Part shown: positions 1 through 64,000 of the stretch, piece by piece | Layout: each line of letters opens with the position of its first letter | How positions within the stretch are numbered: position 1 is the first letter of the stretch | Origin: Escherichia virus TH34 | Sequence record: MT446407.1 | Reading direction: 5' to 3' (one strand) | DNA length: 64,000 nucleotides | Made by a program: the position numbers and the translations under genes | The notes under the pieces: generated by a model | Database searches by the model: none | Told to the model about the DNA's origin: nothing | The model's input: the letters and a program-made list of their open reading frames with translations, nothing else

Positions 1-1
1 A

Positions 2-214
2 AATTACGACACTGGCAAGAAGTCCAGCAAGGTAGTATTGATTGACCTGAATGACTACGACAACAAGGTTGTTGATAGCAAATATGCGATGCTTGTTAAC
101 GAAGCTACAGGCAAACAAATTACTATTGATCACATGATGCGGTCTAGTATGACGTTGTTCGATGAGTCGATGAACGAAATATCATCCGGTAACGGCACTT
201 GCACCAATCCGTAA
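2..214 (+). CDS. 3' end of an upstream gene (partial; 5' end outside window)
   Basis: Reading frame open from the window edge to TAA at 212-214; an intrinsic terminator follows immediately. Confidence 0.35.
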   Translation, partial: NYDTGKKSSKVVLIDLNDYDNKVVDSKYAMLVNEATGKQITIDHMMRSSMTLFDESMNEISSGNGTCTNP

Positions 215-233
215 CCAACCCGTAAGACTTCCT

Positions 234-259
234 AAGCGCCCTTTTGAGGCGCTTTTTTC
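234..259 (+). terminator. rho-independent terminator
   Basis: Stem AAGCGCC (234-240) / GGCGCTT (248-254), 7-nt loop, T6 run 253-258. Confidence 0.55.
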
Positions 260-761
260 ATTTCTAAGGTGATTGCACATCTTGCCCCTGTTTAGCTCGT
301 TAGAACGCCTCCTGTATGCCTTATTTTCGATTATAAGGCTTGTTTTCTTCCTCCCCTGATGTTATTCGTGCGCGTGCTCATCTATACCTAAAAGAAAGTG
401 AAATTATTTTAGAAAAAGGTATTGCTTTCTTTGCTTGATAGATTTATATTTGAATCTCAGGTTTAGTTATGCAGTCGGTAACAAGCCTGATAGGCTAGAC
501 TTTTAGCCTTGCTCTTTAAAAACAAGGTTTGCTTAGGAGTGGTGCTAACAAGCGTCATTACTATAAGGCACTTAGTTGATTATCCTAGTCGATTCCTCTT
601 TCATGCGTGGATTTGGCGGCCTATAAGGTCGATACTTCAAAGAAATCAGCGTTTAACAGTGTACTAGATTCTCTCAAGGCAAACTTTGTTTACTAGCTCT
701 TTAAAAATTCGATTAGTGTATCTTGATAAACTCCCAACCATGCCATAATGAGGATTTATCC

Positions 762-962
762 ATGAACATTTACACCTTCTCAAGCAAAGACACGCAAATC
801 ACTTGCACTAGCATTAACGTTACTAACATGATTATGAGAATAGTCGGTAGCACGTTACAGCAAGCGAAAGAAATGATAGCTGATGCCGACAATGGCAAAT
901 CTATCGCGGTGTTATCGCTGGTAAGTACGGATAAAGATTTAACCTTTAAACGTATGAACTAA
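762..962 (+). CDS. hypothetical small protein (67 aa)
   Basis: ATG 762 with GAGGA 7 nt upstream; track ORF 723 is the TTG-extended version; no similarity recognised. Confidence 0.25.
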   Translation: MNIYTFSSKDTQITCTSINVTNMIMRIVGSTLQQAKEMIADADNGKSIAVLSLVSTDKDLTFKRMN

Positions 963-1023
963 GGTAGGTTAGCGGCCTCAATGGTCGCTAGTTTATCAAG
1001 ATGCATTAATCGAAAAATAGTTG

Positions 1024-1051
1024 TTGACACGTCGAATCACTATGATAAGAT
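1024..1051 (+). promoter_or_regulatory. sigma70-type promoter candidate
   Basis: -35 TTGACA 1024-1029, 16-bp spacer, extended -10 TGaTAAGAT 1043-1051. Confidence 0.3.
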
Positions 1052-1255
1052 GTGATCTCAGCAGTACAGAACACTTCCAGATAGATGATTAGCATCATGT
1101 AAAAAGGCTTAAACTGGAAGGAGTGGGAACACTCAAGGCACGACGCCGAGGAAGACGGCGACATATTTAACGCTCTTTAACAAATTATCATCTTGCCCTT
1201 TCGCATAGATTCAAGCGAGATAAGGGAATAGAATAAAAGAAGATGATAAAAAGAG

Positions 1256-1283
1256 TTGACAAGGTGAAACACTCTGTTAGAAT
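1256..1283 (+). promoter_or_regulatory. strong sigma70-type promoter candidate
   Basis: -35 TTGACA 1256-1261, 16-bp spacer, extended -10 TGtTAGAAT 1275-1283, A-rich tract upstream. Confidence 0.5.
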
Positions 1284-1553
1284 GTTCACTAAGCAAGGCA
1301 ACTTGCTAAACAGTTCCCTAAGTGACGTAGCGCGGGAAAGGTGGCACATAGTGCAGCGCGTAGGTCGGGTATAGCCGCCCCGTTAGTGCATAAGTAGGCT
1401 TAAAAATGAAATGTTTGCGGAGTCATGAAAACCGCACCGCTCTTTAAAAATATGAATCAGAAAGTTAAGCGCAACCGCTTACAATCTTGTTAATCCAATG
1501 CGTGATTAACTAGTCATTCGAAAGAATAGACGAGAAAAAGATTTAAAAAGTGG

Positions 1554-1582
1554 TTGACACGCTAAACGGGATGATTCATAAT
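1554..1582 (+). promoter_or_regulatory. strong sigma70-type promoter candidate
   Basis: -35 TTGACA 1554-1559, 17-bp spacer, -10 CATAAT 1577-1582, A-rich tract upstream. Confidence 0.5.
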
Positions 1583-2493
1583 GAGCACTCACTAGGCAAC
1601 TAGTGAAACGCGAAACCACGGCGAACGGTGGCGGGAGGTGAGAAAGCACCTCGATAGATTTACCGCTCTTTAACAATTTAAACTTCTTCCTATATCGGTT
1701 GAACATGATGAGCAATAATAACCATTGCAAGTCATGCCAGATAAAACGATGTAAGGCGCTCTAGAGTATCAGAGAAAACGGCCTTGCAATCCCTTACTGG
1801 AAACGATGCCACTGATAAACGAAGTTATCGAGTACATGCAATGCTTAAGCTAATCACCTACGGTTAAAGGGTAGCGGCGGCGGGGCTAGTAAAGTGCTAC
1901 GGTAATAGACGTTAATCAGGGTAATCAATCCCGACTAATTTAGCTCAATAGCGAGCGACGGAATGAAGGTTAAAGAGTAGCAAATTGCTATTTAATAATA
2001 AGGTTTAAGTGTGAGTGTTTACTGAGCAAGTTGTTTGATGCACATCAATATGATGTGAGTACATAACAATGCAATGTAGTAAACCGTGAGAGAGATAATC
2101 AAACGCCAATTTATCAGGCGGTTAATGACTCTTTGCCATATACTTTCCCGTAGTAGGTGATAAGTCGGCTTAGAGAGTTAATATAAAAGGGTATCGCGGA
2201 GCGAACGTAAAGTAAACAGTAATGCTATCGGCTAGAAGGTTAGCTAATTAGAGATAGACACACTGCCTTATTATGATGATTAATCATCGCTGGCAAATCG
2301 GCTTCGTTTATAGCGATTAATAGAATCCACCGGATGAAACATCATGGCAAGTTAGGCGGCAAGGTTAACTCCTGATAAGTCCGCCTGATTTACCACTGAT
2401 TACTAATAGTTAGTGATTAGTGTTAAGTCATTGTGACTTGAATAGCTCATAGAGAGCGGCGCATAGAGCGTTTCAATTAAAAGGTAAATTATC

Positions 2494-3396
2494 ATGGCTA
2501 AATCTTTCAATCTGGTTAATGAATCCGGTTTTAACGCACTGGCTAACAACATTCGCAGCAATAACGCAGCAATTAAGCAAGATGTTTCTAACTTCCTGTT
2601 AGGTCACTTACAGCACTTCCGTGCTAACGGTAAGAAGTTAGACGTGTTACAGGCGGCGGTAGACTTCCTGTTAACTGAACGTTACCGTGATTTAGATGTG
2701 ATTGCAGTTGCAATTTCTTTCCTAACTCCTGTTAAGTACAACAGCGACGCGGCGAACGGTAAAAAGAAATGGATTAATCTGGAAGGTGAAGCGAAAGCGA
2801 AAGAAGACGCTAAACCTGAACAAGTTAAGGCCAAAATGGAACAAAACCGTGCCCGCTGGTCTAACTCCTTTGAACGCTTTGCGAAAGGCGAAGACGTGCA
2901 GGTTGATAACCCAGCATTTTATAAAGGTTGCAACGACAACGTTCCGGTAGCAAATCAGATTAACCAGAAGGTTAACGAAAACTTTAATCAGGACATTTAC
3001 GCTTTAACTGATCGTTTGGCTGCAATCCGTATTGAAGCGGCACTACTGGCCGATGAACGCAACGGAGCATCTTCTGATAACACTATCGCATTGAGTGAAG
3101 AAGTAGGCAAAGTTAAGAAAACTTTCGATTCACTCCTTAAGAAAGTAACCGCATCAACTGTATCTATCAGCGATGACTACTTGATTAACGCATCTTCAAA
3201 AGAGCTTGAATCTCTGGACTCATACGCTGATGAAATGGAAAAGGCGATCAACGAAATGACCGAAAAATTGTCTAACCTTCGCGGTCGTATCTCAAATGCT
3301 TCAACTGTCAAAGCGAACGAGAAAGCGGCGGCAGACGAGGAAGAAGTATTGCGTAAAGCTGCCGAGATCATGGCAGCACGCCAACAAGCTGCATAA
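2494..3396 (+). CDS. hypothetical early protein (300 aa)
   Basis: First long ORF after the promoter leader; ATG 2494 with AAAGG upstream; no motif recognised. Confidence 0.6.
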   Translation: MAKSFNLVNESGFNALANNIRSNNAAIKQDVSNFLLGHLQHFRANGKKLDVLQAAVDFLLTERYRDLDVIAVAISFLTPVKYNSDAANGKKKWINLEGEAKAKEDAKPEQVKAKMEQNRARWSNSFERFAKGEDVQVDNPAFYKGCNDNVPVANQINQKVNENFNQDIYALTDRLAAIRIEAALLADERNGASSDNTIALSEEVGKVKKTFDSLLKKVTASTVSISDDYLINASSKELESLDSYADEMEKAINEMTEKLSNLRGRISNASTVKANEKAAADEEEVLRKAAEIMAARQQAA

Positions 3397-3417
3397 CCTA
3401 CAATAAAGAACATATAA

Positions 3418-3450
3418 GGCGCTATTCGAAAGGGTAGCGCCTTTTCTTTT
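3418..3450 (+). terminator. rho-independent terminator
   Basis: Stem GGCGCTA (3418-3424) / TAGCGCC (3435-3441) followed by TTTTCTTTT. Confidence 0.55.
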
Positions 3451-3504
3451 ACTAGTGCATTGATTCAGTGTACTAATCAAAGAAACTAAAAAGAGATAAA
3501 CACC

Positions 3505-3729
3505 ATGCCAAAATTGAAAACAGAAGTTAAGATGTATCGTAACGTCATCAACAACATGACCTATCGAAAAACCGATAAATATGGAATCGAGTGTAAGTGC
3601 ATTCTTACCGGTGAATGGTATCCGTCGCCGATTCAAGAACAAGCGTTAATTGAAAACTCTGTTACTTACACTATCACGCAGGAAACTAAGCTAGGCCGAT
3701 TCCTTCGTAAGTTAGGGCTACGCAAATGA
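3505..3729 (+). CDS. hypothetical protein (74 aa)
   Basis: ATG-initiated ORF in compact array; no similarity recognised. Confidence 0.45.
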   Translation: MPKLKTEVKMYRNVINNMTYRKTDKYGIECKCILTGEWYPSPIQEQALIENSVTYTITQETKLGRFLRKLGLRK

Positions 3730-3947
3730 TCTTAACTCAATCCCATTTGTGTCCTATCTGTAAGAAAGCGCGTGCTAATAACAATCATCGCAAGTGTAGC
3801 AGAATCCTACAGCGTCGTCGTAATGATGCCGAGATGGATAAAATGCACAAAAACCAGCATGAGCACGAAAGAAAACAAGCGGCGATCAATGCATCTTCTG
3901 TAATGTATCGTCGTGTAAGATCACTCCAATATAAGGATGCTATCTAA
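3726..3947 (+). CDS. hypothetical basic Cys/His-containing protein (73 aa)
   Basis: ATGA overlap with upstream stop; CPIC...HRKC residues suggest possible metal binding. Confidence 0.45.
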   Translation: MILTQSHLCPICKKARANNNHRKCSRILQRRRNDAEMDKMHKNQHEHERKQAAINASSVMYRRVRSLQYKDAI

Positions 3948-4156
3948 TGACCAGTTTAAGCACGTTAGAGAAGAAAGCTACTCGACTGCTAGGGCGTCGT
4001 GTCCGCTATCACTACCTGAATAAAGGTAAGGCATTAACCGGACGTATTACCACGGTGTCCAGTCGCTGCGGTAAGTTAATATCTGTAAGTGTCCTCTTTG
4101 ATGGCGAACGTGTAGCAATTACACGTAGTTGGAAGTCGTTTAGTTTAATTGATTAA
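3947..4156 (+). CDS. hypothetical protein (69 aa)
   Basis: TAATG start/stop overlap with upstream gene; TAAGGA upstream. Confidence 0.45.
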   Translation: MTSLSTLEKKATRLLGRRVRYHYLNKGKALTGRITTVSSRCGKLISVSVLFDGERVAITRSWKSFSLID

Positions 4157-4226
4157 GTTATTTGGTTAAGCCTTGCTATGTGGTAAGGCTTGCACGATAT
4201 AATTTATCAGCGAAAGGAATAAAGCA

Positions 4227-4670
4227 ATGGCTAAATCTAAAATCAGCATGAAAGGCGGGCGTGTGTTCTCGATGAGTGAACTGGAAAAAGATAAGCCAGT
4301 CGCTACTAACCACATTAGCAAACGTAGCCTTAAACGTAGAGCTATCAAACAAACCGCTCAAGAACATAAACCCTCTACCGTAGCAAAGGTGTTAGGTCGT
4401 CGTGTTCATCGTGCTGATGCGCTTCTTAAAGCTGATCATAACCGTTCACTGTTAACCAACGGTGCAGCGAAAACAGAAGAAGAGAAACGTTTAGAAATCT
4501 ATTGCAACGGTCGCACTAAAGGTAAGCAGAAGAATAAAGGTAGCACTAAGCCACCGAAAGCTTTCCCTACTACTAGTCAATGTGCACCGGATGTTTTCTA
4601 CGCTGACAGTCAGCATAAGTGGGGAGTCGAAAAATACATTGACCCCATCAAGGAAGCGAGAGTAAAGTAA
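4227..4670 (+). CDS. hypothetical Lys/Arg-rich basic protein (147 aa)
   Basis: ATG 4227 with AAAGGA upstream; highly basic composition. Confidence 0.5.
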   Translation: MAKSKISMKGGRVFSMSELEKDKPVATNHISKRSLKRRAIKQTAQEHKPSTVAKVLGRRVHRADALLKADHNRSLLTNGAAKTEEEKRLEIYCNGRTKGKQKNKGSTKPPKAFPTTSQCAPDVFYADSQHKWGVEKYIDPIKEARVK

Positions 4671-4728
4671 GCCTCTTCTCTGTACCAGTAGTCAACTACT
4701 ATGACGCTCTTCTTGAGCGTCTTTGTGT
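4671..4728 (+). repeat. conserved post-stop element, copy 1 (GCCTCTTCTCT...CTACTATGACGC + hairpin)
   Basis: Near-identical 11-12-nt blocks shared with 11773-11828; both copies start right after a stop codon and end in a terminator hairpin. Confidence 0.4.
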
Positions 4729-4751
4729 CTGCCGCCTTTGTGCGGCTTTTT
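4703..4751 (+). terminator. tandem rho-independent terminators
   Basis: Hairpin GACGCTC/GAGCGTC (4703-4721) + TTTGTGT; hairpin GCCGC/GCGGC (4731-4746) + TTTTT. Confidence 0.5.
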
Positions 4752-4911
4752 GCGTAGCTAGTGATGCCTAAAGGGCACTCCCTTTGTGAATCATTGGCAT
4801 GGTTCAATCCCTATTGGATGGTCATTTGACCGGGCCTTTAACGAGGCCGCTTTTTTAAGAGTCTTTACGAGGATTCTTAAATGAGTGAGGTCATGTTCAC
4901 TCTTTCAGGTC

Positions 4912-4938
4912 GCCCCGTCTTCGGATGGGGCTTTTTTA
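4912..4938 (+). terminator. rho-independent terminator
   Basis: Stem GCCCC (4912-4916) / GGGGC (4927-4931), then T6. Confidence 0.55.
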
Positions 4939-4989
4939 TGCCCGTAAAACAGGAGGTAGTAAGTTCTGATAACGACAGCCCAGCTACTT

Positions 4990-5376
4990 TTGACATTGAC
5001 TATTTATTATGAGGCAGGGAATCAGCCAACCGCTTGCAAAGCATTAGTAGCGGATACCGTAATAAACAGAATGTCACAACGAAAACTGACTGCCGAGCAG
5101 GTTATAAACCAACGAAACCAGTTCGAGTGGATACCCGTCTTATTAAAGAAGGAGAAACCTTTCAAACGTTATGTAAAGCTAATTCGTGATGATAATCCCC
5201 TGATAAAGAAGTCAATCAGAGAGAGCGAGCGGCTTGCAAGGCGTGCACTGAAGAAAAGTTATGTGCCTTTATACAGTGGTACATACTTTCAGAGTAAGAG
5301 CGAAGGGGTGCCAAAGTGGTATACCAATCCAATGTATTGTGGTGATTTAGTGTTCAATAATAGTGCCCGTGACTGA
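4990..5376 (+). CDS. SleB/CwlJ-like cell-wall hydrolase domain protein (start uncertain)
   Basis: YYEAGNQP...VINRM...NQFEW resembles the EARGE...NR...QF pattern of the cell-wall hydrolase family; track start is TTG; frame is open upstream to 4963 behind a strong AGGAGG. Confidence 0.4.
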   Translation: MTLTIYYEAGNQPTACKALVADTVINRMSQRKLTAEQVINQRNQFEWIPVLLKKEKPFKRYVKLIRDDNPLIKKSIRESERLARRALKKSYVPLYSGTYFQSKSEGVPKWYTNPMYCGDLVFNNSARD

Positions 5377-5577
5377 TTCATAGGTGCCAAGATTGACAAA
5401 CTAAATTTCCTTATAAATCACCTACTTATGATTTTCTCTGCAAAAAGTGGTAGTGATTCGGAACCAGAGGTAATGACTGTATATAGACCTCTGAAAATTA
5501 TTGATAGAAATTAAGTTTAGAAATAATAAATTCTAAATAATATTTCTTATAATATCTTACTTTAAGAGGATAAAGAT

Positions 5578-5883
5578 ATGTCTTTAGAGGTGTATAAGTT
5601 CCTTCTCGTACTCACTGTAACGATTTCTACTCTGGGATTTATTGCTTTAAGTAATAAGTCAGCAAGCTGGAAGCGTCGTTATGAGTTTCTTCTTAAGCAA
5701 GAGGAAGTCTTTAATGCTGATGTTCGTTCCAAGTTGGTCAAGATGCAGGAGCAAATTGAAGCACGTAATGATCGTTTGGCTTCTTTGGGTTGGGAGATTA
5801 AGAGTATTCAAGATCTCAACAAGCAACTCACTGAAGAGATTAAACGCCAGAATGAGGAAACAGAGGATGCGCTCAAAGGTTAA
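5578..5883 (+). CDS. membrane-anchored coiled-coil protein (101 aa)
   Basis: AAGAGGA upstream; N-terminal hydrophobic helix then charged heptad-like region. Confidence 0.5.
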   Translation: MSLEVYKFLLVLTVTISTLGFIALSNKSASWKRRYEFLLKQEEVFNADVRSKLVKMQEQIEARNDRLASLGWEIKSIQDLNKQLTEEIKRQNEETEDALKG

Positions 5884-6043
5884 GTTTACCACTGGTCACA
5901 CTGTTCGCCTTGTTGGCGGTACTCAAACAGGCGTTATTCGTCGGAGAACAACAATTGACGGTGTTCTCTGTTATCTTGTTCAGTGGAATGGTGAATCCTC
6001 TCCTTCCTTCGAACGTCGTACTGATTTGGTGTTAATCAAATGA
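5867..6043 (+). CDS. hypothetical small protein (58 aa)
   Basis: ATG 5867 with GAGGA upstream; track ORF 5681 is an overlapping extension. Confidence 0.4.
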   Translation: MRSKVKFTTGHTVRLVGGTQTGVIRRRTTIDGVLCYLVQWNGESSPSFERRTDLVLIK

Positions 6044-6225
6044 CAAGTAAAGTAAAGATCAATGATAACGTTGTCTATGCACAAAAAGGTTTCTCATTGG
6101 TTCCTTTAATTGGGAAGGTTATTTGGGTGTGTGGTGGTGTTGTTCAAATTAAAGCACCAAGTGGTCGTCTTGTTACTCGTTGGCGTGATGAAGTCATCAT
6201 TCTTCCGAAGGAGTACGGTCAATGA
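6040..6225 (+). CDS. hypothetical small protein (61 aa), resembles preceding ORF
   Basis: ATGA-coupled start; shares a KVK...V..G... pattern with 5867..6043. Confidence 0.45.
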   Translation: MTSKVKINDNVVYAQKGFSLVPLIGKVIWVCGGVVQIKAPSGRLVTRWRDEVIILPKEYGQ

Positions 6226-6461
6226 AGATGAATTTCGAAATCGTCCCAAGGACTAAACAGAAGACGTTAACTTTCGGTGATTTATCTAATGGAGATATCT
6301 TCAAGTTTAAAAATCCCGATGCTGACACTTTTTTCTGGATGAAGATTGCTTCGCCGTTTTCGTCGGCTATGAAGTTAAGCAACACCTCTGACATACTCAA
6401 GGTTTCTGCGAACGCTGAAGTTAAAAAGTATGAATACAAAATTCTTATTGAGGGTAAATAA
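6222..6461 (+). CDS. small protein, GD(V/I)F paralog family
   Basis: Motif TFGDLSNGDIFKF near N-terminus; ATGA-coupled. Confidence 0.5.
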   Translation: MKMNFEIVPRTKQKTLTFGDLSNGDIFKFKNPDADTFFWMKIASPFSSAMKLSNTSDILKVSANAEVKKYEYKILIEGK

Positions 6462-6691
6462 TGAAAATCAACCTCTCCCCTGAAGTTGTTACTAAAAAGC
6501 TCGATGAGTTGCGTCCGGGTGATGTGTTCCGTTTACCTGTTAACTCAGAACACCTCTACCTAAAAACTGATGTGTGTTTGAGTGGTATGCGTCGAGTGGT
6601 TGGTCTTGGTCAGGGAACACTGTTCCAGTTACAGGAAGATCACGAAGTTATTCCTGTACGTAATGTTCAAGTAACTCGTATCGGTGGTTAA
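6461..6691 (+). CDS. small protein, GD(V/I)F paralog family
   Basis: Motif LRPGDVFRL; TAATG-coupled. Confidence 0.5.
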   Translation: MKINLSPEVVTKKLDELRPGDVFRLPVNSEHLYLKTDVCLSGMRRVVGLGQGTLFQLQEDHEVIPVRNVQVTRIGG

Positions 6692-6916
6692 ATGAAGATT
6701 GATATCGACAATACACCAGCGGTTGTAACTCTCGGTGATCTAAATCCGGGTGAAGTCTTCCAGTTTAATTACAACGAAACTCAATATTACATGCGTACTG
6801 CATGTTACGGTGAAAACAAAAGTTATTTTGTTAACCTTTATACAGGTAAACGTGAATCTGAGTGTAAATCAACTGTAGTCAGACCTTTGCCTAACGCACG
6901 ATTAACCAATAAGTAA
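6692..6916 (+). CDS. small protein, GD(V/I)F paralog family
   Basis: Motif LGDLNPGEVFQF. Confidence 0.5.
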   Translation: MKIDIDNTPAVVTLGDLNPGEVFQFNYNETQYYMRTACYGENKSYFVNLYTGKRESECKSTVVRPLPNARLTNK

Positions 6917-6923
6917 CATCGAC

Positions 6924-7040
6924 TTATAGCCCTTGTGCTTATCAGAGGGCTATGTGAGGATGTTCCTCAATTAACTATAATCTCAATGCCATATGGCTCA
7001 CCGCTAGGGCGAGACTTGTCTCAAACATCCGGTGATAGAC
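6924..7040 (+). repeat. conserved intergenic element, copy A (possible structured RNA or operator)
   Basis: Shares with 12771-12900 an identical hairpin ATAGCCCT/AGGGCTAT (12-nt loop) plus two further stems that differ in sequence but keep pairing (GAGGA/TCCTC vs GAGC/GCTC; GAGAC/GTCTC vs GAGGA/TCCTC). Confidence 0.4.
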
Positions 7041-7146
7041 TAAAACCTGTTTAATTTTCGAATGGCATTCCGATATGTAGGGGTATGTATCGGTTTGGGA
7101 TAGAGAACAATCTAGGGGTAGAGAGTTCTCGACAGTTTGTACAAGC

Positions 7147-7180
7147 GGAAGCCTTAACGTGTAGGGCTTCCCTTTATATT
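7147..7180 (+). terminator. rho-independent terminator candidate
   Basis: Stem GGAAGCC (7147-7153) / GGCTTCC (7165-7171), then CTTTATATT. Confidence 0.4.
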
Positions 7181-7219
7181 AACTGGCAACCCTGCCTCCA
7201 CTAACAAAGAGAGAACGTT

Positions 7220-7360
7220 ATGAAGAAGTCAACCAAGCGTATGAACCGTCCTGAACGTATGGATGCAGTAGCAAATGGCGCTCTGAAGATTGAGTCTGCC
7301 ATGCTTCGTCTGACAACTAACATCCGTAAACGTCAAGGTGATTGGTTCTATGGCGGCTGA
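7220..7360 (+). CDS. hypothetical small protein (46 aa)
   Basis: ATG 7220 to TGA 7358-7360; below the track length cut-off; weak RBS. Confidence 0.3.
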   Translation: MKKSTKRMNRPERMDAVANGALKIESAMLRLTTNIRKRQGDWFYGG

Positions 7361-7547
7361 GCATGATGTTGGTATTCGTGAGATTATTCGTCTTGCGATA
7401 ATTGATCACCCTAACAGTCGCAATGGCCTATTGTTACAGGTTTCTAAATGTCTTAATTGTGACAAAGATGTGGCCAAAGAATTATTCTTTGCATTCATCT
7501 ATAACGCAGATGATCGCTTCTTGAATAACAAGTTGCGTAGTGCTTAA
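7350..7547 (+). CDS. hypothetical protein (65 aa)
   Basis: ATG 7350 with AAGGTG upstream, in frame with track ORF 7338. Confidence 0.4.
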   Translation: MAAEHDVGIREIIRLAIIDHPNSRNGLLLQVSKCLNCDKDVAKELFFAFIYNADDRFLNNKLRSA

Positions 7548-7552
7548 TAAGA

Positions 7553-7583
7553 GGCTGCCCTTCGGGGTGGCCTTTGTTGTTTT
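7553..7583 (+). terminator. rho-independent terminator
   Basis: Stem GGCTGCCC / GGGTGGCC (two G-U pairs), TTCG loop, then TTTGTTGTTTT. Confidence 0.5.
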
Positions 7584-7626
7584 AATTAAGAGGTAGCTCT
7601 TACTTAAACTAATAAGAGAGGTTGAT

Positions 7627-7857
7627 ATGAAGATTAACGTTGTAAAGAAAGAAAAGAAATCTGCTACCTTTGCTGACTTAGCAATCGGCGACGTGTTTCA
7701 ACTTGCCGATGGTATAAAAACTCTGATCTACATGCGTGTTTTCAATAGCCGTGCTATCTGCCTTAACAATCCTACATGCCTCGAATCTACAACACGGATT
7801 AACAGCGATACTTCTATCATCCAGCTCCGTGCAGAGCTAATTGTCACCGAGGTTTGA
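7627..7857 (+). CDS. small protein, GD(V/I)F paralog family
   Basis: Motif FADLAIGDVFQL. Confidence 0.5.
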   Translation: MKINVVKKEKKSATFADLAIGDVFQLADGIKTLIYMRVFNSRAICLNNPTCLESTTRINSDTSIIQLRAELIVTEV

Positions 7858-7858
7858 T

Positions 7859-8068
7859 GTGAACATTCGTTTAGTTCGTAAGCAAGATGGCAGACAGGTT
7901 GTGCTAGGTGAGATTGTTTGTGCTGCACATAACCTACTCCCTGAAAAAGATGAAACTATCTGGTTTGATGGAGAGCAGCGCCGAGTATTGTCGGTTGTTA
8001 AATCTTTCGAGCCAAAGCGTAACAATGAAAAAGCTCTTACCTGTTGGTTTGAGGTTGATATTACATAG
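7859..8068 (+). CDS. hypothetical protein (start GTG 7859 or TTG 7841)
   Basis: No in-frame ATG; GTG 7859 follows upstream stop and a GAGG. Confidence 0.4.
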   Translation: MNIRLVRKQDGRQVVLGEIVCAAHNLLPEKDETIWFDGEQRRVLSVVKSFEPKRNNEKALTCWFEVDIT

Positions 8069-8076
8069 AGGTTGAT

Positions 8077-8328
8077 ATGCGTAATCCATTTTTTGATCGT
8101 AAAGGTCGCACCGAAATTCTGATACCTTCTATCGGTGTGCCGGTTAAGTTTGGTGAGATGCGTGCTGGTGATTTCTTCATGGAATCAGGACATCTTTATC
8201 TGAAGATCGACCTTGAACATGCTGTTGAAATTCTTAGTGATAATAAGCCAATCATAGGAACTTCAATGTTCAGTACAAATCACACTGTATTTGTTGTCAA
8301 CGTCCAGATTGAGATTAAAGCGCCATGA
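8077..8328 (+). CDS. small protein, GD(V/I)F paralog family
   Basis: Motif FGEMRAGDFFME. Confidence 0.5.
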   Translation: MRNPFFDRKGRTEILIPSIGVPVKFGEMRAGDFFMESGHLYLKIDLEHAVEILSDNKPIIGTSMFSTNHTVFVVNVQIEIKAP

Positions 8329-8633
8329 CAATTTCATCTTCAACTCGCTGCAACCCTAATGTAGATATCCGTGCTCAAATGTCTAAGATGCCCGGTGTGA
8401 CTCATTTAGAGTTCACCTACAGTCACTCGCGGTATGAACCGGGCTTTACTGTGGTAATAAAATCCCCGTGGTTAACAATGACATTACTGTCGGATGAAGT
8501 TGAGAAGGCAGTGAATGGTATTAAATCAGGCGGGCTTAAACTTTTATCCACTGAACTGGCTGATGAGTTCATGCCTCTTATCCGTAAAGGTGTGGCTAAA
8601 ATGAATAAAATGATGGAGGCTGCAAAGCAATGA
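8325..8633 (+). CDS. hypothetical protein (102 aa)
   Basis: ATGA-coupled ORF. Confidence 0.5.
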   Translation: MTISSSTRCNPNVDIRAQMSKMPGVTHLEFTYSHSRYEPGFTVVIKSPWLTMTLLSDEVEKAVNGIKSGGLKLLSTELADEFMPLIRKGVAKMNKMMEAAKQ

Positions 8634-8884
8634 CAAACTTCCGAGCAGCAGTTATTACGAAAGTAATAGCAGTTGGTGACGTAATGATGCAGGTTCCTCT
8701 AAACACTCGTTACATTGCCATTGACCAAACAGGTTATGTGTGGGCGTGGAAGTGGAAGCCTACTTATAATGAGCTGTTCGACGAATACCAGTGCGCTGGA
8801 CCTTACATGCCAACCTTAATTGGTGTGTATGAAGGCAGCTCTTGTCATACTCCTCAGTTAATTGAACTACCGGCGTGTGCTTAA
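8630..8884 (+). CDS. hypothetical protein (84 aa)
   Basis: ATGA-coupled ORF. Confidence 0.5.
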   Translation: MTNFRAAVITKVIAVGDVMMQVPLNTRYIAIDQTGYVWAWKWKPTYNELFDEYQCAGPYMPTLIGVYEGSSCHTPQLIELPACA

Positions 8885-8885
8885 T

Positions 8886-9047
8886 ATGATTAAGTGGCTA
8901 AAGCGCGTCTTCCATTGTCATGATTGGAAGATTATTAACACCCGTCCTCTGGTCTATACAGATTCAGATGGGAACAATGACAAGGGCACACGTTACGTTA
9001 TTCAGTGTAAGGTGTGTGGTGATGTTAGTCATCGTGATATAATCTAA
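8886..9047 (+). CDS. small HxW...CKVCG protein, paralog 1 of 3
   Basis: ATG 8886 follows upstream TAA; MIKWLKRVFHCHDW...CKVCG. Confidence 0.45.
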   Translation: MIKWLKRVFHCHDWKIINTRPLVYTDSDGNNDKGTRYVIQCKVCGDVSHRDII

Positions 9048-9056
9048 GGAATCATT

Positions 9057-9221
9057 ATGATCAAATGGTTCAAACGCTTCTTTCATTTCCATGAGTGGGA
9101 AGATCTTCATACTTATGAACTGACGATCACGAATAGACTTACTGACAGAGAGCGACAAGGTTTGCGTATCTACTCTCGATGTAAAGTGTGTGGTCTGCAC
9201 AAGAAAACAGATCTGATCTAA
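9057..9221 (+). CDS. small HxW...CKVCG protein, paralog 2 of 3
   Basis: ATG 9057 with AAGGA upstream; MIKWFKRFFHFHEW...CKVCG; below track cut-off. Confidence 0.45.
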   Translation: MIKWFKRFFHFHEWEDLHTYELTITNRLTDRERQGLRIYSRCKVCGLHKKTDLI

Positions 9222-9229
9222 GGGGTGTT

Positions 9230-9439
9230 ATGTTCTTTCGTAAGAAAAAGCCCGAAGATTCTGGATGTAAACACGAGTGGGTGATCACTGAAAACCTACA
9301 CATCACTCACGCTAAAGACACTCCAGTCGAAGCGAAAGAGTCTCGTGTGTCTCGTGTTTGTAAACTCTGTTTGAAAATAGAGCAGCACAAAGTTCCCGGT
9401 CATATCGGTCACGATGTGGCCTTGCGTATCTTCAGTTAA
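9230..9439 (+). CDS. small HxW...CKLC protein, paralog 3 of 3
   Basis: ATG 9230 with AAGGGG upstream; CKHEW...CKLC. Confidence 0.45.
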   Translation: MFFRKKKPEDSGCKHEWVITENLHITHAKDTPVEAKESRVSRVCKLCLKIEQHKVPGHIGHDVALRIFS

Positions 9440-9448
9440 ACAAACTCA

Positions 9449-9524
9449 GCACCCTTAGCTCAATGGATAGAGCAGCGACCTTCTAAGTCGTTGGTTACAG
9501 GTTCGAGTCCTGTAGGGTGCACCA
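9449..9524 (+). tRNA. tRNA-Arg: tRNA-Arg (anticodon UCU)
   Basis: Cloverleaf by eye: acceptor GCACCCT/AGGGTGC, D-arm GCTC-AATGGATA-GAGC, anticodon loop CUUCUAA, T-arm CAGG-TTCGAGT-CCTG, encoded CCA. Confidence 0.8.
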
Positions 9525-9542
9525 ATCAATATAGGAGGGCAT

Positions 9543-9869
9543 ATGAGCTGGGGTGGTGTAATTACCTTAACCTGTATCTTTATCGCCTGTGTAGCTCTTA
9601 CAGGCTGCGTACAGCATCGTCCTGATGGGTGGTGTGCATTATCTGTAGAAGGTGTCTGTGTTTCCCGTTGGCACAGCGGAGAGAAGATTCCTAGTGGAGA
9701 AATTGATATGCGTTATGCTGGTGCTTCTTGTTCCAATGGCGGTGCTGTTGACGAGAAGGCTTATGCAGGTCGTGACATGGCTACCCAAGGTGATTGGTCA
9801 CGTTACGACTTCATCTCCCGTGGTGAGATGTGTGGTGGCTCTGTGACAACAACTGGTAAGGAGTGGTGA
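9543..9869 (+). CDS. predicted lipoprotein (108 aa)
   Basis: Strong RBS AGGAGGG; signal peptide ending in lipobox LTGC. Confidence 0.55.
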   Translation: MSWGGVITLTCIFIACVALTGCVQHRPDGWCALSVEGVCVSRWHSGEKIPSGEIDMRYAGASCSNGGAVDEKAYAGRDMATQGDWSRYDFISRGEMCGGSVTTTGKEW

Positions 9870-9870
9870 T

Positions 9871-10125
9871 ATGTCCGGTCATTATTCTGATACGAAAGCT
9901 CTACTTGAAACAGCGGCTCAAACTTCATGCCAACAGCAAGTAAAGATGTTGTTGGTTGATATTCGTAATCTTCGCTGGCTTATCAAAGAAGGTCATATCG
10001 GAAACGCTGCCTATTACAACGTTAAAGATATCCTTCGCCGCCAGCACTTCCTTATCCACGGAAACGTGGTAACTCGCAACTATCAATGGAACGGTCAATG
10101 GTTACAGCAGCGTATGTCCTCCTGA
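9871..10125 (+). CDS. hypothetical protein (84 aa)
   Basis: ATG 9871 with TAAGGAG upstream. Confidence 0.45.
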   Translation: MSGHYSDTKALLETAAQTSCQQQVKMLLVDIRNLRWLIKEGHIGNAAYYNVKDILRRQHFLIHGNVVTRNYQWNGQWLQQRMSS

Positions 10126-10352
10126 TTTATGTTATTGGTTGGTGGTTGGCAGCCATTGTAGTTAAATGGTGCTTCAAAACCAATACTCTCTACAACTTCT
10201 TCCATTCCTCATGGAGTGGTAAGCCTGATGAATACTCTATTTGGACGGTGATATTCTTCTGGCCTTTTATGCTGATCTTTATCCTCTTCTTACCTTTACT
10301 TATGTTGATAGGCTGGGTAATGGATAAGGTGACAGTCTTTATTACTAAGTAA
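10086..10352 (+). CDS. small integral membrane protein
   Basis: Two or three hydrophobic helices; start 10086 or 10098. Confidence 0.45.
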   Translation: MERSMVTAAYVLLIYVIGWWLAAIVVKWCFKTNTLYNFFHSSWSGKPDEYSIWTVIFFWPFMLIFILFLPLLMLIGWVMDKVTVFITK

Positions 10353-10631
10353 TATCGTGAAGGATTCTTACGAGAGTCCTTTGAGATAGGACTTCAGATC
10401 TCCTATCAACTAACCGCTCAATGTTGAGCATTTTAATCACACAAGCCCCTCATGGGCTGGGTTTAATGCCGGTAAGCGTTTTACGCTATCCACTACAGCA
10501 TCGGATTGTTAGGTCTTACATGCAATATTAATTAATAGGATATGGGAGGATTCGTCCCCTCCCCCTATTTATGAAAGCATTCTTCCGAGAGTTCTCTCAT
10601 AAATTGGTCCATAACTAAAGGTGATGAAGTT

Positions 10632-10862
10632 ATGCCGGTAACAATCTGGGAAACAAAGCGACACCTTAAAGCTATTCAGATGGAACGCAAAAACGAACTG
10701 AGAATGATTTATGAAAAGTTAACCTACTCGGTTCTCTACCATCGTCGTCTGGTTAGAATTATAAAACCTAGTGCATTCGGTACTGCTCACTGGTATAAAG
10801 TTACCAATGCGTATCGAGATGCAGTTAATGCTCTTGAAGAGTTCGTAAACTCTCACAAATAA
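10632..10862 (+). CDS. hypothetical protein (76 aa)
   Basis: ATG 10632 with AAAGGTGA upstream. Confidence 0.45.
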   Translation: MPVTIWETKRHLKAIQMERKNELRMIYEKLTYSVLYHRRLVRIIKPSAFGTAHWYKVTNAYRDAVNALEEFVNSHK

Positions 10863-10872
10863 AGGTGATGAA

Positions 10873-11127
10873 ATGAAAGTTAACATGCCAGCAGGTAAAA
10901 ATTCAATACCCCTCAGTGCTTTGCGACTTGGGGATTGCTTCATGTACCCTAACAGTGAAGATGGTGATTTGTACATCTTACTGTCTACCGAGTTCTCAAC
11001 TCGACTCTGCATCAAGGGCGCGGATGAGCACAGACTTGTAGCCTGTCTTAACACGGGCAGAGCGACAGCACCTCGTAAAGATGTTGCTGTTATTCCTATT
11101 AAAGCTGAAGCAACTATTAAGGAATGA
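10873..11127 (+). CDS. small protein, GD(V/I)F paralog family (divergent)
   Basis: Motif LRLGDCFMY; AAAGGTGA upstream. Confidence 0.5.
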   Translation: MKVNMPAGKNSIPLSALRLGDCFMYPNSEDGDLYILLSTEFSTRLCIKGADEHRLVACLNTGRATAPRKDVAVIPIKAEATIKE

Positions 11128-11130
11128 GCA

Positions 11131-11397
11131 ATGACAATCCTTACTATCAATAAGACCCATGTTGCAGACATTCCTGTGACTGTGAAGGATGTTCCTGAGG
11201 GTTCATTCTTTACCTTAAATGAAGACGATGTACAGATTGTATATCTTAAGGTAAATAAATCTTCTAACAACGCTGAATACAACCGAGCGGTAGTTGTTAG
11301 CTCCGGATATGTCCGTCAACTGGCGCACAACCTTCGTGTACGTGTTCTCTACACATCAGCAACTCTGGATTTAGTGGAGAAGATCAGTGAAACATAA
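11131..11397 (+). CDS. small protein, possible GD(V/I)F family member
   Basis: Motif VPEGSFFTL; AAGGA upstream. Confidence 0.45.
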   Translation: MTILTINKTHVADIPVTVKDVPEGSFFTLNEDDVQIVYLKVNKSSNNAEYNRAVVVSSGYVRQLAHNLRVRVLYTSATLDLVEKISET

Positions 11398-11659
11398 GGA
11401 TGGTTCAAAGTATGTATCACTATTGGATGCAGCCCTTCTCTGCACGTACTGGCTCCTTATTGTTATTGGGGTCGTGCTAGGGCTATGTGGTATCGTACAA
11501 TTCTTTATGTACCTGCAAAGCGTGTTAGATATCACACTAGCTAACACTATAATCCTTGCAATTCTCGGTATTATTGCTTTCTGTGTGATTGTCTTCTTCG
11601 TTTGGTTATCTATGAACGACGACTCTACACACCTTCTATTGACAGGAGAAAATCAGTGA
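11387..11659 (+). CDS. small integral membrane protein
   Basis: GTG start with GGAG upstream; two hydrophobic helices. Confidence 0.45.
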   Translation: MKHKDGSKYVSLLDAALLCTYWLLIVIGVVLGLCGIVQFFMYLQSVLDITLANTIILAILGIIAFCVIVFFVWLSMNDDSTHLLLTGENQ

Positions 11660-11772
11660 GAAAACGTGCCTACTCTGAAGAAGAGATGGTTAGCCTGAAA
11701 GGCTTTGGTCAGCGACAGCCTGATGGCTCAGTTATCTGGTACATTAACGGACAGAAAAAGGCAAGTAAATAA
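11656..11772 (+). CDS. hypothetical small protein (38 aa)
   Basis: GTG 11656 overlapping upstream TGA, AGGAG 7 nt upstream; ends directly at repeat copy 2. Confidence 0.3.
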   Translation: MRKRAYSEEEMVSLKGFGQRQPDGSVIWYINGQKKASK

Positions 11773-11828
11773 GCCCTCTTCTCTCCTCCCTTTAGCTACT
11801 ATGACGCCTCTCTTTTCGGCGCTGTTTT
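11773..11828 (+). repeat. conserved post-stop element, copy 2 (GCCCTCTTCTCT...CTACTATGACGC + weak terminator)
   Basis: Same blocks as 4671-4728; GC stem 11805-11808/11818-11821 then CTGTTTT. Confidence 0.4.
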
Positions 11829-11840
11829 GGAGCTTCAAAA

Positions 11841-12254
11841 ATGTCTGGGAAATTCCCCAACGTAAGCAAGAAATTGGCTTACCTCACGTATAAAGAAAAC
11901 ATTGATCTTCTGGTCAAACTTTATCCGGCTTCATTCAACAAGCAATTCCCTCTTCCTTTGGAGCTTAACATCCATAAGGAAATCGCCCGCAAGACCGGTT
12001 GGTCAGCGGAGAAAACAAGCATGGTGCTCAACATCTGGACTACTCGTATGGAGTATGTGATGATGGCATGTAGCACTGGTAAGCGCTTCAAGCTGCACTC
12101 TGTAGCTATGAAGATTCGTAGTCCTATTGACCCTGAGCCGATGGCTGGGTTCAGCAGTCGTCTGAAAGCTTTCCGTGATAAACGTCGTGTGGTGAAGTTC
12201 AAGCACGATTTCTCGTACAAGTTTGGATACGAAGCGTTCCAATTCGTTGTTTAA
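11841..12254 (+). CDS. ProQ/FinO-like RNA-binding protein candidate
   Basis: LVKLYPASF..FPLPLELNIHKEIARKTGWSAEKTSMVLNIWTTRMEY aligns by eye to the ProQ/FinO N-terminal domain. Confidence 0.4.
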   Translation: MSGKFPNVSKKLAYLTYKENIDLLVKLYPASFNKQFPLPLELNIHKEIARKTGWSAEKTSMVLNIWTTRMEYVMMACSTGKRFKLHSVAMKIRSPIDPEPMAGFSSRLKAFRDKRRVVKFKHDFSYKFGYEAFQFVV

Positions 12255-12282
12255 TCTCTCTTTAATTTAAGGTAATAAAAAC

Positions 12283-12516
12283 ATGTCTAAAGTTAGCGCA
12301 ATTGATGCCATCCGTCAGCCGTTCCAGTTTGAATCCAAGTCAACTCAGACCCAAAGTGAACCGCGTCAGATTCGTCTGGGTGGTACAGAGAAGTCTGTGT
12401 TTGATATTGCGAAAAACAAAAGCGTGACCATCGTCGAAGGCGGTGAGCTGGTTAATGTTTCCCACCGTATCCGCACTGGCAAAACTGCCAAAGATCGTGC
12501 TAAGAAAGGTCTGTAA
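12283..12516 (+). CDS. hypothetical protein (77 aa)
   Basis: ATG-initiated ORF in compact array. Confidence 0.45.
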   Translation: MSKVSAIDAIRQPFQFESKSTQTQSEPRQIRLGGTEKSVFDIAKNKSVTIVEGGELVNVSHRIRTGKTAKDRAKKGL

Positions 12517-12767
12517 TGCAAATTGCTAATAAAACCCCTCCTGAATCAATTACCCAAGTAAAGGATATGTCACCGGGAGATGTATTTCGTGCAACGGAAT
12601 ATCCGGGGGAGTTCTTTATTCGAATCCCCTCAGCTTCTGTTGGTGGCATTGCTAAACCTGTAACAGCAGTTCAGCTAAGTACAGGACATCTCTTCCGTTT
12701 AGAGATTGACATGGTTGTAATCCCTGTTCCAACAGCAATCCTTCGCTTTGACGGAGCCACAGAGTAA
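12516..12767 (+). CDS. small protein, GD(V/I)F paralog family
   Basis: Motif MSPGDVFRATEYPGEFF. Confidence 0.5.
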   Translation: MQIANKTPPESITQVKDMSPGDVFRATEYPGEFFIRIPSASVGGIAKPVTAVQLSTGHLFRLEIDMVVIPVPTAILRFDGATE

Positions 12768-12770
12768 CAT

Positions 12771-12900
12771 TTATAGCCCTTGTGAGTATCAGAGGGCTAT
12801 GTGAGCTATTCTGGCTCAACTAACCTAAACTTAATTTAATCTTACCCGTATGGGGCCGATGCTAGGGAGAGGAATAGTCCTCGAACATCCGTCGGATAGA
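12771..12900 (+). repeat. conserved intergenic element, copy B
   Basis: See copy A (6924-7040); also follows the stop of a GD(V/I)F family gene. Confidence 0.4.
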
Positions 12901-12963
12901 ATATTTTAAGAGCAGGTTATCCACAGATATTGGGTGATATCTATTTAATTGGCCTTAAAGCTT

Positions 12964-12988
12964 GGCTCTCTTAGGAGAGTCCTTTTTT
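12964..12988 (+). terminator. rho-independent terminator
   Basis: Stem GGCTCTC / GAGAGTCC then T6. Confidence 0.5.
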
Positions 12989-13008
12989 AAGTTCAAAGAA
13001 GAGGTTGT

Positions 13009-13176
13009 ATGGATAATAAGTTGAAAGTTAAGTTCTTATTGGCAGCAATCTTTATTTGCTTAGCCACCGTGGGGTTTGTCAGAACCTATTCTTTTGCATC
13101 TTGTGAGTTAAGCAAGAACAACAGAGGGGCTTACAACTGGCTGACCAATCAATGTGATAAACAGGAGAAGTTATGA
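13009..13176 (+). CDS. small secreted/membrane protein (55 aa)
   Basis: ATG 13009 with AGAAGAGG upstream; N-terminal hydrophobic segment; ATGA-coupled to next gene. Confidence 0.3.
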   Translation: MDNKLKVKFLLAAIFICLATVGFVRTYSFASCELSKNNRGAYNWLTNQCDKQEKL

Positions 13177-13535
13177 ACCTACGCCCCATCAAAGGCCATG
13201 TGAACCTGTCTACGCTGCATAAAGTAGCAAATGATTTGGGTGGCATGGACGAGAATGATTTGGAGCAGAATTTGCTCTGGATTGCTAATGGTATCAAGGC
13301 GGCAAAGGCCAAAATGGCTCGTGCACAAAGCAAACTAAAGGCGAATAAATATCTTATTCGTCGTCGTAATACCTTACCTCAGGATGTGGTGAGTTTGGCT
13401 GTGGCAGGATACAATGCAGCAGAGGTAGAACTTCAGGAAGCAGAATTTGAAAAGATGCGCTTCCAAGAGAACTATCGAAACTTCCGTAGCATTGCCTACA
13501 TTCGTAAATCTCTGAGCCTTTTGGTAGCAGAGTAA
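13173..13535 (+). CDS. hypothetical protein (120 aa)
   Basis: ATG 13173 with ACAGGAGAAG upstream. Confidence 0.5.
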   Translation: MNLRPIKGHVNLSTLHKVANDLGGMDENDLEQNLLWIANGIKAAKAKMARAQSKLKANKYLIRRRNTLPQDVVSLAVAGYNAAEVELQEAEFEKMRFQENYRNFRSIAYIRKSLSLLVAE

Positions 13536-13546
13536 AGAGGTAAAAG

Positions 13547-14764
13547 ATGTTCCCTGTAACACTTCAAAGCTGGAAAGAATCAGAAGACGTTGTAACCGTC
13601 TGGCCCCCTTGTTATGGTTTCCTGAAAGCAGGTTACTATCAGGGTGGTGATTATGACGAAGATGAAGATGGTGATCCTGATTACTATAATACATACGATA
13701 GTAATTTCGGCTGGAATATCCGCATCAAGGTGTGGAGTGGAAATATGATGGTTCGTCAAGGCACTGCTGAAGAGAACGTTCTTGAGAATATGTTGCCTAT
13801 GTCTGAAATCAAGTATATCTGGAACTCCGGAACACATCTTCCAGCTCACGGTGTAAGACGTTATGGTGATACTGAATATATCGCTACTCAGTATTTCCGT
13901 GAAGGGTTAGAAAATGAAGACCCTCGTCCTCCTTCTCATGTGGAAACATGGGCAGAAGAAAACAACCGTCCTGATATCACTGATCGTGTTGTTATGGAAA
14001 CCTTTGCAGCATTCATGGATAAAGACCTTGACTCATGTCTGGTATGGCATGAAGTAGGGTTCATGGGTGTTTGTACTGATGGCTGTCCCGCTGATCGTGC
14101 TCTGTTCTATCTGATGTTGAATCGCACATTCTATACAGATGATGAAAAATCTGCTGTGTATGAAATGTTGAACAAGATGTATAAGAAGGGCTGGTCTCCT
14201 TTAGCCTCTCTTGCATTCAGCCGACTGATCAACTCTTCAGTGGATGTGTTCGGTAACGAACGTGTTGCTTTAACAGGGAATGATTACGATTCCTGTATCT
14301 TCCAAGCATCTCTGTATACAGTGGGTGTTGGTAGTACGATGATTGAGCCTCGCCAGACCAAATGGCGACAGTGTGAATACACTGAAGGTGAAGGTCATCT
14401 TCGTGATGAAGACTTCTCCAGTCTGATCTATCGCGGTGAAGGTGTTCGTGATTGTCGAGTGAACAACTCGATGTTCTTGCCAATCCTTTTGCCTCAATAT
14501 TGCCATCTGTCGGAAGATACCCGCCCAATCATCACAGAAAAGTCACTCTTGGTTGAATTTATCCGAGAGGTGGCTGAATCTGAAACATCTTTTGCTAAAA
14601 TTGTGTTCGGTTATAACTGGAACAATGAAACAGCTTCAGCTCGAAGCTACAACATGTATAACATTATCAGTAGTATGTCCAATGGACTGACAGGTAGTAA
14701 TTATACAGTACGTCCCTCAGAAGAGTGGGAAAACATTTTGGAAAAATTATTCTTCAATAAATAG
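13547..14764 (+). CDS. hypothetical acidic protein (405 aa), first gene of amide-ligase cluster
   Basis: ATG 13547 with AAGAGG upstream; Asp/Glu-rich N-terminus; no motif recognised. Confidence 0.6.
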   Translation: MFPVTLQSWKESEDVVTVWPPCYGFLKAGYYQGGDYDEDEDGDPDYYNTYDSNFGWNIRIKVWSGNMMVRQGTAEENVLENMLPMSEIKYIWNSGTHLPAHGVRRYGDTEYIATQYFREGLENEDPRPPSHVETWAEENNRPDITDRVVMETFAAFMDKDLDSCLVWHEVGFMGVCTDGCPADRALFYLMLNRTFYTDDEKSAVYEMLNKMYKKGWSPLASLAFSRLINSSVDVFGNERVALTGNDYDSCIFQASLYTVGVGSTMIEPRQTKWRQCEYTEGEGHLRDEDFSSLIYRGEGVRDCRVNNSMFLPILLPQYCHLSEDTRPIITEKSLLVEFIREVAESETSFAKIVFGYNWNNETASARSYNMYNIISSMSNGLTGSNYTVRPSEEWENILEKLFFNK

Positions 14765-14772
14765 AGGCGAAT

Positions 14773-15723
14773 ATGTCAATCTCCGCATCGACTGCTCCGG
14801 TAACACCAGCAGAGAACTTTGGTGAGTCAGTGTTCAGAGGGCGAGCTTGTTTTGGTACTTTCAACTGTCAGCATATGTATTCTGTTACAGACATTAATGG
14901 CGACAGTATCAATCTCTCAAGCCTTCGTGATAGAACTTCAGAAATTGGAGTTATTAACTTCTGGCCTCACAATTTTTATGGCGTACCAGCTAAAGATATC
15001 GAAAGAGCTTTAGTTGAAGCAACAGACATTTTTAACTCAATGTCTTGCTATAAAAACATGTTCTCTGTCACTTCGGTGAACTCAGTTGCCGTGAACCTTC
15101 GAGACCACCCAGCAGACAAGGTGTTTACTGGATTAATGACCCTCCGGAGTTATCTGGATGGGGATTTTATGGGAATGGAGTTCCTTCAGGAAGGCGTTCA
15201 AGACAAGGAAGAGTTGCTCAAGCGACAACGAATCGGCTTAGCTTTACGCTTGGCTGGTTTAAGTCGTAACTTCTTTGGTCGTTGGGATTATTCACATGAT
15301 GTGGATACTGATGATGAATCAGCAGCGACCTATTTTACCGGTGAAATGAGTGCAATCGCATTCTTGCCACTGGTCTGTTCAACTGATGAATTTTCTGAAA
15401 ACGTATGGGTTCAGAATGTATTTGGTGTTGACGATAACAGAGATGGTTATGTACGAAACCATAATGACGGAGTTCTCCGCCGTATGGCTCGTCGTCGTGA
15501 CCAAGACCCTGACTATTACGAGAGTATGAGTGAGTGGTTGCGTCTCTGGTCAATGTGTGCAGGCCATAAACGTGAAGTATTAGATCAGCGTATGGACAGA
15601 ATTACTGTTCACAGTTTTATTGAACGCTTGATGCAAGCAGTACCTTCCTCAATGACACCAGAAGAAGCTGGTGCCCGTGTTGTTTCCCTTTTTGATGAAC
15701 TTGTGGAGTATTACAATGACTAA
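14773..15723 (+). CDS. hypothetical protein (316 aa), amide-ligase cluster
   Basis: ATG 14773 with AGAGG upstream; no motif recognised. Confidence 0.6.
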   Translation: MSISASTAPVTPAENFGESVFRGRACFGTFNCQHMYSVTDINGDSINLSSLRDRTSEIGVINFWPHNFYGVPAKDIERALVEATDIFNSMSCYKNMFSVTSVNSVAVNLRDHPADKVFTGLMTLRSYLDGDFMGMEFLQEGVQDKEELLKRQRIGLALRLAGLSRNFFGRWDYSHDVDTDDESAATYFTGEMSAIAFLPLVCSTDEFSENVWVQNVFGVDDNRDGYVRNHNDGVLRRMARRRDQDPDYYESMSEWLRLWSMCAGHKREVLDQRMDRITVHSFIERLMQAVPSSMTPEEAGARVVSLFDELVEYYND

Positions 15724-16522
15724 GCGTGCTTTCCTTATTGGTTCTGACCCTGAAATGTTTGTTCGTACTGCTTCTGGTGTTATCACCTCTGTGGCTGGTA
15801 AGCTGGGCTGTTCTAAAGATAACAAAATCGATCTGGCCCCTGATGTTCGTCTTCAAGAAGACAACGTTCTGGCTGAATTTGATATTAACCCACAGAAAGG
15901 GTTCGAAGCGTTTGATGATAACATCCAGCGTGGTATTGATCTGACCAACAAAGTTCTTAATGAACGTGGTATGGAAGCTGCACTTGGGATTAGTTCTCAT
16001 GTGTACACTTCTGAAGAGCTGCAATCATTCCATCCATCAGCCTTTGTGTTTGGCTGTACTCCTGATTTCAACGCCTTCACTGGTCAGAAAAACCCATCTC
16101 CGGTAGCGACAGACAAAGGTCTGCGTACTGCTGGCGGTCACGTACACCTCGGTGTTGCAGGGTCTTTGGAAGTAACTCGACAGACTCAGATGATGCTGGG
16201 TGTTCTCTGTGATTACTTCCTGTCACTTCCAGCAGTAATTATGGATAAGGACACTCGTCGTAAAGAGCTTTACGGCAAGGCATCTGCTATTCGTTATAAA
16301 GATTATGGTATTGAATACCGTTCTCTGTCGAACTTCTGGATTGGTGAACAGTCCACTCGTAAGTTTGTTTACGATCAAGTTGATAAGGTTATTCAGGGCT
16401 GTGATATGGAAATTCTCATGTCTCTGCACTCCCGTCTGCCTATCGAAAAGCTTCACAACATCATCAATAGCAATGATGTTAAAGAAGCGGATAAGTTCTC
16501 CTCTAAACTCCAGATTATCTAA
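15716..16522 (+). CDS. amidoligase-like (glutamine-synthetase-fold COOH-NH2 ligase) protein
   Basis: ATG 15716 with GGAG upstream; acidic IGSDPEMFV segment and GGHVHLG resemble the phage amidoligase family. Confidence 0.45.
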   Translation: MTKRAFLIGSDPEMFVRTASGVITSVAGKLGCSKDNKIDLAPDVRLQEDNVLAEFDINPQKGFEAFDDNIQRGIDLTNKVLNERGMEAALGISSHVYTSEELQSFHPSAFVFGCTPDFNAFTGQKNPSPVATDKGLRTAGGHVHLGVAGSLEVTRQTQMMLGVLCDYFLSLPAVIMDKDTRRKELYGKASAIRYKDYGIEYRSLSNFWIGEQSTRKFVYDQVDKVIQGCDMEILMSLHSRLPIEKLHNIINSNDVKEADKFSSKLQII

Positions 16523-16531
16523 GGTGTTATC

Positions 16532-17158
16532 GTGAGCCTGTTAAGAGATTTTCAGCATTATTATTGCGGAACATGGATTGCCCAACGTGCAGAACGAGGG
16601 ATTAATTTACCTCTTTATGTACTCAACGTGAACCAAGCAAACCGCTTTGGAGAAGATGACTTCTCTCACGAAGCAGAAATGGCCTTAACTTTTGAAGTTG
16701 AACGCTGGTCTAAGAACGCCGAAGGGCAGTTTGAACGACAGGTTGTTCAGGGCATTCCTGTGTTTGATCAAAGCCTTATTCTGGAATCTCCAGATGTGGG
16801 ATACTTACAACACGGCAACAACATGGTAAGCTGGACTCATATCAACCCTGTTCGTCAGCGAGCTAAGGGTCTGATGGGGAACAAATTACGTGGTGCACCT
16901 CCTTCAATGGGTCGTTCGATTCCGGGAGAGCTGGTGTATAATCTGTTTAATCCTGACTTCGAAGGTCTGGTTACTCGCTTCATCTACATCAACCCTGTCG
17001 ATGGTAAAGTTTATTACAAAGGGGCACTTGTAGGTCAAGTTGATCTTTCTGCTGGTTACGGCGACAATGGTCGTCAATCTTTAAATCTTCTGGAGAAGTT
17101 CAAGCATATTTCTTCAGATCTGTCATCATATAATGTAGAGTTGGTGGAAACGTTATGA
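16532..17158 (+). CDS. hypothetical protein (208 aa), amide-ligase cluster
   Basis: GTG 16532 with AAGGTG upstream. Confidence 0.5.
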   Translation: MSLLRDFQHYYCGTWIAQRAERGINLPLYVLNVNQANRFGEDDFSHEAEMALTFEVERWSKNAEGQFERQVVQGIPVFDQSLILESPDVGYLQHGNNMVSWTHINPVRQRAKGLMGNKLRGAPPSMGRSIPGELVYNLFNPDFEGLVTRFIYINPVDGKVYYKGALVGQVDLSAGYGDNGRQSLNLLEKFKHISSDLSSYNVELVETL

Positions 17159-18255
17159 CAACCGTAGCACAAGTTTTTGGATACCGTAATGCTCGTCTGG
17201 CTGAGCCGCACCCAAGCATCGCTTTTCAGTGTGGTATTGGCATCGAGCTGGAAGTTGAAGGAACCTCTGAAATTGATGCAGACCTTTGGGTTTGTACTGA
17301 AGATGGTTCACTTCGTGATGGCTGTGAGATGGTTTGTGCACGGCCTTACAACGGTGTAGAATTGCTTAGTGCTATTAACAATCTGAGTGAAGCAGTACAA
17401 GACTCTGAAGCTGAAGGGACTTGGCGCTGCTCTACTCACGTTCATATGGATATGCGTGACGCTGATAGTAACATCCTGAAGAAAGTAATTCTTGGATGGA
17501 CGTTCTATGAAAAGATGATGTTCAAATGTTCTGGATACCATCGCTATCGTAGCAACTTCTGTCCTGCCTTTGCTGTTGTTCAAGCACAGGTAATGAATGC
17601 TTCCGCAGCGTTCAACCGAGATGGTGAAGCCTTCTTCAATACTCTTGTTAATAGCTGGGACAAGTACACCTCCCTTAACCTATTACCTCTGGCTCAGTTT
17701 GGTTCTGTTGAATTTCGTATCTCAGAGCCAAAGTGGAAGAAAAGCCAACTCCTTAATCTGGTCAACCGCTTCTTAGTTCTCAAGAAACTGGCTGTTGAGT
17801 ATGCAGATTTGGATAATGAAGCATATGTTGAGAAACTGAATGAGCTACGCTTCGCTCCTATGATTCAGTATCTGCCTCTGGACTACACACCTAATGATGA
17901 TGACCTGACTGGTGGTTATCGTTTGGCTCGTGATATTCTGTTCTGTCGTGAACATTCTGTTACTCTGGTTGGTCGTGTTCGTGTACAGCAGACCGGACCT
18001 GATGGTGAAATCCTTATCAACTTGCGTGATATGGGTGACTTCTACGGTTTCTTGGGATATGTACGTGGTAATGCCAACTCTATTTATGAAGAGATCATGA
18101 CCTATTACACCCCTCAGATTGAAAACACTCGAATCGCAACGGTTCGTGAAATTCGTCACATGTTTGCTCTGATGCGTGAATCAGGTAGCAGTGATGATAA
18201 CGTCACTGGTTACATTCCAGACCATCTGGAAATGCAATTAGAACGACTGCTGTAA
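17155..18255 (+). CDS. amidoligase-like (glutamine-synthetase-fold COOH-NH2 ligase) protein, second copy
   Basis: GIGIELEVEG...EDGSLRDGCEMV...STHVHMD resembles the amidoligase family; ATGA-coupled. Confidence 0.45.
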   Translation: MTTVAQVFGYRNARLAEPHPSIAFQCGIGIELEVEGTSEIDADLWVCTEDGSLRDGCEMVCARPYNGVELLSAINNLSEAVQDSEAEGTWRCSTHVHMDMRDADSNILKKVILGWTFYEKMMFKCSGYHRYRSNFCPAFAVVQAQVMNASAAFNRDGEAFFNTLVNSWDKYTSLNLLPLAQFGSVEFRISEPKWKKSQLLNLVNRFLVLKKLAVEYADLDNEAYVEKLNELRFAPMIQYLPLDYTPNDDDLTGGYRLARDILFCREHSVTLVGRVRVQQTGPDGEILINLRDMGDFYGFLGYVRGNANSIYEEIMTYYTPQIENTRIATVREIRHMFALMRESGSSDDNVTGYIPDHLEMQLERLL

Positions 18256-18332
18256 CACAATGGGCGCTCTGATAAAGGGCGCATTTAAAGGTTAATTAGA
18301 TGAAAGGGTTTACCCTTCAGGTGGATTAGAAA

Positions 18333-20366
18333 ATTTGTGGTATCGTATTAGCTGGGGGCAACATGACCTCCACAGACTTAGACGTATTCAACCAGCTTCT
18401 GTATGCTGGAGTCTTCCGTGGTCAGCACTCAACTGGTGTGTTCGGTCAGCGTAAAGGTGATGAAAAAGTATTTTCTTATAAAGAAGCACTTCCTTCCTAT
18501 GCCTTCATGCTCCAGACAGGGTACACGAATCTTACTAAGGGGCTTACGAACTATGTAGTTCCTCCATCGTGGATTGTTGGTCATAGCCGACATGCCACAC
18601 GTGGTGCGGTCAATGCTCGAAATGCTCACCCATTCTCTCATGGTGACATTACTCTGGTTCATAATGGTACACTGTTAGATCAGGAACTGTTACCAGATCA
18701 TAAGAATTTCGAAGTTGATAGCGAAAACATCTGTCATTCAATCAACACCATCGGTGCAGCAGAGACTATCCAGAAGTTGGATGGTGCGTTCACTTTAATC
18801 TGGCATGACGCCAAAGACAATACTCTGCATATCATTCGTAACGATGAACGTCCTTTCCATCTGGCCCGTTGTGGTCTAGATTGGTTTGGTGCTTCTGAAG
18901 AAGATATGTTGATGTGGATTCTTAATCGTTCCAAGTCACACAAGAACCGTATCAATGATCACTTTGAGTGTAAAGTGGGAACTGAATACATCTTTGATTT
19001 GTCTGGCAACCGTATGACTCTGACTCAAGAGGTGGAGCACAAGCTTCCGGTTTTTACGGTAACGAGTCGCTGGGGCGGCTATTACTCGAACTCTTCTCTG
19101 TATCAGAACCAACAGACAAACAAATCAAGCAGCAGCACAAGCGACATTTACGGAAACAAAGACGACAAGCCCGGCGTGACAAGCGGAGACATTCGTCGTC
19201 GTAAAGCGATTGAAGATCAGAATAAACTGGCTGCCGATCGTGGTCTTCCGTATCGTCGTGACGGTCGTGTGGATATCATTCCTCATGAGTTCCACGCTTA
19301 TAACAACACTGACCGTGGTAAGATGGTTGGTTATATTTATGATGATGCTGCTCAAGAGTATGTTGAGGGTGATGTTCATAATGTAGCCAAGAGTGAATAC
19401 TTGAAGGCTCTCGAAAACCCAAAGGTAGTGTATCGCGGGACAGTTGCTTGTATCTCCGAAGTGGACAGTATGATTCGCCTCGTACTCACTTCAGGGCTGT
19501 TTGTTGATGCTACCGATAAGGAGCCTCAAAGCACTACCGCTGATTTTGATGATGATATCCCTTTTGATTTAGAAGACTCCTTCATCACTAAGAATGGTGT
19601 GGAAGTCACCCGTAAGTTCTGGGAATCACATTCTCATGGTGATTGTGGCGGTTGTGACAAGCATATTGAATGGAAAGATGCTAAGAAAGCTGTGTTCGCT
19701 TACCAAGCATATTGGCATCCGGCCTGTTTCGAAGCATTGTCCAAACCGTCTGAAGAAGATGAAGACATTCCTTTGGGTGTCTGTGCTGTATGTGGCAATG
19801 TTAAAACTGATTTCGAGTTTGATAACGAAATGAGTAAACTTCGTGGTGAAGATATTTGTTATGTCTGTGCCAAAGAGATCAAAGACAAAGTGACTAACAC
19901 TACATTGTCTGAAGGTTACATTTGGACTAAAGCAGTTGACACAACCAACCCACGTCGCCCTGAAGTAGCAGTTCGTGTTGATCAGCGTATGCTTAGCCGG
20001 ATGATTGTAATGGTCAGCTCAGCTAAACGTTCTGGTGACATTGAATTGTCTGATGTTCCAAATTCTTATTTGGAAAAACGTGGTGGTGATACCTATGCCA
20101 TCTCTGTTTATGGTCCAAAGAATGCCCCAAAGGAGGTGCCCGCTGAGAAAGCGGAAACATTTCCAGAAAAGCAAACAACTCTCCGAAAAACAGTTGTCAG
20201 TTACGACGGACAACGAACAGCTGAGTTCACAAAAGCCCTCTGGACTTCAATTGGGTTTTGTGCGGTCTGTTATAAACAAATTCCGTGGCGTGATGCAGAA
20301 ATTTGCTCACTGAACAAAGAAAACAGGGTGATCTGTAATTCAGATTACTGTAAAGGTAAACATTAA
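18333..20366 (+). CDS. class-II (Ntn-type) glutamine amidotransferase domain fused to Cys-rich zinc-ribbon-like C-terminal region; probable AUU start
   Basis: VGHSRHATRG..NAHPF..LVHNGTLLD matches GlmS/PurF-type GATase motifs; CGIV nucleophile lies 9 codons upstream of first ATG (18363), right after ATT 18333 and behind AGGTGGA; C-terminus has 5+ CxxC pairs. Confidence 0.5.
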   Translation: MCGIVLAGGNMTSTDLDVFNQLLYAGVFRGQHSTGVFGQRKGDEKVFSYKEALPSYAFMLQTGYTNLTKGLTNYVVPPSWIVGHSRHATRGAVNARNAHPFSHGDITLVHNGTLLDQELLPDHKNFEVDSENICHSINTIGAAETIQKLDGAFTLIWHDAKDNTLHIIRNDERPFHLARCGLDWFGASEEDMLMWILNRSKSHKNRINDHFECKVGTEYIFDLSGNRMTLTQEVEHKLPVFTVTSRWGGYYSNSSLYQNQQTNKSSSSTSDIYGNKDDKPGVTSGDIRRRKAIEDQNKLAADRGLPYRRDGRVDIIPHEFHAYNNTDRGKMVGYIYDDAAQEYVEGDVHNVAKSEYLKALENPKVVYRGTVACISEVDSMIRLVLTSGLFVDATDKEPQSTTADFDDDIPFDLEDSFITKNGVEVTRKFWESHSHGDCGGCDKHIEWKDAKKAVFAYQAYWHPACFEALSKPSEEDEDIPLGVCAVCGNVKTDFEFDNEMSKLRGEDICYVCAKEIKDKVTNTTLSEGYIWTKAVDTTNPRRPEVAVRVDQRMLSRMIVMVSSAKRSGDIELSDVPNSYLEKRGGDTYAISVYGPKNAPKEVPAEKAETFPEKQTTLRKTVVSYDGQRTAEFTKALWTSIGFCAVCYKQIPWRDAEICSLNKENRVICNSDYCKGKH

Positions 20367-20377
20367 GAGGTGAAGTT

Positions 20378-20611
20378 ATGGAAGTTCGTAAATTGATGTT
20401 GGATAACGTTGTAACCACTCGACGTATCCCAATGACAAGCACAGGATGTGATAACCTTCGAGCTATTCAGAAATGGATGCAAGAAGGTATTGGGGGACTG
20501 GTTAACTCTCCAGTTGAAATCCCTTTCCCAACCGTTATCAATAACGTGTTGGCTGACTATGTGAAATTGAAGGGGATTAAAGTTGAGCCTCATGTCAAGC
20601 AAGGGAGCTAA
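20378..20611 (+). CDS. hypothetical protein (77 aa)
   Basis: ATG 20378 with AAGAGG upstream. Confidence 0.45.
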   Translation: MEVRKLMLDNVVTTRRIPMTSTGCDNLRAIQKWMQEGIGGLVNSPVEIPFPTVINNVLADYVKLKGIKVEPHVKQGS

Positions 20612-20813
20612 GCCTCACCTGACAATGCTGGAGTATCAACAACTCCGACTTCAACAACTGGTAACGGAGCAGCGAAAGCTGTATCCGTTTGCTTTTAACC
20701 TAATTGATTCACCAAGCGATGACCAAGAAGACGAGATGTTCTCCAAGTATTGGGAAATCGAAGTTAAAATTCAATCCTGTCGTAACGAAATTCTTAAACT
20801 AAAAGGTATCTAA
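20592..20813 (+). CDS. hypothetical protein (start uncertain)
   Basis: Track ORF starts TTG 20583; first ATG at 20592. Confidence 0.35.
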   Translation: MSSKGAKPHLTMLEYQQLRLQQLVTEQRKLYPFAFNLIDSPSDDQEDEMFSKYWEIEVKIQSCRNEILKLKGI

Positions 20814-20815
20814 AA

Positions 20816-22063
20816 ATGACTACTCGTATCCGTGTTCTTCCGTATGGCCCTTCTGATTCTGTTAACGCTCTGGTAACTGCCATTAGTGATACTATCCGTG
20901 ATGAACGTATCAACGCTAACGTAATGGGTCTTCTTTCTGAGAACAGTCGCTGGCGTTCTCGTGAGGGTGATGTGGTTGTGAACTACGGGAACCGCCGCTA
21001 TCCTGAATCCTTCTTTGGTTCTGCAACTGTTCTTAACCGTACCGCAGCCTTACACATGGCAGCGAACAAACGTCGTGCTTTCAGCGTGATGGACCAAGCA
21101 GGTGTTAAAACTGTTGAGTATACAGATGTTCAAGAGATTGCTCAGGAGTGGTCAAACTCTGGCAACATTGTGTATGAACGTCATGAACTGACTGGTCACT
21201 CTGGTTCGGGTATTATTGTTGTTGAGCCTCGTGATTCAGTTGGTCAAGCTGAACTGTACACCAAAGGTATTCAAGGCCCACGTCGTGAATGGCGTGTCCA
21301 TGTGTTCAAAGGTGCAATCACCTATGTTCAGAAGAAAATTCGTCGTAATGGTTATCGTGAAGACCCTAACTATCGTGAAGATGTTCGTAACCATCACACT
21401 GGTTGGGTTTACTCAAGCTCTTTTACGGATGTTCCGAACGATGCATCTCTGATCAACGCAGTGAAGGCCGTTGAATCGATGGGTCTGGATTTTGGTGCAG
21501 TTGATATCATTACTAAAGGTCGAGAAGCATGGGTACTGGAAGTTAATACAGCACCGGGCCTGACTGGTACAACTCTGGATACCTACCGTCACAACATCCT
21601 TGAGTTTGTTAAAGCTCAAAACCCTCTCTATACTCCTCAGTATAAAGTGGTTTACCAGACTCCTGTTGAAGCTCCAATTGAAGATGGAGATGGTGAATTG
21701 GTTGCTGACAGTGAAAGTGCTGATGATGAAAACTTCGCACTGGAAGGCCAAGTCGCACAGCCGGTTGATTCAGTGGATGTAGTTCCTGAAGAAATGCAAC
21801 TGGAAGGTCAGATGAATACTCAGACAATCCGTAATGCACCTACTGGTTATGTGTTGTCTCGTGGTTACTGGATTGCAGATATTCGTCATGTTCATAACAA
21901 CCTGCAACCTAATGCAATGTCTGCCAATGTCATTCTGTTCTGCGATGGTCGTAACTTCTACCGCAGTGGCTGGAACGTTCCGGTTCATCCGCAACAAGTC
22001 CACAACCCTCGTAAGTTAGAGTCTGTAACTGTTGAAGGTAGTGAAGTGGCAGTAACTCTGTAA
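20816..22063 (+). CDS. ATP-grasp fold ligase
   Basis: LDFGAVDIITKGREAWVLEVNTAPGL is a typical ATP-grasp C-terminal motif. Confidence 0.55.
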   Translation: MTTRIRVLPYGPSDSVNALVTAISDTIRDERINANVMGLLSENSRWRSREGDVVVNYGNRRYPESFFGSATVLNRTAALHMAANKRRAFSVMDQAGVKTVEYTDVQEIAQEWSNSGNIVYERHELTGHSGSGIIVVEPRDSVGQAELYTKGIQGPRREWRVHVFKGAITYVQKKIRRNGYREDPNYREDVRNHHTGWVYSSSFTDVPNDASLINAVKAVESMGLDFGAVDIITKGREAWVLEVNTAPGLTGTTLDTYRHNILEFVKAQNPLYTPQYKVVYQTPVEAPIEDGDGELVADSESADDENFALEGQVAQPVDSVDVVPEEMQLEGQMNTQTIRNAPTGYVLSRGYWIADIRHVHNNLQPNAMSANVILFCDGRNFYRSGWNVPVHPQQVHNPRKLESVTVEGSEVAVTL

Positions 22064-22083
22064 TTAAACAAAAGGAATTTGTA

Positions 22084-22326
22084 ATGTTGTCTATCGAAGA
22101 TTTGATCAGTCGTGGAATGACCGAACAAAAAGAACCTCTGATTGTTGGTTCTCGTAAAGCTATTAACCAACTCTGTGAAGAGTTTGGAATCACAAACAAG
22201 AGAATGATTGGTAATCAGTTCTCTGCAATTGTCACCTTCCTTAAACGAGGTGATAAATATTCAATGGAATGTGTTGAGCGTATCATCGCAATTGCACAAG
22301 AAGATAAGGGAGTAACAACTCTGTGA
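22084..22326 (+). CDS. hypothetical protein (80 aa)
   Basis: ATG 22084 with AAAAGGA upstream. Confidence 0.45.
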   Translation: MLSIEDLISRGMTEQKEPLIVGSRKAINQLCEEFGITNKRMIGNQFSAIVTFLKRGDKYSMECVERIIAIAQEDKGVTTL

Positions 22327-22508
22327 ATAAATACACAATCATGTTTCGTACAGTAAACTCAGAAGGTAATATTCAATCTCTAGATATTCAAGCAGATCGC
22401 TTTGAATCACTTGGAACAAGTGTTAACTTCTTCCGAGGAGTAGAGTTGGTAGGTACATTCCAATCTGACGTGTTGACTGGTGTGATCAAACACTTCGAAG
22501 TAGAATAA
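22323..22508 (+). CDS. hypothetical protein (start GTG 22323 or ATG 22341)
   Basis: GTGA overlap with upstream stop. Confidence 0.35.
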   Translation: MNKYTIMFRTVNSEGNIQSLDIQADRFESLGTSVNFFRGVELVGTFQSDVLTGVIKHFEVE

Positions 22509-22573
22509 TTTGCTTTAGCCTCTTCGGAAGAGGGGGCTAGTTCAAATTTAACTGAAACACAAAAGGTAATATA

Positions 22574-23005
22574 ATGTCTGATAAAGTATTAGTAGCAACT
22601 TACGGCAGCTTGAGAAAAGGTCAACACAACCACGCTATCAATGCTCGTGCCGGTGGTGTGTCTATTGGTGAGGGTTGGACAGTGAACAACTGTAACCTGT
22701 ATCAGTATTGCACAGCATACTTCCCAAGTGTGTCTCTGGAGCACGACAGCAATGGCAAGCCTGTTCGTGTGGAAGTATTTGAAACAACTCAAGCTGGTTT
22801 GGAAGGTCCGTATGACGGTCTGGAAGGTTATCGTGGTAAAGACAATCCATACACTTTCTACAATCGTACACTAATTCCAGTAGTGCTGGATAGTGGTGAA
22901 ACTGTGGAAGCATGGATTTATCATATCGACGAAGAACAAGATGTTCTGGTTGAATCTGGCGACTGGACAGCGTATCTGGCAGGTGATCAGGATGACAGTA
23001 ACTGA
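22574..23005 (+). CDS. AIG2/gamma-glutamyl cyclotransferase-like protein
   Basis: N-terminal VATYGSLRKGQHNH matches the YGSL motif of the GGCT/AIG2 fold. Confidence 0.45.
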   Translation: MSDKVLVATYGSLRKGQHNHAINARAGGVSIGEGWTVNNCNLYQYCTAYFPSVSLEHDSNGKPVRVEVFETTQAGLEGPYDGLEGYRGKDNPYTFYNRTLIPVVLDSGETVEAWIYHIDEEQDVLVESGDWTAYLAGDQDDSN

Positions 23006-23198
23006 GCGACAGAAGCTGAGAAAGCTCGAGTCTGACTACTTAAAGTTACGGTGGAAGATTAACCGCTATGACAAGTTTGTCAGTATGCTTGACCGCAATA
23101 AACATTCTGAAGATTTTATCATGAGAACCCAATCAGCTTTACAGGGTTTTAAAAGTCTTCAAGATGATGTGTGGGAAGAAATACGTTCGTTTTATTGA
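22992..23198 (+). CDS. hypothetical protein (68 aa)
   Basis: ATG 22992 with AGGTGA upstream; track ORF 22893 is an overlapping extension. Confidence 0.35.
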   Translation: MTVTERQKLRKLESDYLKLRWKINRYDKFVSMLDRNKHSEDFIMRTQSALQGFKSLQDDVWEEIRSFY

Positions 23199-23234
23199 AG
23201 AAGTCTGCTCAAGGAATTCCAAGGAGGATAGAGC

Positions 23235-25025
23235 ATGTCAAAGATCATTTTAGGGGATACAGGTTGTAAAGAATGTATCTCTCATGGTCGTGATAAGACC
23301 CACAATCACATGATTCTCTTCCGAAACGAAGAGTCCGGTGAAGAGTGGGGCAGTTGTAATCGTTGTGGTAGTTATGAAGTTTTCGAAAAGGGAACAACTC
23401 CTACACCGAATGAAAAGAAAGAACTATCCCCTGAAGAACTCCGAGAGATCTTAGACGATTGCTTAGAGCTGCCTCAGGGTGAGCTTACTCGTCGTTTGAT
23501 TCCTAAAGCTGTCTCTGAACGGTATGAATGCCGTATTGGTTTGAGTCAGACAGATGGGCAAACTCCTGATAGTTACTTCTTCCCTCGTGAACGTGATGGA
23601 AACATTGTTGGTTATGAAGTTAAGCTTCTAGACAGCAAGAAATTCTATTACATCGGCAGTGTTAAAGAAGCTGACCTATTCGGTATGGCTCAAGCACAAC
23701 GCGGGGACGTGTACAACAAGAAGCTCTTCATCTTTGAAGACCCACTCTCTTGTATGTCTGGCTTCCATGTGCTCACTGCGTTCACGAACGCTACAAACAT
23801 CAAACCTGCGTGTGTATCTCTACCGTTTGGTGCAGGTTCAATCTCTTCCGTTCTCTCACGTAACCGTGACTTCTTGAATGGTTTTGAGGAGATTGTGCTC
23901 TGCATGGACAATGATGATGCAGGTGAGATTGCATTAACTAAAGGTCGTGCATTATATCCCCATGTTAAATTTGCTCGTATTCCGAAAGGAACCTTCACTT
24001 ACAATGGTCAAGAGAAGGAAATCAAAGATGCAAATGACATGTTACTCGCTGGTCGAGGTCAAGAGCTATTCAACAATCTGAAATATTCAGCGAAGCGGGA
24101 ATCACCTGCTGGTGCTGTTACTGTCTTTGATTGTTTAGAAGACGCTCTGAAGAAAGCGGAATGGGGTATTCCTTATCCGTGGAAAACTCTGAATGAAATG
24201 ACCTTCGGCATTCGTTGGGGAGAGATGGTTGCAATCGGTGGTGGTGTTGGTTCAGGTAAAACCTTAATCGCACACGAACTGGTAGCATGGCTTTGCCTTG
24301 AGCATGGTTTTAATGGTGGTGGCTTCTTCTTGGAAGAGAAGGTAGGCATGTCTGTTAAAAACATTGCAGGTAAATCAGCATCTGTACCTTTCCACCGACC
24401 TGATGTTGAATATGAGGAATCTCAGCTACGTGACGAAGCACTCCGTTACGCTGACAAGTTCTTCTTGTATGACAACTTCGGACAGAATGAGTGGGATGAT
24501 ATTAAGCAGTGTATTCGCTTCTGGGTAGTTGAGAATCAGTGTAAGTTTATCATTCTTGATAACATCACTGCATTAGTTTCTCACCTAACTCCATCTGAGG
24601 TGAATACAGAAATCAGTAAGATTGCTTCAGAGCTTGCTGGTATGTGTAAGGAATTAGACTTCACTGCTTTTGTATTATCTCACTTGAATGCTCCGGCAGG
24701 TGGTGCTCCTCACGAAGAAGGTGGGCAGGTGAAAGAAGTTCAGTTCACTGGTTCACGTTCACTGATGCGTTGGTGTCAGTGCATCATCGGTTTTGAGCGA
24801 GATAAGCAAGCGGATGGGTTAGGCAAGAACTTGTCAATCATACGACTTCTCAAGGAGCGTAACTACGGTCAGACAGGTGTTTGCTACACCAAGTATATCA
24901 ATGAAACAGGTCGACTTGTAGAACGAGAAGATCACGAAGTTGATGAAGCTAATCCGTTTGTCTTGACCAATGGTGAGGATGCAGCTTCTCTGCTCACACA
25001 AGACGGGGAGGCACGACCTTGGTAA
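23235..25025 (+). CDS. primase-helicase (zinc-ribbon/primase N-terminus, DnaB-type helicase C-terminus)
   Basis: Strong RBS AAGGAGG; N-terminal CxxC..CxxC; Walker [10 protein letters not shown] and Walker B IILDNI. Confidence 0.7.
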
Positions 25026-25567
25026 AGAAAATATTCGCCTTCGATATCGAGGGTGATAATCTCTATGAGGGCATCCAAAATGTCTGGTGTATCTGGATAT
25101 TTGATGTTCTTACAGGTGAACGGTGGGGGTATCGCCCTCACCAAATTGAAGAAGCTCTTCACAAACTGAAGGAAGCTGATATAGTTGTAGGACACAACAT
25201 CATAGATTTTGACCTACCAGCTCTCTTTAAATTCTACTCTCATGTAATACCTTTCCACTTCAATGTCTTTGATACACTTTGCCTGAGTCGTTATCTCAAG
25301 CCTGACCGTATTGGAGATAATCCAGAATATCCCAAAGGCGACCCTAGACATGGCCCTCGTGGTCATGGCCTCAAGCAATGGGGCGAATTTCTGGGTGAAC
25401 TGAAGGGTGATTATGGTGAGCAGGAAGAAGCATGGGATGCATTCACTGAAGACATGTTCACATATTGTGAGCAAGACGTTAACTTAACAGTTAAGGTTTA
25501 CATGTGTCTTTGCCAAATGGCAGGATTTGATTATAAGAATCCCCCATCTCTCAACTGGAAAATGTAG
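25019..25567 (+). CDS. stand-alone DnaQ-like 3'-5' exonuclease (DEDDy)
   Basis: Exo I FDIEG, Exo [11 protein letters not shown], Exo III YCEQD; TTG start overlapping helicase stop, GGGGAGG 7 nt upstream. Confidence 0.55.
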
Positions 25568-25569
25568 AA

Positions 25570-27006
25570 ATGATTAAGATTCCATTGTCTGAATTAAACC
25601 TTCAAGAAGGAGAAGCCCTCAGTGTAGGGCTTGACCTGATTCGTAATTTGATCAGAGATAACGTAGTCCCTGATGGTATCTATCCTGTTATTGCGGGTGG
25701 TGCTATCCGTGATACGTTCTTCCAAAATCGAACTCCGAATGACGTTGATATCTTCCTAGTTCAAGGAGGATTTCGTTGGAACACTCGTCAGGAAAACAGC
25801 CCTGCTAACGTGGGTAATGCTGCACTGTTCCTTGACAACTTCTTGTCTTGGACAGAGAGTAAAGGGCTTCAAACTACATCTCGCCTAGTTCAGCCTGTTA
25901 GTGGGACAAATTACGCTGAAGCACTTTTCACTTTCCAAGAGATTTTGGAAGTGGAGATTGACGAAGTGAAGATTCAGATGATGATTAACCTCCCTCTGGA
26001 TATGGATACTCTGAGAGGTCGCTTCCCTATGATTTGTCAAGGGTTTATGACTCTCGATGATATGTATGTGTCGAACGAAGGTATGTTTGCAATGGCATAT
26101 ACTAATGATATCCCTGTGGTGACAAGTCGTGACATGAAGTATGTCCACAAAAAGTGGCCTGAAGCAACAGTTGCAGTTTACAGCAGTTCTACTGAGTATA
26201 TGCACCTTGCAATGGGAGCTTTTGGTGAACCAGAAGTTCATCTGATCAGTGATTTAGTTGGGCCTATGGCTGGTGTAAACTTGTATCAGAATCAACGTCG
26301 CCACTACACCTTGAAGATGATGGAAACTGTATTAAATATTCCTCAGGAAGCGGGTCGTAACTATCTGGATGAAGAGGTTAACCTACAGACAGATTGGTCT
26401 AGTGAATTAACCACTATTGGTGTTGAAGCAATTACGCAGCCTTGGACTCCGGGAACTGACAGACGTGACTCTTGGCAACAGACAAGATTCGCAGCACCTG
26501 CTACAGAGGCACCTCGTGATACTTTCACTGGTAGTTTTGGTAGTGCCCGTTCTTCTGGAATGGGTACTCGTACATGGCACGTCACTCATGATACAGGTGG
26601 AGTAACTGTTCGACCTGCTTCTTCTCCATCTATGGGTGATTTGCAGCGTTCCCGTCGTTCATGGGAAACAGTTAGCTCTGTTGTTCAGGGTCTACGTTCT
26701 AGTGATATAGAACGTGTAGAAGTTGGTGATTTGCCAACCCCTACAGAAGATCGGGTAGCAGCTATAGCGGCTCGTGAAGCTGCTCGTACTGGCTTTGCAT
26801 CTTTAGCTAACGACGCTCGACCTGTTGGTCGTCGTAATGGTCTGGCTCATTCTAACACTGCACTTGGTGCAGAACTCCGAGCAACAGCTCGTGAATTAGT
26901 TGGTGAACTTGATAGTAACTTAGCAGGTGTTACGCTGACTCGTGAAACAGCTCGTAACATGATTAACAATTTGACATCATCTGTACAAGGAAACAGAAAC
27001 TCATGA
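25570..27006 (+). CDS. CCA-adding-enzyme/poly(A)-polymerase-family nucleotidyltransferase with low-complexity C-terminal half
   Basis: VIAGGAIRD...NDVDIF matches the GGxVRD...DxD head-domain motif; C-terminal ~200 aa Ser/Thr/Arg/Gly-rich. Confidence 0.5.
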   Translation: MIKIPLSELNLQEGEALSVGLDLIRNLIRDNVVPDGIYPVIAGGAIRDTFFQNRTPNDVDIFLVQGGFRWNTRQENSPANVGNAALFLDNFLSWTESKGLQTTSRLVQPVSGTNYAEALFTFQEILEVEIDEVKIQMMINLPLDMDTLRGRFPMICQGFMTLDDMYVSNEGMFAMAYTNDIPVVTSRDMKYVHKKWPEATVAVYSSSTEYMHLAMGAFGEPEVHLISDLVGPMAGVNLYQNQRRHYTLKMMETVLNIPQEAGRNYLDEEVNLQTDWSSELTTIGVEAITQPWTPGTDRRDSWQQTRFAAPATEAPRDTFTGSFGSARSSGMGTRTWHVTHDTGGVTVRPASSPSMGDLQRSRRSWETVSSVVQGLRSSDIERVEVGDLPTPTEDRVAAIAAREAARTGFASLANDARPVGRRNGLAHSNTALGAELRATARELVGELDSNLAGVTLTRETARNMINNLTSSVQGNRNS

Positions 27007-27536
27007 GTCTTTTAGGTTCTCAAGAACTACACAACGTTATTGATAATGGCTTTTTAGATGCGGAGCATAAATATGTTAACGCTGCTAGCGTGGATATCCG
27101 TATTGGTGATACTATCCTTGTTGAAGAACAGGCTGACGGCATTGTTGACATTGATGCTAAAGAAAATCTCAAGTGGAAAGAAGTGAAAATCCCTGAAGAT
27201 GGTATTGTCATCACTCCGGGACAATTCTTCTTAGCTCACTCAATGGAAGAGTTTAACCTTCCAGATAACATCTCAAGTCTGTTTGTACTTCGCTCCTCAA
27301 TGGCTCGTTGTGGTTTGAACCACTTACATGCTGGTTGGGCTGATGCAGGGTTTAACAGCAGTAAGCTGACCTTTGAATTCCATAACGTTACCCACAACCA
27401 CAGCTTACGAGTTCGTGCTGGGATGCGTGTTGGTCAGATGGTTATGTTTGAACACTCTCACGCTGGTGATGATTCCTATGCAGTGAAGGGTCGTTACAAT
27501 GGCAGCAATGGGGTAGTTGCATCTAAAGGTGTATAA
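27003..27536 (+). CDS. dCTP deaminase / dUTPase-superfamily protein
   Basis: ASVDIRIGD and GWADAGF motifs typical of Dcd/Dut fold. Confidence 0.55.
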   Translation: MSLLGSQELHNVIDNGFLDAEHKYVNAASVDIRIGDTILVEEQADGIVDIDAKENLKWKEVKIPEDGIVITPGQFFLAHSMEEFNLPDNISSLFVLRSSMARCGLNHLHAGWADAGFNSSKLTFEFHNVTHNHSLRVRAGMRVGQMVMFEHSHAGDDSYAVKGRYNGSNGVVASKGV

Positions 27537-27541
27537 CCAAG

Positions 27542-27733
27542 ATGAAAGAAGAAAAAGCTACTTACTTAGCTATTGGTTTTGTAGTTGGGGCATTTGCTAT
27601 GGGAGTATTTATATCTAACGTTGGTCCAGATTCTAGCGTTAAGATTGAGACGAGAAGAGCCGCTTGTGAAATAAATCTCCCTCGTAATCAGGTCTGTGTA
27701 ATGCAGTTTGTCCCTAAATCGGTTGACAGATAA
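27542..27733 (+). CDS. small membrane-anchored protein (63 aa)
   Basis: N-terminal hydrophobic helix. Confidence 0.4.
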   Translation: MKEEKATYLAIGFVVGAFAMGVFISNVGPDSSVKIETRRAACEINLPRNQVCVMQFVPKSVDR

Positions 27734-27945
27734 TGGAGTTTGGAACAATGAAAAGACGTTGGGTAGTTCGTATTCACTGGAGCAGTGGTACAGAGTCAAT
27801 GGGTATTAGGAATACCCGTCAAGAAGCTCGCGCTCATAAGAAGTTCTTGTTAAGTTGTGAAAGCACAATTAATAAGATCACTATCCACAAAGCTCAAGAC
27901 TTTAAATCAGGTCGTTTCTATATCAGCGGAAAGGTACATTACTAA
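27733..27945 (+). CDS. small protein, TRQEAR paralog family (1 of 3)
   Basis: NTRQEARAHKK...KVHY; alternative ATG 27748. Confidence 0.45.
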   Translation: MEFGTMKRRWVVRIHWSSGTESMGIRNTRQEARAHKKFLLSCESTINKITIHKAQDFKSGRFYISGKVHY

Positions 27946-28160
27946 TGGATAAATTATGGGCAGTTCGTACTAAATGGGCTAACAAAGCTCTTGGTGGTGA
28001 TTGTATTCAATTATTCAACACAAGACAAGAGGCTCGTCTTGCTAAGAAAACTATAAAAGCTACAAAAGCTTTAGGAATCGCTGAAAAGGTGGAGATTCAT
28101 CGTTGGATTGAAAATATCCAGAACAGTGCTGGATTCATATCCAGCAAGGTTTATTACTAG
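27945..28160 (+). CDS. small protein, TRQEAR paralog family (2 of 3)
   Basis: NTRQEARLAKK...KVYY. Confidence 0.45.
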   Translation: MDKLWAVRTKWANKALGGDCIQLFNTRQEARLAKKTIKATKALGIAEKVEIHRWIENIQNSAGFISSKVYY

Positions 28161-28230
28161 TTGGTAGTAGATATGATAACTCTCAAATGTATATACAGTA
28201 TAAGAATATTGTATGAAACAGGAGAGAGTT

Positions 28231-28560
28231 ATGTTAGATTTGAGTAAAGTGGCCCCGCCATCTGAAGAGATTAGCAAAGCTAAAGTTATGCAGCAGTTCT
28301 ATCATCGTGATATGCTTGGTCGTTATATCAAGAATCGTGATGTTGTTGCATGGTCTATTGGAAATCAAGGTTATCTTCTCAAAGTGTTGCAAGTTACTGG
28401 CTCAACAGCCAAGCGAGTCAAAGTCTATGACCCTGAAATGGGGCGTTCTAAGTCTGTAGACCCACAGAATTGCATTGTTATTACCCAGCAGGTCATGGAC
28501 AACATTGCTCGTAACGTAGCCAATTCAACCAATTTAGAAGGAGAGACTCCTAATGCATAA
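28231..28560 (+). CDS. hypothetical protein (109 aa)
   Basis: ATG 28231 with AGGAGAG upstream; track start 28213 contains the RBS. Confidence 0.4.
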   Translation: MLDLSKVAPPSEEISKAKVMQQFYHRDMLGRYIKNRDVVAWSIGNQGYLLKVLQVTGSTAKRVKVYDPEMGRSKSVDPQNCIVITQQVMDNIARNVANSTNLEGETPNA

Positions 28561-29119
28561 TAATGTCTTCGACTTACCTGAACTAACACGAGTGGGTTCT
28601 AGTAACCCATTCTCTACAACTGACTCCTCTATCTCTCGTCTTGAGGGAATGAATAAACTGATCAGCGGTAACAGTCTAGAGCACATCCTATGCGGTGTGC
28701 AGGCTAACCTTGAGCTTCTACACATCAAAGCAAAGAATTACCACTGGAACGTCTCTGGAGCTGGTTTCCAAGGTGTTCATGGTATGTTCGATGAATTAGA
28801 AGACTATGCTCGTGAAACAGGAGACCGAGTAGCTGAGCGAATGCGTTATCACTGTATCAAAGTGGATGCAACAGCTAGTAGCTATCTTAGTTGTGCTTGG
28901 TTCAGAGAAGGTAGTGCTGATCTCGACATGGACGGTATGCTTTCCGACATGTGCATGACTCTGATGTGTATCATTGAAAAGATGGACGAGTTTGATTCAG
29001 ACTTGTGCACTTATCCAGTAGACCAGAGTATGCTTCAAGAAATTAATGAAGGTCTTGGCAAGTTCTGTTACTTCGTCAAGAGCAACATGTCCCACTCTAG
29101 TGGCGATGTGTCTTACTAA
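28553..29119 (+). CDS. Dps-like ferritin-fold protein
   Basis: HWNVSGAGFQGVH and DRVAERM fit both Dps signature patterns; RBS GAAGGAGAG. Confidence 0.55.
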   Translation: MHNNVFDLPELTRVGSSNPFSTTDSSISRLEGMNKLISGNSLEHILCGVQANLELLHIKAKNYHWNVSGAGFQGVHGMFDELEDYARETGDRVAERMRYHCIKVDATASSYLSCAWFREGSADLDMDGMLSDMCMTLMCIIEKMDEFDSDLCTYPVDQSMLQEINEGLGKFCYFVKSNMSHSSGDVSY

Positions 29120-29182
29120 TCAAACCTCCGCCCTGTCTCTTTGTTTAAGAGGTGGGGCGAACTTCTTTATAAGGATGTGAAT

Positions 29183-29362
29183 ATGTTTTCAGCAATCGTA
29201 TGGTCTGTGTGGGCAATTCTTGTTGGTGGTATTGTTTATCTGGCTCAAAAGCAAATGCTTAAAGAAAATCCAAATGATGCCAAACCTATTAAACATGGTA
29301 GCATTGCTCTGGTAGTTTTCTCTGTTGTTATTCCTTTCCTTCTCCACCTGTGGACTGCATAA
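29183..29362 (+). CDS. small membrane protein (59 aa)
   Basis: ATG 29183 with AAGGA upstream; two hydrophobic segments. Confidence 0.35.
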   Translation: MFSAIVWSVWAILVGGIVYLAQKQMLKENPNDAKPIKHGSIALVVFSVVIPFLLHLWTA

Positions 29363-29538
29363 TGAAATTAAACCTCCCTGAAGAATTACAAGCACATGCC
29401 ATTATCATTAGTGGCTGTGTGATGGGTCTTGGTCAGACAAAGAAGATTGCTCATGACTTAGCAAAAGGTCAGTATAAATCTTTTATTGTTGTTCCTGCTA
29501 CCCAGCGTCATATCAACCTGTTTATTAACAAGGAATAG
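29362..29538 (+). CDS. hypothetical protein (58 aa)
   Basis: TAATG overlap with upstream stop. Confidence 0.35.
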   Translation: MKLNLPEELQAHAIIISGCVMGLGQTKKIAHDLAKGQYKSFIVVPATQRHINLFINKE

Positions 29539-29539
29539 A

Positions 29540-29815
29540 ATGAGTAAAGTAATTAAGTTTTATAGTAATTCATGTGCTCCATGTGCAGCTATGGCTCCTG
29601 TGTTTAAGAAGGTTGTGGCTGACTACAGTGTAGAAGTTGAAGAAGTAAATATCTCTGAAGGTGATGGTCGAGAGCGAGCCATTGAATATGGTGTTCGCAG
29701 TATCCCAGCCTTTGTCGTCCCTGATAAGAATAGTGGCGCTCATTACAGCTTATCAGGTATTCAAACTGAATCTAATCTCCGTGCATTTTTAGACACGGCT
29801 CTGAAAGGTGTTTAA
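29540..29815 (+). CDS. thioredoxin/glutaredoxin-like protein
   Basis: ATG 29540 with AAGGA upstream; FYSNSCAPC active-site-like CxxC. Confidence 0.5.
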   Translation: MSKVIKFYSNSCAPCAAMAPVFKKVVADYSVEVEEVNISEGDGRERAIEYGVRSIPAFVVPDKNSGAHYSLSGIQTESNLRAFLDTALKGV

Positions 29816-29816
29816 T

Positions 29817-30032
29817 ATGGAAAAGAAACCTTGGACTACTTTTTGGGTAGTTAAGTGGTTTAATTTTGATAGCACAATCCCTAGCTTCTCCTCATACACA
29901 ACACGGAGAGAGGCTCGCCGCTTTAAGCGAGCTTTAAAAATTGCTAACACTGGCGCTTCTAAGATTACAATTCAGAAAGGGATTGAAACAGAAAGTGGAA
30001 GCAACATGATTTATAAAAAGATTCATTATTAA
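29817..30032 (+). CDS. small protein, TRQEAR paralog family (3 of 3)
   Basis: TTRREARRFKR...KIHY; ATG 29817 with AAAGGTG upstream. Confidence 0.45.
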   Translation: MEKKPWTTFWVVKWFNFDSTIPSFSSYTTRREARRFKRALKIANTGASKITIQKGIETESGSNMIYKKIHY

Positions 30033-30039
30033 GGAAGTG

Positions 30040-30510
30040 ATGTTATACGGTAATTTGGAATACAACCCTGAAACTGGAGACTTCTTTAGGAATAGCAAAA
30101 AGCTAGGAGGAAAGAGGAGCAAGTATGCAACCCTTCGGTTTCAAGGTAAAGTAAGAAAAGCACATGTGGTTGCTTGGTTTATTTATTATGGGGAGTGGCC
30201 TACTTCTCAAATAGACCATGAAGATGGTAATAAGAGGAACAACTCAATCTCTAATCTTCGATTAGTAGACACCTCTACTAACTGTCACAATCAGTTTGGT
30301 GCAAGATCTTCAAACATACAATCAGGTTTTCAAGGGGTTAAAGTTGTTAAGTACAAATCAGGCACTATTCGATATAGAGCAGTTATTTGTATTAATGGCA
30401 AAGATATACACCTAGGGATGTATGGAACTCCTGAAGAAGCACATCAAGTCTATATAGAACGGAAAAAGGAACTTTTACGTGAACGAACAACTAACAGCAA
30501 CATTGATTGA
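30040..30510 (+). CDS. HNH homing endonuclease
   Basis: HEDGNKRNNSISNLRL HNH motif; ATG 30040 with AAGGAAG upstream. Confidence 0.55.
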   Translation: MLYGNLEYNPETGDFFRNSKKLGGKRSKYATLRFQGKVRKAHVVAWFIYYGEWPTSQIDHEDGNKRNNSISNLRLVDTSTNCHNQFGARSSNIQSGFQGVKVVKYKSGTIRYRAVICINGKDIHLGMYGTPEEAHQVYIERKKELLRERTTNSNID

Positions 30511-31129
30511 ACATATGGGAAGCGATAAATCCGTTGTGAATGCGGCAAGGGTTTCTTTTGGTGTTGTACGAGAAGGTGATTTAAATGAACGTGATGAAAG
30601 ACTCATTAAATTCTTGGCAAGGGAAAAACACTGTACACCATTTCGTCATCCAACAATTAGCTTCCGATGCAAAGCGCCAATCGCAATTGCACGACAACTT
30701 GGAAAACATCAAGTGGGGTTCTCGTGGAACGAAATGTCCCGGCGGTATAAAGATGGAGCAGTTGAACTCTTCATCCCTAAAGAGATTTTTGAAAGACCTT
30801 CGGACCTCCATGCAGGTGCAGGGAATCTCCTCACCACAGGAGCACAAAACTCTGCACTAGTTCTGATTAACCGAGCATATGAAACAGCTCTTGAGTCGTA
30901 CGATGAATTGATTAAGTTCATTGCTCCAGAACAAGCTCGATTCGTATTACCTCAGGGTATGATCACTGAGTGGGTATGGACTGGTTCTCTATATGGTTGG
31001 TCAGAGTTGTGTCGTCAGCGACTGTCAGACCATGCTCAGTATGAGGTGCGTTTGTTCGCATCAACAATTGATGAAGAGCTTCGTAAAATATATCCAATCT
31101 CTTGGGATGCATTACGTGAAGCCCACTAA
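30479..31129 (+). CDS. thyX: flavin-dependent thymidylate synthase ThyX-like (variant signature)
   Basis: HCTPFRHPTISF...ARQLGKHQVGFSWNEMSRRY aligns to the ThyX core, but RHR reads KHQ; start GTG 30479 or ATG 30515. Confidence 0.55.
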   Translation: MNEQLTATLIEHMGSDKSVVNAARVSFGVVREGDLNERDERLIKFLAREKHCTPFRHPTISFRCKAPIAIARQLGKHQVGFSWNEMSRRYKDGAVELFIPKEIFERPSDLHAGAGNLLTTGAQNSALVLINRAYETALESYDELIKFIAPEQARFVLPQGMITEWVWTGSLYGWSELCRQRLSDHAQYEVRLFASTIDEELRKIYPISWDALREAH

Positions 31130-31301
31130 AGTATGTAGCTTCTGTCGAAAGCAGAAGCTTCTTATCAATTTCAAACTGAACGAGGAAACAGGTTTGGGTC
31201 ATGCTTTTTGTCATGATTGCAGGCACTACCTCGAACAGAAGCAATACATAAACTGGTTGCATTACTACAACCCTAACATCTATAAGCACAAGGTTATCTA
31301 A
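31107..31301 (+). CDS. small Cys-rich protein (start uncertain)
   Basis: CSFC...CHDC pairs; overlaps ThyX 3' end; ATG 31107 or GTG 31116. Confidence 0.3.
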   Translation: MHYVKPTKVCSFCRKQKLLINFKLNEETGLGHAFCHDCRHYLEQKQYINWLHYYNPNIYKHKVI

Positions 31302-31781
31302 ATGAAAGCTATTTTTGAAGGAAGGGAGTATGATGTTCCTGATTGGGTTAAATACATAGCCCGTGACTATGATAATCTGGTTTGGGCATATGGAGACGTA
31401 AGACCTGTGTTTAATGAAAACACTGGTAGTTGGTCTAACATGTCAAAATTACCAGGATTTATTCGGGCACTTGGCTCTTCTAGTCGTCCTGTAGGTTTCG
31501 CTGCTGACTCACTTGTTGAGGTTGGTGTTGAAAAGGAAATAGACAAGCCAGAAACAATTTGGGTTCTATCTTCAAGCACCCCAATTAAAGGAAGTCGTGG
31601 GATTTCCTTCTATGTTGAGCCTGTCGCTTACTTCAAAAACAAGCCGACCATTAATGCTCTGATGTTAAAGAACATTCCTTATTCACAAGTTGCTACTTTG
31701 TTAGATAACGGAACAGTGCTTGTTGAGAATAATGGGACAAATCAAATCTTTTATGATTTAGAAGAAAGGGTTTTAGAATGA
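31302..31781 (+). CDS. hypothetical protein (159 aa)
   Basis: TAAATG-coupled ORF. Confidence 0.5.
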   Translation: MKAIFEGREYDVPDWVKYIARDYDNLVWAYGDVRPVFNENTGSWSNMSKLPGFIRALGSSSRPVGFAADSLVEVGVEKEIDKPETIWVLSSSTPIKGSRGISFYVEPVAYFKNKPTINALMLKNIPYSQVATLLDNGTVLVENNGTNQIFYDLEERVLE

Positions 31782-31990
31782 AAGGTTTAGTGTTAGGAAA
31801 ACACCGTTTTACTTTCCGCATCTCCGACAGGAACCCATACCCTACCAAGATTGAACCTTACGAGATCATCTCTGAAGTGTTTATCTGGCCTTGGCAGAGT
31901 ATCTATGATGTTGCTCTTAAGTCCAAGAAGAAGCTGATACCTGTTGGTATTTGGGCTGATGTTGATTTAGTTAAAATCGAAAAGGTTTAA
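31778..31990 (+). CDS. hypothetical protein (70 aa)
   Basis: ATGA-coupled ORF. Confidence 0.45.
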   Translation: MKGLVLGKHRFTFRISDRNPYPTKIEPYEIISEVFIWPWQSIYDVALKSKKKLIPVGIWADVDLVKIEKV

Positions 31991-31991
31991 A

Positions 31992-32222
31992 ATGAAAGTT
32001 TGGATATTGACACGAGAGATTAACCAGTATGACCAAGATGGTGCATATTTTGAAGCAGTCTTTCTGAATAAACCAACAGCTGAGCAATTAGCAGAAGCTG
32101 GTGTATCTTCCTATTGTATTGACTATACGTTAAAACAAACCCACTCTGATGGCTCTTGTGGTGGTCGGTCTGAACACATGGAAGATGAATGGTGGCTTTT
32201 AGAAGAGATTGAGGTTAAATAA
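31992..32222 (+). CDS. hypothetical protein (76 aa)
   Basis: ATG 31992 with AAAGG upstream. Confidence 0.45.
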   Translation: MKVWILTREINQYDQDGAYFEAVFLNKPTAEQLAEAGVSSYCIDYTLKQTHSDGSCGGRSEHMEDEWWLLEEIEVK

Positions 32223-32543
32223 ATGATCAACGATAATACATTTAGGACTGGTAACGGAAACGAGATTAGTCCTGCTGAAGTGATTAAACGACACAGAACG
32301 CAGATGCTTATCCATTCCTATTTGTATTATTGGTTGGATGACCCAATCTGGTCTGATGACAAATGGCAACAAGTGGCTGATGACTTAACCACTTTACAAG
32401 AGATGTATCCTGAGCCTATTGAATTCTTTGATTCAGAGTTCAATGGATGGAATGGCTCTACTGGTATGCACCTCCCTCATGACGAGCGTATAGCTTGTAT
32501 GGCTACCGAAGTATATCGTTTACATAAGGACAAATCTATCTGA
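32223..32543 (+). CDS. hypothetical protein resembling NAD-dependent DNA ligase domain Ia (tentative)
   Basis: HSYLYYWLDDPIWSDDKWQQVADDLTTLQEMYPEP resembles the LigA N-terminal Y.YY..D.P..D..YD.L...L...YPE pattern. Confidence 0.3.
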   Translation: MINDNTFRTGNGNEISPAEVIKRHRTQMLIHSYLYYWLDDPIWSDDKWQQVADDLTTLQEMYPEPIEFFDSEFNGWNGSTGMHLPHDERIACMATEVYRLHKDKSI

Positions 32544-32725
32544 AATGTTTTAAATGTGAATCCACACTTCTCCATCTGGACTCGAAAGTAATACGAGAGC
32601 TTGCTAAAGGCTCTCCGACGAAAGGGAAGAATAAGAAATTTGTCGAAGTTAAGGTTACAGGTACTCATTGTTCAGAGTGTAAATCCTGTAGCTACACGTA
32701 TGAAGAACTTGGAGGTAGAAAATGA
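32540..32725 (+). CDS. zinc-ribbon-like ORF without canonical start (possible CUG start or pseudogene)
   Basis: 65-codon frame open from 32528 with KCFKC...HCSECKSC and no in-frame ATG/GTG/TTG; CTG 32540 overlaps upstream TGA, AAGGA 9 nt upstream. Confidence 0.2.
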   Translation: MKCFKCESTLLHLDSKVIRELAKGSPTKGKNKKFVEVKVTGTHCSECKSCSYTYEELGGRK

Positions 32726-33459
32726 ATCGCAGAGAAACTCGTAGAGAAGCACGGAAAGCAGCTCGTCGTGGTGAACAGGTGACTAATAAAGGTAAACGTG
32801 AGTATCAAGAAGTTGTTCTCGCTAAGCCTGTAGTTCCTCAGAATCAGTTTCAATCTGAACTGCTCAATGCTATCAAGACTAAACAAGTAGTCTTTACGGA
32901 TGCTCCTGCTGGATGTGGTAAGACTTATGTTATCACAACAACTGTTATTGATGCTCTGAAAAGTGGGAAGATTCAAAAGATCATCCTAAGCCGTCCTGCT
33001 GTTGGTATGGGTAATTCACTTGGGTTACTTCCCGGTGGGTTGCGTGAGAAGTTCGAACCATACCTGATGCCAATCGTTGATGTTATCACTCAGCGTTACG
33101 GTAAAGGCTTCTACGAGTGTCAAATTGGTAATGGTAACATTGAGTTCGTACCTCTGGAATACCTCCGTGGTCGTTCATTCAATGACGCTATTGTGATTGT
33201 TGATGAGTTCCAGAACACTACTCCTGATGAAGCATATTCAATCATGACCCGTCTTGGTGAAACCTCTCAGATGTTCTGTATGGGTGATACTAACCAGCAT
33301 GACATGCGTGGTGAGAGTGGTTTGGAATGGGCTACTGACTTCATTGATCGTCATGACTTATTTGAGTTTGCTGCTTTGGTTGACGGTGAGTCAGATGATA
33401 TTGTTCGTTCAGGTTTCTGTAAAGCTATTGTTAAAGCAATGGAATCTGAAAAATCCTAA
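32722..33459 (+). CDS. phoH: PhoH-like P-loop ATPase
   Basis: Walker A APAGCGKTYV and PhoH-like context; RBS GGAGG. Confidence 0.6.
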   Translation: MNRRETRREARKAARRGEQVTNKGKREYQEVVLAKPVVPQNQFQSELLNAIKTKQVVFTDAPAGCGKTYVITTTVIDALKSGKIQKIILSRPAVGMGNSLGLLPGGLREKFEPYLMPIVDVITQRYGKGFYECQIGNGNIEFVPLEYLRGRSFNDAIVIVDEFQNTTPDEAYSIMTRLGETSQMFCMGDTNQHDMRGESGLEWATDFIDRHDLFEFAALVDGESDDIVRSGFCKAIVKAMESEKS

Positions 33460-33462
33460 ACA

Positions 33463-33474
33463 TAATGTATACTC
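33463..33474 (+). promoter_or_regulatory. TAATGTATA element (candidate phage-specific promoter)
   Basis: Exact TAATGTATA 29 nt upstream of ATG 33504; same core as 39779-39790 and minus-strand 49307-49318. Confidence 0.3.
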
Positions 33475-33503
33475 CTTAGTGTACACTGATATATTAAGGA
33501 GTT

Positions 33504-33827
33504 ATGATGACTGATAAGGCAAAACGTGATTATGCACAAGAAAGACGTACCGCAATCAAACGTGGGGAGACAGGTGTTGGTAGCAAGAGCGGAGATGCTC
33601 AGCGCCACCGTGCACGTCGCATCGTTGAAAAGCGCGATGGAAAAGCTGCTGTCCGAGGTAAAGATGTTGGACATAAACGATCAATCAAGTCGGGAGGTTC
33701 TAATGCGTCAAGTAACTTACGTGTTGAATCAGTCTCTGGAAATCGCTCGAACGGCGGCAAAAGTGGAGATCGTGCTGGAAAATCAGCAGGAGGAGTCAAA
33801 TCGAGAAAAGGCGCTCTAAGTCAATGA
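33504..33827 (+). CDS. hypothetical basic Gly/Ser/Arg-rich protein (107 aa)
   Basis: ATG 33504 with AAGGAG upstream; stop ATGA-coupled to next gene. Confidence 0.45.
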   Translation: MMTDKAKRDYAQERRTAIKRGETGVGSKSGDAQRHRARRIVEKRDGKAAVRGKDVGHKRSIKSGGSNASSNLRVESVSGNRSNGGKSGDRAGKSAGGVKSRKGALSQ

Positions 33828-34318
33828 TTCCGATTTCCGACTACTTGTCATACGACCTGGATACTGTTTTATTGATTTTTACCGAATCTAGCTCTAAAGG
33901 TAAGAAATGGAATAAATCACATCCGGGAAAAGTGGCAGGGGCTGTTGATGAAAAAGGGTATATCAGAGTTTACTTTGAAGAGAGGAGATGGAAAGCTCAC
34001 AGACTTATAGCTTCTGTGCTCATACCTAACCCTGAAAATAAACCACAAATTAACCACATCAATGGTAACAAAAGTGATAATAGGTTAGAGAACCTAGAGT
34101 GGGTCACTGGTCATGAAAATATGCAACATGCTTTTTCAACAGGTCTTAATGTTGGTAAAGAGAGGGATGCTAATGGAATGACTAAAATCAACACATTGGA
34201 TGTGGAGAAGATCAAGAGTTTATATGTTAAAGGCTCTACCACTCATGGAACAAGAGCACTAGGTAAGATGTTTGGCGTAAGTCACACAGCTATCCGACAT
34301 GCTTTAAGCTCAAGTTAA
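33824..34318 (+). CDS. HNH homing endonuclease
   Basis: HINGNKSDNRLENLEWVT HNH motif. Confidence 0.55.
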   Translation: MIPISDYLSYDLDTVLLIFTESSSKGKKWNKSHPGKVAGAVDEKGYIRVYFEERRWKAHRLIASVLIPNPENKPQINHINGNKSDNRLENLEWVTGHENMQHAFSTGLNVGKERDANGMTKINTLDVEKIKSLYVKGSTTHGTRALGKMFGVSHTAIRHALSSS

Positions 34319-34323
34319 TATAA

Positions 34324-34354
34324 GGCTACCCATTTCGGGTGGCCTTTTCTTTTA
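34324..34354 (+). terminator. rho-independent terminator
   Basis: Stem GGCTACCC / GGGTGGCC then TTTTCTTTT. Confidence 0.5.
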
Positions 34355-34374
34355 TATAATCTAAGGTAATAAAT

Positions 34375-34626
34375 ATGTCTAAAGTAACTTATATCACTGT
34401 AACTGATTTCTTTCCTTTTCTGGATGTAACTGAAAGCTACACCTTCCCCGTGAGCAATGTTACAAGCTCTGTTGAGATGATTCAATTTAACCCAACAACA
34501 GCTCGTACTAACGTGGCTCTTCGTGGTCCTGATGGCAAGTTCATCTCCTTCCGCGATAAGGCTGTTCCTAAGCGTATTGCTAAGTCTATTGAAAATCTGA
34601 AACCTTTCCCTAACTTTGGTGCATAA
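34375..34626 (+). CDS. small protein, tandem paralog A (TARTNV...NLKPFP)
   Basis: Shares TARTNVxxRGxDGKFxSxRD...NLKPFP with next ORF. Confidence 0.5.
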   Translation: MSKVTYITVTDFFPFLDVTESYTFPVSNVTSSVEMIQFNPTTARTNVALRGPDGKFISFRDKAVPKRIAKSIENLKPFPNFGA

Positions 34627-34627
34627 T

Positions 34628-34885
34628 ATGAAGATTAGCTTAATCCAAATTCGTGATCATCTCTTTAACGGTGACGCTCAGACTCATGATTACAAGGTTA
34701 ATCAAGGACAACACCCTACCAATCATCTTATTGGAGGGATTTCTCTATTACCTAATAAAACAGCACGGACGAATGTAATGATTCGTGGTAAGGATGGTAA
34801 ATTCCTTTCTTATCGTGATCTTGAAATCTGTGCTGATGTTCGTACAGCTATGAACAATCTGAAACCTTTCCCGACAGTGGAGTAA
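34628..34885 (+). CDS. small protein, tandem paralog B (TARTNV...NLKPFP)
   Basis: ATG 34628 follows upstream TAA. Confidence 0.5.
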   Translation: MKISLIQIRDHLFNGDAQTHDYKVNQGQHPTNHLIGGISLLPNKTARTNVMIRGKDGKFLSYRDLEICADVRTAMNNLKPFPTVE

Positions 34886-34888
34886 GTT

Positions 34889-35242
34889 ATGCCAGTACCT
34901 CAACGCCTAGAACGTCACTGCGTTCTCAAATGGGACAATATTCATGACAACCTCTCCATTCAAGAGTTTCGTCAGTTTATTGAATTAACAGCGAAGATTA
35001 ACCGAAACCAACCAGCTCGAAACTTTGTAGTGGTTAGTGATAAGTATCCTGAGTTGTATGAGCAGGTGTGGGGTATGAAACTTGCACAGGTTCAGAGAAA
35101 CAGCAATGAACGAAGAGAAACTCGTAGACAGCGAGCAGAAGATATTCCAGCAGTCTTTTATGTGGATGAATTAACGGAATCCTATGAACAGTTAGATATT
35201 GTCGAGGATAACCAAGCGTTCACTGATTTAATATACCAATAA
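34889..35242 (+). CDS. hypothetical protein (117 aa)
   Basis: ATG 34889 with GGAG upstream. Confidence 0.5.
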   Translation: MPVPQRLERHCVLKWDNIHDNLSIQEFRQFIELTAKINRNQPARNFVVVSDKYPELYEQVWGMKLAQVQRNSNERRETRRQRAEDIPAVFYVDELTESYEQLDIVEDNQAFTDLIYQ

Positions 35243-35258
35243 TTATAAGGAGTGGGTG

Positions 35259-37103
35259 ATGGATAACCCTGATAAGTTACCTTTCATAACGGAGATGACA
35301 GTCGCTGATATAATCTCAAAGCAGGCGAAGCATGGCGTCAACTTCCACAGAAGAAACGCTCGGTGGTTTGTTCACCTTCTCAAAGAGATTATTGTCAATA
35401 TTGATAAAGAACTGATTCCTCTCCTCCCCAAAATGCGGGTGGATGGTTCAACTTATTCGAAACCTTTTAAGAAGTCAGGTTCTTTACAGAAGTGGCCTCA
35501 GCTCTATTGTGACAGAGTTGGTCTTAAAAGGGAAGATATCGGTGGGGCGTTTACTTGCGTTGAGTATGTAGACTTCGACCCATCGAAAGATGCACGTATC
35601 AAAGAAGCCTTGATGGACGAAGGCTTTATTCCTCCAGAGTGGAACACATCCAAGAAACCTTGGAATACTTACGAAATCCGTAAAGCGATGAAGAAGTATG
35701 GCACATATGCTGCTTGGTATTCTGCTTGGATGCGGGGAAACGCTAAAGAAAAACAGACAGCTGAGATGATTGACGCTGACATTCGTCGGTTCTTGGATAA
35801 ACACTTCCGTTATCACACTGTCAATTACATGAAAGCGTACGTTAGTGGTTTAGGCTTGAATCCGAACAGGAAGAAGCCTGTAACCTTTGATGAAATTAAG
35901 AAAGCTTTAGCCATGTCAAACAAGTGGCCTACAGCTCCTACAAACCTCGAGGAGACGCTTGAAGAAGGTCTTGGGGGTGAGCTAGGGGGTGTGGGAGGTT
36001 TGCTTAAGAGACGTGTTGTAGCGGCTCACAGGCTTGGCTTGATTAATGGTCTTATAGACAAGGAACGAGAAGATGGTAAGTTGTCCGCCGAAGCTAATAG
36101 CTGCGCTACTCCGACATTTCGTTTTAAACACCGTATTGTTGTTAATATTCCTTCTCGCGGTTTGTTTGGTCACGAGTGCCGCAGTCTATTTCAGTCTGAC
36201 TGTACCTCAAGTGATAGTAATCACAATCCTATCATCATTACCAACCATATCCCTGATGGGTGTTACGTACGAAAAGGTACAAACACTATCTACGAAGTGG
36301 GAAAACCGGGCAAGAAAGACAAACCGATAGGTGCTCTGAAATATTACATACCTTCTGGTCATGAAGTATTTCTTGGTTATGATGGTTCAGGGTTAGAACT
36401 GCGTATGCTGGCTCACTACCTTATTAAAGAGTGTCGTGAGATGTTGGCAGAGGCAGAACAAGAGAATAACCCAGCTAAGAAACGAGAAGCTGAACGCGGT
36501 TTAGCATCTGCCGTATTGTACAGAGATATTCTCTTACAGGGTGATATTCACTCCCATAACCAGAAACTTGCTGGCTTGCCTACCCGTGATAATGCTAAGA
36601 CGTTTATCTACGCATTCAACTACGGAGCTGGTGATGCTAAGCTAGGTAGTATTGTTGGTGGTGGGGCTGATGAAGGTTCTATAATGAGAGCTAGATTCTT
36701 AGCAGAGAACCCTTGTATTGCAATCCTTATTGAACGTATGACAGAGAAAGCACAAAGTGGATACATCTACGGTGTTGACGGTCGTCGTATTACAATGAGA
36801 CGTGACGGTACAGGAAAGGTCATGACACACAAAGCCTTAAATACGCTCTTACAGAGCGCTGGGGCGATTGTTATGAAGTATGCAATGCTATTCCTCAATA
36901 AATGGATTGAGCGTGATGGTGTTCGTTGTGCGAAGGTTATCGACATGCATGATGAAGGTCAGTTCACTGTACATCGTGATGATGTTAACAAACTTCGCAC
37001 TCTCACTGAGGAATGTGTTCGTAAAGCGGGTGAATACCTCAAGATGGAATGCCCTCTTGCATCAGATTGTAAGATTGGACTGAATTGGCAGCATACGCAC
37101 TAA
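35259..37103 (+). CDS. family-A DNA polymerase, polymerase domain
   Basis: Motif A YDGSGLELRMLAHY, motif B RDNAKTFIYAFNYGAG, motif C MHDEGQF; ATG 35259 with AAGGAG upstream. Confidence 0.7.
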   Translation: MDNPDKLPFITEMTVADIISKQAKHGVNFHRRNARWFVHLLKEIIVNIDKELIPLLPKMRVDGSTYSKPFKKSGSLQKWPQLYCDRVGLKREDIGGAFTCVEYVDFDPSKDARIKEALMDEGFIPPEWNTSKKPWNTYEIRKAMKKYGTYAAWYSAWMRGNAKEKQTAEMIDADIRRFLDKHFRYHTVNYMKAYVSGLGLNPNRKKPVTFDEIKKALAMSNKWPTAPTNLEETLEEGLGGELGGVGGLLKRRVVAAHRLGLINGLIDKEREDGKLSAEANSCATPTFRFKHRIVVNIPSRGLFGHECRSLFQSDCTSSDSNHNPIIITNHIPDGCYVRKGTNTIYEVGKPGKKDKPIGALKYYIPSGHEVFLGYDGSGLELRMLAHYLIKECREMLAEAEQENNPAKKREAERGLASAVLYRDILLQGDIHSHNQKLAGLPTRDNAKTFIYAFNYGAGDAKLGSIVGGGADEGSIMRARFLAENPCIAILIERMTEKAQSGYIYGVDGRRITMRRDGTGKVMTHKALNTLLQSAGAIVMKYAMLFLNKWIERDGVRCAKVIDMHDEGQFTVHRDDVNKLRTLTEECVRKAGEYLKMECPLASDCKIGLNWQHTH

Positions 37104-37111
37104 TTGAAAAT

Positions 37112-37139
37112 GAACTAGTCTTATTGATTAGTTCTTTTT
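37112..37139 (+). terminator. rho-independent terminator
   Basis: Stem GAACTA / TAGTTC then T5. Confidence 0.5.
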
Positions 37140-37153
37140 AAGGAGACAAGGAA

Positions 37154-37288
37154 GTGGAAGAAGTAAAAAGTTCTGAATGGTGCTTGAAGCAACAAAAGCT
37201 CGCACAGGATGAAGGTCGTTTTGAAGACGCTAAAGCTTATGGTGAATTATTTCAAACATGGGTAGAACGAGAGGAGAAAGCTAAATGA
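37154..37288 (+). CDS. hypothetical small protein (44 aa)
   Basis: GTG 37154 with AAGGAG upstream; below track cut-off. Confidence 0.3.
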   Translation: MEEVKSSEWCLKQQKLAQDEGRFEDAKAYGELFQTWVEREEKAK

Positions 37289-37452
37289 TGGACCTGATTC
37301 GTAAACCCGCCCCAAAGTGGAACATCTATTACCAAGATTCCACTGGTAAATTTCATAACCAACTGGTTTATACTGATGAAGAGCGAGATGAAGTCGTTGC
37401 TCAGATTGAAGCAGATGGTGGTACAGTTCTCAAAATCTACGAAAGGAATTAA
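37285..37452 (+). CDS. hypothetical small protein (55 aa)
   Basis: ATG overlapping upstream stop; below track cut-off. Confidence 0.3.
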   Translation: MMDLIRKPAPKWNIYYQDSTGKFHNQLVYTDEERDEVVAQIEADGGTVLKIYERN

Positions 37453-37454
37453 TA

Positions 37455-37697
37455 GTGACTCTAACCTCTAAAGAATTAAAAGAAACTCTGGAAACAACCG
37501 AAGGTAAACAACATCTCCTTGCACAGATTCACTCTATGGGTAAGGATACCTTACGTCAAGCTTTGTATGAACTGACTACTGCTGTTATCCAGATTGAAGC
37601 TAACGCTGAAGAAAGTTTGATTAAGTTAGAAGCTGCTAATGCAGAAATCAATGGATTGAAGGTTCGTATTATCGAGCTGGAAACACAAAATAAATAA
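37455..37697 (+). CDS. small coiled-coil protein (80 aa)
   Basis: GTG start; heptad-like charged sequence. Confidence 0.45.
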   Translation: MTLTSKELKETLETTEGKQHLLAQIHSMGKDTLRQALYELTTAVIQIEANAEESLIKLEAANAEINGLKVRIIELETQNK

Positions 37698-37720
37698 GCT
37701 ACCTTCGGGTGGCTTTTCTT
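37698..37720 (+). terminator. rho-independent terminator
   Basis: Stem GCTACC / GGTGGC with TTCG loop then TTTCTT. Confidence 0.5.
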
Positions 37721-37735
37721 GTCTAAGGAGCTGGT

Positions 37736-38128
37736 ATGAAGATTGGCTTAGATTATGACGACACTTTTACAGCGGACAAAGAGATGTGGACACACATCGT
37801 AGGACTTATGAAGTCCCGTGGTCATGATGTTCGTATCGTGACTTACCGATTCGCTGAACCTAATGGGTATACAAATGAAGAACTACTGGCAGATGCTGCT
37901 AGTCTAGATATCCCGGTTATCTTTTGCAATGGTGTTCAGAAGGATTCTGTTACTCAGAGCTTAGGTTTCTTTGTGGATGTTTGGATTGATGACTTCCCTG
38001 TTGGTATTCCTAAAATGGACCACCTAGAAGGGATGCTGAAGGGCGTAAGACTTAACGACCTTAGAGCAGCACCTCCAGTAGAAATAACCTCTCCTGTGTA
38101 CTCTGAAGAGCCTCTGGTGATACGATGA
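37736..38128 (+). CDS. HAD-superfamily hydrolase-like protein (possible nucleotidase)
   Basis: N-terminal IGLDYDDTF resembles HAD motif I; later WIDDFP acidic motif. Confidence 0.35.
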   Translation: MKIGLDYDDTFTADKEMWTHIVGLMKSRGHDVRIVTYRFAEPNGYTNEELLADAASLDIPVIFCNGVQKDSVTQSLGFFVDVWIDDFPVGIPKMDHLEGMLKGVRLNDLRAAPPVEITSPVYSEEPLVIR

Positions 38129-38307
38129 AGAAGTTCCTATGCTGGTCTATTGCCATTGCTTTATTTCTTTGGGTGATGGATGCTCTTGGAGATTATAGTA
38201 AAGAAGATTGCGAGACTCGAATCTCAAAAGAGTTTAATGCACCTACTAAGTTTGTAGGTGGTCGCTGTTACGTTGAGGGTTGGAGTCGTACTAACACCCG
38301 TTACTAA
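38125..38307 (+). CDS. small secreted/membrane protein (60 aa)
   Basis: N-terminal hydrophobic segment. Confidence 0.4.
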   Translation: MKKFLCWSIAIALFLWVMDALGDYSKEDCETRISKEFNAPTKFVGGRCYVEGWSRTNTRY

Positions 38308-38315
38308 GGATTAAA

Positions 38316-38540
38316 ATGATTTACGTTCACACTTATAAGATTGGAAAGAAGACAGTTGACCGAGTTCATACTGATGAAGCCGAAGCTCAGGCTTCTTTAG
38401 CGGTTCTAGGTGGTAAGGTTAAAAATTATGTAGAGGCTGGTAAACCAGCTAGTAGCCCACCTGTTCTAGAGTATCTCGGAACAAATAATCCAGTCACAGC
38501 GATGACTGTCATCAATAATAAACAGAGAGAATTGTTGTAA
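38316..38540 (+). CDS. hypothetical protein (74 aa)
   Basis: ATG 38316 with TAAGGA upstream. Confidence 0.45.
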   Translation: MIYVHTYKIGKKTVDRVHTDEAEAQASLAVLGGKVKNYVEAGKPASSPPVLEYLGTNNPVTAMTVINNKQRELL

Positions 38541-38740
38541 TGTCTAACGAATATATCATAAAGAATGCATCCCAAAGTGATTACAAATACCAAGTGATTG
38601 CTGACCGGAATGAACTACTAACTTTTGTTGACCTTATGGCTCTGAAAGAAGAGGTTGATAAGCTGGTGTCAGATGAACAATCCCGACTCTTACAAGAGTC
38701 TCTCAGCGGAGATTATATCTGCGATGGTTGTACTATCTAA
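38540..38740 (+). CDS. hypothetical protein (66 aa)
   Basis: TAATG-coupled. Confidence 0.45.
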   Translation: MSNEYIIKNASQSDYKYQVIADRNELLTFVDLMALKEEVDKLVSDEQSRLLQESLSGDYICDGCTI

Positions 38741-38891
38741 AAGGTTTAAAGTCTGGCTAGACGAAGGAGCTGAATATCCTGAAAGTTCTGGCTGGAGAGT
38801 GATTCTGGAAACAGATGATAGGGAAGAGGCTGAAACGAAAGCTGAATCCTTCAACTACTCATATTACGAGGACACGTACGAGAATGGCTGA
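38724..38891 (+). CDS. hypothetical acidic small protein (55 aa, uncertain)
   Basis: ATG 38724 in frame with track ORF 38655. Confidence 0.25.
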   Translation: MVVLSKRFKVWLDEGAEYPESSGWRVILETDDREEAETKAESFNYSYYEDTYENG

Positions 38892-39504
38892 AGTTTACTT
38901 TGCAGGTGATGGTCACCTAGGCCATCGTAACATCTGTAATTTTAGAAAGAAGTTTAGCAGTATTGAAGAACATGACAAAGCTATCCTAGCAGCTTTTGAC
39001 CATGTTACTAAACGTGATAAAACTTTCTTTACAGGTGATTGGGTGTTTGAGAGATATGCACTTGATGTTATCGCTGAAGTAAAAGGAGAGAAACATCTTG
39101 TCCTAGGAAACCATGACAGATTAGAACTTCTCCCTGATATGATGAAAGTCTTTAGACACATCAGTGGTGATTATAAATACAAAGAGTTTTGGGTAACTCA
39201 TATTCCTATTCACTCTGATGAAATGAGAGGAAAGTATAATATCTATGCTCATACTCATAACTCTACTATTAAAGATTGGAGATACTTTTGTACTTCTATG
39301 GAACAAATTGATTATAGAGCTGTGTCTCTGCAAGAGATTAGAAAAGAACTGGAAAGTAGGAAAGAGTGGGTAGCTTCTTTATTACAAAAAGATTATCCAA
39401 TTACCAGCGAAGTACAAGAGATGTTAAGCAAGCAAGCTGAATCTAACTTACCTTTTCAGAGAACAGTAGAACAAACTAGCTTTAAAGGTCTTTTAGAATG
39501 GTAG
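38884..39504 (+). CDS. calcineurin-like metallophosphoesterase
   Basis: GDGHLGH...FTGDW...LGNHD metallophosphatase motifs; ATG 38884. Confidence 0.5.
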   Translation: MAEVYFAGDGHLGHRNICNFRKKFSSIEEHDKAILAAFDHVTKRDKTFFTGDWVFERYALDVIAEVKGEKHLVLGNHDRLELLPDMMKVFRHISGDYKYKEFWVTHIPIHSDEMRGKYNIYAHTHNSTIKDWRYFCTSMEQIDYRAVSLQEIRKELESRKEWVASLLQKDYPITSEVQEMLSKQAESNLPFQRTVEQTSFKGLLEW

Positions 39505-39778
39505 AAGTTATTGTTTTTAAGTTAAGTTAATTAGTTTTCTTTTGATTTTAATAGAGAATCAAAGTCCTAGGAGTCCTCAACCTAAATCAAGGATTTCCTT
39601 AATTCTCTATTTTTATCTCGCAGGTGTCTCCTGCCCTTCGGTACTTGCAAGGGTTACGATGATTGCCCAATATACAAGCCTGCAATAGCTTTACTAGCTA
39701 TACCATATATACATTACTACTTACTATTATCTACTACCAAAAAGGTTATAGTATAATAGAACCTTATCTGTATAGGTG

Positions 39779-39790
39779 TAATGTATATAG
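39779..39790 (+). promoter_or_regulatory. TAATGTATATAG element (candidate phage-specific promoter) inside an inverted repeat
   Basis: Exact 12-mer 57 nt upstream of SSB-like gene; near-inverted copy at 39705-39716; AT-rich hairpin-dense context. Confidence 0.35.
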
Positions 39791-39846
39791 TATACCAACC
39801 GCTCAAAGAGAGCAACAATCTTGAATTTATATAAGGAAATATTAAT

Positions 39847-40587
39847 ATGTCTATGATCCCTGAACTGTCTGTATCCCGTAAATCCAACTACGATGTAATC
39901 CCTGATGGCGAGTACGAAGCACGCATTGTTCGTGTAGTAGGTTTAGGTGTTCACAATCGTGACCCTTGGATTGACCCTAAGACCAAAGCAGTTACTCCTA
40001 AGAACCCAGCTTTCCGTATGGACTTGGCATTTGAACTGATTGGTGTTGATGCTACTGGCACAGATAATGATGGTAAGGCATTGGACCCACGTCCTGCTTG
40101 TCAGTTTAAATCCTTCGATGTAAACCCACGAGCTAAGAACTCTGGTATTCTGAACCTAATTAAAATGATCGACCCAAGTGTTCAAGCACTGAAAGGTGAT
40201 TTGGGTTGGTTCAAAGATATGCTGCTTGGTCAGCCTGTCAACATTCTGGTTAACTCTTACACCAACAAAGCTGGTGAGAAGAAAAACTCTATCAAGAGCA
40301 TCACTCCAATCCCAACTAAGTATCGTGATGCTGTAGGTGCTCCTCGTAGTGAGTTGATCTTCTTCGAACCGTATGCTGAAACTGACGCTAACTTGGCTGC
40401 TTATCAAGCTATGTTTCCATTCCAACGTAACCTTCTGACCCAAGCTAATGATGCTAAAAACATCCCTCTGGCTGGTCGTGAAGTTACTCGCGCTTCTGAC
40501 ACTGAACAGAAAGACGCGACTCCAAGTATCCCTACTATTAATGAAGAGCCGCAATCTACCTTTGAAGAAGATGACAGCCCTTTCTAA
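39847..40587 (+). CDS. single-stranded DNA-binding protein candidate (gp2.5-like acidic C-terminal tail)
   Basis: Strong RBS TAAGGA; C-terminus STFEEDDSPF; strong terminator downstream. Confidence 0.45.
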   Translation: MSMIPELSVSRKSNYDVIPDGEYEARIVRVVGLGVHNRDPWIDPKTKAVTPKNPAFRMDLAFELIGVDATGTDNDGKALDPRPACQFKSFDVNPRAKNSGILNLIKMIDPSVQALKGDLGWFKDMLLGQPVNILVNSYTNKAGEKKNSIKSITPIPTKYRDAVGAPRSELIFFEPYAETDANLAAYQAMFPFQRNLLTQANDAKNIPLAGREVTRASDTEQKDATPSIPTINEEPQSTFEEDDSPF

Positions 40588-40610
40588 TGAATCTCTCCTT
40601 GTAATAGCTT

Positions 40611-40634
40611 AGCCACCTTCGGGTGGCTTTTTTC
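40611..40634 (+). terminator. rho-independent terminator
   Basis: Stem AGCCACC / GGTGGCT with TTCG loop then T6. Confidence 0.6.
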
Positions 40635-40646
40635 GTTGGAGTTAAA

Positions 40647-40994
40647 ATGGAAAAGCTTCAAAACAATATCGGCTTCTTAGTCTTTACAGCCCTTGTATTC
40701 TTTGGTGGGATGAAGTTTGAGCAATATCGAAATGATAGTAACACTCTTGACCAAGAGAAGAAACAACAAGAGATTGAGATTGAGAGAGCTAAGGCTGCTG
40801 ATGAAGTAGCTCAGAAAGTTCTTACCAGTATAACCAACTGGAAGAAGAACACAGAAACTATTTATAAAGAGATGCATTATGAAAAGACTAAGCCAGTTTT
40901 TTACAATGTGTGCGCTAGCGATGAGTATGTCAGCTTGTTCAACGAGCGACAACAGCAGGCAGCTAATGCCCTTACCAACAAACCTAAAAGCTGA
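40647..40994 (+). CDS. i-spanin (Rz-like) candidate
   Basis: ATG 40647 with GGAG upstream; N-terminal TM helix then coiled-coil. Confidence 0.4.
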   Translation: MEKLQNNIGFLVFTALVFFGGMKFEQYRNDSNTLDQEKKQQEIEIERAKAADEVAQKVLTSITNWKKNTETIYKEMHYEKTKPVFYNVCASDEYVSLFNERQQQAANALTNKPKS

Positions 40995-41139
40995 GTGTGA
41001 TGTTGATCTCCCTTTGCTTCAGAGTGCACAGGGAGTGGCATTTGCAACAACATTAGAGTGGTATCAGGACAACTACACAACCTGTGCTGCTAACCATAAT
41101 GGTTTACTGAAAGCTCTCAAGGAGAGAGGAATACAATGA
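40879..41139 (+). CDS. o-spanin (Rz1-like) lipoprotein candidate, overlapping Rz-like gene in +1 frame
   Basis: Signal peptide with lipobox-like MSAC; Pro-containing mature region; overlapped gene pair. Confidence 0.4.
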   Translation: MKRLSQFFTMCALAMSMSACSTSDNSRQLMPLPTNLKAECDVDLPLLQSAQGVAFATTLEWYQDNYTTCAANHNGLLKALKERGIQ

Positions 41140-41360
41140 TCAGAGCGGAACTTACAATACCAGAAGGTGTTACTCAACTTCATGCAGTATGGGAATATAA
41201 TAATCAGGTTTGGGGACGAACTTTTAAATTCTTTGTAGATGGAGATCAATCCTATTGGGCCTATTACGACCCTGAAGAAGATATGTGGATTAAGGTAAGT
41301 GGTATTCAGACAGCCATCCCTTGTCCTGACACAGCAATGTATTTGTTCTGTGTAGTTTAA
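41136..41360 (+). CDS. hypothetical protein (74 aa)
   Basis: ATG 41136 with GGAGAGAGG upstream. Confidence 0.45.
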   Translation: MIRAELTIPEGVTQLHAVWEYNNQVWGRTFKFFVDGDQSYWAYYDPEEDMWIKVSGIQTAIPCPDTAMYLFCVV

Positions 41361-41384
41361 TATAAAGTAAGTTAAGGACGACTT

Positions 41385-42035
41385 ATGAAGAAGAAGACAA
41401 CACCCACACGCTATCGTATTCATGGCATTCCTATTAAATATTATCCAACCTTCGATGAATTCTATCGAGAGAACTGGAAAGTTGTGCATCGCTATTTTAT
41501 GTATGACATTAAAGATTATCACGAAGCAGAGGATGTTGCTCAGGAAGTATTACTGAACGCTTGGCGTTTTGTGTTTGCAAAGCAAGAAGAACTTCTGCTC
41601 GCTGATGAAAAAGATATTGAACACATGACTTATCGTGTTAAGAATATCATCTGGTCTATTCGTTCTAACCGTCAGACAGTTGGAGATCGACGTATCTACT
41701 CTATTCCAGAGGCTGATATGTTTAGACCTCCTGAGATGAACTCATGGGAAAGTCCTTTAGAGATTGCGATGGATAAGCATGACTCTACTGGAGACCCCTT
41801 CTTGGAATCTAGAATCTTTTTCTTCTTCCAAGACTTAAGTGATATTATGGATACCAAGAAAATGGCAAGCATGTTCTCTATGCTCTTCCTTGGAATACCT
41901 CACGATCACATCCAGCAAGAGCTGGGAATTTCACACGGAACTTTCTATCGCCGATATGCAGAGAATCGTGATCTGTACGAAGCTGTAGTAGAGAAGCACT
42001 TTGATAAAGAAGATCTTCAAGGGATGATTCAATAA
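41385..42035 (+). CDS. phage sigma factor (ECF/sigma70 family)
   Basis: Region-2-like [16 protein letters not shown] and region-4-like [23 protein letters not shown]. Confidence 0.55.
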
Positions 42036-42631
42036 TGAGTAAACCATTAGTAGTAATTCTGAATGGACCACCGGGTTGTGGTAAAGATACAATCGCTAAT
42101 GCTTGGTTAGAGAAGACCGTCGGTAACACTGAGTTTAGGCCGCATGTAAAGGCTTTTAAGGAGCCTATGTATCGAGTGGCTGCTGCTGCATTAGGACTTC
42201 CTCTTTATGAGTTCATGGAGCTATACAACGATCGTGAGTGGAAAGAATATAGCCGTCCTGAATGGGGCGGTAAGACAGTTCGAGATTTAATGATTGCGAC
42301 TAGTGAGAACTACCTGAAACCAATGTTTGGTGACACCTGCATGGGTAAGCTTGCTGTTAGCAGTATTCAACAACGCATCCCAACACAGAATGATGTTATT
42401 GTATTCTCTGATGGTGGATTTAAAGCAGAAGTTGAAGAACTGGAAAAACATTTCCATGTTCGAGTAATTCAGATTCATCGTGATGGCTGTACTTTTGAAG
42501 GAGACTCTCGTTCCTATATTGAAGGCGCGAACCTTTCAACCTACCTTCTCTTTAATGATTGTTCTATAGAAGAGGCGGTGGAGTATTTAGAATACAGTAT
42601 TGCACAGACACGGAGAGATCTCTATGCCTGA
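42035..42631 (+). CDS. P-loop nucleotide/nucleoside kinase (dNMP-kinase-like)
   Basis: Walker A ILNGPPGCGKDT near N-terminus. Confidence 0.45.
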   Translation: MSKPLVVILNGPPGCGKDTIANAWLEKTVGNTEFRPHVKAFKEPMYRVAAAALGLPLYEFMELYNDREWKEYSRPEWGGKTVRDLMIATSENYLKPMFGDTCMGKLAVSSIQQRIPTQNDVIVFSDGGFKAEVEELEKHFHVRVIQIHRDGCTFEGDSRSYIEGANLSTYLLFNDCSIEEAVEYLEYSIAQTRRDLYA

Positions 42632-43445
42632 TGTAATCTATCCTGAAGTAGCAATTGTGGATGCAGATGTTCTTAGGTATGAAGTTGGTGCTCTTACACA
42701 AGAGCATCCTTTCCTAGACACAGGTCGTGTTCCAGTTGATTATGGATTCTTGATTGAACGTCTCCAACATAAGATTGATGTAATCATCTCAAGAACTGGT
42801 TGTGAAAGAACAATCTTTTATTTCAGCGAAGGTGGTAACTTCCGCTTCGATGTTGCCAAGCAGCAAGGTTATAAAGCTAACCGACCTCCGGGAGAAAGGC
42901 CACATCACTGGCAGAACGTTAGTGATTATATCAAAGAACATTACCAGTATGTTGAAGTGTTTGGCAGAGAAGCAGATGATGCACTCGCTGAACGACAGCG
43001 TATAGAAAAGAACACAATCATCTGTACTCGTGATAAGGATTTGTTAATCACTCCCGGATGGCATTACCGCTGGGCTTGCGGTGAACGACAGAAAGAAGTA
43101 CCCCCTCATTACGTATCAGAGGAAGTAGCATGGCAGAACTTCTTCTATCAGATGTTGATTGGAGACAGTACAGATAACATCCCCGGATGTGGTGAGAAAG
43201 TTGAAATGATGTGGGGCGGTAACTTAGTTATGCGTCGTAAGGGTATTGGTAGCAAAGCTGCTATCAAACTTATTGAGAAGGTATTCGATAAGTGGACTCT
43301 TTATCATATTATACGAATGGAATACTATAAGAGGTTCGAGGAAGAAGCAGAAGCTAAGATGTTAGAAAATGCTCGATTGCTCTTCGTTGGACAAGCTGAA
43401 GGCGACCTCTTTGATTGGTCGTGGTTAGATAAATCTTGGGAATAA
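42624..43445 (+). CDS. FEN-type 5'-3' exonuclease / flap endonuclease
   Basis: EADDALA, RDKDLL and GDSTDNIPG motifs typical of T5 D15/T4 RNase H/Pol I 5' nuclease; ATG 42624 with GGAGAG upstream. Confidence 0.55.
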   Translation: MPDVIYPEVAIVDADVLRYEVGALTQEHPFLDTGRVPVDYGFLIERLQHKIDVIISRTGCERTIFYFSEGGNFRFDVAKQQGYKANRPPGERPHHWQNVSDYIKEHYQYVEVFGREADDALAERQRIEKNTIICTRDKDLLITPGWHYRWACGERQKEVPPHYVSEEVAWQNFFYQMLIGDSTDNIPGCGEKVEMMWGGNLVMRRKGIGSKAAIKLIEKVFDKWTLYHIIRMEYYKRFEEEAEAKMLENARLLFVGQAEGDLFDWSWLDKSWE

Positions 43446-43455
43446 GGATATTATA

Positions 43456-43647
43456 ATGGGTAAATTTGACTATCGTTCGTATGATGAAAATTCCTCTAAT
43501 CGTGAGTCTCGTAAAGACCAGAAGATTAAACACCAAGCATTTGATCGTCGTACAGGACGTATCCCTCGTGCTGAAAAAGAATCACATCGTATTAACAAAC
43601 GTATTTGGGAAGATGCTGACATGGATGTAGGTTATGGAGAAAGCTGA
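43456..43647 (+). CDS. small basic protein (63 aa)
   Basis: Arg/Lys-rich. Confidence 0.4.
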   Translation: MGKFDYRSYDENSSNRESRKDQKIKHQAFDRRTGRIPRAEKESHRINKRIWEDADMDVGYGES

Positions 43648-44086
43648 GAAAACTAGATGCTCTTTTAGTTATAACCCGGAGACTGGATTGTTCTCCGGAC
43701 TTTCTATATACACTGACAGAGATGGTTATCTGTACACTTTTATTGATAGAAAGAATTTCCGCTTGCACCGATTGGTTTTTCTTTTAGAAGGTGAAGATAT
43801 TTCTGGAAAACTTATAGATCACATTGATGGTGATAGGCAGAATAATAAAAGAAATAACTTAAGGCTTGTAAACTCTCAAGAGAATACCTACAATAAAAGA
43901 GTAGGAAGAAACAATACTACCGGACATAAGGGAATTACTCAAGAGCCAAATGGTAAGTGGAGAGCTAGGATTTCTGCAAACAAGAAAAGATATTCTCTAG
44001 GAGTGTTTGATTCTTTAGAAGAAGCTGTTGCTGCTTTAAGTGAAGAGAGACAAAAACTACATGGAGAATATGCAAATGAAGGCTGA
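43634..44086 (+). CDS. HNH homing endonuclease with AP2-like DNA-binding domain
   Basis: HIDGDRQNNKRNNLRLVN HNH motif; GHKGITQEPNGKWRARI AP2-like segment. Confidence 0.55.
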   Translation: MEKAEKTRCSFSYNPETGLFSGLSIYTDRDGYLYTFIDRKNFRLHRLVFLLEGEDISGKLIDHIDGDRQNNKRNNLRLVNSQENTYNKRVGRNNTTGHKGITQEPNGKWRARISANKKRYSLGVFDSLEEAVAALSEERQKLHGEYANEG

Positions 44087-44477
44087 AAAAACCAGATGTT
44101 CAAATCAGTGGACTGAAGCACGATACAATTCCTTCATCAAGTCAGGGATTCGTTCTCTCACTAGAAAGTGGAAGCCTATGTTTGACTCTCTTAAAGAGGC
44201 TCAGACAGAGCGTAAGATCAACCCCAAAACTGGTAAACTGGCAATGCACTATAAGTGTGCCATGTGCGGTAATGACTCTCCTCTTAAAGAGGTAGCTGTT
44301 GACCATATCAACCCTATTGTTCCAGTGGACCATGCAGCTTCTTGGGATGAAATCATCGAGAGAGCTTTGGTTGAAGTAGATGGCTTTCAAGTCTTGTGTA
44401 AAGAGCCTTGTCATAAGATTAAAACTAAGGAAGAGAATGATGCAAGACGAGAATTTAAAAAATCTAGAGACTCCTGA
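44061..44477 (+). CDS. HNH endonuclease (start uncertain)
   Basis: VDHINPIVP...CHKIK HNH-like motif; N-terminus MKAEKTRCS duplicates the N-terminus of the preceding HNH gene. Confidence 0.5.
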   Translation: MENMQMKAEKTRCSNQWTEARYNSFIKSGIRSLTRKWKPMFDSLKEAQTERKINPKTGKLAMHYKCAMCGNDSPLKEVAVDHINPIVPVDHAASWDEIIERALVEVDGFQVLCKEPCHKIKTKEENDARREFKKSRDS

Positions 44478-44739
44478 AGAAAGAGAAGTCTTTGAATCTA
44501 TGAATAAGGAAAACACCTATGATCAAGTATCTACGAAACAAGTTCTTCGCTTTAGCTATCGTAATTGGAGAGGTGAAATTGCAGACCGCTCCGTTGTTCC
44601 TATACGAACCTCAGTTGCTTCTTCCCGTTATCATAATGGGGGCAAACCTTGTTGGATAATGACCGCTTGGGACAATGACAAGAATGACATTCGAGAGTTT
44701 AAGCTCTCTGATATTATTAAGTATTATGATCTAATCTAG
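44437..44739 (+). CDS. hypothetical protein (100 aa)
   Basis: ATG 44437 with AAGGAAGAG upstream; track ORF 44380 is an overlapping extension. Confidence 0.35.
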   Translation: MMQDENLKNLETPEEREVFESMNKENTYDQVSTKQVLRFSYRNWRGEIADRSVVPIRTSVASSRYHNGGKPCWIMTAWDNDKNDIREFKLSDIIKYYDLI

Positions 44740-44810
44740 GAGGTCTTATGATTGACTTCGAAGAAGAAAATTGGGATGTATGATGAATTCGATGGATTCT
44801 AACATCTAGA

Positions 44811-44850
44811 AATAAAGAAGCCCCCTTCCTTTTCAGGTTGGGGGCTTTTC
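44811..44850. terminator. bidirectional intrinsic terminator at the convergent strand switch
   Basis: Stem GCCCCC / GGGGGC flanked by T-runs on both strands, between the rightward block and the leftward late block. Confidence 0.55.
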
Positions 44851-44854
44851 TCGT

Positions 44855-47800
44855 TTACTCCTTAGCTCGAACTCTAACACGGAGTTTAGCTTGACGCTTA
44901 CTTCTCTCCAACTTGTCAGACAGAGAACCACGTTTGACTTTCAACTCTCCCTCGTCATTATACTTCTCCAAGAACTGTAAATACTCTTGTCGAGTAGTTG
45001 TCTTGTAAGAAGGAATCTTAACATCAGGATTCTCTTCAATCACACGTCTAATCTTCGCCACATCATCCCGCCCTAAAAGTTTCCCTTTAGCTTGTTCAGC
45101 AGTAGAACCAAAGATTTTCTCCAGTGCTCTAGATTTGTTACCACCCGCTGAAGCAGCACCAAGTTTCGCAATAGCAGAGTAATCATCAGCACTAAACCAA
45201 GCCACTGGATTATCTCCATATTGTTTCTTGTTCTCCGCAGCAGTTTGTAAAGCACGCACAAAGCGACGGTTGTTACCAGCCTTATCAGCACCATGAACTC
45301 TATCTAGAACCTCTGCTACACTAGCCAGTTCCTGCAAGTCTTTACCTTCGATAAAAGCTTTCTCTGCTTTGTTAGCAAAGTCATCTTCCTGCTTCTTAAT
45401 GCTTTCCAGTATATCAGAGGAGGCTTGAGATCTTTCATCTTCCGGCAACGCCGAACGAACTTTCTCCATTTCCAACTCTTCATCCTGAAGTTTCTTCAAC
45501 TCAGAATCTACCTTCCTAGCATCTTCGATAGCTTTCGAAGTATCTGCATCTACCTCTACCTTCCCATCCATATCACCAGTTGCCTTAGCAATATCTTTCT
45601 CGATTGGTGTCATCTTCTCAAAATCCTTAGCAAACTTTGAAATATCCGACTCAATACGAGAACGAGCATTCTGGTGCTCAGTAGGAGTCATAGGTTTCTC
45701 CAGAAGAGAGTAACGGTTATCCATATAAGAACCTGCAAAGATTTCTGCATCTTCTTTAGGAATCCCTTTATCCTCCATAGAACGCATCAGGCGCTTATGA
45801 ATGTCATCACGTTGACGTTGTATTGCCATGCGATCGTTCTCTGCTTCCTGAGCTTCTTTGAGCTTCTTGTCACGTTGTACACGGGAATCAATGTCGTATT
45901 TACGGTTCATCTCTTCCGCCTGTTCGTACATCTTATTCCACTTAGCTTCTCGAGCATCTTCTTCCGCTTCAGTGAGACGACGCTTACGGTCGATGTAATC
46001 ACTTTCTGCGTTGTGGATACGTTCGATAATACTACGGAAACGCTCCGGTGGTACAGGAGAGTTTTTCTCGTGGTGAGCTGCTAACTGTTTCAGTGTACGA
46101 CCTTCCTGAGCCTCACGTACCGACTCTGGTAAATCTTTCAACAGGTTCTCCATCTCCGATTTCTGAGCCGCTATAGCCTCGAGAGACTGTCTTTCTGTCT
46201 CTACTGCTGCCTTGGCATCACTACGAGCTTTAGCCCTGTTACGGAGCGTCTCAAGACGTTCTTGACGTGCTTGCAAATGTTTAGCTGCTGCTTCGTACTG
46301 AGAGTTCTTATTAGCTTTGTTGAACATGTTAACTTCACGGTTATATGTGTTAATGAAGCCATCCCATATATCCTTCATCTGTCCCACTTCCAAAGCATCT
46401 TCCCTTCCAGCCTTCTCTGAAGCTTTAAACTTCCCATCTACAAAGTCTTCCATCAACTTACGCATAGCATCTTTTTGAGCTGGACGTAATGGCTCTGCAT
46501 CAAGAAGTAGATTGATTTCGCTGTGTAACTCTTTCTTCTGGTCAACCAGCTTAGGAGCATCAGCTTTATCAAGCTTTTTATTCTCTGCAAGAGCTTCTTC
46601 ATACATCCTATTAAACTCATCATCACGTTGTTTCTGATACAGACGTTCAGACCTACGCTTCAGTGAATCTAGACTAGTCACGTTTCCTCCAATACCTTTC
46701 TCCTCAGCACGTAATGCCTTGGTAGCAATATCAGAAGGTAGACCACGTTCCTTAACCCAATCAGCAAACGAAGAACGAACACGTTGTGACTTAGCAGCAG
46801 CAATACCCTGTTGAGAAGCAAGCTGGTTACGAGCCATCTCAGCATGGCGTTCAGCATTGTTAGCTTGGTCTTCCTGACGGATACGACGCATCAACTCTTT
46901 CGGGTCGCCTTTATAAGAAAGGAAGTTCTCAGCTGTGGCTTTAGCCTTAGCACCTGCCGTATACAGAGAACGAGCAAAGCGATCTGCACGATCTTTAGTA
47001 GCTTGACGGGCAGCACTTGACATAGCAGCCAGACGCTCTATTCCAGTAGCTGGTTTAACAGGCTCAGGCTCAATCTCAGGAGCTTTAGGAGCACGGGTAG
47101 GTAATGGCTCAGCTTGAACTGTAGGCTCCTCAGGAACGCTCTCAGCAGCCTTGCTAGCCTCTTCTGCTTCTTGACGTTTACGAGCTTCTGCAACAGCACG
47201 ACGTTGGGCAACTAAATCCCTTGCGGTAGTAACTGGTTCTTGTGGAACTGGCTCTGGAGTTGGTTCTTCCTGAACCCTGTTAGCTTCGGCTTCTTGACGT
47301 CTAGCTTCAGCTTCCTTCAAAGCACGTCTCTGTGCGACCAAATCACGAGCAGTTAAAGGAGAGGTTTCTGGAGAGGAAATTTCTTCCGTCACAGTAGTAG
47401 CAGAAGGCTCCCGAACCGGTTCGATTTCCGTGTCATTTTGAGTCTTAAATTTAATGTCATCAACTTCAGGTTCTTTCTCCATCGCAGCACGGGCTTCATC
47501 AGCCTGAGCACGAGCACGAGTTACTTCCATATCACTACGAGCAAGAGAACGAATAGCTTCACTGTTAGCAGCCTGCTGGCTTTCGCGTTGAGAGCGAGCA
47601 CGGTCAGAACGGAAACGGTTAAGAACATGCTTAGCAGCACCAAGAGGATTCTTAATCAGAACTGGAGGAGCAGCTTCTTTAAAACCATCAGCAGTCAGAG
47701 AAGTCCAACCACGGTCTTGATTACTCATTAACTTAGCTGTATTATTCAGAGTGAAAGCATCTTGGATTGGGTTGAAACCTTCAGGCATTCCTTTAAGTTT

Positions 47801-49273
47801 CTTCAAACCACCAATAGCAGTTTTCATTTCTGGAGATACATTATCAGCCAGTTTCTGAAGCTCTGTAGCTTTCTCTATGAAGTTATTAAAGTCTTCACCA
47901 TCACGAGCTTTGAATCGATTAGCTTCGTTATAGAAAGTTTTATAAGCATCAATGAAATCACGATCTGCTTGGGTACGATTCTTAATGTCCATAGCACTAC
48001 CAGTAAAATCACCACTGGCACGAGCAGCTATTAATTCACGATCAAGATTATCCAGAACATCAGACAGAGATTTAGTGTTGTCTTTTGTATAATCAGCCAT
48101 TGCATCTTTCATTGCCACAGCTTGTTTCTGGTTATGTTCGTTGTCTGCGTTAGCTTTACCTTGCTTTTTATTAGGAGCAGCAAGAGGATTTAAACCCGGA
48201 ACATTAGAACGATCTTCCAGAATAGTAGCAGCCTTCTCAGCACGACTTTGATCAGTATTAAGGATACGCTGAGCAGCAGGGGAGTCCATAGCCACAGCAT
48301 CAGTAACACGGAAACCGTTCTCATCGAGGAGGTTAAGAGCGGAAGCTGTGTTAGCGTTATCAGCTTTAGAGTAAGCCTCTCTTAGTTCGTCTGCATTTTT
48401 AGCTGAGCGAATAGCTTCATCTTCAGCGGCAATGTCAGTCTTAACGTGTTCTGGAGTACGGTCAAAGACTTGAGGACTAGGACGACTTATCAATCCATGA
48501 ACCCCACCGATAGCCCCACCGTAAGCAGCACCCATCGCACCTTCTTCTACAGCACCTTCAATAATGTTAGCAAGAGTAGTGTCATCACCATATTTGTTCT
48601 GTGCTTCAGCAGCACCTACAAGAGCACCACCTTTAGCACCAGCCACTGCGTTAGATGCTACACTCTGACCAACACGACCTAGAGTAGTAGAAGCAGTTCC
48701 TGTCATCCCCGGAAGAATCTTCTGAGCTGCAAAGTTAGCACCACCAACTAGACCAGCATCAAGAACAGACTTCTCTTCACCCTCTTCTGGAGTTTGGTCC
48801 GCATAAGCCCTACCTGTTTCACGAGCTGCAATAACAGCAGCAGCTACAGCTGGGTTAGCGACCGTAAGACCGATATCAGCGGCAACGCCAGCATACTGAC
48901 CTACAGATTTACCTACACCATCTTCGATTTGAGAAAGACGTTCTTCTAGTAAGTTTTTAGAGTTGTCTTGAATACGCTTACCATAACTTGTCTGTGTACC
49001 AGCTAGATTTTCTCCAATCTCAACTAATCCACCAATACCTCTAGCAGCACTAGCTGCAATGTTTGCACCACCTGATTGAATAGCGTTGGACACACCTTGG
49101 GCAAAATCACCAACCAACCCCGGTTGCTCTTCTTGTTTAGGAGCTGGAGCAGCCTCAGGAATCGTTCCACCCGCTGCTTTATACTGTTCTCGCATCTGAG
49201 ACTGTTGCTCAGGGGAGGCATTCAAATACGCAGGGCTTTTAGAAGCTTCTTCCCACGGTTTTAAGTTAGCCAT
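44855..49273 (-). CDS. giant virion-associated protein (1472 aa; ejection/internal-protein or tape-measure-like)
   Basis: RBS AAGGAG; Gly/Ala-rich N-terminal segment followed by very long charged alpha-helical region with repeated ARDLVAQRRA blocks. Confidence 0.6.
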   Translation of the reverse strand: MANLKPWEEASKSPAYLNASPEQQSQMREQYKAAGGTIPEAAPAPKQEEQPGLVGDFAQGVSNAIQSGGANIAASAARGIGGLVEIGENLAGTQTSYGKRIQDNSKNLLEERLSQIEDGVGKSVGQYAGVAADIGLTVANPAVAAAVIAARETGRAYADQTPEEGEEKSVLDAGLVGGANFAAQKILPGMTGTASTTLGRVGQSVASNAVAGAKGGALVGAAEAQNKYGDDTTLANIIEGAVEEGAMGAAYGGAIGGVHGLISRPSPQVFDRTPEHVKTDIAAEDEAIRSAKNADELREAYSKADNANTASALNLLDENGFRVTDAVAMDSPAAQRILNTDQSRAEKAATILEDRSNVPGLNPLAAPNKKQGKANADNEHNQKQAVAMKDAMADYTKDNTKSLSDVLDNLDRELIAARASGDFTGSAMDIKNRTQADRDFIDAYKTFYNEANRFKARDGEDFNNFIEKATELQKLADNVSPEMKTAIGGLKKLKGMPEGFNPIQDAFTLNNTAKLMSNQDRGWTSLTADGFKEAAPPVLIKNPLGAAKHVLNRFRSDRARSQRESQQAANSEAIRSLARSDMEVTRARAQADEARAAMEKEPEVDDIKFKTQNDTEIEPVREPSATTVTEEISSPETSPLTARDLVAQRRALKEAEARRQEAEANRVQEEPTPEPVPQEPVTTARDLVAQRRAVAEARKRQEAEEASKAAESVPEEPTVQAEPLPTRAPKAPEIEPEPVKPATGIERLAAMSSAARQATKDRADRFARSLYTAGAKAKATAENFLSYKGDPKELMRRIRQEDQANNAERHAEMARNQLASQQGIAAAKSQRVRSSFADWVKERGLPSDIATKALRAEEKGIGGNVTSLDSLKRRSERLYQKQRDDEFNRMYEEALAENKKLDKADAPKLVDQKKELHSEINLLLDAEPLRPAQKDAMRKLMEDFVDGKFKASEKAGREDALEVGQMKDIWDGFINTYNREVNMFNKANKNSQYEAAAKHLQARQERLETLRNRAKARSDAKAAVETERQSLEAIAAQKSEMENLLKDLPESVREAQEGRTLKQLAAHHEKNSPVPPERFRSIIERIHNAESDYIDRKRRLTEAEEDAREAKWNKMYEQAEEMNRKYDIDSRVQRDKKLKEAQEAENDRMAIQRQRDDIHKRLMRSMEDKGIPKEDAEIFAGSYMDNRYSLLEKPMTPTEHQNARSRIESDISKFAKDFEKMTPIEKDIAKATGDMDGKVEVDADTSKAIEDARKVDSELKKLQDEELEMEKVRSALPEDERSQASSDILESIKKQEDDFANKAEKAFIEGKDLQELASVAEVLDRVHGADKAGNNRRFVRALQTAAENKKQYGDNPVAWFSADDYSAIAKLGAASAGGNKSRALEKIFGSTAEQAKGKLLGRDDVAKIRRVIEENPDVKIPSYKTTTRQEYLQFLEKYNDEGELKVKRGSLSDKLERSKRQAKLRVRVRAKE

Positions 49274-49306
49274 AATTTCTCCTTATAAATAAAAATGTCC
49301 TACCTC

Positions 49307-49318
49307 CTATATACATTA
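49307..49318 (-). promoter_or_regulatory. TAATGTATATAG element (candidate phage-specific promoter)
   Basis: Exact 12-mer on minus strand 33 nt upstream of the 1472-aa gene start. Confidence 0.35.
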
Positions 49319-49338
49319 TAAGAGATAGGACTTAGGTC

Positions 49339-50970
49339 TTACTGAGTCATCCAATCAGTGTTAGAAGACAAAGCACCATTAAGTTTAGGATTGGTTGCTG
49401 AACCACCAACAGCTGCTTCAGACTCTGCTTCGAATACACCGAGAGGGTCATAGAAACCAGCAGAAGGAATAGCTCGGTTAACAAGAGCAGTTGCACGTTT
49501 CTTGTCCATACCAGAACCAACATAAGCTTCAATAGTTGCTTTCTTAGAATCCTTAACACCTTTCTCAGCAGAAGAAGCACCAACAGTTGCTTGCTTACGG
49601 GCATAGGAAAGAGCGGCATCGGATGGACGATAACCAGCTTTAAGAGACCAAGTGTTACCTACCTTAACAAGAATGGATGGGTCTTCTGCGAAGTGTGACA
49701 AGTCATCAGCTTGCAGAGAACGGTTAGCGCCAATCTCAGCTCTTGCGGAGTTCATAATAGCCTGCATGTAAGCAGAACGAGCAGTCTGATAATCACCATC
49801 CTTAACTGCTTTGTCTGCCAAATCCAAGTCTTTATGAGACTGGTTAAACAGTCCTGCCTTCTCTGCCCACTGTTTAGCAACCGTACCTTCAGCAGTGTTC
49901 TGAGCAAGACGAACTTCTTTCGGGTTAAAGTTAAAACTTTGAGCAGCTTGTTCTGCACGGTCTGCCTTAACTTGATCACGATAACCAATCAACTCTTTCT
50001 GTTTCTCAAACTGAGCATCAGCACGTTGTTCAGCAGCACGACGAGTTTCAGCAGCACGTTCCCGCATCGAATTCTCTTGAATCTGTTGACGTCTGTCCCA
50101 CTCTTGATTAGCACGAGCTTCGTCTTGAGCGGCTAGAGCCACCTTCTCTTGAGGACTAATCTGACGCATCTTCAGAAGAGAAGGATCACCAGCAGCTACA
50201 GCAGCAGCTACAGAATCCTGAGAGTAACCTTGTTCGATCAGGTTATCACGGTTCAGTTCTAATTGTTGTTTAGCTTCATCCTGAGATGCCATACCAGAGC
50301 CAATCTGGAATGCCTCAATCGGAGATTTACCAGACATAATAGAAAGACCCACACCCATCAATCCTGTATAGAAACTAGAGTTTTGATAGAAAGGCTGTTT
50401 CTGCATAGTCTTCCACGCATCTGCTGGGTTCTTAGATTGTGCAACTTTAAGAATATCCTGATTCACACGTTCCTGATCAGCAGCACGAGTAGCACCGCTC
50501 ATACCTTCACCCTGAGGAACACCAGAAGCGATAGTATTCATGACACCTTGTGCCTGTTGTACTTGTTCAGGGGCAAACTCTTTATCTGACTCTTCAATTG
50601 GTTTAGCAGGAGCTGTAACCGGAAGAGGGCTAGAAGCAGGAGCTACATCAGCAGGAATCATAGAGCCTTCATCACCCGGATTAATGCCAGCATCAATACC
50701 AGCCAAACTAGTAGGAGTGGAAATACCCTGCTGTTCATAAAGACGTTGCTTGAATCCCGGATTCATCATAGCTTCTTGGTCAGCCTGTGCTTGTTCAACT
50801 GTAGCTCCTAAGACAGCAGGAAGAGCTGGACGCTGATACATAGATAAGTCAGCTGCTGGACCAGCAGGTCTGGACATGTAAGGAGAGGCCGTAACCCCTC
50901 TCTGACGATCACCATAAATCTGATTTCGCGGGTCTTGACTACGAAGATACGCGTAAGATGTTTGTTGCAT
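49339..50970 (-). CDS. virion structural/internal protein (543 aa)
   Basis: RBS AGGAG; Ala/Gln-rich, partly low-complexity. Confidence 0.55.
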   Translation of the reverse strand: MQQTSYAYLRSQDPRNQIYGDRQRGVTASPYMSRPAGPAADLSMYQRPALPAVLGATVEQAQADQEAMMNPGFKQRLYEQQGISTPTSLAGIDAGINPGDEGSMIPADVAPASSPLPVTAPAKPIEESDKEFAPEQVQQAQGVMNTIASGVPQGEGMSGATRAADQERVNQDILKVAQSKNPADAWKTMQKQPFYQNSSFYTGLMGVGLSIMSGKSPIEAFQIGSGMASQDEAKQQLELNRDNLIEQGYSQDSVAAAVAAGDPSLLKMRQISPQEKVALAAQDEARANQEWDRRQQIQENSMRERAAETRRAAEQRADAQFEKQKELIGYRDQVKADRAEQAAQSFNFNPKEVRLAQNTAEGTVAKQWAEKAGLFNQSHKDLDLADKAVKDGDYQTARSAYMQAIMNSARAEIGANRSLQADDLSHFAEDPSILVKVGNTWSLKAGYRPSDAALSYARKQATVGASSAEKGVKDSKKATIEAYVGSGMDKKRATALVNRAIPSAGFYDPLGVFEAESEAAVGGSATNPKLNGALSSNTDWMTQ

Positions 50971-50984
50971 AATTAATCTCCTAA

Positions 50985-51953
50985 TTAAGAACTAGCCAAC
51001 CCACCGATAACCCCACCTGCTAACGCACCCCAAGGTCCGAAGGAAGAGCCTGCTGCTGCGCCACTCATAGCACCACCTAAGAAACCACTCCCACCACCTG
51101 AAACCTTATTAGTAGTTGTAGTACCTAAAGCACCGTTGAGAACACCAGCTGCACCGAGTTGGTTGTTAATGTCTTGCCAGCCCCAATTGGCTGCATTCTG
51201 AGCATTTGTATAAGCATTATCCAGACCAGCTTGTTGCTGTTGCTGTTGCTGCAAACCTGCTGCCCACTGATTCTGCATCTGCTGCTGAGATAGTTGACCT
51301 GCTTGGGTTCCTAAATTAGATAAAGAACTACCAATTCCAGAGAGTCCACTTAGAGCAGAAGCTTGAGATTGTCTATTACCTGACAGAATGCTTTGAGCTT
51401 GATTAAGAGCTGAATCATAAGCACTGTTGGTAATATTGGTTGCTGTGTTCTGCATCTGATTAAGAGCATCACCTTGAGCAAAAGATTTAGCCATTCTAGC
51501 ACCTGAACCTTGCTGTCCAGCATATTGCTGAGCCAACTGAGGTAGAGCATTACGAGCCAAATCCTGTTGTGTCTGTTCATTGTTAGCTGTAATAGCAGCC
51601 TGAACAGCTTCATCGTCATAGAGCTGACCAGCCAAGGCACCAATCTGTTCACCAGTAATTTGACCAGAGTTAGATAGGTTGTTATAGCCTGAATTGGCTT
51701 GGTCGAGATACCCCAGACCAGATTGAGCAGCATCCATATATTGAGAAGACAGAGCACCAAGTGCTCCTGATTGAGAAAGGTTATTCAGAGCCTCAGTTTG
51801 GTTCTGATTGAAACCTACATTATCTCTATAAACATAATCGCCTGAACTTGTGTTATTCACCTGATTAACCAGTTGGTCAATATAGGATTGAATATATTCA
51901 GGTCTTGTCATTTTGGAAGTAGAAGAGCTACTCCCTCCACCGAATAAAGCCAT
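50985..51953 (-). CDS. Gln/Asn/Gly/Ala-rich virion protein, paralog A
   Basis: RBS AAGGAGGG; begins MALFGGG; similar composition to the next gene. Confidence 0.55.
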   Translation of the reverse strand: MALFGGGSSSSTSKMTRPEYIQSYIDQLVNQVNNTSSGDYVYRDNVGFNQNQTEALNNLSQSGALGALSSQYMDAAQSGLGYLDQANSGYNNLSNSGQITGEQIGALAGQLYDDEAVQAAITANNEQTQQDLARNALPQLAQQYAGQQGSGARMAKSFAQGDALNQMQNTATNITNSAYDSALNQAQSILSGNRQSQASALSGLSGIGSSLSNLGTQAGQLSQQQMQNQWAAGLQQQQQQQAGLDNAYTNAQNAANWGWQDINNQLGAAGVLNGALGTTTTNKVSGGGSGFLGGAMSGAAAGSSFGPWGALAGGVIGGLASS

Positions 51954-51962
51954 AAACCCTCC

Positions 51963-53012
51963 TTAGTTTGCCCCGAAGGCACCTAGAACACCACCCAAAA
52001 TATTACTCCCAGCTGTAGACAACCAGTTATTCTGATTACTCTGATTGGACAGGTTAGACCCACCGATCATAGGACCAGCCATACCAGATTGACCACCCGA
52101 AGCATTATAAGAGTTCCAAGCATTCTGAGTTTGTTGACTAGGAGTGAAAGCACCCAATCTACCAGCAATACCTAGACCAGTCACTCCAGCACCAAGAATT
52201 TGCTGGGATGTGTTAGGAGAGGCTCCTTTATTAGTAATTGTATAACCAGCCATAGGGCTTACTGAGTTTAATACATTTAATTGGTTGTTGAGTTGATTCC
52301 ATCCGTACTGTTGACTGCCAATAGCATTCTGCCAATTAAGGTCAGCTTGAGCCTGATCTTGCTGCTGTTGTAAGTTGCCAGCAGTAAGTTGATTCTGGAT
52401 AGCCTGTTGAGCTGCCTGAGTGCCTTGAGAGCCAAGGTTAAGGTTTTGTCCAGCCAACCCTGTTTGTGCGTTCAGAAGGCCTTGCTGGAAGGAACTGTTA
52501 GACCTTAAAGCGTCAACACCTAAGTTCTTACCAGAGATAGTACGAGATAGGTTGGTATTAGCAGAATTCAAAGCAGCACCCTGAGCAGCAGCCCTACGAA
52601 GAGACCCTGAATCAGAACCATTACCAAGAGATACGTTAGATGCAGCCTTTCCTGTTGCTTGAGCCAGTGCAGAACTATTTAAACCAGAACTGAACTTGTT
52701 AACATCATTAGCGCTGATTGAGCTGTTAGCCAAGTCTTGATATCTCTGAGCCAAAGTGTTCATCTGATCCAGACCTTGTTGTGTCCGAGGAGTGTACATA
52801 TTACTCAGTTGATTCAAGGTGGAAGAGTTAGCTAAGTTGGATAGAGCAGCTTGTTGGTTAGGGTTAAGGCCAGCTAGTTGCTGAGAAATAAATCCAGCAT
52901 CATTACTGTTCATGTTCTGAGCGTTAGCTACAATCTGTTTTAACAGAGCATCAACCTGAGAGGATGGAGCCACTGTAGTTTTAGTCTTAGAAGCAGACCC
53001 GAATAAAGACAT
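51963..53012 (-). CDS. Gln/Asn/Gly/Ala-rich virion protein, paralog B
   Basis: RBS AAGGAGG; begins MSLFGSA. Confidence 0.55.
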   Translation of the reverse strand: MSLFGSASKTKTTVAPSSQVDALLKQIVANAQNMNSNDAGFISQQLAGLNPNQQAALSNLANSSTLNQLSNMYTPRTQQGLDQMNTLAQRYQDLANSSISANDVNKFSSGLNSSALAQATGKAASNVSLGNGSDSGSLRRAAAQGAALNSANTNLSRTISGKNLGVDALRSNSSFQQGLLNAQTGLAGQNLNLGSQGTQAAQQAIQNQLTAGNLQQQQDQAQADLNWQNAIGSQQYGWNQLNNQLNVLNSVSPMAGYTITNKGASPNTSQQILGAGVTGLGIAGRLGAFTPSQQTQNAWNSYNASGGQSGMAGPMIGGSNLSNQSNQNNWLSTAGSNILGGVLGAFGAN

Positions 53013-53024
53013 ACGTCCTCCTTA

Positions 53025-53819
53025 TTATTTAATAACACCAACACTTGCCAAACGTCTAAGAACGGCTTGTGTCTGTGGGCTGTATTGAGAACCTGCTTGA
53101 GTTGGTGCATGTGCTCTCTGAACTGTTTGAGACTTAGGAGCCTTTCCTGCTAACATCGCAGCAGCAGCTAGTGCAGCATTACCGAAGTTCTGTTGTGGTT
53201 TCTGATCTTCCCCAGCCTCTGCTACATCATCAGAATAAAACTCAGCAGGAGAACCTCCTAGAGCGCCTGTCTTAGCAGCAGCAATCTCAGCTTGAGTAGG
53301 AGCATTAGCAGCACCTTCTTTAGTAACCAACTCAGGAGAGAACTGGTTCACTGGCTGTGCTGATTGTAAAGCCCCAACCGGATTAGCCACCTGACCAGCA
53401 GCATCATTAGCTGTATAGAAAGGAAGGAAGTTCTTATTGTTCATAGAATCCAAGGCTTGAGGTGTAAACCCCTTCTTACCAGCGAACATTTGTTTTGCTC
53501 CACCAGTCCCTTCAGAGTATCCCACCATAGCTTTCTTCACATCACCATTAAAAGCTTTCAAATTATCACGAATATATCTAGCACCCATGTCAATGTTTTT
53601 GGCTGGGTCTAAACGATCTTCTAGTTTGTATCCATAGTCTTTAGCCAACCCTTTACTGATTTGCATTAAACCTACTGGCCCTGTACCTGATGCAACAGAA
53701 GGTCTACCACTAGACTCCCTCTGAATGACCGCATGGATAAGAGCAGCAGGAATGCCATACTTCTTAGAAGCTTGCTGGACCATAGGGTCAAGCTCAGACA
53801 CTCCCATGCGTATTGTCAT
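53025..53819 (-). CDS. soluble lytic transglycosylase (SLT) domain virion protein
   Basis: RESSGRPSVASGTGPVGLMQIS matches the SLT catalytic motif; RBS AAGGAGG. Confidence 0.6.
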   Translation of the reverse strand: MTIRMGVSELDPMVQQASKKYGIPAALIHAVIQRESSGRPSVASGTGPVGLMQISKGLAKDYGYKLEDRLDPAKNIDMGARYIRDNLKAFNGDVKKAMVGYSEGTGGAKQMFAGKKGFTPQALDSMNNKNFLPFYTANDAAGQVANPVGALQSAQPVNQFSPELVTKEGAANAPTQAEIAAAKTGALGGSPAEFYSDDVAEAGEDQKPQQNFGNAALAAAAMLAGKAPKSQTVQRAHAPTQAGSQYSPQTQAVLRRLASVGVIK

Positions 53820-53831
53820 AAATCCTCCTTA

Positions 53832-54863
53832 TTATAGACCCGCAAAAACTTTAGCCGCATTTATTACCGGAATTGATATATTAATGGCAGAGTTAGAACC
53901 TAGGTCATAATTAGTAGACCACTGGAACATGTACCTACCATAGCCAGTTCCTATAGAAGATCCTGTCATTACATGAGATCTCATTTGCTGATAGTACCAA
54001 CCACTACCACTACCCCGAATAGCACCTACCCCAGAGGAGAGTGGTATCATTGGGTATGCCATACCAGTATCACCTCCAGCAGAACCTACAAAATTATCAA
54101 CAGTAAAAGGTGTTCTATTAGTAGAGAACACACACTGAGTTGTTCCGGGAGAATAAATATTTAATCCACCATTGTGCTCAGGAACTCCTGCTCCATTACA
54201 GAATACTGCGACCCTAGCAAATACAGAACCGCCTTCGTTAGAGTTTCCGTTATTATAAGATCTGTTCTGATATACACGGATTACTCTATCTCCAGATGTA
54301 TAAGAAAGGCCAACCCCTCCATCAGACCAGTTAGCAAAGACTACAGCATTAGGCATATAAAACCCACCAATGTCAGGAATCTGTAAAGCGCCGTTTATAG
54401 TCCCTTGCCAAGCCCAAATACACTGACCAACAACACCAGCATCAGAGATAGAGAAGTAATCAGCTGTATTAGAGAAGGTAATACCATAATTTCTGTCAGC
54501 TCTTGGGTAGATTTGGTAAACGTTAAACCCACAATCGAACAGGGGGTTACTTCCGGGATTCTGGTTTAAGTTAACTCTGAAAGAGGAGTTATTCTCTACA
54601 TAAATGTTATTAACACAATAAACATCAGGAACCAAGTTAGGAGGAACTTCCCACTGCCAGCACAGAGATCCAGTAGGGACGATAATTATCTGACCGCTAC
54701 CATCCCAACCATTAATAGGGAAAGATCTCCCACCCCCATTAAAGTTGAAACTCCCACTAATAGAGTTCTTAATCTGAGGGAATGTACTCCCACTATCAAT
54801 AAACAAAGGAGCCGGAGAGGCTGGCCCCGGTCCTACAGGTTGACACCATATTCCATATGCCAT
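53832..54863 (-). CDS. tail/receptor-binding-type structural protein (343 aa)
   Basis: Gly/Asn/Ser-rich beta-type sequence; late operon position. Confidence 0.5.
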   Translation of the reverse strand: MAYGIWCQPVGPGPASPAPLFIDSGSTFPQIKNSISGSFNFNGGGRSFPINGWDGSGQIIIVPTGSLCWQWEVPPNLVPDVYCVNNIYVENNSSFRVNLNQNPGSNPLFDCGFNVYQIYPRADRNYGITFSNTADYFSISDAGVVGQCIWAWQGTINGALQIPDIGGFYMPNAVVFANWSDGGVGLSYTSGDRVIRVYQNRSYNNGNSNEGGSVFARVAVFCNGAGVPEHNGGLNIYSPGTTQCVFSTNRTPFTVDNFVGSAGGDTGMAYPMIPLSSGVGAIRGSGSGWYYQQMRSHVMTGSSIGTGYGRYMFQWSTNYDLGSNSAINISIPVINAAKVFAGL

Positions 54864-54864
54864 A

Positions 54865-55875
54865 TTACCAACTCCCTATTCTAATTCTCAAAGCACCACC
54901 ACCATCGTAGAAATCAATCCTGTTACCATTCATCCACAGCTGTGCCCCACCTGTACCACCCATAACAAAATCCCCACCAACTGTAAGTCTCCAGTTAGAA
55001 CCACTCATAGAGCCAGCAGTAATCTTATTAGCAGTAAGGTTAGCAATCTGTCCATCTTGAATCCACACGTTATCAATCTGAGCAAATTGGATTCGAGCAT
55101 TAGCAATCTGAGCAGTTGTAATGTTGACATTCTTGATATCAGCGAATTCCATTCTAGCTCTACCACCTTCAAAAACAAAAGGAGTATTACCAGAGTTGCC
55201 ATCACCAACAATAAACTTATTAGCCGTTACTTGGAATTGGCTGTTCGTGCCGTTGTTAGTTAGTTTAACACCAGCATACTGACCATTAACAGAAGAGTTG
55301 ACACCCCATGTAGCTTCGTAACTATCTAGTCTCATGTATTGAGAAAGAGAGTTCTGTACAGTAGTAACCTTACCATCCACTTCGGCAATCTGAGTACCTT
55401 GAGCAGTGAGTTCTGTCTGAACTAAAGCAATCTCTTGTCCTTGTTCATTCACAATACCTTGTACTGTCTGAATCTTTAAATCATTGCCTTCAATAGAAGT
55501 TTTGAAACCTGCAACTGTACCATCTAGTTTAGTCGGAGGGTTAGTGCTTCTATCCCAAATGTCTTCAGTAGAAAGATTACCCATCTGTGTTTGGATATCA
55601 GCAATAGCTGTTTCAATCTCTGTAGTAATTCGGTTCTCAAGTTCATCAAACTGTAGGTTCATTGCATTAAGAGCTTTAATACGAACATCTATCTCTTCAT
55701 GAATCTCGTCGATTGCTTGGAACATCTGATTGGTTGCTGTACTGACTTTCTGTAATTCATCATAAACTGCAACGTTATATTTATCCGTATCCTCTACATT
55801 GTTTAGAAACCCAACGTTGTAGGGAAGTGTGGTGTTGTTTCTTCCAGTGTTCTTACGAAAACCTCCAGCACCCAT
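54865..55875 (-). CDS. tail fiber-like protein (N-terminal coiled coil, C-terminal beta-rich)
   Basis: ATG at 55875 with GGAGG 5 nt upstream; track start 55887 is a TTG extension. Confidence 0.5.
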   Translation of the reverse strand: MGAGGFRKNTGRNNTTLPYNVGFLNNVEDTDKYNVAVYDELQKVSTATNQMFQAIDEIHEEIDVRIKALNAMNLQFDELENRITTEIETAIADIQTQMGNLSTEDIWDRSTNPPTKLDGTVAGFKTSIEGNDLKIQTVQGIVNEQGQEIALVQTELTAQGTQIAEVDGKVTTVQNSLSQYMRLDSYEATWGVNSSVNGQYAGVKLTNNGTNSQFQVTANKFIVGDGNSGNTPFVFEGGRARMEFADIKNVNITTAQIANARIQFAQIDNVWIQDGQIANLTANKITAGSMSGSNWRLTVGGDFVMGGTGGAQLWMNGNRIDFYDGGGALRIRIGSW

Positions 55876-55890
55876 AAGTACCTCCAATTA

Positions 55891-55918
55891 TAAACAATAA
55901 AAGGGAGCCGAAGCTCCC
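55891..55918 (-). terminator. intrinsic terminator within late operon (minus strand)
   Basis: Stem GGGAGC / GCTCCC with CGAA loop; minus-strand T-run follows. Confidence 0.45.
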
Positions 55919-55924
55919 TAGTTG

Positions 55925-58900
55925 TTATCTTCGACCGCCAACAGCAAACTCTATGGTTAGACCATTCATAGACGCATTACTGTTAACATCATTATCTATA
56001 ACATTATAGAATAGGTATGGATGGTTCAGTCTGACTGCTACGTGACGATCTATACCAACCCTATACTCTTTAGTAGAGTGATTATGTCCGTACTCATTAG
56101 AGAACTGACTACCACCTGCTTCAAAAGTATAAGTCCCTGTTCCTGTTACTTGAGGTCTGAATCGGTTGATGTGTTTCTGATTCCATTCGTTAGTAACGTT
56201 ATCAAAATCAATCCCCGTTCTCTCTAGTCTCATTTCCAGAGGTTTCTCTATAACCACATCATTAGTTCTGTCATAGATGTAATCTAAAGCTCCTATATCA
56301 ACTTGATAGAATCCTTTCAAGAAAGAACCTATGATTGTAACTCGCTGACGGAAGTTAGTTGCATCTTTTCTCCACACCAGTTTGTCAATCGAAGGGTCAT
56401 CCCAAGTGATCTCTTGGAAATCAGCCCAAATAGGACCACGTTCCAGAACCGGAGGATCAACCAGACCGATACAATAAGAGTAAGGAATCGTACGGAAAGA
56501 CCAAGTATCGAACTCATAATTCCATACTGCTGCTTTAGTACAGGCAAAACTTTCCTTAGGCTCACCCGGACCAACATAAAGAACCCATACTTCTTTCTTA
56601 TCCTGATGAAGATGAACTCGTGTAGCAATTGGGTTCACTAAACAAATCTCATTAATGAGCATGTTCTTCACTCGGTTAGAAGCAATAGATTTCTTAGAAG
56701 CACCGTTGTGCAGAATGACGTCGTTCTGAGTTACTACAAAATGACCACCCTCAACTTCCACCACACACTCAGGAGCAAGTATCCCTGAATCGTTAAACAG
56801 CTTCTTAAACATCAAAGGCTGATAAGTGTTGTTAGTAGGAGAACCAATGTAGGTTTCAAACTCAGTATAAACGAACAGGTAATCTTTCAGAGGAAGAACA
56901 TCTAACAAACTACCGTTAGAGTCAGCCAAGTCGATATAGCCTGCGTAACCATTCTCAAGAGCTTCTGTCTGTCCTACGATGTTAGCTGCTAAGTCAGATG
57001 TTACTGCTCGGTCGTATGCATAATCATCCCAAAGCTGAGGGGCTTTGTTTTCCTCTGCAAAGTTAGACCAACGCAAACGAAGAGGATAGTGAGTAGTAAC
57101 ACCAGAGGCATTAGACTCTCTCATATTCAGAGCAAACAATCTATTGTTAAAAGCTCTCACTCGTTCACATTTCCAGTTATACTTCTTAACAGAAGGATTA
57201 CCATCTGCATCAACAACTGTCTGCTCACCCCATCCCGGAAGGTCAGTGAAGTATTCAGAATCGAATTCTTTAACCTGAGGAGTTTCATAATGAGTGGTTG
57301 CCACTGCACAGTTAGAGATGATTGCATGATACCAAGGATAGTCTTCAAATGCATCATAATCTTTCTGGACCATCTGGCTTACAGTACAAGTTACTTTAAC
57401 TTCACCCTTACGAATAGCAGTAAGTTTCAAAGTAGGATTAGTTGTAGAAGTAGTAGAAACATAACCACTCTTATCAACTGTCCACTTATAAGTGTAACTT
57501 CCGGTAGGAGATGCTGTAGCTGTGATAACGATCTCTTCACCTACGTCAAGAGAAGCATCAATAACATCAAGAGTAACTCCGGTCAAAGGTGGGTCATTAG
57601 CAAGCATTGCTGCTCTACCAAAACCTTCCAAGTCCATAACGTTAGAGTAGTCGTAGAAGTTGTTTCCTTCCGCCATCCCTGTTGTATCAATGCCAATTGT
57701 ATCAGCGTCAAAATAAGTAACTTCTTCTGACTCAACAATTGGTTCTTCTACAGGAGCTTCTGTAGTGATAGTCATTGCTGACATAGCCCTACTTGCCAGA
57801 CGAGAAGATAAATCAACACGTACAGTACAAACTGCTGAACGACCTCCTTCCGCTGTAACTGCTGTAATCTCTGTATACCCCGCAAGCAATCCAGTTATTG
57901 TAGCTTCTGTACCTGTACCACTTATTGTAGCAATGTTGGTGTTAGAAGAAGTCCAAGTGATCGTTTGGTTGGGTGCGTTAGCTGGACTAACTGTTGCAGT
58001 TAAGATGTACTGAGTACCACGACTCATTTGAATATCTGTCTGACTTAATGTGATGCTATCAATTTGAGGTATTGCTGTTACTGTACAAGATGCAGTCTTT
58101 GTTCCATTATCAGCAGTTATAGTTACCTGTCCTTCTCCAAGAGCTGTAAGAACAACTGTCTTTGTATTAGCATTAGGAGAAACAGAAACTAAGGATGGGT
58201 TAGAGGAAGACCAAGTTACAGATGGTTTGCCTGTAATTGCTGTAAGGGTTGATGTACCACCTTTACGCATAGTCAAAGTGTCTTGGCTCAAATAGATACC
58301 TGAATCACCATCAAGGATGTTAACTGCAATCTGAGCTGAGATAGATTCATTAGATGTGCTCACTGTCACAACTAAATTACCTTCAACAGACTTAGAAGTT
58401 AGGGTAGCCTTCTTGGAGTCAGTAGGGTCAACTTCAATACTACCATAAGAAGAGTTGCTTACTTCCCAAACTAGATTAGCATTTTGAGCATCTGTAGGGG
58501 TGACTTCAACTTCGAGAATCTTGGTCTGGTTAAAATTCATAGACACAGAAGTCTCTTTAGGAACAATATTTGAGACTACTGGATAAATCTTAATTGTCGC
58601 TGATGCTTTCTTTGTCGCTGTAGCAACCTTACGGCTGATATCAGTTAAACTCTCGTCGGTAAGTTTATACAGTTTCTTATCTGTACCTACCACAAGGAAG
58701 CTAGTACCTGCGCTATAATAATCGAAAGGCATTGAAAGGAACGAGAGAGGAGTCAGATCTTTATCTTCGTCTACATAAGAAAGAGGGGCATTGCCCCCCG
58801 TCTTAAAGACTCTCTGCTCAACAAACCGAGCATTAATAGCGTTAGTGAAAGCATTTGGTGCTAAGTCAGTAGGTGCTTGGTCAGCGATAACCCCAACTGC

Positions 58901-58930
58901 GCCTAGTGATTTAATTGGATAGAGAGCCAT
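55925..58930 (-). CDS. large structural protein with bacterial Ig-like (Big_2-type) domains
   Basis: Repeated Thr/Ser/Val-rich segments of Ig-like type (e.g. TITADNGTKTASCTVTA); RBS AAGGAGG. Confidence 0.55.
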   Translation of the reverse strand: MALYPIKSLGAVGVIADQAPTDLAPNAFTNAINARFVEQRVFKTGGNAPLSYVDEDKDLTPLSFLSMPFDYYSAGTSFLVVGTDKKLYKLTDESLTDISRKVATATKKASATIKIYPVVSNIVPKETSVSMNFNQTKILEVEVTPTDAQNANLVWEVSNSSYGSIEVDPTDSKKATLTSKSVEGNLVVTVSTSNESISAQIAVNILDGDSGIYLSQDTLTMRKGGTSTLTAITGKPSVTWSSSNPSLVSVSPNANTKTVVLTALGEGQVTITADNGTKTASCTVTAIPQIDSITLSQTDIQMSRGTQYILTATVSPANAPNQTITWTSSNTNIATISGTGTEATITGLLAGYTEITAVTAEGGRSAVCTVRVDLSSRLASRAMSAMTITTEAPVEEPIVESEEVTYFDADTIGIDTTGMAEGNNFYDYSNVMDLEGFGRAAMLANDPPLTGVTLDVIDASLDVGEEIVITATASPTGSYTYKWTVDKSGYVSTTSTTNPTLKLTAIRKGEVKVTCTVSQMVQKDYDAFEDYPWYHAIISNCAVATTHYETPQVKEFDSEYFTDLPGWGEQTVVDADGNPSVKKYNWKCERVRAFNNRLFALNMRESNASGVTTHYPLRLRWSNFAEENKAPQLWDDYAYDRAVTSDLAANIVGQTEALENGYAGYIDLADSNGSLLDVLPLKDYLFVYTEFETYIGSPTNNTYQPLMFKKLFNDSGILAPECVVEVEGGHFVVTQNDVILHNGASKKSIASNRVKNMLINEICLVNPIATRVHLHQDKKEVWVLYVGPGEPKESFACTKAAVWNYEFDTWSFRTIPYSYCIGLVDPPVLERGPIWADFQEITWDDPSIDKLVWRKDATNFRQRVTIIGSFLKGFYQVDIGALDYIYDRTNDVVIEKPLEMRLERTGIDFDNVTNEWNQKHINRFRPQVTGTGTYTFEAGGSQFSNEYGHNHSTKEYRVGIDRHVAVRLNHPYLFYNVIDNDVNSNASMNGLTIEFAVGGRR

Positions 58931-58939
58931 GCTACCTCC

Positions 58940-59743
58940 TTAGCTAATACGTCTCCAAATATGTGCTGCTCGGAATGGCGGTAATGTGTTGATAGGTTGA
59001 CGAGAAATGTCATCATAACCAAAACTAACAGAACCTGAGATTGAGTGTGAGTGAGTGTTTGTGTCAGTTACTTGAGTATAACCACCACCCGGACTATACC
59101 AGTTAGGGCTGCTGTTATGACCACTAGCATCCCCTCGGCCCATCGTAATGTTATGTGCGTGAGAGTAGGAGCTAACTTGGAAACTAGAACCATTGATTGT
59201 AGTTAGAGGCATATTCTCAGTACGAACTGTATTAAACACACGACCACCTGTACCACCTGCTTGGAACTCAACACGCTGGGCGTTAGGAACAGACCCGTCG
59301 GGGTTGACAACACCAGTACCCATAACAACACCAGTAACTTTAGCCCAAGAGCCAAAACCGAGAGAGCTAGAATCACCGGGGTTGATATCTTCTTCAGTGA
59401 TATAGTAAGCACCAATACGATACAGTTTGTTCTGCATCCAATTCAACATGAAAGCTTCCATCTGACCTTTGGTTACAGCATCTTTATCACCAGTTCCCGG
59501 AGTCAGGTTTTTAATCATCAGATTACCAACATCCATAGCATCGCCAGTAAAAGTGATTTTCTCTGACAAAGCTTTAAAGGATTCAGAAGAAAGGTTCACT
59601 GGTTCAGTGATGTTAGGGAATGTGTTAATCAAGACTTGTTTGATAAGGCGGAGTTGAGCCGCCCCTTCATAAACATAATCCCTGTCACGAGGGTACAGGG
59701 GGTTTAAATCGGTAGTAACTACCGCTGTAGTTTCAATAGCCAA
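58940..59743 (-). CDS. structural (tail) protein (267 aa)
   Basis: TTG start with GGAGG 5 nt upstream; no upstream in-frame ATG before stop. Confidence 0.5.
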   Translation of the reverse strand: MAIETTAVVTTDLNPLYPRDRDYVYEGAAQLRLIKQVLINTFPNITEPVNLSSESFKALSEKITFTGDAMDVGNLMIKNLTPGTGDKDAVTKGQMEAFMLNWMQNKLYRIGAYYITEEDINPGDSSSLGFGSWAKVTGVVMGTGVVNPDGSVPNAQRVEFQAGGTGGRVFNTVRTENMPLTTINGSSFQVSSYSHAHNITMGRGDASGHNSSPNWYSPGGGYTQVTDTNTHSHSISGSVSFGYDDISRQPINTLPPFRAAHIWRRIS

Positions 59744-59755
59744 AAGGCACCTCCA

Positions 59756-60247
59756 TTAGTATTTACCTGTGGTGTATAGGTCTGCTTCTGCAACCCTTCG
59801 GTTGTGAAGTCCCGGACTCTGTTGTTTTACACCTCTGACTGTTATTTTATCCCAACGTAAGAATTCAGAGTAAACATCACCTCTAACATCTCCGTTGATC
59901 ACTTTCCTTAGTTTAGAAGTAGCGAGAGCTGTACCACCAACATTAAAGTTGAAAGAGGTTAAAGCATCAAACTCATTAGTAAACAAAGGAACTCTTATAT
60001 TTTTCTGAGTAGCACGAACAGAGTCTTGAGTGTCACGATCTAATAAAACCAAACAATCCTCTATAGAATACGTTAATCCTTTTCTAACTGGATACCCATT
60101 CATATCGCGCGTTGCTCCGACACATATAGTCCATATGCCAGCGGAGTCTTGATAAGCACGGGTTCTCATACCTTCATGCTTCATAATGAACTCCAAACCC
60201 TCAGGACTTAAATTATGTTGTACAGGTGGCAATGCGATAGCGTCCAT
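59756..60247 (-). CDS. endolysin, GH24 (T4/lambda-type) lysozyme
   Basis: HEGMRTRAYQDSAGIWTICVGAT carries the Glu...Asp...Thr pattern of T4-type lysozymes; RBS GAGGAGG. Confidence 0.6.
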   Translation of the reverse strand: MDAIALPPVQHNLSPEGLEFIMKHEGMRTRAYQDSAGIWTICVGATRDMNGYPVRKGLTYSIEDCLVLLDRDTQDSVRATQKNIRVPLFTNEFDALTSFNFNVGGTALATSKLRKVINGDVRGDVYSEFLRWDKITVRGVKQQSPGLHNRRVAEADLYTTGKY

Positions 60248-60275
60248 CTTGACCTCCTCTATTTTTATTATTGTA

Positions 60276-60494
60276 TCAAGGTAGAACTTTTCTCAACGCT
60301 GAAGATTGGGCATCTGGACAAATAACTACAAGATTATTCTGAATAGTTCTTTGCTTACACTCAGCACTAAGTTTTTCTACTGGAGCTTCAATAACTGAAT
60401 GGGAGCTAACAGCATTAACGGGGATTGCTGTAGATACTACAAAACCGGTACCTAAGCAAGCCAGTCCATATGTGATTTGTTTCATTAATTTCAT
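60276..60494 (-). CDS. small membrane/secreted protein next to endolysin (lysis accessory candidate)
   Basis: N-terminal hydrophobic helix; RBS AGGAG. Confidence 0.4.
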   Translation of the reverse strand: MKLMKQITYGLACLGTGFVVSTAIPVNAVSSHSVIEAPVEKLSAECKQRTIQNNLVVICPDAQSSALRKVLP

Positions 60495-60560
60495 CTTCTT
60501 TCTCCTATGTGTTTATCCTTTTAGATATATTAGTTTCATTACCTATTCACTAATTTAACT

Positions 60561-60581
60561 TCTAAAAGCCCCCGAAGGGGC
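60561..60581 (-). terminator. intrinsic terminator after tail fiber gene (minus strand)
   Basis: Stem GCCCC / GGGGC with 4-nt loop, then TTTT on minus strand. Confidence 0.45.
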
Positions 60582-60588
60582 AGTCCTT

Positions 60589-62769
60589 TTACTTAGTAGC
60601 TAGTTGAGATTCTAACTCTTCTACACGCTTCAGCAAATTCTGAACAACCTGCATTGTGTCAAGCAGCATAGGAGTCGTGTCTAATTCTTTCTGCTCTTTC
60701 ATAGAATCGCCGTTTTCAGTTCCGGGATACTTACGAGTCTTGACATACAGAGGTTCTATAGTCTCTGCCTGCTGTGCAATGATACCGCGACGAGATCGAT
60801 TCTTCTCATCATCGTTGTAAACAAAAGATTTGAACTTCAGTCCTTTTATTACTTCAATAGCTCTATCTGCATTGATATCAATAATACTATGTTTCAGGTT
60901 TTCATCCGAGACACCACTTTTCGTGTAGCTAAAGTTTCCATAATTAGTTGAGCCATATATCTGCCCGTCTATATCGGAAAAATATCGACAGAACTTTCCG
61001 TTGTCTCCACCAATAGTTGTACAGGCGATACCGAAGGCGTCATTTCCCGGCAAATACATATGATACCCAACCTTGGTTGGATAACTATTAGGTTTAGAGC
61101 CTCCAATAGAATATCCACGCACCACTGTGTCAGAGCCATTAGAAATCGCCACCCTGTCCATTCCATTGGTGGTCAAATTATTTGGCCCAGCATCCGTCAG
61201 TCCAGTCCAAGTTCCAGTTGGTGTGTACATGCGGAATGCATTTGCCTTACCAGACTTCCTAAAATCAACAGTGCCATCCTCATAAAACTTATAAGCGTGA
61301 GTACTTGCACCTTGTGCTTCAATCACGGCAGAACAAACACCCCCCCAAGAAGAGGAAATATACATACGAGCATATTGAGAGGAGGTTGGGTTGGTATATT
61401 TAGATTCCACCTTACCACCAACTACAGAAGTATTTAAAGCCGGAGCTGCGCTACCACTGTTGATAACAGACCAAGAAGTGTTAGCTGCTACAAAACCACC
61501 ATGAGCACGGATAGTCCAAACACCAATGAAGTTACGAGGGATAGCATTCGCTGTGATTCCGTAGCGACCATAAGTAGCATCACTGTTGTTAGCGTTAAGC
61601 TGAATGTTGGTATAAAGACCGCCACCGCCAGACAAAGGCCAAACACCTGAGGTTGAGGTTGTAGAGGTAAAAGCTCCATCGGTAGCAACCTGTCCTTGAT
61701 TACTCGCAGCAGTTAAAAGAGTGTGGGCAGTGTAACCTACGATGTTAGGAAGTGCCGCATCATAAGCCATTCCATTATTACTACTATTACCACCATCACC
61801 ACGAGCAAAGAGTTCTTTCAGAGAGCCACTCTGAACACCATTCCTATCAGGAACACGGAAGGTAGTAGAACCATCACCAGTTGAATATTTACCTCGTTGC
61901 TGTGCATCAGCCAACCAAGCAGCATCTGTGATAGGAGTTAACAGCTGGGCATAAGCCCAAAGATCAGGGTAATCAGCACGATTCAGTAGCTGACCATCGG
62001 ATACAACTTCGAATGCAGGAATGAAAGCACGACTATCACGAAGATGGAAATCACCAATACCAAAGTTGGAGATACCACTCATGGTAGGACCACCAGAACC
62101 ACCACCCTGATTCTTAAGTTGACGGTAGGTAACTGCATCATAATCTCCTACAGCATCTGCAACAGTTACTGGTTGTGTGAAGGTTACTTTCTGAGTCATC
62201 TGAGTTATATCAGAGTTGATACCAGTACGAGTTACACCAATAGTGCGTCCTTTAGAATCCTTGACATATGAACCGATCGCTGCAAAAGGAAGTTCATCAA
62301 TCTCAGGACGATACCGTTTTGAGTAGACAGGATATTTAGTTTCTACACCACCGTCATTCAAATCCACAACCTGAAGACGACCAGCAGTGTGAACTTCTAC
62401 ACCCTGAACAGAAGAAGCGTAGCTACCGATTTTGATAGTGTTCTCTGGTGTAACTTTAATCATATCGACAGACTCTACACCATTAGCCCCAGCAGCACGG
62501 AATGGTACATCATTAGCTACAAAAGGATCAGATTTAAACAGAGCACCTTCCATAATAGGGGCAATAGAGTCTGAAACATAAACCTTAGTAGCACCTTCAG
62601 TTTTTGTCATATAGGTGTTTTCAGCTGCAGTCTTCTGTAAATATTTATTAGTTAGGTCGATAGCGCCAGCGGCACCATCAACAGTAGATACACCGACAAC
62701 AGCAGCATCTCGTGATACTACAACATGAGGCATCATTATCCCAGACTTGGGCATTAACTCTCTAGACAT
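60589..62769 (-). CDS. tail fiber/tailspike with C-terminal S74-type intramolecular chaperone domain
   Basis: C-terminus ...SRRGIIAQQAETIEPLYV...LLDTMQVVQNLLKRVEELESQL resembles auto-cleaving chaperone domains of T5 pb1 / K1F endosialidase; RBS GGAGG. Confidence 0.55.
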   Translation of the reverse strand: MSRELMPKSGIMMPHVVVSRDAAVVGVSTVDGAAGAIDLTNKYLQKTAAENTYMTKTEGATKVYVSDSIAPIMEGALFKSDPFVANDVPFRAAGANGVESVDMIKVTPENTIKIGSYASSVQGVEVHTAGRLQVVDLNDGGVETKYPVYSKRYRPEIDELPFAAIGSYVKDSKGRTIGVTRTGINSDITQMTQKVTFTQPVTVADAVGDYDAVTYRQLKNQGGGSGGPTMSGISNFGIGDFHLRDSRAFIPAFEVVSDGQLLNRADYPDLWAYAQLLTPITDAAWLADAQQRGKYSTGDGSTTFRVPDRNGVQSGSLKELFARGDGGNSSNNGMAYDAALPNIVGYTAHTLLTAASNQGQVATDGAFTSTTSTSGVWPLSGGGGLYTNIQLNANNSDATYGRYGITANAIPRNFIGVWTIRAHGGFVAANTSWSVINSGSAAPALNTSVVGGKVESKYTNPTSSQYARMYISSSWGGVCSAVIEAQGASTHAYKFYEDGTVDFRKSGKANAFRMYTPTGTWTGLTDAGPNNLTTNGMDRVAISNGSDTVVRGYSIGGSKPNSYPTKVGYHMYLPGNDAFGIACTTIGGDNGKFCRYFSDIDGQIYGSTNYGNFSYTKSGVSDENLKHSIIDINADRAIEVIKGLKFKSFVYNDDEKNRSRRGIIAQQAETIEPLYVKTRKYPGTENGDSMKEQKELDTTPMLLDTMQVVQNLLKRVEELESQLATK

Positions 62770-62814
62770 TTATAATCCTCCATAAAGCCCTCTGAAGAGA
62801 GGGCATTCTTAGTT

Positions 62815-64000
62815 TTACTTAGATGGCATTTCAATACGAACAGAGATGAAAGTATCTTTCGGTATGTCAATAGGGTCCCCATCAGAATATCCTTCAATCT
62901 CATTACGAGCAAAGACGGGAGAAGTAGGATGTGTTCTGTGGTAAGTTTTTACCAGAATAGAACCATCTTCTTTCACTTCGTAATCAAGCCATACTTTCGC
63001 TTGTTTGTTAATATCACACGGTATCTCAAAACCACCATTAACCCCACCCCACCCTGCATCTGAATTGAGACCTAGGCATCCTGAAACTAAATACACTCCA
63101 GCTGAAATTCTTTTAACACTAACTCCATCTGATTGTTCATTTGTTTCAAAACTTCCATCATGAAACACTTTTACTATTGGTGACGCTGCTTTAATAAAAC
63201 CATTGACGTCAACAGTTGTATTTACGGTATCGTATACCGTCCTCGAAGTTTTCCATCCCTGCCCCTCAGCACCACCAAAAACTTTTATCTTGCCAGCACT
63301 CTCAAATGGGATACTTATCATACTGTACGTATCACCTGCCTTAAAGAAAAGGTTTGAGGAATAATTCCATATGTCCCAAGGAGCTGGAATTTGTTGGTTA
63401 TTTCTAAAGACACTAAGACCGTAGTTGCCAAGTGATGCAAGAAGGGCGTCTTGGGACGTTGTATCAAAAACTAAAGCACCACCAGGTCTCCCAATACCAA
63501 AATCACCTACCTTAAGAACGTTATCACTATTTGTTCCAGTGTTCATTGTGGCTGAGTTGCCTAATCCAAGATTAGTTCTTGCTCCAGCTGCATTAGTTGC
63601 ACCTGTACCACCACTAGCAACAGGGACGTTATTTAGTGTAGAGATGTTCCCTAATCCAAGATTAGTTCTTGCTCCAGCTGCATTAGTTGCACCTGTACCA
63701 CCACTAGCAACAGGGACGTTATTTAGTGTAGAGATGTTCCCTAATCCAAGATTAGTTCTTGCTCCAGCTGCATTAGTTGCACCTGTACCACCCTGAGAAA
63801 CAGAGAGAGCAGTCGTAAGTCCTGTAATAGAGGTTATGTCTGAGTTTGCACCAGAAGAAGCAGCTCCTAGAGTAGTTCTAGAAATAGTAACATTACCTGT
63901 AGCTTCATCAGGAGCTTGATTGTTAACAGTAACCACATAAGGTTTCTGAGATTGAACAGACCCGTCATATTGAGAATCTTTGTCAGCGTCTGGAGCACGA
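62815..64000 (-). CDS. tail fiber protein with GGTGATNAAGARTNLGLG repeats (5' end beyond window)
   Basis: Frame stays open upstream of the track GTG start (63936) to the window edge; three 30-aa phage-fiber-type repeats. Confidence 0.55.
   Translation of the reverse strand, partial: RAPDADKDSQYDGSVQSQKPYVVTVNNQAPDEATGNVTISRTTLGAASSGANSDITSITGLTTALSVSQGGTGATNAAGARTNLGLGNISTLNNVPVASGGTGATNAAGARTNLGLGNISTLNNVPVASGGTGATNAAGARTNLGLGNSATMNTGTNSDNVLKVGDFGIGRPGGALVFDTTSQDALLASLGNYGLSVFRNNQQIPAPWDIWNYSSNLFFKAGDTYSMISIPFESAGKIKVFGGAEGQGWKTSRTVYDTVNTTVDVNGFIKAASPIVKVFHDGSFETNEQSDGVSVKRISAGVYLVSGCLGLNSDAGWGGVNGGFEIPCDINKQAKVWLDYEVKEDGSILVKTYHRTHPTSPVFARNEIEGYSDGDPIDIPKDTFISVRIEMPSK
63561..63792 (-). repeat. 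perfect 90-bp tandem repeat (2.6 copies) inside tail fiber gene
   Basis: 63561-63650 and 63651-63740 are identical; third copy identical for ~52 nt then diverges. Confidence 0.7.

Follow-up and report, generated by a model that had tools for sequence, protein, structure and literature searches.

Gene content of the locus

The window analyzed here is the whole stretch of 64,000 nucleotides from Escherichia virus TH34 (MT446407.1), a Gordonclarkvirinae (phiEco32-like) coliphage that is 99% identical to phage TH42. Between positions 13547 and 23005, the ORF listing gives 13 tightly packed ORFs, all on the + strand (Table 1). A first-pass annotation had placed its ORFs and their strand correctly, but had counted seven to nine genes. 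Junctions within the cassette are gaps of 2 to 20 nt or overlaps of 4 to 20 nt, with two exceptions (18255-18333 and 22508-22574), and the cassette does lie upstream of the replication module, as had been proposed, with a primase/helicase gene from 23235. Five products are enzymes with intact catalytic signatures: a COOH-NH2 ligase, an Amidoligase_2, a class-II glutamine amidotransferase, a RimK-like ATP-grasp ligase and a GGACT.

Table 1. Features of the amide-bond enzyme cassette
Feature	Coordinates	Strand	Product or description	Basis
Gene A	13547..14764	+	405 aa, first 'CFG' paralog	PHROG 13063 (no function annotated)
Gene B	14773..15723	+	316 aa, second 'CFG' paralog	Motifs shared with A
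Gene C	15716..16522	+	268 aa, phiEco32-type COOH-NH2 ligase (GS-like carboxylate-amine ligase)	PF14395, PHROG 3815
Gene D	16532..17158	+	208 aa, predicted beta-barrel (SH3/Tudor/Sm-like) protein	Structure model
Gene E	17155..18255	+	366 aa, Amidoligase_2, GS-like ligase	PF12224
Leader	18256..18332	+	Two hairpins and Shine-Dalgarno AGGTGGA	Sequence, RNA fold
Gene F	18333..20366	+	677 aa, class-II (Ntn) glutamine amidotransferase	GATase_6
Gene G	20378..20611	+	77 aa, DUF7195 small protein	PF23825, E 1.4e-18
Gene H	20592..20813	+	73 aa	PHROG 13464 (no function annotated)
Gene I	20816..22063	+	415 aa, RimK-family-like ATP-grasp ligase	PDB, NCBIfam, PHROG matches
Gene J	22084..22326	+	80 aa, phi32_gp79 ortholog	80% identity to phi32_79
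Gene K	22323..22508	+	61 aa, small ORF at phi32_78 position	Gordonclarkvirinae-restricted
Gene L	22574..23005	+	143 aa, GGACT/AIG2-like gamma-glutamyl(amine) cyclotransferase	PF06094

The enzymes and their partners

The span had been read as an amide-ligation module with two GS-like amidoligases, an Ntn amidotransferase, an ATP-grasp ligase and a GGCT/AIG2-like enzyme. This reading is borne out by significant family matches (Pfam, PHROG, NCBIfam) and by catalytic residues conserved across 32 to 84 homologs per family; judged by sequence, all cassette enzymes look functional. The span is not a single pathway throughout, since gene J encodes the ortholog of an RNA-polymerase regulator rather than a pathway enzyme. 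Its phiEco32 counterpart gp79, a middle gene product, has been characterized experimentally: it inhibits sigma70-RNAP and activates gp36-dependent transcription (PMC8948821).

Gene C matches COOH-NH2_lig at 33.5 bits (E 3.5e-8, cutoff 25), and at least 90% of 68 homologs conserve D11, E13, Q47, E48, D49, E54, H142, H144, R182, R193, K195, E200, R202 and N206. Gene E, found by tblastn in 298 phage records, matches its Pfam family at 28.5 bits (E 1.7e-6, cutoff 22); its residues conserved at the same level in 79 homologs are E31, E33, E35, D50, R54, E58, R91, H95, H97, E119, R130, N175, E186 and R188, while its C-terminal extension varies between lineages. Neither GS-like ligase has a significant sequence match among PDB ligases. 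Gene D, universal in cassettes, is always encoded between them, with overlapping or near-abutting junctions on both sides. The confident structure model predicts a non-catalytic beta-barrel, with an invariant K163-G164 at a confident beta-hairpin tip and a basic loop (R108..K112-G113); the C-terminus is not conserved.

The amidotransferase encoded by gene F matches GATase_6 at 55.2 bits (E 9e-15, cutoff 27) and keeps C2, R29, G30, R86, T89, N111, G112 and D129 invariant. The GATase domain (residues 1 to about 230) is followed by a variable linker and a small domain; the C-terminal region is Cys-rich, as first described, and consists of CxxC zinc-ribbon-like motifs, not a synthase domain. NCBIfam glmS, purF and asnB match the N-terminal domain only, far below cutoff, and no synthase domain was found in the protein, so that a separate partner must receive any ammonia in trans. 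The Ntn glutaminase domain at the N-terminus of F resembles that of GlmS, but the score (34 bits against a glmS cutoff of 418 bits) and the lack of a SIS/isomerase domain make the GenBank label 'L-glutamine-D-fructose-6-phosphate aminotransferase' a misnomer.

From its sequence, gene F must initiate at a conserved ATT codon: this is the sole start that retains the catalytic Cys, and a TAG stop lies two codons upstream; the program's ORF list gives only an ATG at 18363. An Ile codon precedes the Cys at the start position in all three Gordonclarkvirinae genera (ATT in Bas88, EP335 and the window); other lineages start with ATG. The Shine-Dalgarno sequence ends 7 nt before the ATT, the leader folds at -23.4 kcal/mol (z -2.47), and the final 30 nt upstream of the start are identical in Bas88 and EP335.

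In the product of gene I, an acidic linker joins the ATP-grasp domain to a C-terminal domain some 70 aa long. The protein matches PHROG 2599 (6e-172), PHROG 20552 (residues 340-409), RimK structures in the PDB (E 7e-4), NCBIfam MptN (6e-9) and rimK_fam (7e-7), and Pfam RimK at 20.7, marginally under the cutoff of 21; as the NCBIfam matches also lie below curated cutoffs, its glutamate specificity is not established. K85, G130, G132, E158, D230, E242 and N244 are conserved in 70 homologs. Gene L matches GGACT at 59.2 bits (E 7.6e-16, cutoff 22.8), and at least 90% of 32 homologs conserve Y10-G11-x-L13 and D81-x-L83-E84-G85, whose Glu is putatively catalytic. A sigma70-like promoter motif lies at 22548-22575.

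The products of 13547, 14773 and 16532 had been described as having no recognizable motif, and indeed genes A, B and D have no Pfam, NCBIfam or PDB sequence match. Genes A and B are paralogous members of a single family, restricted to phages, whose N-terminal C[FY]G motif is invariant. Their motifs are collinear, and they are linked by a B-HMM match (21.4 bits) and by hhalign through intermediate paralogs (Prob 93.6%, E 2e-7). Invariant residues are C22-Y-G, PAD183R, R193, W273xQ and G283-H-x-R in A (40 homolog clusters), and C26-F27-G28, D115, R125 and Y226 in B. The fold of B gave no confident match, and the CFG fold offers no clue to activity. Among the small ORFs, gene G lies just upstream of the ATP-grasp gene and has sequence homologs in Privateer and LAh_6; a DUF7195 gene is present in the L010 cassette, and LUZ24, GP100 and CW02 each have a small ORF at that position. 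The DUF7195 C-terminus is not conserved. Gene H was detected only in Gordonclarkvirinae-type loci.

Distribution and variants of the cassette

The cassette occurs on at least 564 viral contigs and is essentially absent from cellular genomes. Unrelated phage groups share the order C-D-E-F-(small ORF)-I: where C is followed by E, F comes next in 68 of 73 loci and I is present in 63. Two variants exist, one with CFG paralogs and GGACT, the other with a Peptidase_C26 gamma-glutamyl hydrolase. Among 62 loci with upstream coverage, 24 carry CFG paralogs without C26, 28 carry C26 at the upstream position of CFG and without it, and none has both. GGACT accompanies 15 of the 24 CFG-type loci (it was not detected in the other 9) against 2 of the 28 C26-type loci; CW02 carries both C26 and AIG2. 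This alternation fits two alternative routes of gamma-glutamyl removal, but it and the CFG/C26 exclusivity may simply mirror descent in two clades and not functional replacement. Genes for glutaredoxin- or thioredoxin-like proteins are close to the cassette in RIO-1, some IMG/VR loci and Bas88.

Comparison with known systems

The same genes in the same order are found in phiEco32 (phi32_77-88), LUZ24 (gp14-22) and RIO-1 (gp7-14), under names such as 'Phage phiEco32-like COOH.NH2 ligase-type 2' and 'putative peptidoglycan modification module'. The window is 98-99% identical in DNA to TH42 and Bas88, and 70-80% identical in protein to phiEco32/Kuravirus (amidoligase and gp79 compared). Compared with LUZ24 and RIO-1, the window has longer proteins for A, E, F and I, the additional ORFs H, J and K, and the ATT start of the amidotransferase; the cassette is one more copy of the phiEco32 type, with no essential difference. 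It is already annotated in GenBank relatives. That the combination had been noticed computationally and lacked a defined product is correct: phiEco32 gave the Pfam family its name, and in the searchable literature we found no biochemistry of the cassette, only annotation-level comments or second-hand predictions.

Several characterized pathways share parts of this enzyme set. The gamma-glutamyl protecting-group steps of butirosin (the ATP-grasp ligase BtrJ and the GGCT-like cyclotransferase BtrG) also pair an ATP-dependent ligase with an AIG2/GGCT-fold enzyme, which in the phage would take off gamma-glutamyl as 5-oxoproline, but the phage cassette has a RimK-like ATP-grasp, adds two GS-like ligases and an Ntn amidotransferase, and has no acyl carrier protein or aminoglycoside genes. 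PuuA/PuuD of putrescine utilization, a gamma-glutamyl-amine ligase and a gamma-glutamyl hydrolase, resembles, at superfamily level only, the sister variant that pairs GS-like ligases with Peptidase_C26; the window has GGACT and CFG instead, and no oxidase or dehydrogenase. The glutathione cycle (GshA, the ATP-grasp GshB, GGCT/ChaC) brings the same three folds together, whereas the cassette has two ligases and an amidotransferase and no equivalog-level GshA or GshB match; its hosts already make glutathione. Unlike PafA/Dop, a paired GS-like ligase and deamidase, it encodes no Pup-like C-terminal GGQ/E tag and no proteasome.

A proposed glutamate-centred pathway and its alternatives

GS-like ligases that act on glutamate or gamma-glutamyl groups include GS, GshA/GCS2, PuuA and PafA; RimK-family ligases with glutamate-type chemistry include RimK, MptN, CofF and LysX; and gamma-glutamyl groups are the target of GGACT/BtrG and of the Peptidase_C26 enzymes PuuD and folyl-gamma-glutamyl hydrolase. 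We propose, at about even odds (0.5), that the cassette encodes a glutamate-centred, ATP-dependent pathway in which a gamma-glutamyl group is first attached to an acceptor other than DNA and then taken off again. It would be a cytoplasmic, middle-phase, multi-enzyme pathway, a timing that fits gene J, whose phiEco32 counterpart is made in that phase. In the order of steps that we infer, C, E and the RimK-like I would use ATP to form as many as three amide bonds, including at least one gamma-glutamyl linkage to an amine. F would then hydrolyze glutamine or a glutamine-like amide, either passing ammonia to a ligase for amidation or trimming a gamma-glutamyl amide as EgtC does, and L would finally remove the gamma-glutamyl group as 5-oxoproline, freeing the amine. 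Such an install-then-remove logic, with a protecting or activating group, would parallel BtrJ/BtrG or PuuA/PuuD. D, and perhaps the DUF7195 protein, may be non-catalytic scaffolds or carriers for the ligases or an intermediate, and the CFG proteins may be accessory proteins confined to phages, in which a Cys-Asp-Arg set is conserved. No domain that would define the substrate was found.

A published alternative, missing from the roles first listed, is that the three ligases equip peptidoglycan precursors with an unusual peptide side chain, which the amidotransferase amidates and the GGCT trims; the altered wall would block superinfection or be readied for lysis. Cell-wall peptide synthesis does use ATP-grasp (Ddl-like) ligases and GATase amidation (MurT/GatD), a precedent joined by weak Ddl matches of gene I (NCBIfam, Pfam), and the cultured hosts of cassette phages encountered are all Gram-negative and would thus have one stem peptide in common. 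Gene I, however, is matched best by RimK/MptN alpha-L-glutamate ligases and not by Ddl, and the groups on which GGACT and C26 act are L-gamma-glutamyl, while the wall holds gamma-D-Glu. Mur-ligase, UDP-sugar, lipid-II and D-amino-acid domains were not detected in the scanned cassette proteins of the window, in scanned recurrent IMG/VR accessory clusters or in one metagenomic cassette (precomputed Pfam). Citing papers trace this prediction to Iyer et al. 2009 and to the genome paper of RIO-1; we give it a rather small chance.

It is also conceivable, as a tentative alternative with a rather small chance, that the ligases attach glutamate-derived groups to a lysine or C-terminus of a protein. 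The target could be D, acting as a carrier through K163, or a protein of the host, for example RNA polymerase or ribosomal protein S6. PafA (GS-like) and RimK and LysX (ATP-grasp) are protein-modifying members of the same families, and GGACT is known to act on epsilon-(gamma-glutamyl)-lysine. The universal, non-enzymatic D with its invariant Lys-Gly would suit a target, but K163 may be a mere binding residue, no Pup-like or LysW-like tag was found, and the C-termini of DUF7195 and D are not conserved. Modification of host proteins by phage ATP-grasp ligases has been predicted in papers of the Aravind group.

Hypermodification of DNA or nucleotides, in which an amino-acid-derived group on a base protects the genome from restriction, is unlikely and the least supported of the roles first listed: neither a base-activating nor a base-exchange enzyme turned up, ThyX serves as thymidylate synthase and the deaminase is a standard DCD, cassette phages of many hosts were sequenced by ordinary methods, 11 of 16 restriction enzymes cleave DNA of U17, a LUZ24-like phage described with this module, and the window strongly avoids palindromes (592 observed against 1069 expected, 13 hexamers absent, only 3 CCWGG sites), as is typical of phages with restriction-exposed DNA. 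A DNA-directed role stays alive because Gordonclarkvirinae are unusually resistant to restriction-modification systems; in its favor, too, the cassette adjoins the primase/helicase gene in most lineages, the window retains 24 EcoRV and 10 EcoRI sites, and some metagenomic contigs combine genes for thymidine hypermodification with Pfam matches to amidoligase and amidotransferase (PMC8989533).

For the glutamate-centred pathway, the likeliest acceptor would be an amine, a small peptide or a group bound to a protein or a cell-wall precursor, and probably not DNA. The cassette is an already catalogued phiEco32-type set of amide-bond enzymes, carried by many lytic phages beside their DNA-replication genes.

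Identity and gene content of the cassette

The cassette is 99.2% identical to its counterpart in Escherichia virus TH42, 98% to that of the BASEL phage Bas88 and 96% to that of ECBP2, and its central part is ~75% identical to Kuravirus and Nieuwekanaalvirus phages; these identities place the phage, by sequence, among the Gordonclarkvirinae coliphages (phiEco32-like, C3-morphotype). Its genes make up about 12% of a 77-kb genome, and they have the composition of a phiEco32-type amidoligase cassette, namely co-linear genes for COOH-NH2_lig, a partner of ~200 aa, Amidoligase_2, a class-II glutamine amidotransferase (GATase) and an ATP-grasp enzyme, with AIG2 as an optional member, in a virulent phage. 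All ORFs reported in the first-pass annotation are present on the + strand, separated by short gaps or overlaps, but the span contains 13 ORFs rather than the seven to nine genes then proposed.

In GenBank and RefSeq, genes of relatives are labelled 'COOH.NH2 ligase', 'amidoligase enzyme', 'gamma-glutamyl cyclotransferase', 'L-glutamine-D-fructose-6-phosphate aminotransferase' or 'ribosomal protein S6 glutaminyl transferase'. The cassette, and this very sequence too, are already in databases, and a Pfam family is named after phiEco32. As had been stated at the outset, the cassette has been discussed computationally, and no functional or biochemical study of it was found in the literature searched.

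The phiEco32 gp36 promoter consensus (TAATGTATA) has no exact site near the cluster, and matches with at most one mismatch occur at chance level; its exact copies in the window are listed below with the other features.

Features of the cassette and of its surroundings in the window
Feature	Coordinates	Strand	Description
tRNA-Arg(TCT)	9449-9524		Single, among early genes
Terminator-like hairpin	12964-12981		GGCTCTC-TTAG-GAGAGTC plus T-run, ~570 nt upstream of cluster
Cassette	13547-23005	+	Genes A to L
A	13547-14764	+	CFG paralog
B	14773-15723	+	CFG paralog
C	15716-16522	+	COOH-NH2_lig (PF14395), 33.5 bits, Pfam gathering threshold 25
D	16532-17158	+	Predicted beta-barrel, 208 aa
E	17155-18255	+	Amidoligase_2 (PF12224), 28.5 bits, Pfam gathering threshold 22
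Region with two hairpins and start of F	18256-18345		-23.4 kcal/mol, z -2.47
F	18333-20366	+	Amidotransferase (GATase_6/7)
G	20378-20611	+	DUF7195
H	20592-20813	+	
I	20816-22063	+	ATP-grasp
J	22084-22326	+	phi32_gp79 ortholog, 80% identity
K	22323-22508	+	
Sigma70-like promoter motif	22548-22575		TTAACT-16-TATAAT, just upstream of GGACT gene
L	22574-23005	+	GGACT/AIG2 (PF06094), 59.2 bits, Pfam threshold 22.8
'Nucleotidyltransferase' of relatives	25570-27006		Between exonuclease and dCTP deaminase genes
HNH_3 homing-endonuclease ORF	33824-34318		In replication module
Exact TAATGTATA	33463, 39779	+	gp36 promoter consensus
Exact TAATGTATA	39708, 49310	-	gp36 promoter consensus

Ligases and cyclotransferase

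The amide-ligation families first proposed from motifs for C, E, F and L hold up, their Pfam scores all exceeding the curated cutoffs. Loss of catalytic residues, named beforehand as an argument against these assignments, was not seen, the expected residues being at least 90% conserved among 32-84 homologs per family. In gene C, residues D11, E13, E54, H142, H144, R193, E200 and R202 are invariant, and gene E keeps the ExExE strand (E31, E33, E35) together with H95, H97 and R188; for the sets of acidic, His and Arg residues in both of these GS-like ligases, conservation among homologs reaches at least 90%. Sequence search detects no solved relatives of either. Gene L has conserved Y10-G11-S-L13 (YGxL) and a conserved putative catalytic glutamate, E84.

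Gene I scores 20.7 with Pfam RimK (cutoff 21) and 28.8 with NCBIfam rimK_fam (cutoff 143). It matches solved RimK structures (PDB, E 7e-4), the NCBIfam MptN and rimK_fam models and PHROG 2599, and by these sequence matches is nearer to RimK/MptN than to Ddl. The ATP-grasp signature is conserved in 70 homologs: D230, E242 and N244 of the Mg-ATP-binding motif D...E-x-N, and G130 and G132 of a Gly-rich loop.

An amidotransferase with a predicted ATT start

Read from its first codon, gene F begins ICGIV, so that Cys is the first residue after the initiator, as a class-II (Ntn) GATase requires. The frame opens only two codons before this catalytic Cys and the codon preceding it is ATT; because of the stop two codons upstream, the catalytic Cys requires initiation at ATT. 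Ahead of the start lie two hairpins and a Shine-Dalgarno sequence, AGGTGGA, whose last base is 7 nt from it. Conservation is complete or at least 90% for the oxyanion pair N111-G112 and for the glutamine-binding R86 and D129. An Ile codon before the Cys is common to Suseptimavirus-, Nieuwekanaalvirus- and Kuravirus-type genomes, and is ATT in the first two; the Ile-Cys start is also found in Bas90, and Bas88 and EP335 show no difference over the 30 nt immediately ahead of the start codon. All other lineages have an ATG-TGT start (MCG[IL]). By analogy with infC, the ATT codon may serve regulated or low-level translation.

The Cys-rich C-terminal region ascribed to this protein does exist and carries CxxC zinc-ribbon-like motifs. 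A synthase (acceptor) domain such as those of GlmS, PurF, AsnB and GltB is absent from residues ~230-677 in Pfam and NCBIfam searches; these residues comprise a variable linker, a small domain and the CxxC motifs, at which alone they align. The GlmS label is a misnomer: the TIGR01135 score is 34 bits, where the cutoff is 418, and there are no C-terminal SIS isomerase domains. Both 'GlmS' and 'ribosomal protein S6 glutaminyl transferase' have been propagated without support among phage records. In EP335 (NC_070979, locus L009, 14056-17249), the Amidoligase_2 gene is mislabelled 'L-glutamine-D-fructose-6-phosphate aminotransferase-like', and the RefSeq amidotransferase CDS begins at a downstream ATG, so that the catalytic nucleophile Cys1 is lost from the annotated CDS.

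Partner proteins

Genes A, B and D, in which no recognisable motif had been noticed, indeed gave no match in Pfam, NCBIfam and PDB sequence searches. Foldseek against viral models matched only uncharacterised proteins of cassette-bearing phages, among them the paralog that stands in the place of A in Proteus phage 3H10_20. A and B have collinear motifs in common: the N-terminal C[FY]G, PAD[KR]..L..R, WxQ and G[YH]xR. Their direct hhalign comparison is not significant (E 0.19), but a broad B-HMM gives A 21.4 bits, and hhalign via intermediate paralogs reaches 93.6% probability (E 2e-7); on these sequence comparisons, we consider A and B to be paralogs within a single family confined to phages, here called CFG. 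It has one to four copies per phage, and a set of 1.84 billion representatives yields only 41 clusters of it.

By iterated HMM searches, D is related to the protein encoded between the ligase genes of LUZ24, Privateer, LAh_6 and RIO-1, and a divergent cluster of marine phages ('D2') retains its motifs. In the predicted structure, the invariant K163-G164 forms the turn, two residues long, of a confidently modelled beta-hairpin, and the invariant R108, K112 and G113 lie in a flexible basic loop. D is a universal and non-enzymatic member of the cassette.

Gene J, between the ATP-grasp and GGACT genes, lies inside the span without belonging to the pathway enzymes: phi32_gp79 is an experimentally studied middle-gene product that inhibits sigma70 transcription and activates transcription dependent on gp36, the phage sigma factor (PMC8948821).

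Distribution and variants

The same gene order occurs in several phage groups unrelated to one another: Pseudomonas LUZ24 (gp14-22), Proteus Privateer, Aeromonas LAh_6, the Zobellviridae RIO-1, CW02 and GP100, Kuravirus, Nieuwekanaalvirus and a 98-kb metagenomic phage contig, and at least 564 viral contigs match the COOH-NH2_lig profile in an IMG/VR scan. Among 73 fetched IMG/VR or reference loci in which C is followed by E, F comes next in 68 and an ATP-grasp gene is present in 63; an intervening ORF of at least 120 aa separates the ligases in 72, and primase/helicase genes lie downstream in 36. In LAh_6 (locus L004, 14130-17268) and the 98-kb contig (locus L010, 1-1870), the cassette adjoins PRPP synthetase and NAMPT genes (NAD salvage) instead of primase/helicase, and the contig additionally has a NUDIX gene nearby.

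With one genome for each of 100,044 prokaryotic species, only 23 loci match the COOH-NH2_lig profile. The longer ones have the phage cassette, in many cases together with primase/helicase, and the others are short fragments; we interpret them as viral contigs binned into MAGs or as contamination, which therefore offer no informative bacterial context, and for this reason consider the ligase family essentially virus-restricted. Cassette contigs L092-L114 are binned in MAGs of unrelated phyla (Peptococcaceae, Patescibacteria, Halobacteriales, Methanomethylovorans and others) and include ~1-kb scaffolds in an isolate assembly of Herbiconiux daphne; their presence in these bins looks like viral contamination.

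Sixty-two loci had enough upstream sequence for variants to be compared. CFG paralogs without Peptidase_C26 (PF07722, a class-I GATase-like gamma-glutamyl hydrolase) are found in 24, C26 at the same upstream position without CFG in 28, and both in none; a GGACT gene accompanies 15 of these 24 CFG-type loci, compared with only 2 of the 28 with C26. Either enzyme, GGACT or C26, frees an amine from a gamma-glutamyl amide, and their alternation suggests that gamma-glutamyl removal is an obligatory step. Alternatively, the pattern may reflect shared ancestry within two phage groups. The CW02 locus has both C26 and GGACT-type enzymes.

A proposed glutamate-centred pathway and its alternatives

Characterised GS-like ligases (GS, GshA/GCS2, PuuA, PafA) use glutamate or gamma-glutamyl groups as substrates, as do RimK-family ligases (RimK, MptN, CofF, LysX), GGACT/BtrG and C26 (PuuD). 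For this reason we favour, with a probability of about 0.5, a glutamate-centred pathway whose step order and acceptor we infer. Up to three ATP-dependent amide ligations would come first; the Ntn amidotransferase, acting in trans, would then donate ammonia or trim an amide, and the gamma-glutamyl group would finally be removed as 5-oxoproline, with D, and perhaps DUF7195, as scaffold or carrier. Such a pathway would resemble the install-then-remove logic of butirosin BtrJ/BtrG and of PuuA/PuuD in putrescine utilisation.

Protein tagging, or a role of D as a lysine carrier, is an attractive alternative, because D has K163 and epsilon-(gamma-glutamyl)-lysine is a known GGACT substrate; a conserved tag was not found, though, in DUF7195 and its positional equivalents. 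Their C-termini are not conserved, and DUF7195 was therefore rejected both as a Pup-like tag (small, disordered, with a GGQ/GGE end) and as a carrier of the LysW/LysX type, for which a small ORF does adjoin the ATP-grasp gene but has no conserved C-terminal Glu.

It is also possible that the cassette modifies peptidoglycan or mediates superinfection exclusion, a published idea attributed to Iyer et al. 2009 and to the RIO-1 genome paper, which we know through secondary sources. Mur-ligase, UDP-MurNAc/UDP-sugar, lipid-II-binding and D-amino-acid enzymes were nevertheless not detected among the window cassette proteins scanned, nor in the scanned IMG/VR accessory clusters and the Pfam-annotated cassette of the 98-kb contig, and the closer match of gene I to RimK/MptN than to Ddl also speaks against a cell-wall role.

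DNA hypermodification is suggested by the restriction-modification (RM) resistance of Gordonclarkvirinae, reported without explanation (PMC11990801, BASEL), and by the position of the cassette next to replication genes, but three observations speak against such a role. The thymidylate synthase of the phage is ThyX and its dCTP deaminase (DCD) is of the standard kind, with no base-activating enzymes seen; 11 of 16 restriction enzymes cut DNA of the LUZ24-like phage U17, in which the same module is described (PMC11945000); and palindromes are markedly avoided across the window. Enzymes of the 5-hmdU route of thymidine hypermodification are likewise missing from the Bas88 annotation and from Pfam scans of downstream genes (small ORFs covered in part). 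Over window positions 1-64000, the count for all 64 palindromic hexamers together is 592, against ~1069 expected from base composition; 13 are absent, including the BamHI, SacI, NcoI and SphI sites, CCWGG occurs 3 times and GATC at about half its expected count. The window retains 24 EcoRV and 10 EcoRI sites, despite the RM resistance that BASEL reported for the subfamily. BASEL invoked a 'nucleotidyltransferase' gene for possible DNA modification; the window gene so named in relatives has no Pfam or NCBIfam match, and the C-terminal third of its product is of low complexity, rich in Ser, Arg, Thr and Ala.

One further reading we consider improbable: a virus-exclusive assembly line in which C, E and the RimK-like ligase would build a glutamate-derived chain on K163 of D as carrier, CFG would be a new class of thiol enzyme and release of the product would fall to GGACT (or C26). 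Such a lysine-anchored, Pup/LysW-like system would have no cellular counterpart, and its product could protect the phage from host defences.

Conclusions

The observation stands, and it is an ordinary one insofar as the cassette was already known. New here are the grouping of its unassigned partners into two phage-only families with D universal and non-enzymatic, the alternation of GGACT/CFG and C26 variants, the restriction of the ligase family to viruses, the conserved ATT start of the amidotransferase gene and the location of gp79 within the span. First noted roughly 15 years ago, the cassette is now experimentally tractable, since it is present in BASEL phages Bas86-93, which can be grown on an engineered E. 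coli K-12. The cassette is a core feature of abundant virulent phage groups (Gordonclarkvirinae, Bruynoghevirus, Zobellviridae and relatives of Privateer, 7-11 and LAh_6). Identifying its product would define the substrates of two uncharacterised ligase families and likewise of two phage-only protein families, and would test whether the cassette underlies the restriction resistance of Gordonclarkvirinae.

What the first reader, a model, noticed from the sequence alone, without database searches (positions are those of the whole stretch)
18319..18365. Glutamine amidotransferase gene appears to initiate at AUU so that the catalytic Cys becomes residue 1
Class-II GATases need an N-terminal Cys nucleophile. 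The first ATG (18363) gives MTSTD..., lacking it. In frame, 10 codons upstream, the sequence reads TAG AAA ATT TGT GGT ATC GTA (stop-K-I-C-G-I-V), i.e. the canonical CGIV N-terminus directly preceded by ATT 18333, with AGGTGGA 8 nt upstream. The only way to obtain Cys1 is initiation at AUU (as in E. coli infC) or an unusual mechanism.
Basis: partly seen in the sequence, partly recalled or inferred. Interest (0 to 1): 0.65.

Follow-up and report, generated by a model that had tools for sequence, protein, structure and literature searches.

The report
AUU start codon exposes catalytic cysteine
A phage glutamine amidotransferase gene almost certainly starts translation at the rare codon AUU so that its catalytic cysteine ends up first, and the same AUU/AUC start, with a small hairpin and a strong ribosome-binding site, recurs across this phage enzyme family.

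Summary
TAG 18327-29, AAA, ATT 18333-35 and TGT (Cys) 18336-38 lie in one frame. No ATG, GTG or TTG can precede the Cys. GGTGGA sits 7 nt upstream of ATT.

The window is a phiEco32-like coliphage (Gordonclarkvirinae). The gene is the phiEco32 gp83 homologue, a class-II (Ntn) glutamine amidotransferase in an amidoligase/ATP-grasp module.

AUU initiation is strongly supported by comparison:
- The leader and ATT are essentially invariant in all 96 relatives.
- The ATG at 18363 is not conserved.
- Codons between ATT and that ATG change synonymously.
- Outgroup phages have ATG-TGT at the same place.

In 110 distinct homologue leaders, 25 have ATT or ATC before the Cys. These carry stronger SDs, and 17 of 25 have a hairpin abutting the SD, against 4 of 77 ATG leaders. 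The 16-mer GGNGGAUUAGAAAAUU is identical before homologues only 25-41% identical in protein. The geometry mirrors E. coli infC (GGAGGA, 7 nt, AUU, with an in-frame stop 3 nt upstream).

The ATT start is already annotated for phiEco32 gp83, but most records truncate the gene. There is no direct N-terminal evidence. The reason for the 55-nt invariant leader is unexplained.

The parts
17155..18255 (+). Upstream gene: Amidoligase_2 (phiEco32 gp84 homologue)
   Evidence: ORF list; Pfam PF12224 E=1.7e-6; annotated as amidoligase in Bas88 and ECBP2.
18264..18282 (+). Intergenic hairpin after the amidoligase stop codon (GCGCUCU-GAUAA-AGGGCGC)
   Evidence: MFE and centroid fold. Pairing is kept with a different sequence (GUGCCUC...GGGGCAC) in other genera. 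Role not tested.
18286..18340 (+). 55-nt invariant leader plus start (AAAGGTTAATTAGATGAAAGGGTTTACCCTTCAGGTGGATTAGAAAATTTGTGG)
   Evidence: Longest invariant run in 16400-23500 across 5 genomes of 3 genera; the next longest is 24 nt. 0 of 47 leader positions vary, while 81 of 100 third codon positions vary in the adjacent coding sequence. At least 98.4% identity in 96 GenBank genomes. 90% identity in Aeromonas phage BUCT695, whose protein is 55-57% identical.
18300..18329 (+). Mini-ORF ATG AAA GGG TTT ACC CTT CAG GTG GAT TAG (MKGFTLQVD*), in frame with the GATase and ending 3 nt before ATT
   Evidence: Sequence; ORF scan. Kept in BUCT695 as MKGLTLQAD*, without an SD. Absent in 4 of 6 other carriers of the same SD-spacer-AUU cassette. 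Its AUG lies in the hairpin stem. Probably incidental, but could add termination-reinitiation.
18301..18319 (+). Small hairpin abutting the SD (core AAGGG-UUUA-CCCUU, 18304-18317; extended form UGAA/UUCA)
   Evidence: Folds. In BUCT695 the loop changes UUUA to UUAA with the stem kept. An equivalent hairpin with an unrelated stem sequence sits at the same place in 17 of 25 AUU/AUC leaders but only 4 of 77 AUG leaders. Nearest-neighbour pairs split 17:0.
18320..18325 (+). Shine-Dalgarno GGTGGA (AGGTGGA from 18319)
   Evidence: Duplex with the 16S 3' end is -7.0 kcal/mol. The 7-nt spacer to ATT matches infC GGAGGA-AUAAGGU-AUU.
18327..18329 (+). In-frame UAG two codons before the start
   Evidence: TAG AAA ATT is present in every carrier of the GGNGGATTAGAAAATT cassette. 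It blocks any N-terminal extension of the Ntn enzyme (inference).
18333..18335 (+). ATT: proposed initiation codon
   Evidence: Annotated as the CDS start in phiEco32 gp83, LAMP gp83, Bas88 and Bas89.
18336..18338 (+). TGT: catalytic Cys (residue 1 after Met removal)
   Evidence: Invariant in alignments A2 and A3. Aligns with Cys1 of E. coli PurF 1ecb.
18333..20366 (+). Full GATase CDS (677 codons plus stop): N-terminal Ntn glutaminase domain of about 225 aa, and a C-terminal region of about 440 aa with CxxC pairs
   Evidence: There is no SIS domain, so it is not GlmS despite the database name.
18363..18365 (+). First in-frame ATG, used as the start in many GenBank records; not the real start
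   Evidence: Replaced by CTC or CTG in Nieuwekanaalvirus and Kuravirus. Starting here deletes Cys1.
20378..22063 (+). Downstream partners of the module: DUF7195 (20378-20611), small ORF (20583-20813), RimK-like ATP-grasp (20816-22063)
   Evidence: The same gene order occurs in relatives.

Best explanation
The GATase gene (window 18333-20366) is translated from AUU 18333. Inferred mechanism: the 30S subunit pairs with GGUGGA (18320-25), and the 7-nt A-rich spacer UUAGAAA places AUU in the P site. Initiator fMet-tRNA reads AUU with a third-position mismatch. Deformylase and methionine aminopeptidase then remove fMet (Cys is a permissive second residue; own knowledge), exposing Cys1 as the Ntn nucleophile. 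The AUU is not an accident. It belongs to a selected initiation cassette made of a small hairpin abutting the SD, a strong SD, a 7-nt spacer containing an in-frame UAG, and AUU. This cassette has the same geometry as E. coli infC. Because AUU is discriminated against by IF3 and is sensitive to nutrient state and ppGpp, the cassette most likely sets a low and/or host-state-dependent synthesis rate. The strong SD and the abutting hairpin partly compensate for the weak codon; coaxial stacking of the hairpin on the SD-antiSD helix is my inference. Shown here: sequence, conservation, family membership and the statistical associations. Inferred: the initiation event itself, Met removal, and the regulatory purpose.
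For: Sequence: stop-AAA-ATT-TGT leaves no possible canonical start. Family: class-II GATase with conserved catalytic residues and Cys aligned to PurF Cys1. Conservation: ATT and the leader are invariant in the seven representative genomes read base by base and at least 98.4% identical in all 96 records. The downstream ATG is not conserved. In codons 1-9 there are 5 third-position changes and 1 second-position change, with CGIVLAGG kept. Outgroups have ATG-TGT. Recurrence: of 110 distinct leaders of homologues, 77 have ATG, 16 ATT, 9 ATC, 7 TTG and 1 GTG. The first, unbiased scan gave 11 ATY among 58. None of the first-scan ATY loci has an in-frame canonical start before the Cys, except one TTG inside a hairpin. 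ATY leaders have stronger SDs: median -8.1 against -6.1 kcal/mol, p=5e-5. An abutting hairpin occurs in 17/25 ATY against 4/77 ATG leaders, Fisher p=5e-10. The paired nearest-neighbour test gives 17:0, p=1.5e-5. The cassette GGNGGATTAGAAAATT-TGY is identical before homologues only 25-41% identical in protein. infC reads GGAGGA-AUAAGGU-AUU with the in-frame thrS UAA 3 nt upstream. AUU works at 1-2% of AUG (10.1101/063800) or about 6-8-fold below AUG (PMC3592434). It is sensitive to nutrient limitation and ppGpp (PMC5499595). The protein is made: the SU10 homologue was detected by MS with 9 peptides (PMC4281155).
Against: No N-terminal sequence, toeprint or ribosome-profiling data exist for any member, and the SU10 proteomics gives no N-terminal peptide. 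The SD carries a mismatch (GGUGGA; GGCGGA in BUCT695). A mini-ORF ending 3 nt upstream offers an additional route. SD, start codon and a 5-bp hairpin do not explain why all 55 nt are invariant, so something else also acts on the leader. The family survey rests on metagenomic contigs of unknown host. The second scan was seeded with ATY proteins, and the leaders are not fully independent phylogenetically.
Confidence: 0.85

Rival explanations
1. Termination-reinitiation. Ribosomes translate the mini-ORF (AUG 18300 to UAG 18329), terminate 3 nt before AUU and reinitiate there, so GATase synthesis is mainly coupled to the leader peptide, as at the thrS-infC junction.
For: The mini-ORF is in frame and ends UAG-AAA-AUU, the same 3-nt gap as UAA-GGU-AUU at infC. 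In reporters with the infC junction, reinitiation and de novo initiation contribute about equally (PMC3592434). The mini-ORF is kept in BUCT695. In L199 a 163-codon gene ends at the equivalent UAG, and in L092 an upstream gene ends 4 nt before ATT.
Against: Four of six other lineages with the identical cassette have no ORF with a start codon in that frame. L075, L073 and L084 have no ORF ending nearby. The mini-ORF AUG lies in the hairpin stem, and BUCT695 lacks the upstream AAAGG. At best this is an add-on to AUU initiation, not an alternative start.
Confidence: 0.1
2. UAG readthrough plus propeptide removal. A fraction of ribosomes read through UAG 18327, making MKGFTLQVD-X-KI-CGIV.... The Ntn domain then cleaves off the 12-residue propeptide, as B. 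subtilis PurF removes an 11-residue propeptide (own knowledge).
For: The mini-ORF and the GATase share a frame. Some class-II GATases mature by propeptide removal (own knowledge).
Against: There is no suppressor tRNA in the window; the only tRNA is Arg-UCU. Most other cassette carriers have no upstream ORF to read through from. The SD at the correct distance from AUU would be unexplained. An in-frame stop directly before the start is a family-wide feature, which argues for blocking extensions rather than making them.
Confidence: 0.03
3. The real start is ATG 18363, as in many GenBank records, and the protein is a Cys-less, non-glutaminase protein. The CGIV codons are then untranslated remnants.
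For: Gene callers choose it (ECBP2 and SU7). 'GGGGGCAAC' upstream of it is weakly SD-like.
Against: The ATG is absent in Kuravirus and Nieuwekanaalvirus, where the next in-frame canonical start chosen by annotators is 40-113 codons downstream. Codons 1-9 evolve synonymously. Cys1 and Gly2 are invariant in the family.
Confidence: 0.02

Closest known systems
E. coli infC (IF3) AUU start
   Same: A strong SD hexamer, a 7-nt spacer and AUU, with an in-frame stop codon 3 nt upstream: GGAGGA-AUAAGGU-AUU in infC against GGUGGA-UUAGAAA-AUU here. The non-canonical codon is conserved among orthologues. Expected sensitivity to IF3 rests on established knowledge (10.1101/063800, PMC3592434).
   Different: infC is autoregulated because its product is IF3, and no such feedback loop is evident here. 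The upstream ORF at infC is a real gene (thrS), whereas here it is at most a 9-codon mini-ORF. I saw no comparable hairpin in the infC upstream sequence I read (read by eye, not folded). Here the position of the start is fixed by the need for Cys at residue 2.
E. coli pcnB AUU start
   Same: An inefficient AUU is used to limit synthesis of an enzyme, with SD GAGGUG upstream (Binns and Masters 2002 as cited in PMC3592434).
   Different: The spacer and context differ (GAGGUG-UACU-AUU). There is no conserved cassette and no in-frame stop or hairpin arrangement.
Class-II (Ntn) glutamine amidotransferases PurF, GlmS and AsnB
   Same: Cys immediately after the initiator Met, plus the R / HNG / D catalytic motifs. 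Met removal exposes the nucleophile (own knowledge).
   Different: The cellular genes I know of use ATG (own knowledge, not surveyed here). This protein lacks the SIS, PRTase or synthetase domains and instead has a CxxC-rich C-terminal region.
B. subtilis PurF and GltB propeptide maturation
   Same: An alternative way for an Ntn GATase to obtain Cys1 when the ORF begins upstream (own knowledge).
   Different: That route needs an in-frame ORF with a start codon upstream. Here a stop codon sits two codons before the Cys.

Membership tests
Class-II (Ntn) glutamine amidotransferase | Cys encoded immediately after the initiation codon | tested here: met
   ATT-TGT. Cys aligns to profile position 2 of PHROG 4736 and to Cys1 of PurF 1ecb.
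Class-II (Ntn) glutamine amidotransferase | Sequence-profile match above the curated threshold | tested here: met
   Pfam GATase_6 scores 55.2 bits against a cut-off of 27; GATase_7 scores 25.3 against 25.
Class-II (Ntn) glutamine amidotransferase | Conserved glutamine-site residues (Arg of H-x-R-x-A-T, the Asn-Gly oxyanion hole, Asp) | tested here: met
   R85, H109-N110-G111 and D128 are invariant in A2. They align with GlmS HTRWATHG / HNG / TDTE.
Class-II (Ntn) glutamine amidotransferase | Four-layer alpha-beta-beta-alpha Ntn fold and glutaminase activity | not tested
   No structure prediction was run. Activity is not testable with these tools.
GlmS (the database name 'L-glutamine-D-fructose-6-phosphate aminotransferase') | C-terminal tandem SIS isomerase domains | tested here: not met
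   Pfam finds only GATase domains and a weak LIM hit. The PDB profile hits cover the glutaminase domain only.
Natural AUU-initiated genes (infC type) | No canonical in-frame start available, and AUU conserved in orthologues | tested here: met
Natural AUU-initiated genes (infC type) | SD at a functional distance from AUU | tested here: met
   GGUGGA, 7-nt spacer, duplex -7.0 kcal/mol. The geometry is identical to infC.
Natural AUU-initiated genes (infC type) | Protein N-terminus or initiation complex mapped to AUU; repression by IF3 | not testable with these tools
   Needs Edman or top-down MS, toeprinting, and IF3 titration.
Termination-reinitiation (translational coupling) | A translated upstream ORF terminating within a few nt of the start, conserved with the start | tested here: inconclusive
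   Present in the window and BUCT695. Absent in 4 of 6 other lineages with the same cassette.
Propeptide-processed Ntn GATase | In-frame N-terminal extension with its own start codon | tested here: not met
   An in-frame TAG lies two codons before the Cys. No suppressor tRNA is present.
Known structured RNA family (riboswitch or leader) | Match to an Rfam covariance model | tested here: not met
   No hit near the gathering score in 17800-18800, and no glutamine riboswitch.

The most novel reading that the evidence does not exclude
The unit 'small hairpin abutting the SD, GGNGGAUUAGAAA, AUU' (and its sister GGAGGAUAGUCCC-AUU) may be a dedicated translational control cassette exchanged between phages. 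It would be recognised as a unit, either by the ribosome/IF3 system or by a sequence-specific factor. It would gate synthesis of the Ntn amidotransferase, and possibly other genes, according to the host's translational state. If so it is a distinct class of cis-regulatory element, not just a weak start codon. Three observations point this way: the 55-nt invariant leader, the identical 16-mer before proteins only 25-41% identical, and an identical protein carrying either the ATT-plus-hairpin leader or an ATG leader without hairpin (L143 against L145).
Probability: 0.3. Interest if true: 0.8.

Novelty: new member of a known kind. Interest (0 to 1): 0.55.

Why it matters
1. Only two E. coli genes (infC, pcnB) have experimentally confirmed AUU starts. 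This gene offers a third, phage-borne case expressed in E. coli, with an unusually clean logic, because the Ntn chemistry fixes the start position.

2. Most database records truncate this gene and delete its catalytic Cys, and name it GlmS. Both need correcting, and gene callers should allow ATT/ATC starts before MC(G) Ntn domains.

3. About a fifth of this phage GATase family uses AUU or AUC. The start codon has switched with AUG about 20 times, always together with a stronger SD and usually with an abutting hairpin. That is a natural experiment on how weak start codons are compensated. It makes IF3- or ppGpp-dependent control of a phage early function directly testable.

4. The invariant 55-nt leader marks an unidentified constraint worth an experiment.

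Tried and rejected
- Rfam scan of 17800-18800 at E<=10: only noise, no glutamine riboswitch.
- Sigma-70 promoter and terminator scan: nothing in the leader. The phiEco32 gp36 promoter element tAATGTAtA is only loosely matched, and no promoter is mapped before gene 83 (PMC8948821).
- Suppressor tRNA: none; only tRNA-Arg(UCU).
- Frameshift or bypass: rejected because the UAG, AUU and Cys codon share one frame.
- Leader repeated elsewhere in the window: no.
- A mini-ORF as a conserved leader peptide: not conserved in other cassette carriers.
- Single-sequence phmmer against the PDB found nothing; the family profile did.
- Literature searches for an ATT/AUU start in phiEco32-like phages or phage amidotransferases found no discussion.
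- Iyer et al. 2009 (PMC3268129) is not held.
- Of the 11 matches to GGAGGATAGTCCCATT, about half are chance. L209 and L211/L213 lie inside longer ORFs, and L207 and L208/L210 precede only 6- and 18-codon ORFs.
- No structure prediction was run; fold membership was not in doubt.
Full report
**Observation.** The stretch reads TTCAGGTGGATTAG AAA ATT TGT GGT ATC GTA TTA GCT GGG GGC AAC ATG ACC.
- TAG 18327-29, AAA, ATT 18333-35, TGT 18336-38 and ATG 18363-65 lie in one frame. The frame stays open to 20366.
- Nothing but AAA and ATT separates the stop from the Cys codon.
- GGTGGA (18320-25) lies 7 nt before ATT.

**What the locus is.** The window is a phiEco32-like coliphage. It is 98.5-99% identical to TH42, TH43 and Bas88, 96.5% to ECBP2 (genus Suseptimavirus) and about 90% to SU7 (same genus).
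- The gene is the homologue of phiEco32 gp83.
- Pfam gives GATase_6 at 55 bits against a cut-off of 27, and no SIS domain.
- PHROG 4736 aligns residue 2 to profile position 2.
- A profile of 11 diverse homologues hits the E. coli GlmS glutaminase domain (E=9e-9). It aligns position 1 to Cys1 of mature E. coli PurF.
- C1, G2, R85, H109-N110-G111 and D128 are invariant.
- So it is a class-II (Ntn) glutamine amidotransferase, but not GlmS.
- It sits in a conserved early module: COOH-NH2 ligase, a hypothetical gene, Amidoligase_2, the GATase, DUF7195, a small ORF, and a RimK-like ATP-grasp.
- The module's biochemical role is unknown; published suggestions are summarised in PMC10580990.
- The SU10 homologue was detected by mass spectrometry in that phage's proteomic analysis, with 9 peptides (PMC4281155).

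**Is AUU the start?**
1. The 64 nt around the start are at least 98.4% identical in all 96 Gordonclarkvirinae records.
2. In seven representative genomes of three genera, 0 of 47 leader positions vary, whereas 81 of 100 third codon positions vary in the first 100 codons.
3. The ATG at 18363 is replaced by CTC or CTG in Nieuwekanaalvirus and Kuravirus. In those genera annotators who insisted on a canonical start lost 40-113 codons.
4. Codons 1-9 show five third-position changes and one second-position change, and keep CGIVLAGG(N/S). That is the signature of translated sequence.
5. Outgroup phages have ATG-TGT at the homologous place. These are Proteus 3H10_20, Cronobacter A24, Salmonella SE131, Aeromonas LAh_6, E. 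coli PJNS034 and two IMG/VR contigs at 64-67% identity.
6. The curated phiEco32, LAMP, Bas88 and Bas89 records already start the CDS at the ATT.

**The leader.**
- The run 18286-18340 (55 nt) is the longest invariant stretch in 7 kb compared across five genomes. The next longest is 24 nt.
- It contains a small hairpin (AAGGG-UUUA-CCCUU, extendable to 18301-18319) that ends directly at the SD. After the SD come the spacer UUAGAAA with the in-frame UAG, and then AUU.
- Aeromonas phage BUCT695 belongs to a different family, and its protein is 55-57% identical. It carries the same leader at 90% identity, with a loop change (UUUA to UUAA) and GGUGGA changed to GGCGGA.
- A 9-codon mini-ORF (18300-18329) shares the frame and ends 3 nt before AUU.
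- E. coli infC reads GGAGGA-AUAAGGU-AUU, with the thrS UAA in frame 3 nt upstream. That is the same geometry.

**Family-wide survey.** I collected homologues from IMG/VR with two alignment-derived scans.
- Among 110 distinct leaders, the codon before the catalytic Cys is ATG in 77, ATT in 16, ATC in 9, TTG in 7 and GTG in 1.
- The first scan was not seeded with ATY proteins. It gave 11 ATY among 58 distinct leaders.
- The first-scan ATY loci were checked individually. None has an in-frame canonical start between the upstream stop and the Cys, apart from one TTG inside a hairpin.
- On a rough NJ tree the two states are interspersed, with a Fitch minimum of 22 switches.
- ATY leaders have stronger SDs: median duplex -8.1 against -6.1 kcal/mol, p=5e-5. 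Most have a 7-nt spacer.
- A hairpin (dG <= -3 kcal/mol) ends within 3 nt of the SD in 17 of 25 ATY leaders, against 4 of 77 ATG leaders (Fisher p=5e-10).
- I compared each ATY leader with its nearest ATG relative. The hairpin was present only in the ATY member in 17 pairs and only in the ATG member in none (p=1.5e-5).
- The stems differ in sequence between lineages, with about 20 different stems. Pairing rather than sequence is therefore what is kept.
- In this sample the first 180 residues are identical in one pair, yet one carries an ATT-plus-hairpin leader (L143) and the other an ATG leader without hairpin (L145).

**A conserved cassette.** I searched metagenomes for GGNGGATTAGAAAATT-TGYGGNAT.
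- It returned eight phiEco32-like contigs and six others.
- The six others belong to the same PHROG families. They are only 28-41% identical to the window protein and 25-41% identical to each other.
- All have TAG AAA ATT in frame, and most have their own hairpin abutting the SD.
- Four of these six lineages have no ORF with a start codon running into the UAG.
- So the mini-ORF is not part of the conserved unit, and direct initiation at AUU is the only mechanism common to all carriers.
- A sister 16-mer, GGAGGATAGTCCCATT, is shared by L051 and L071, whose N-terminal domains are 36-40% identical.

**Mechanism (inference from established knowledge).**
- AUU is read by initiator tRNA with a third-position mismatch.
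- Reporter measurements place it at 1-2% of AUG (10.1101/063800) or 6-8-fold below AUG (PMC3592434).
- It competes poorly under nutrient limitation and ppGpp (PMC5499595).
- At the infC junction, reinitiation and de novo initiation contribute about equally (PMC3592434).
- The phage cassette therefore looks like a deliberately weak, condition-sensitive start, partly compensated by a strong SD, optimal spacing and the hairpin.
- The in-frame UAG would stop any ribosome arriving in that frame from making an N-terminally extended, inactive Ntn enzyme.
- After initiation, removal of fMet exposes Cys1 (own knowledge).

**Rivals.**
- Reinitiation from the mini-ORF may add to expression in this phage, but it cannot be the general mechanism.
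- UAG readthrough with propeptide cleavage is unsupported. There is no suppressor tRNA, and most carriers have no upstream ORF.
- Starting at ATG 18363 is contradicted by conservation.
- Frameshifting is excluded by the shared frame.

**Novelty.**
- AUU initiation is a known kind (infC, pcnB). The ATT start of phiEco32 gp83 has been in GenBank in the original phiEco32 record (EU330206).
- I found no paper that discusses it.
- In one search only 7 of the 60 listed records have a CDS covering the start.
- Pseudomonas phage O4, which has an ATC start, is also truncated.
- To my knowledge three things are new: the recurrence of AUU/AUC in about a fifth of the family, its tight association with an SD-abutting hairpin, and the deep conservation of the cassette.
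- All of this rests on comparative evidence only.

**Unexplained.** SD, start codon and a 5-bp hairpin do not account for invariance of all 55 nt, nor for the identical 16-mer across 25-41% identical proteins. A sequence-specific factor or cassette exchange by recombination are untested possibilities.

Noticed in passing
window 18264-18282: A second hairpin directly after the amidoligase stop codon. Its pairing is maintained with a different sequence in other genera (GCGCUCU/AGGGCGC against GUGCCUC/GGGGCAC). It has no U-run, so it is not a classical terminator.
   Followed up: partly
window 18281-18299; L014, L015, L018, L023: The motif TTTAAA(T/G)GT(A/T)AAT(T)AG precedes the SD in both ATG-type outgroups and the ATT clade. 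It resembles the phiEco32 gp36 promoter element tAATGTAtA, but no promoter has been mapped before gene 83.
   Followed up: partly
window 18300-18329: A 9-codon mini-ORF (MKGFTLQVD*) in frame with the GATase, ending 3 nt before AUU. This copies the thrS-infC junction geometry. Its AUG is buried in the hairpin stem.
   Followed up: yes
window 18334-18339: UUG (18334) and GUG (18337) overlap the AUU in the +1 frame. They open a 39-codon ORF here but only 8 codons in Kuravirus. They may be decoy starts competing for the same SD.
   Followed up: no
window 19000-20366: The C-terminal ~440 aa of the protein has several CxxC pairs (CGGC...HPAC, CAVC...CYVC, CAVC...) and only a weak LIM hit. There is no SIS domain, so the common database name 'L-glutamine-D-fructose-6-phosphate aminotransferase' is a misnomer.
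   Followed up: partly
GenBank relatives: Most records annotate a 5'-truncated CDS lacking the catalytic Cys. Examples are ECBP2, SU7, KBNP1711, EP335, Paul, and Pseudomonas phage O4 with an ATC start. Only 7 of 60 listed rows cover the real start.
   Followed up: yes
L203 2457-4790(-), L206 3816-4448(+), L204 2875-3066(-): The cassette GGAGGATAGTCCC-ATT also sits directly before non-GATase ORFs in IMG/VR. These are a 778-aa tail-fibre-like ORF and a 211-aa ORF, both with no canonical start for 14-20 codons and a hairpin abutting the SD. A third is a CsrA-like ORF where a TTG alternative exists. Other matches are chance.
   Followed up: partly
L143 vs L145 (IMG/VR): The first 180 residues of the GATase are identical in the two loci, yet one has ATT plus a hairpin leader and the other an ATG leader without hairpin. 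This suggests leader swapping by recombination.
   Followed up: no
L006 3948-4457 (phage Bas89): An HNH endonuclease gene is inserted immediately downstream of the GATase gene in Bas89. It is absent in the window.
   Followed up: no
window 9449-9524: The single tRNA gene in the window is tRNA-Arg(UCU).
   Followed up: no

Follow-up and report, generated by a model that had tools for sequence, protein, structure and literature searches.

Several groups of phages encode the exonuclease and polymerase parts of a T7-type DNA polymerase in two separate genes. This split is a recognised trait of phiEco32-like phages, Grimontviridae, LUZ24-like phages, and some cyanophages, and published reports of it cover phiEco32, the LUZ24 group, Kuravirus-like phages, and the S-SBP1 cyanophages. 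Specifically, PMC3517423 reports the split for the LUZ24 group and for phiEco32, and PMC9965538 states that exonuclease/polymerase separation is common to all members of the phiEco32-like group. For S-SBP1, frameshifting was dismissed, and an AlphaFold complex of both products superposes on the unsplit polymerase (PMC10201439). Databases also carry the split: PHROG families already encode it, and a note in the record of phage Paul says the same of a Swiss-Prot entry.

Here, we examine this arrangement in a stretch of 64,000 nucleotides from Escherichia virus TH34 (MT446407.1), referred to below as the window. The window belongs to a Gordonclarkvirinae (phiEco32-like) coliphage with 94-96% nucleotide identity to ECBP2 and Bas88, whose records name these two genes "DNA polymerase exonuclease subunit" and "DNA polymerase". 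An earlier note on this DNA had proposed that a family A polymerase is split into a stand-alone proofreading exonuclease and a distant polymerase gene and had offered, as an alternative, an exonuclease that rides on the helicase via frameshifting. Every sequence feature in that note and its main reading stand, whereas the frameshift alternative is not supported. The division of the T7-type polymerase between two genes is real, conserved, previously described, and ordinary for the phiEco32-like group.

A stand-alone exonuclease gene at the helicase stop codon

The gene at 25019..25567 (plus strand) begins with TTG and encodes a predicted DEDDy 3'-5' proofreading exonuclease subunit of 182 aa, as judged by Pfam, PHROG, alignment with T7 gp5, and AlphaFold. 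The protein is the counterpart of T7 gp5 residues 1 to about 200. All three DEDDy motifs previously read in this ORF are present and align with the T7 gp5 catalytic residues. Exo I is D9-I-E11 (D-x-E), aligned with T7 D5/E7; Exo II is H59-N60-IID-F64-D65 (N-x(3)-[FY]-D), aligned with T7 H59-N60...Y64-D65; and Exo III is Y149-CEQ-D153 (Y-x(3)-D), aligned with T7 Y170/D174. Residues D9, E11, D65, Y149, and D153, along with H59 and N60, are invariant in 34 stand-alone homologues with identity down to 38%. The protein matches Pfam PF01612 (E 2e-6, 28.1 bits against a cut-off of 23.6 bits), the PHROG 403/38876 "DNA polymerase exonuclease subunit" families (E 9e-39 and 7e-66), and, in a sequence search of solved structures, T7 gp5 (E 2e-9). 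Its AlphaFold model (pLDDT 93.2, pTM 0.89) has an RNase H-like fold matching the polymerase editing domain, and its first 27 PDB matches are without exception T7 gp5 (best E 8e-11, TM 0.75). A C-terminal tail, GFDxxNPP, is conserved, dN/dS is 0.03-0.06, indicating strong purifying selection, and all 34 close homologues are stand-alone proteins of 105-195 aa. The invariant residues and the low dN/dS mark the gene as functional.

Upstream lies a T7 gp4-like primase-helicase gene (23235..25025, plus strand; 596 aa; PHROG 239, E 7e-174; Pfam DnaB_C and Toprim_2). The C-terminal tail of its product is acidic and ends in Trp (...TQDGEARPW), which resembles the T7 gp4 tail (...SNDTDF) in being acidic with an aromatic terminal residue. 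The exonuclease start codon occupies 25019-25021 and the helicase stop codon, TAA, occupies 25023-25025, so that the two genes overlap by 7 nt. A Shine-Dalgarno-like GGGGAGG, read from the sequence, lies within the helicase coding sequence (25005..25011, plus strand), separated from the start codon by a 7-nt spacer. Start, overlap, and GGGGAGG are as the earlier note had described them, and so is the -1 frame of the exonuclease relative to the helicase; this frame carries no separate message because start/stop overlaps of 1, 4, or 7 nt always produce it.

The TTG at 25019 is the sole ATG, GTG, or TTG between the in-frame upstream stop (TGA 24974) and the essential Exo I motif. Kuravirus relatives have ATGGAG at the equivalent place and spacing, and in all relatives examined a TTG, ATG, or GTG start codon occupies the start position, preceded at 7 nt by a Shine-Dalgarno sequence. 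Just downstream, the RNA at 25012-25110 folds more stably than shuffled controls (z = -4.0). Among 10 relatives there is a weak RNA consensus in which 96% of cells stay paired and 3 pairs are changed on both sides, with an energy of only -7.7 kcal/mol. The fold contains the exonuclease start codon and suits translational coupling at least as well as it suits frameshift stimulation.

A polymerase gene without an editing domain

The gene at 35259..37103 (plus strand) encodes a T7-like family A DNA polymerase of 614 aa, with thumb, palm, and fingers and without an exonuclease domain (PF00476, PHROG 17, alignment, AlphaFold). T7-like family A polymerases are the enzymes of PF00476 and of cluster 5 in PMC10201439. 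An AAGGAG Shine-Dalgarno sequence, likewise read from the DNA, is located at 35247..35252 (plus strand), 6 nt before the ATG at 35259. The protein is the counterpart of T7 gp5 residues about 200-704, and it contains motifs A, B, and C, as had been claimed: D375...E380 (motif A, D-x-S/G-x-x-E), R443/K447/Y451/G456 (motif B, R-x3-K-x3-F-x2-x-Y-G), and H564-D565-E566 (motif C, H-D-E) are aligned with T7 gp5 and invariant in 59 homologues. The C-terminal H614 is aligned with T7 H704. PF00476 is the only Pfam match. A sequence search of solved structures returns T7 gp5 (E 1.4e-33) and Klenow (5e-10), and the AlphaFold model (pLDDT 90.7) has T7 gp5 as its best PDB match (Foldseek, E 2e-26). For both proteins, the motif and profile matches are far beyond chance.

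An exonuclease domain within the polymerase ORF, which would contradict the split, was sought and not found: the chain has no PF01612 match, its AlphaFold model has no DnaQ-like beta sheet, and the ORF begins at the equivalent of T7 residue ~200. The N-terminus is conserved (W..PF..E..VA.IIS.QAKHGV.F), and homologues that cover ~100% of the query (36-95% identity) are all polymerase-only. In SU10, proteomics detected the polymerase at 69.1 kDa, the polymerase-only size; the exonuclease was absent from the 34 detected proteins (PMC4281155).

When concatenated, the exonuclease and the polymerase cover T7 gp5 in full (residues 1-704) in one alignment, and the junction falls close to T7 residue 200. 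Thus, the domain-boundary check by gp5 alignment places the break at the exonuclease/polymerase boundary, and the two products are collinear with gp5. Their PHROG 17 profile matches abut (exonuclease 670-826, polymerase 837-1233), and the exonuclease GFDxxNPP tail and the polymerase N-terminus together match the T7 interdomain segment. A stand-alone exonuclease gene, a polymerase-only gene, and a break at the domain boundary support the reading as a split family A polymerase. In such an arrangement, proofreading must come from a separate polypeptide.

The interval between the two genes

The exonuclease and polymerase genes are 9.7 kb apart (25570..35242, plus strand), close to the 10 kb given earlier, and they are indeed separated by nucleotide-metabolism genes and two HNH genes. 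The interval holds small ORFs and named genes, all on the plus strand and identified by Pfam/PHROG matches. In order, the latter encode a nucleotidyltransferase (25570-27006), a dCTP deaminase (27003-27536), a Dps-like protein (28553-29119), thioredoxin (29540-29815), HNH-1 (30037-30510; absent from Bas88), ThyX (30479-31129), an Nlig-Ia ligase-like protein (32223-32543), PhoH (32722-33459), and HNH-2 (33824-34318; absent from Bas88 and ECBP2). Farther downstream, a separate 5'-3' exonuclease (FEN-like) gene (42600..43445, plus strand) matches Pfam 5_3_exonuc_N and 5_3_exonuc weakly, with scores under the gathering threshold. It would represent a third Pol I-type activity on its own gene, in agreement with YF01 gp27 (PMC9965538).

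A middle-promoter motif and temporal gene classes have been defined for SU10/phiEco32 (PMC4281155). By homology to those assignments, the early block would include the exonuclease gene and the middle block the polymerase gene. In the window, tAATGTATAtA at 28185..28195 (plus strand) matches this phage-sigma motif at 10 of 11 bases and may mark the early/middle boundary between the two genes, with pattern matches overall being not above chance. Terminator-like hairpins are also located between the genes. Given the different blocks and the intervening hairpins, synthesis of the exonuclease and the polymerase may not be simultaneous.

The split in other lineages

Among Grimontviridae, BUCT695 and 3H10_20 have the genes in the same order (helicase, exonuclease, polymerase), as do a LUZ24-like phage and two metagenomic contigs; the gaps measure 1.7-6.2 kb. 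The unsplit relative CVT22 retains the order helicase...polymerase. Every genome found to have a stand-alone exonuclease also has a polymerase-only gene, and in all lineages examined the exonuclease gene adjoins the helicase gene, not the polymerase gene. The split is old and widespread, being common to several phage lineages.

A predicted two-subunit polymerase

We favor, at a probability of roughly 0.8, a two-subunit T7-type replicative polymerase with a predicted non-covalent association of exonuclease and polymerase. The notion is that an ancestral gp5-like gene came right after the primase-helicase gene and was broken at the boundary between its exonuclease and polymerase domains. The segment for the exonuclease would have remained joined to the 3' end of the helicase gene, and the polymerase part would now lie 9.7 kb away because nucleotide-metabolism genes and mobile HNH genes accumulated between them. 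The exonuclease would be translated as its own 182-aa protein from the TTG with its strong Shine-Dalgarno sequence, and, because of the 7-nt overlap, its translation is probably coupled to termination of helicase translation. Independent initiation of the exonuclease is supported by the start codon, which differs (TTG, ATG, or GTG) among relatives. The polymerase, of 69 kDa, would be translated on its own. Most likely, the two proteins come together again non-covalently to form a gp5-like enzyme in which a separate subunit is predicted to proofread. Thus, the exonuclease is most likely a separately translated, predicted proofreading subunit that reassembles with the polymerase.

It is unlikely that the 182-aa protein is instead an autonomous nuclease with a non-proofreading job, such as acting early with the helicase, processing 3' ends during recombination, or degrading host DNA, leaving a polymerase without an attached editor. 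Its early-block assignment, as opposed to the middle-block assignment of the polymerase, would suit such a role, as would the position of its gene beside that of the helicase in every lineage examined. That position, however, is more simply explained by the ancestral order of helicase then polymerase. Moreover, the protein corresponds exactly to the gp5 editing domain and ends at the domain boundary, its tail and the polymerase N-terminus jointly match the T7 interdomain segment, and no genome found with the stand-alone exonuclease lacks the polymerase-only gene.

We regard as unlikely an extension of the two-subunit reading, namely, that the exonuclease partners with the primase-helicase as well as with the polymerase, and that its early, helicase-coupled translation is gated by an RNA stem that masks the start codon. 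If true, this would account for the retention of the exonuclease gene at the helicase stop in every lineage examined, even as the polymerase gene moved to a distance of 2-10 kb and to a later transcription class.

It is very improbable that ribosomes undergo a programmed -1 frameshift as they approach the helicase stop and so produce a primase-helicase-exonuclease fusion on which proofreading would ride. In favor of this idea, the exonuclease reading frame, which is -1 to that of the helicase, contains no stop over the 14 codons that precede the TTG, the stable downstream RNA (25012-25110) might act as a stimulator, and this phage group uses a slippery-site frameshift elsewhere, for the capsid gp9+10 fusion (PMC4281155). 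Nonetheless, the helicase frame contains no X XXY YYZ heptamer within 24977-25025, the 49-nt zone where a shift is possible, and the G-run at the junction is not conserved, with Kuravirus relatives having CAGATGGAG instead. The exonuclease start position invariably holds a start codon, and a Shine-Dalgarno sequence precedes it by 7 nt. Nor is the relative frame maintained: it is 0 in Proteus phage 3H10_20, where the exonuclease follows a 9-nt gap and has its own AAGGAG, whereas contig L010 and the LUZ24-like phage have a +1 relation. Junctions in more distant relatives include an overlap of 1 nt, gaps of 8 or 9 nt that have a Shine-Dalgarno sequence of their own, and +1-frame overlaps of 17 and 26 nt. 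In BUCT695 and 3H10_20, only 3 codons are open upstream of the exonuclease start. Finally, homologues show no fusion: all 34 close ones are at most 195 aa, and in the 150 top cluster representatives the exonuclease domain always occupies the N-terminus and never lies behind a helicase.

It is scarcely credible that a split intein, trans-splicing, or an intron restores a single gp5-like chain from the halves: HNH-containing inserts further interrupt the polymerase genes of ECBP2 and BUCT695, an intron is reported in the LUZ24 polymerase gene (PMC3517423), and one paper calls the two LUZ24-type parts "exons" (PMC3890496), but the concatenate has no surplus residues at the break relative to T7 gp5 and so no room for intein halves (about 100 aa and about 35 aa), the parts are separated by at least nine independently translated same-strand genes and by the terminator-like hairpins, both the exonuclease and the polymerase gene possess a Shine-Dalgarno sequence and a start codon, and proteomics found the SU10 polymerase at 69.1 kDa, not about 90 kDa (PMC4281155).

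With respect to significance, the split matters little beyond correct annotation, and the window adds no new fact on trans-proofreading. In the literature consulted, we found no report of exonuclease-polymerase assembly, of fidelity compared with single-chain gp5, or of any purpose behind expressing the exonuclease early and the polymerase in the middle period. As a natural model, the system could be useful for studying how family A polymerases are proofread in trans.

Comparison with known systems

The closest systems are those of the phiEco32-like phages (phiEco32, with gp74 as 3'-5' exonuclease, SU10, ECBP2, YF01, and Bas86-92), which have the same genes in the same order, the same 7-nt overlap of the exonuclease gene with the helicase stop, and a polymerase-only gene about 10 kb downstream. 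Differences are strain-level only: the window has a TTG start rather than ATG or GTG, two extra HNH genes in the interval, and an uninterrupted polymerase gene, whereas that of ECBP2 is interrupted. In LUZ24-like Pseudomonas phages (Bruynoghevirus), the "DNA polymerase part I / part II" genes are likewise arranged with the exonuclease directly after the primase-helicase and a polymerase-only gene downstream on the same strand. These phages also share with the window an upstream context of amidoligase, glutamine amidotransferase, ATP-grasp protein, and gamma-glutamyl cyclotransferase genes. Their interval, however, is only about 1.9 kb, the overlap between their helicase and exonuclease genes is 17 nt long with the exonuclease in the +1 frame, and their proteins share about 33% (exonuclease) and about 40% (polymerase) identity with those of the window. 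In S-SBP1-like cyanophages, a T7-cluster PolA is split at the exonuclease/polymerase boundary into two genes, as in the window (Czernecki et al. 2023, PMC10201439). There, the genes are adjacent and overlapping as the result of a recent 1-nt deletion, whereas the window halves are 9.7 kb apart and the split is so old that several phage lineages share it.

T7 gp5 is a single polypeptide and the window enzyme is two, yet they are collinear over 704 residues, share the catalytic residues and the C-terminal His, and gp5 is the best structural match for both halves. The window polymerase has extra insertions relative to gp5 before and after motif A and in the thumb/palm connection, and, unlike T7, the window phage encodes thioredoxin itself. 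A DEDD exonuclease as a separate subunit of a replicative polymerase is familiar from the E. coli Pol III core, in which the alpha polymerase is accompanied by epsilon (DnaQ). Epsilon is tethered to the PHP domain via a C-terminal peptide and is not the product of fission of a single-chain enzyme. The resemblance of the window system to Pol III is a functional analogy only, the family C polymerase being unrelated to family A.

The Split Polymerase

Escherichia virus TH34 encodes a T7-like family A DNA polymerase in two pieces, and the genes for these pieces are separated by 9.7 kb. The first gene (25019-25567, + strand) specifies a 182-aa exonuclease possessing all three DEDDy motifs: D9-x-E11, H59-N60...D65, and Y149-x3-D153. 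These residues align with D5/E7, D65, and Y170/D174 of T7 gp5, the unsplit reference enzyme. The DEDDy reading, originally made from the sequence, is borne out by an above-threshold Pfam match to DNA_pol_A_exo1, by matches to PHROG 38876 (E 7e-66) and PHROG 403 (E 9e-39), both named "DNA polymerase exonuclease subunit," and by a search of solved structures that returned T7 gp5 (E 2e-9). Likewise, the top 27 PDB matches of the exonuclease AlphaFold model (pLDDT 93.2) are all T7 gp5. A search of 5.8 billion proteins returned 34 homologs, each 163-195 aa long except for one 105-aa fragment. The five catalytic residues are invariant across this set, and a C-terminal GFDxxNPP tail is conserved. Finally, dN/dS values for the exonuclease are 0.03 and 0.06 versus the phiEco32-like phages ECBP2 and Bas88, respectively, similar to those of the polymerase and the helicase. 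By these measures, this ORF is a real, functional gene.

The second gene (35259-37103, + strand) specifies a 614-aa polymerase that has motifs A, B, and C and ends in His, as T7 gp5 does; its alignment with gp5 confirms the distant polymerase assignment. Its start is ATG 35259, which has AAGGAG 6 nt upstream and corresponds to the ATG used in Bas88; GTG 35256 is a less likely start. Alignment with T7 gp5, proposed in the earlier note as the way to define domain boundaries, does so: when joined, the exonuclease and polymerase are collinear with all 704 gp5 residues, and the break maps near residue 200, in the interdomain segment. On PHROG 17, a full-length polymerase profile, the exonuclease occupies positions 670-826 and the polymerase positions 837-1233.

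The polymerase has no editing domain of its own. An intact exonuclease domain in this ORF was considered a way in which the split reading could fail. None is present by alignment, by Pfam (DNA_pol_A is the only match), or in the AlphaFold model (pLDDT 90.7), which starts with long thumb helices, lacks a DnaQ-like sheet, and has T7 gp5 chains as its best PDB matches (E ~2e-26). Every homolog that spans the whole query, at 36-95% identity, is a polymerase-only protein of 490-618 aa, and unsplit relatives (PF01612 plus PF00476) appear only at ~40% identity over ~60% of the query. The polymerase is ~100 residues longer than the gp5 polymerase domain owing to three separate insertions of ~25-60 aa each, located around motif A or within the thumb/palm connection. 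A concealed exonuclease domain in these extras is rejected: the insertions are too small to contain one and possess no DEDD motifs, Pfam match, or DnaQ-like sheet.

The polymerase gene is uninterrupted in the window, unlike its counterparts in ECBP2 and in Aeromonas phage BUCT695. In ECBP2, a 607-nt insert carrying an HNH gene (13757-14363 of that locus, L001) lies just ahead of the motif C H-D-E codons, equivalent to window position 36950/36951. In BUCT695, an endonuclease gene separates two pieces of the polymerase (L004, 22097-22871). Polymerase fragments of ~450 aa are common among metagenomic homologs. Downstream of the polymerase, Bas88 (L002, 13853-14199) and ECBP2 encode a 103-aa hypothetical protein that is missing from the window, where non-coding sequence and a terminator-like hairpin (37112-37134) are all that 37104-37284 retains.

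The Helicase–Exonuclease Junction

The exonuclease gene begins within the end of the T7 gp4-like primase-helicase gene (23235-25025, + strand), which there reads, in its own frame, ...GAC GGG GAG GCA CGA CCT TGG TAA. The features first noticed at this junction are all present in the sequence: a TTG start (25019-25021), a Shine-Dalgarno-like GGGGAGG (25005-25011) with a 7-nt spacer, overlap with the helicase stop (25023-25025), and a -1 frame relative to the helicase. Upstream, TGA 24974 closes the exonuclease frame. From this stop to the Exo I motif, TTG 25019 is the sole ATG, GTG, or TTG codon and therefore the one start that can be used.

The -1 relation had suggested that the exonuclease could be produced as a helicase–exonuclease fusion by ribosomal frameshifting. 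We reject this alternative. The -1 relation is the ordinary outcome of any 1-, 4-, or 7-nt start/stop overlap, and 24977-25025, the sole stretch in which a -1 shift could merge the two frames, contains no X XXY YYZ heptamer. Moreover, window 25019-25021 was compared with the corresponding site in ECBP2, Bas88, and nine additional Gordonclarkvirinae genomes, 11 in all. In these genomes, the base matching 25019 is the third base of a helicase Pro codon (CCN TGG TAA), and it is T, A, or G but never C, yielding TTG, ATG, or GTG in the exonuclease frame. The Shine-Dalgarno-like element is kept 7 nt upstream, while its sequence changes and the G-run is not kept, becoming CAGATGGAG. Such a pattern marks an initiation codon rather than a shift site.

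In more distant relatives, junction geometry varies freely: the overlap is 1 nt in BUCT695; in Proteus phage 3H10_20, the genes share a frame but are 9 nt apart, and the exonuclease has its own AAGGAG; contig L011 has an 8-nt gap; and overlaps of 17 nt in a LUZ24-like phage and 26 nt in contig L010 place the exonuclease in the +1 frame. Fused homologs are likewise missing from the best 150 of the 4,663 matches that an exonuclease profile drew from 1.84 billion cluster representatives. Among these 150, the exonuclease domain is N-terminal in every one and lies behind a helicase in none; 45 are of stand-alone size and 79 of exonuclease-plus-polymerase size. Proteomics of the phiEco32-like phage SU10 detected the polymerase at 69.1 kDa but neither helicase nor exonuclease, and so provides no experimental hint of a fusion (PMC4281155).

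The junction may also harbor a conserved RNA structure, for which the evidence is suggestive but weak. RNA 25012-25110 folds at -32 kcal/mol, more stably than shuffled controls (z = -4.0). In 10 relatives, 96% of cells are paired in a common structure, compared to 30-54% for slid controls, with the structure derived from the same alignment on which it was tested. Three pairs changed on both sides provide weak covariation, and the consensus energy is only -7.7 kcal/mol. In the outer helix, the start/stop overlap is paired to sequence ~45 nt downstream. Such a structure, if real, fits translational coupling and may be a coupling element: a ribosome terminating on the helicase gene would unmask the exonuclease start codon.

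Age and Spread of the Split

Sequence identity places the window phage in the Gordonclarkvirinae, the phiEco32-like group of C3-morphotype podophages. The 14.3 kb around the two genes shows 95.8% identity to Escherichia phage StefiGeyer_Bas88 and 94% to ECBP2, and matches 98 phage records in total, nearly all Escherichia or Shigella. In both ECBP2 and Bas88, the counterpart of 25019-25567 is annotated "DNA polymerase exonuclease subunit" and, as in the window, shares 7 nt with the "DNA primase/helicase" gene; the "DNA polymerase" gene is a separate one, ~9.5 kb downstream. Swiss-Prot, as cited in the phage Paul record, has an entry for phiEco32 "3-5 exonuclease gp74."

The split has already been explicitly published, and the window finding is a correct reading of a known feature. 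Specifically, LUZ24-type genomes carry two genes named DNA polymerase part I and part II (PMC3890496), and a 2023 reclassification of family A polymerases analyzed, and dismissed frameshifting for, the T7-like polymerase split in S-SBP1-like cyanophages (PMC10201439). The order helicase, exonuclease, several genes, polymerase-only gene recurs in five other sources: the Grimontviridae phages BUCT695 (6.2-kb interval) and 3H10_20 (4.5 kb), a LUZ24-like Pseudomonas phage (1.9 kb), and two metagenomic contigs (1.7 and 3.2 kb). Split lineages often share upstream genes encoding an amidoligase, a glutamine amidotransferase, an ATP-grasp protein, and a gamma-glutamyl cyclotransferase. In Citrobacter phage CVT22 (Zobellviridae), the genes upstream are similar, but the polymerase encoded beyond the helicase is unsplit, at 635 aa. 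Given the recurring order and the unsplit CVT22 gene, the simplest history is that a gp5-like gene located downstream of the helicase gene underwent fission long ago, and that its exonuclease part remained where it was while cargo built up in the gap.

The Interval and Neighboring Genes

The interval encodes a nucleotidyltransferase, a dCTP deaminase, a Dps-like protein, thioredoxin, ThyX, an Nlig-Ia ligase-like protein, PhoH, and two HNH_3 endonucleases; Pfam and PHROG matches thus support the initial description of nucleotide-metabolism genes and two HNH genes. HNH-1 (30037-30510, + strand) is absent from Bas88, with 30038-30479 as the missing segment, and HNH-2 (33824-34318, + strand) from Bas88 and ECBP2, with ~33825-34300 missing. 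Therefore, these genes behave as mobile, free-standing homing endonuclease genes. By such comparisons, the interval is still changing. A third HNH_3 gene lies at 43634-44086, and two of the three also encode an AP2-like domain.

The 106-aa Nlig-Ia ORF (32223-32543; Pfam E 8e-34), annotated "DNA ligase" in relatives, comprises only the N-terminal Ia domain of an NAD-dependent DNA ligase, and this stand-alone domain cannot be a complete ligase. A phage-encoded thioredoxin lies at 29540-29815, and others have proposed it as the processivity factor (PMC7881722). A FEN-like 5'-3' exonuclease also has its own gene (42600-43445), with Pfam matches that fall short of the gathering score; hence, each of the three Pol I-type activities is on a gene of its own in this phage.

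By homology to SU10 and phiEco32 (PMC4281155), the exonuclease would belong to the early block and the polymerase to the middle block. A middle-promoter-like motif (28185-28195) and a terminator-like hairpin (29129-29159) lie between the two genes, and a strong terminator-like hairpin (34322-34346) follows HNH-2. A sigma-70 promoter scan gave fewer matches than in shuffled sequence and was thus uninformative. Phage-sigma motif matches were overall not above chance, so the early/middle boundary rests on the SU10/phiEco32 homology.

A Probable Two-Subunit Enzyme

The reading of a split polymerase with a separate proofreading subunit stands, given a polymerase lacking an editing domain and a conserved stand-alone exonuclease gene; its alternative, an exonuclease riding on the helicase via frameshifting, falls. 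The exonuclease would be its own translation product, probably coupled to helicase translation, and the polymerase, which has a strong ribosome-binding site of its own, would be made independently. Most likely, the two re-associate into a gp5-like enzyme, because the two proteins part precisely at the domain boundary, the termini created by the split are both conserved, and the predicted S-SBP1-type complex superposes on an unsplit polymerase (PMC10201439). We infer both this assembly and proofreading in trans; a searchable literature library yielded no biochemical study of the split enzyme.

The parallels with T7 may extend to the partners of the polymerase. The C-terminal tail of T7 gp4 docks gp5. 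The acidic tail of the window helicase (24920-25022) ends in Trp, much as the T7 gp4 tail ends in Phe. Together, the window thioredoxin and helicase tail resemble the thioredoxin and gp4-tail contacts of T7 gp5. Residues 63-134 of the polymerase show a weak alignment to the final part of the T7 thioredoxin-binding loop.
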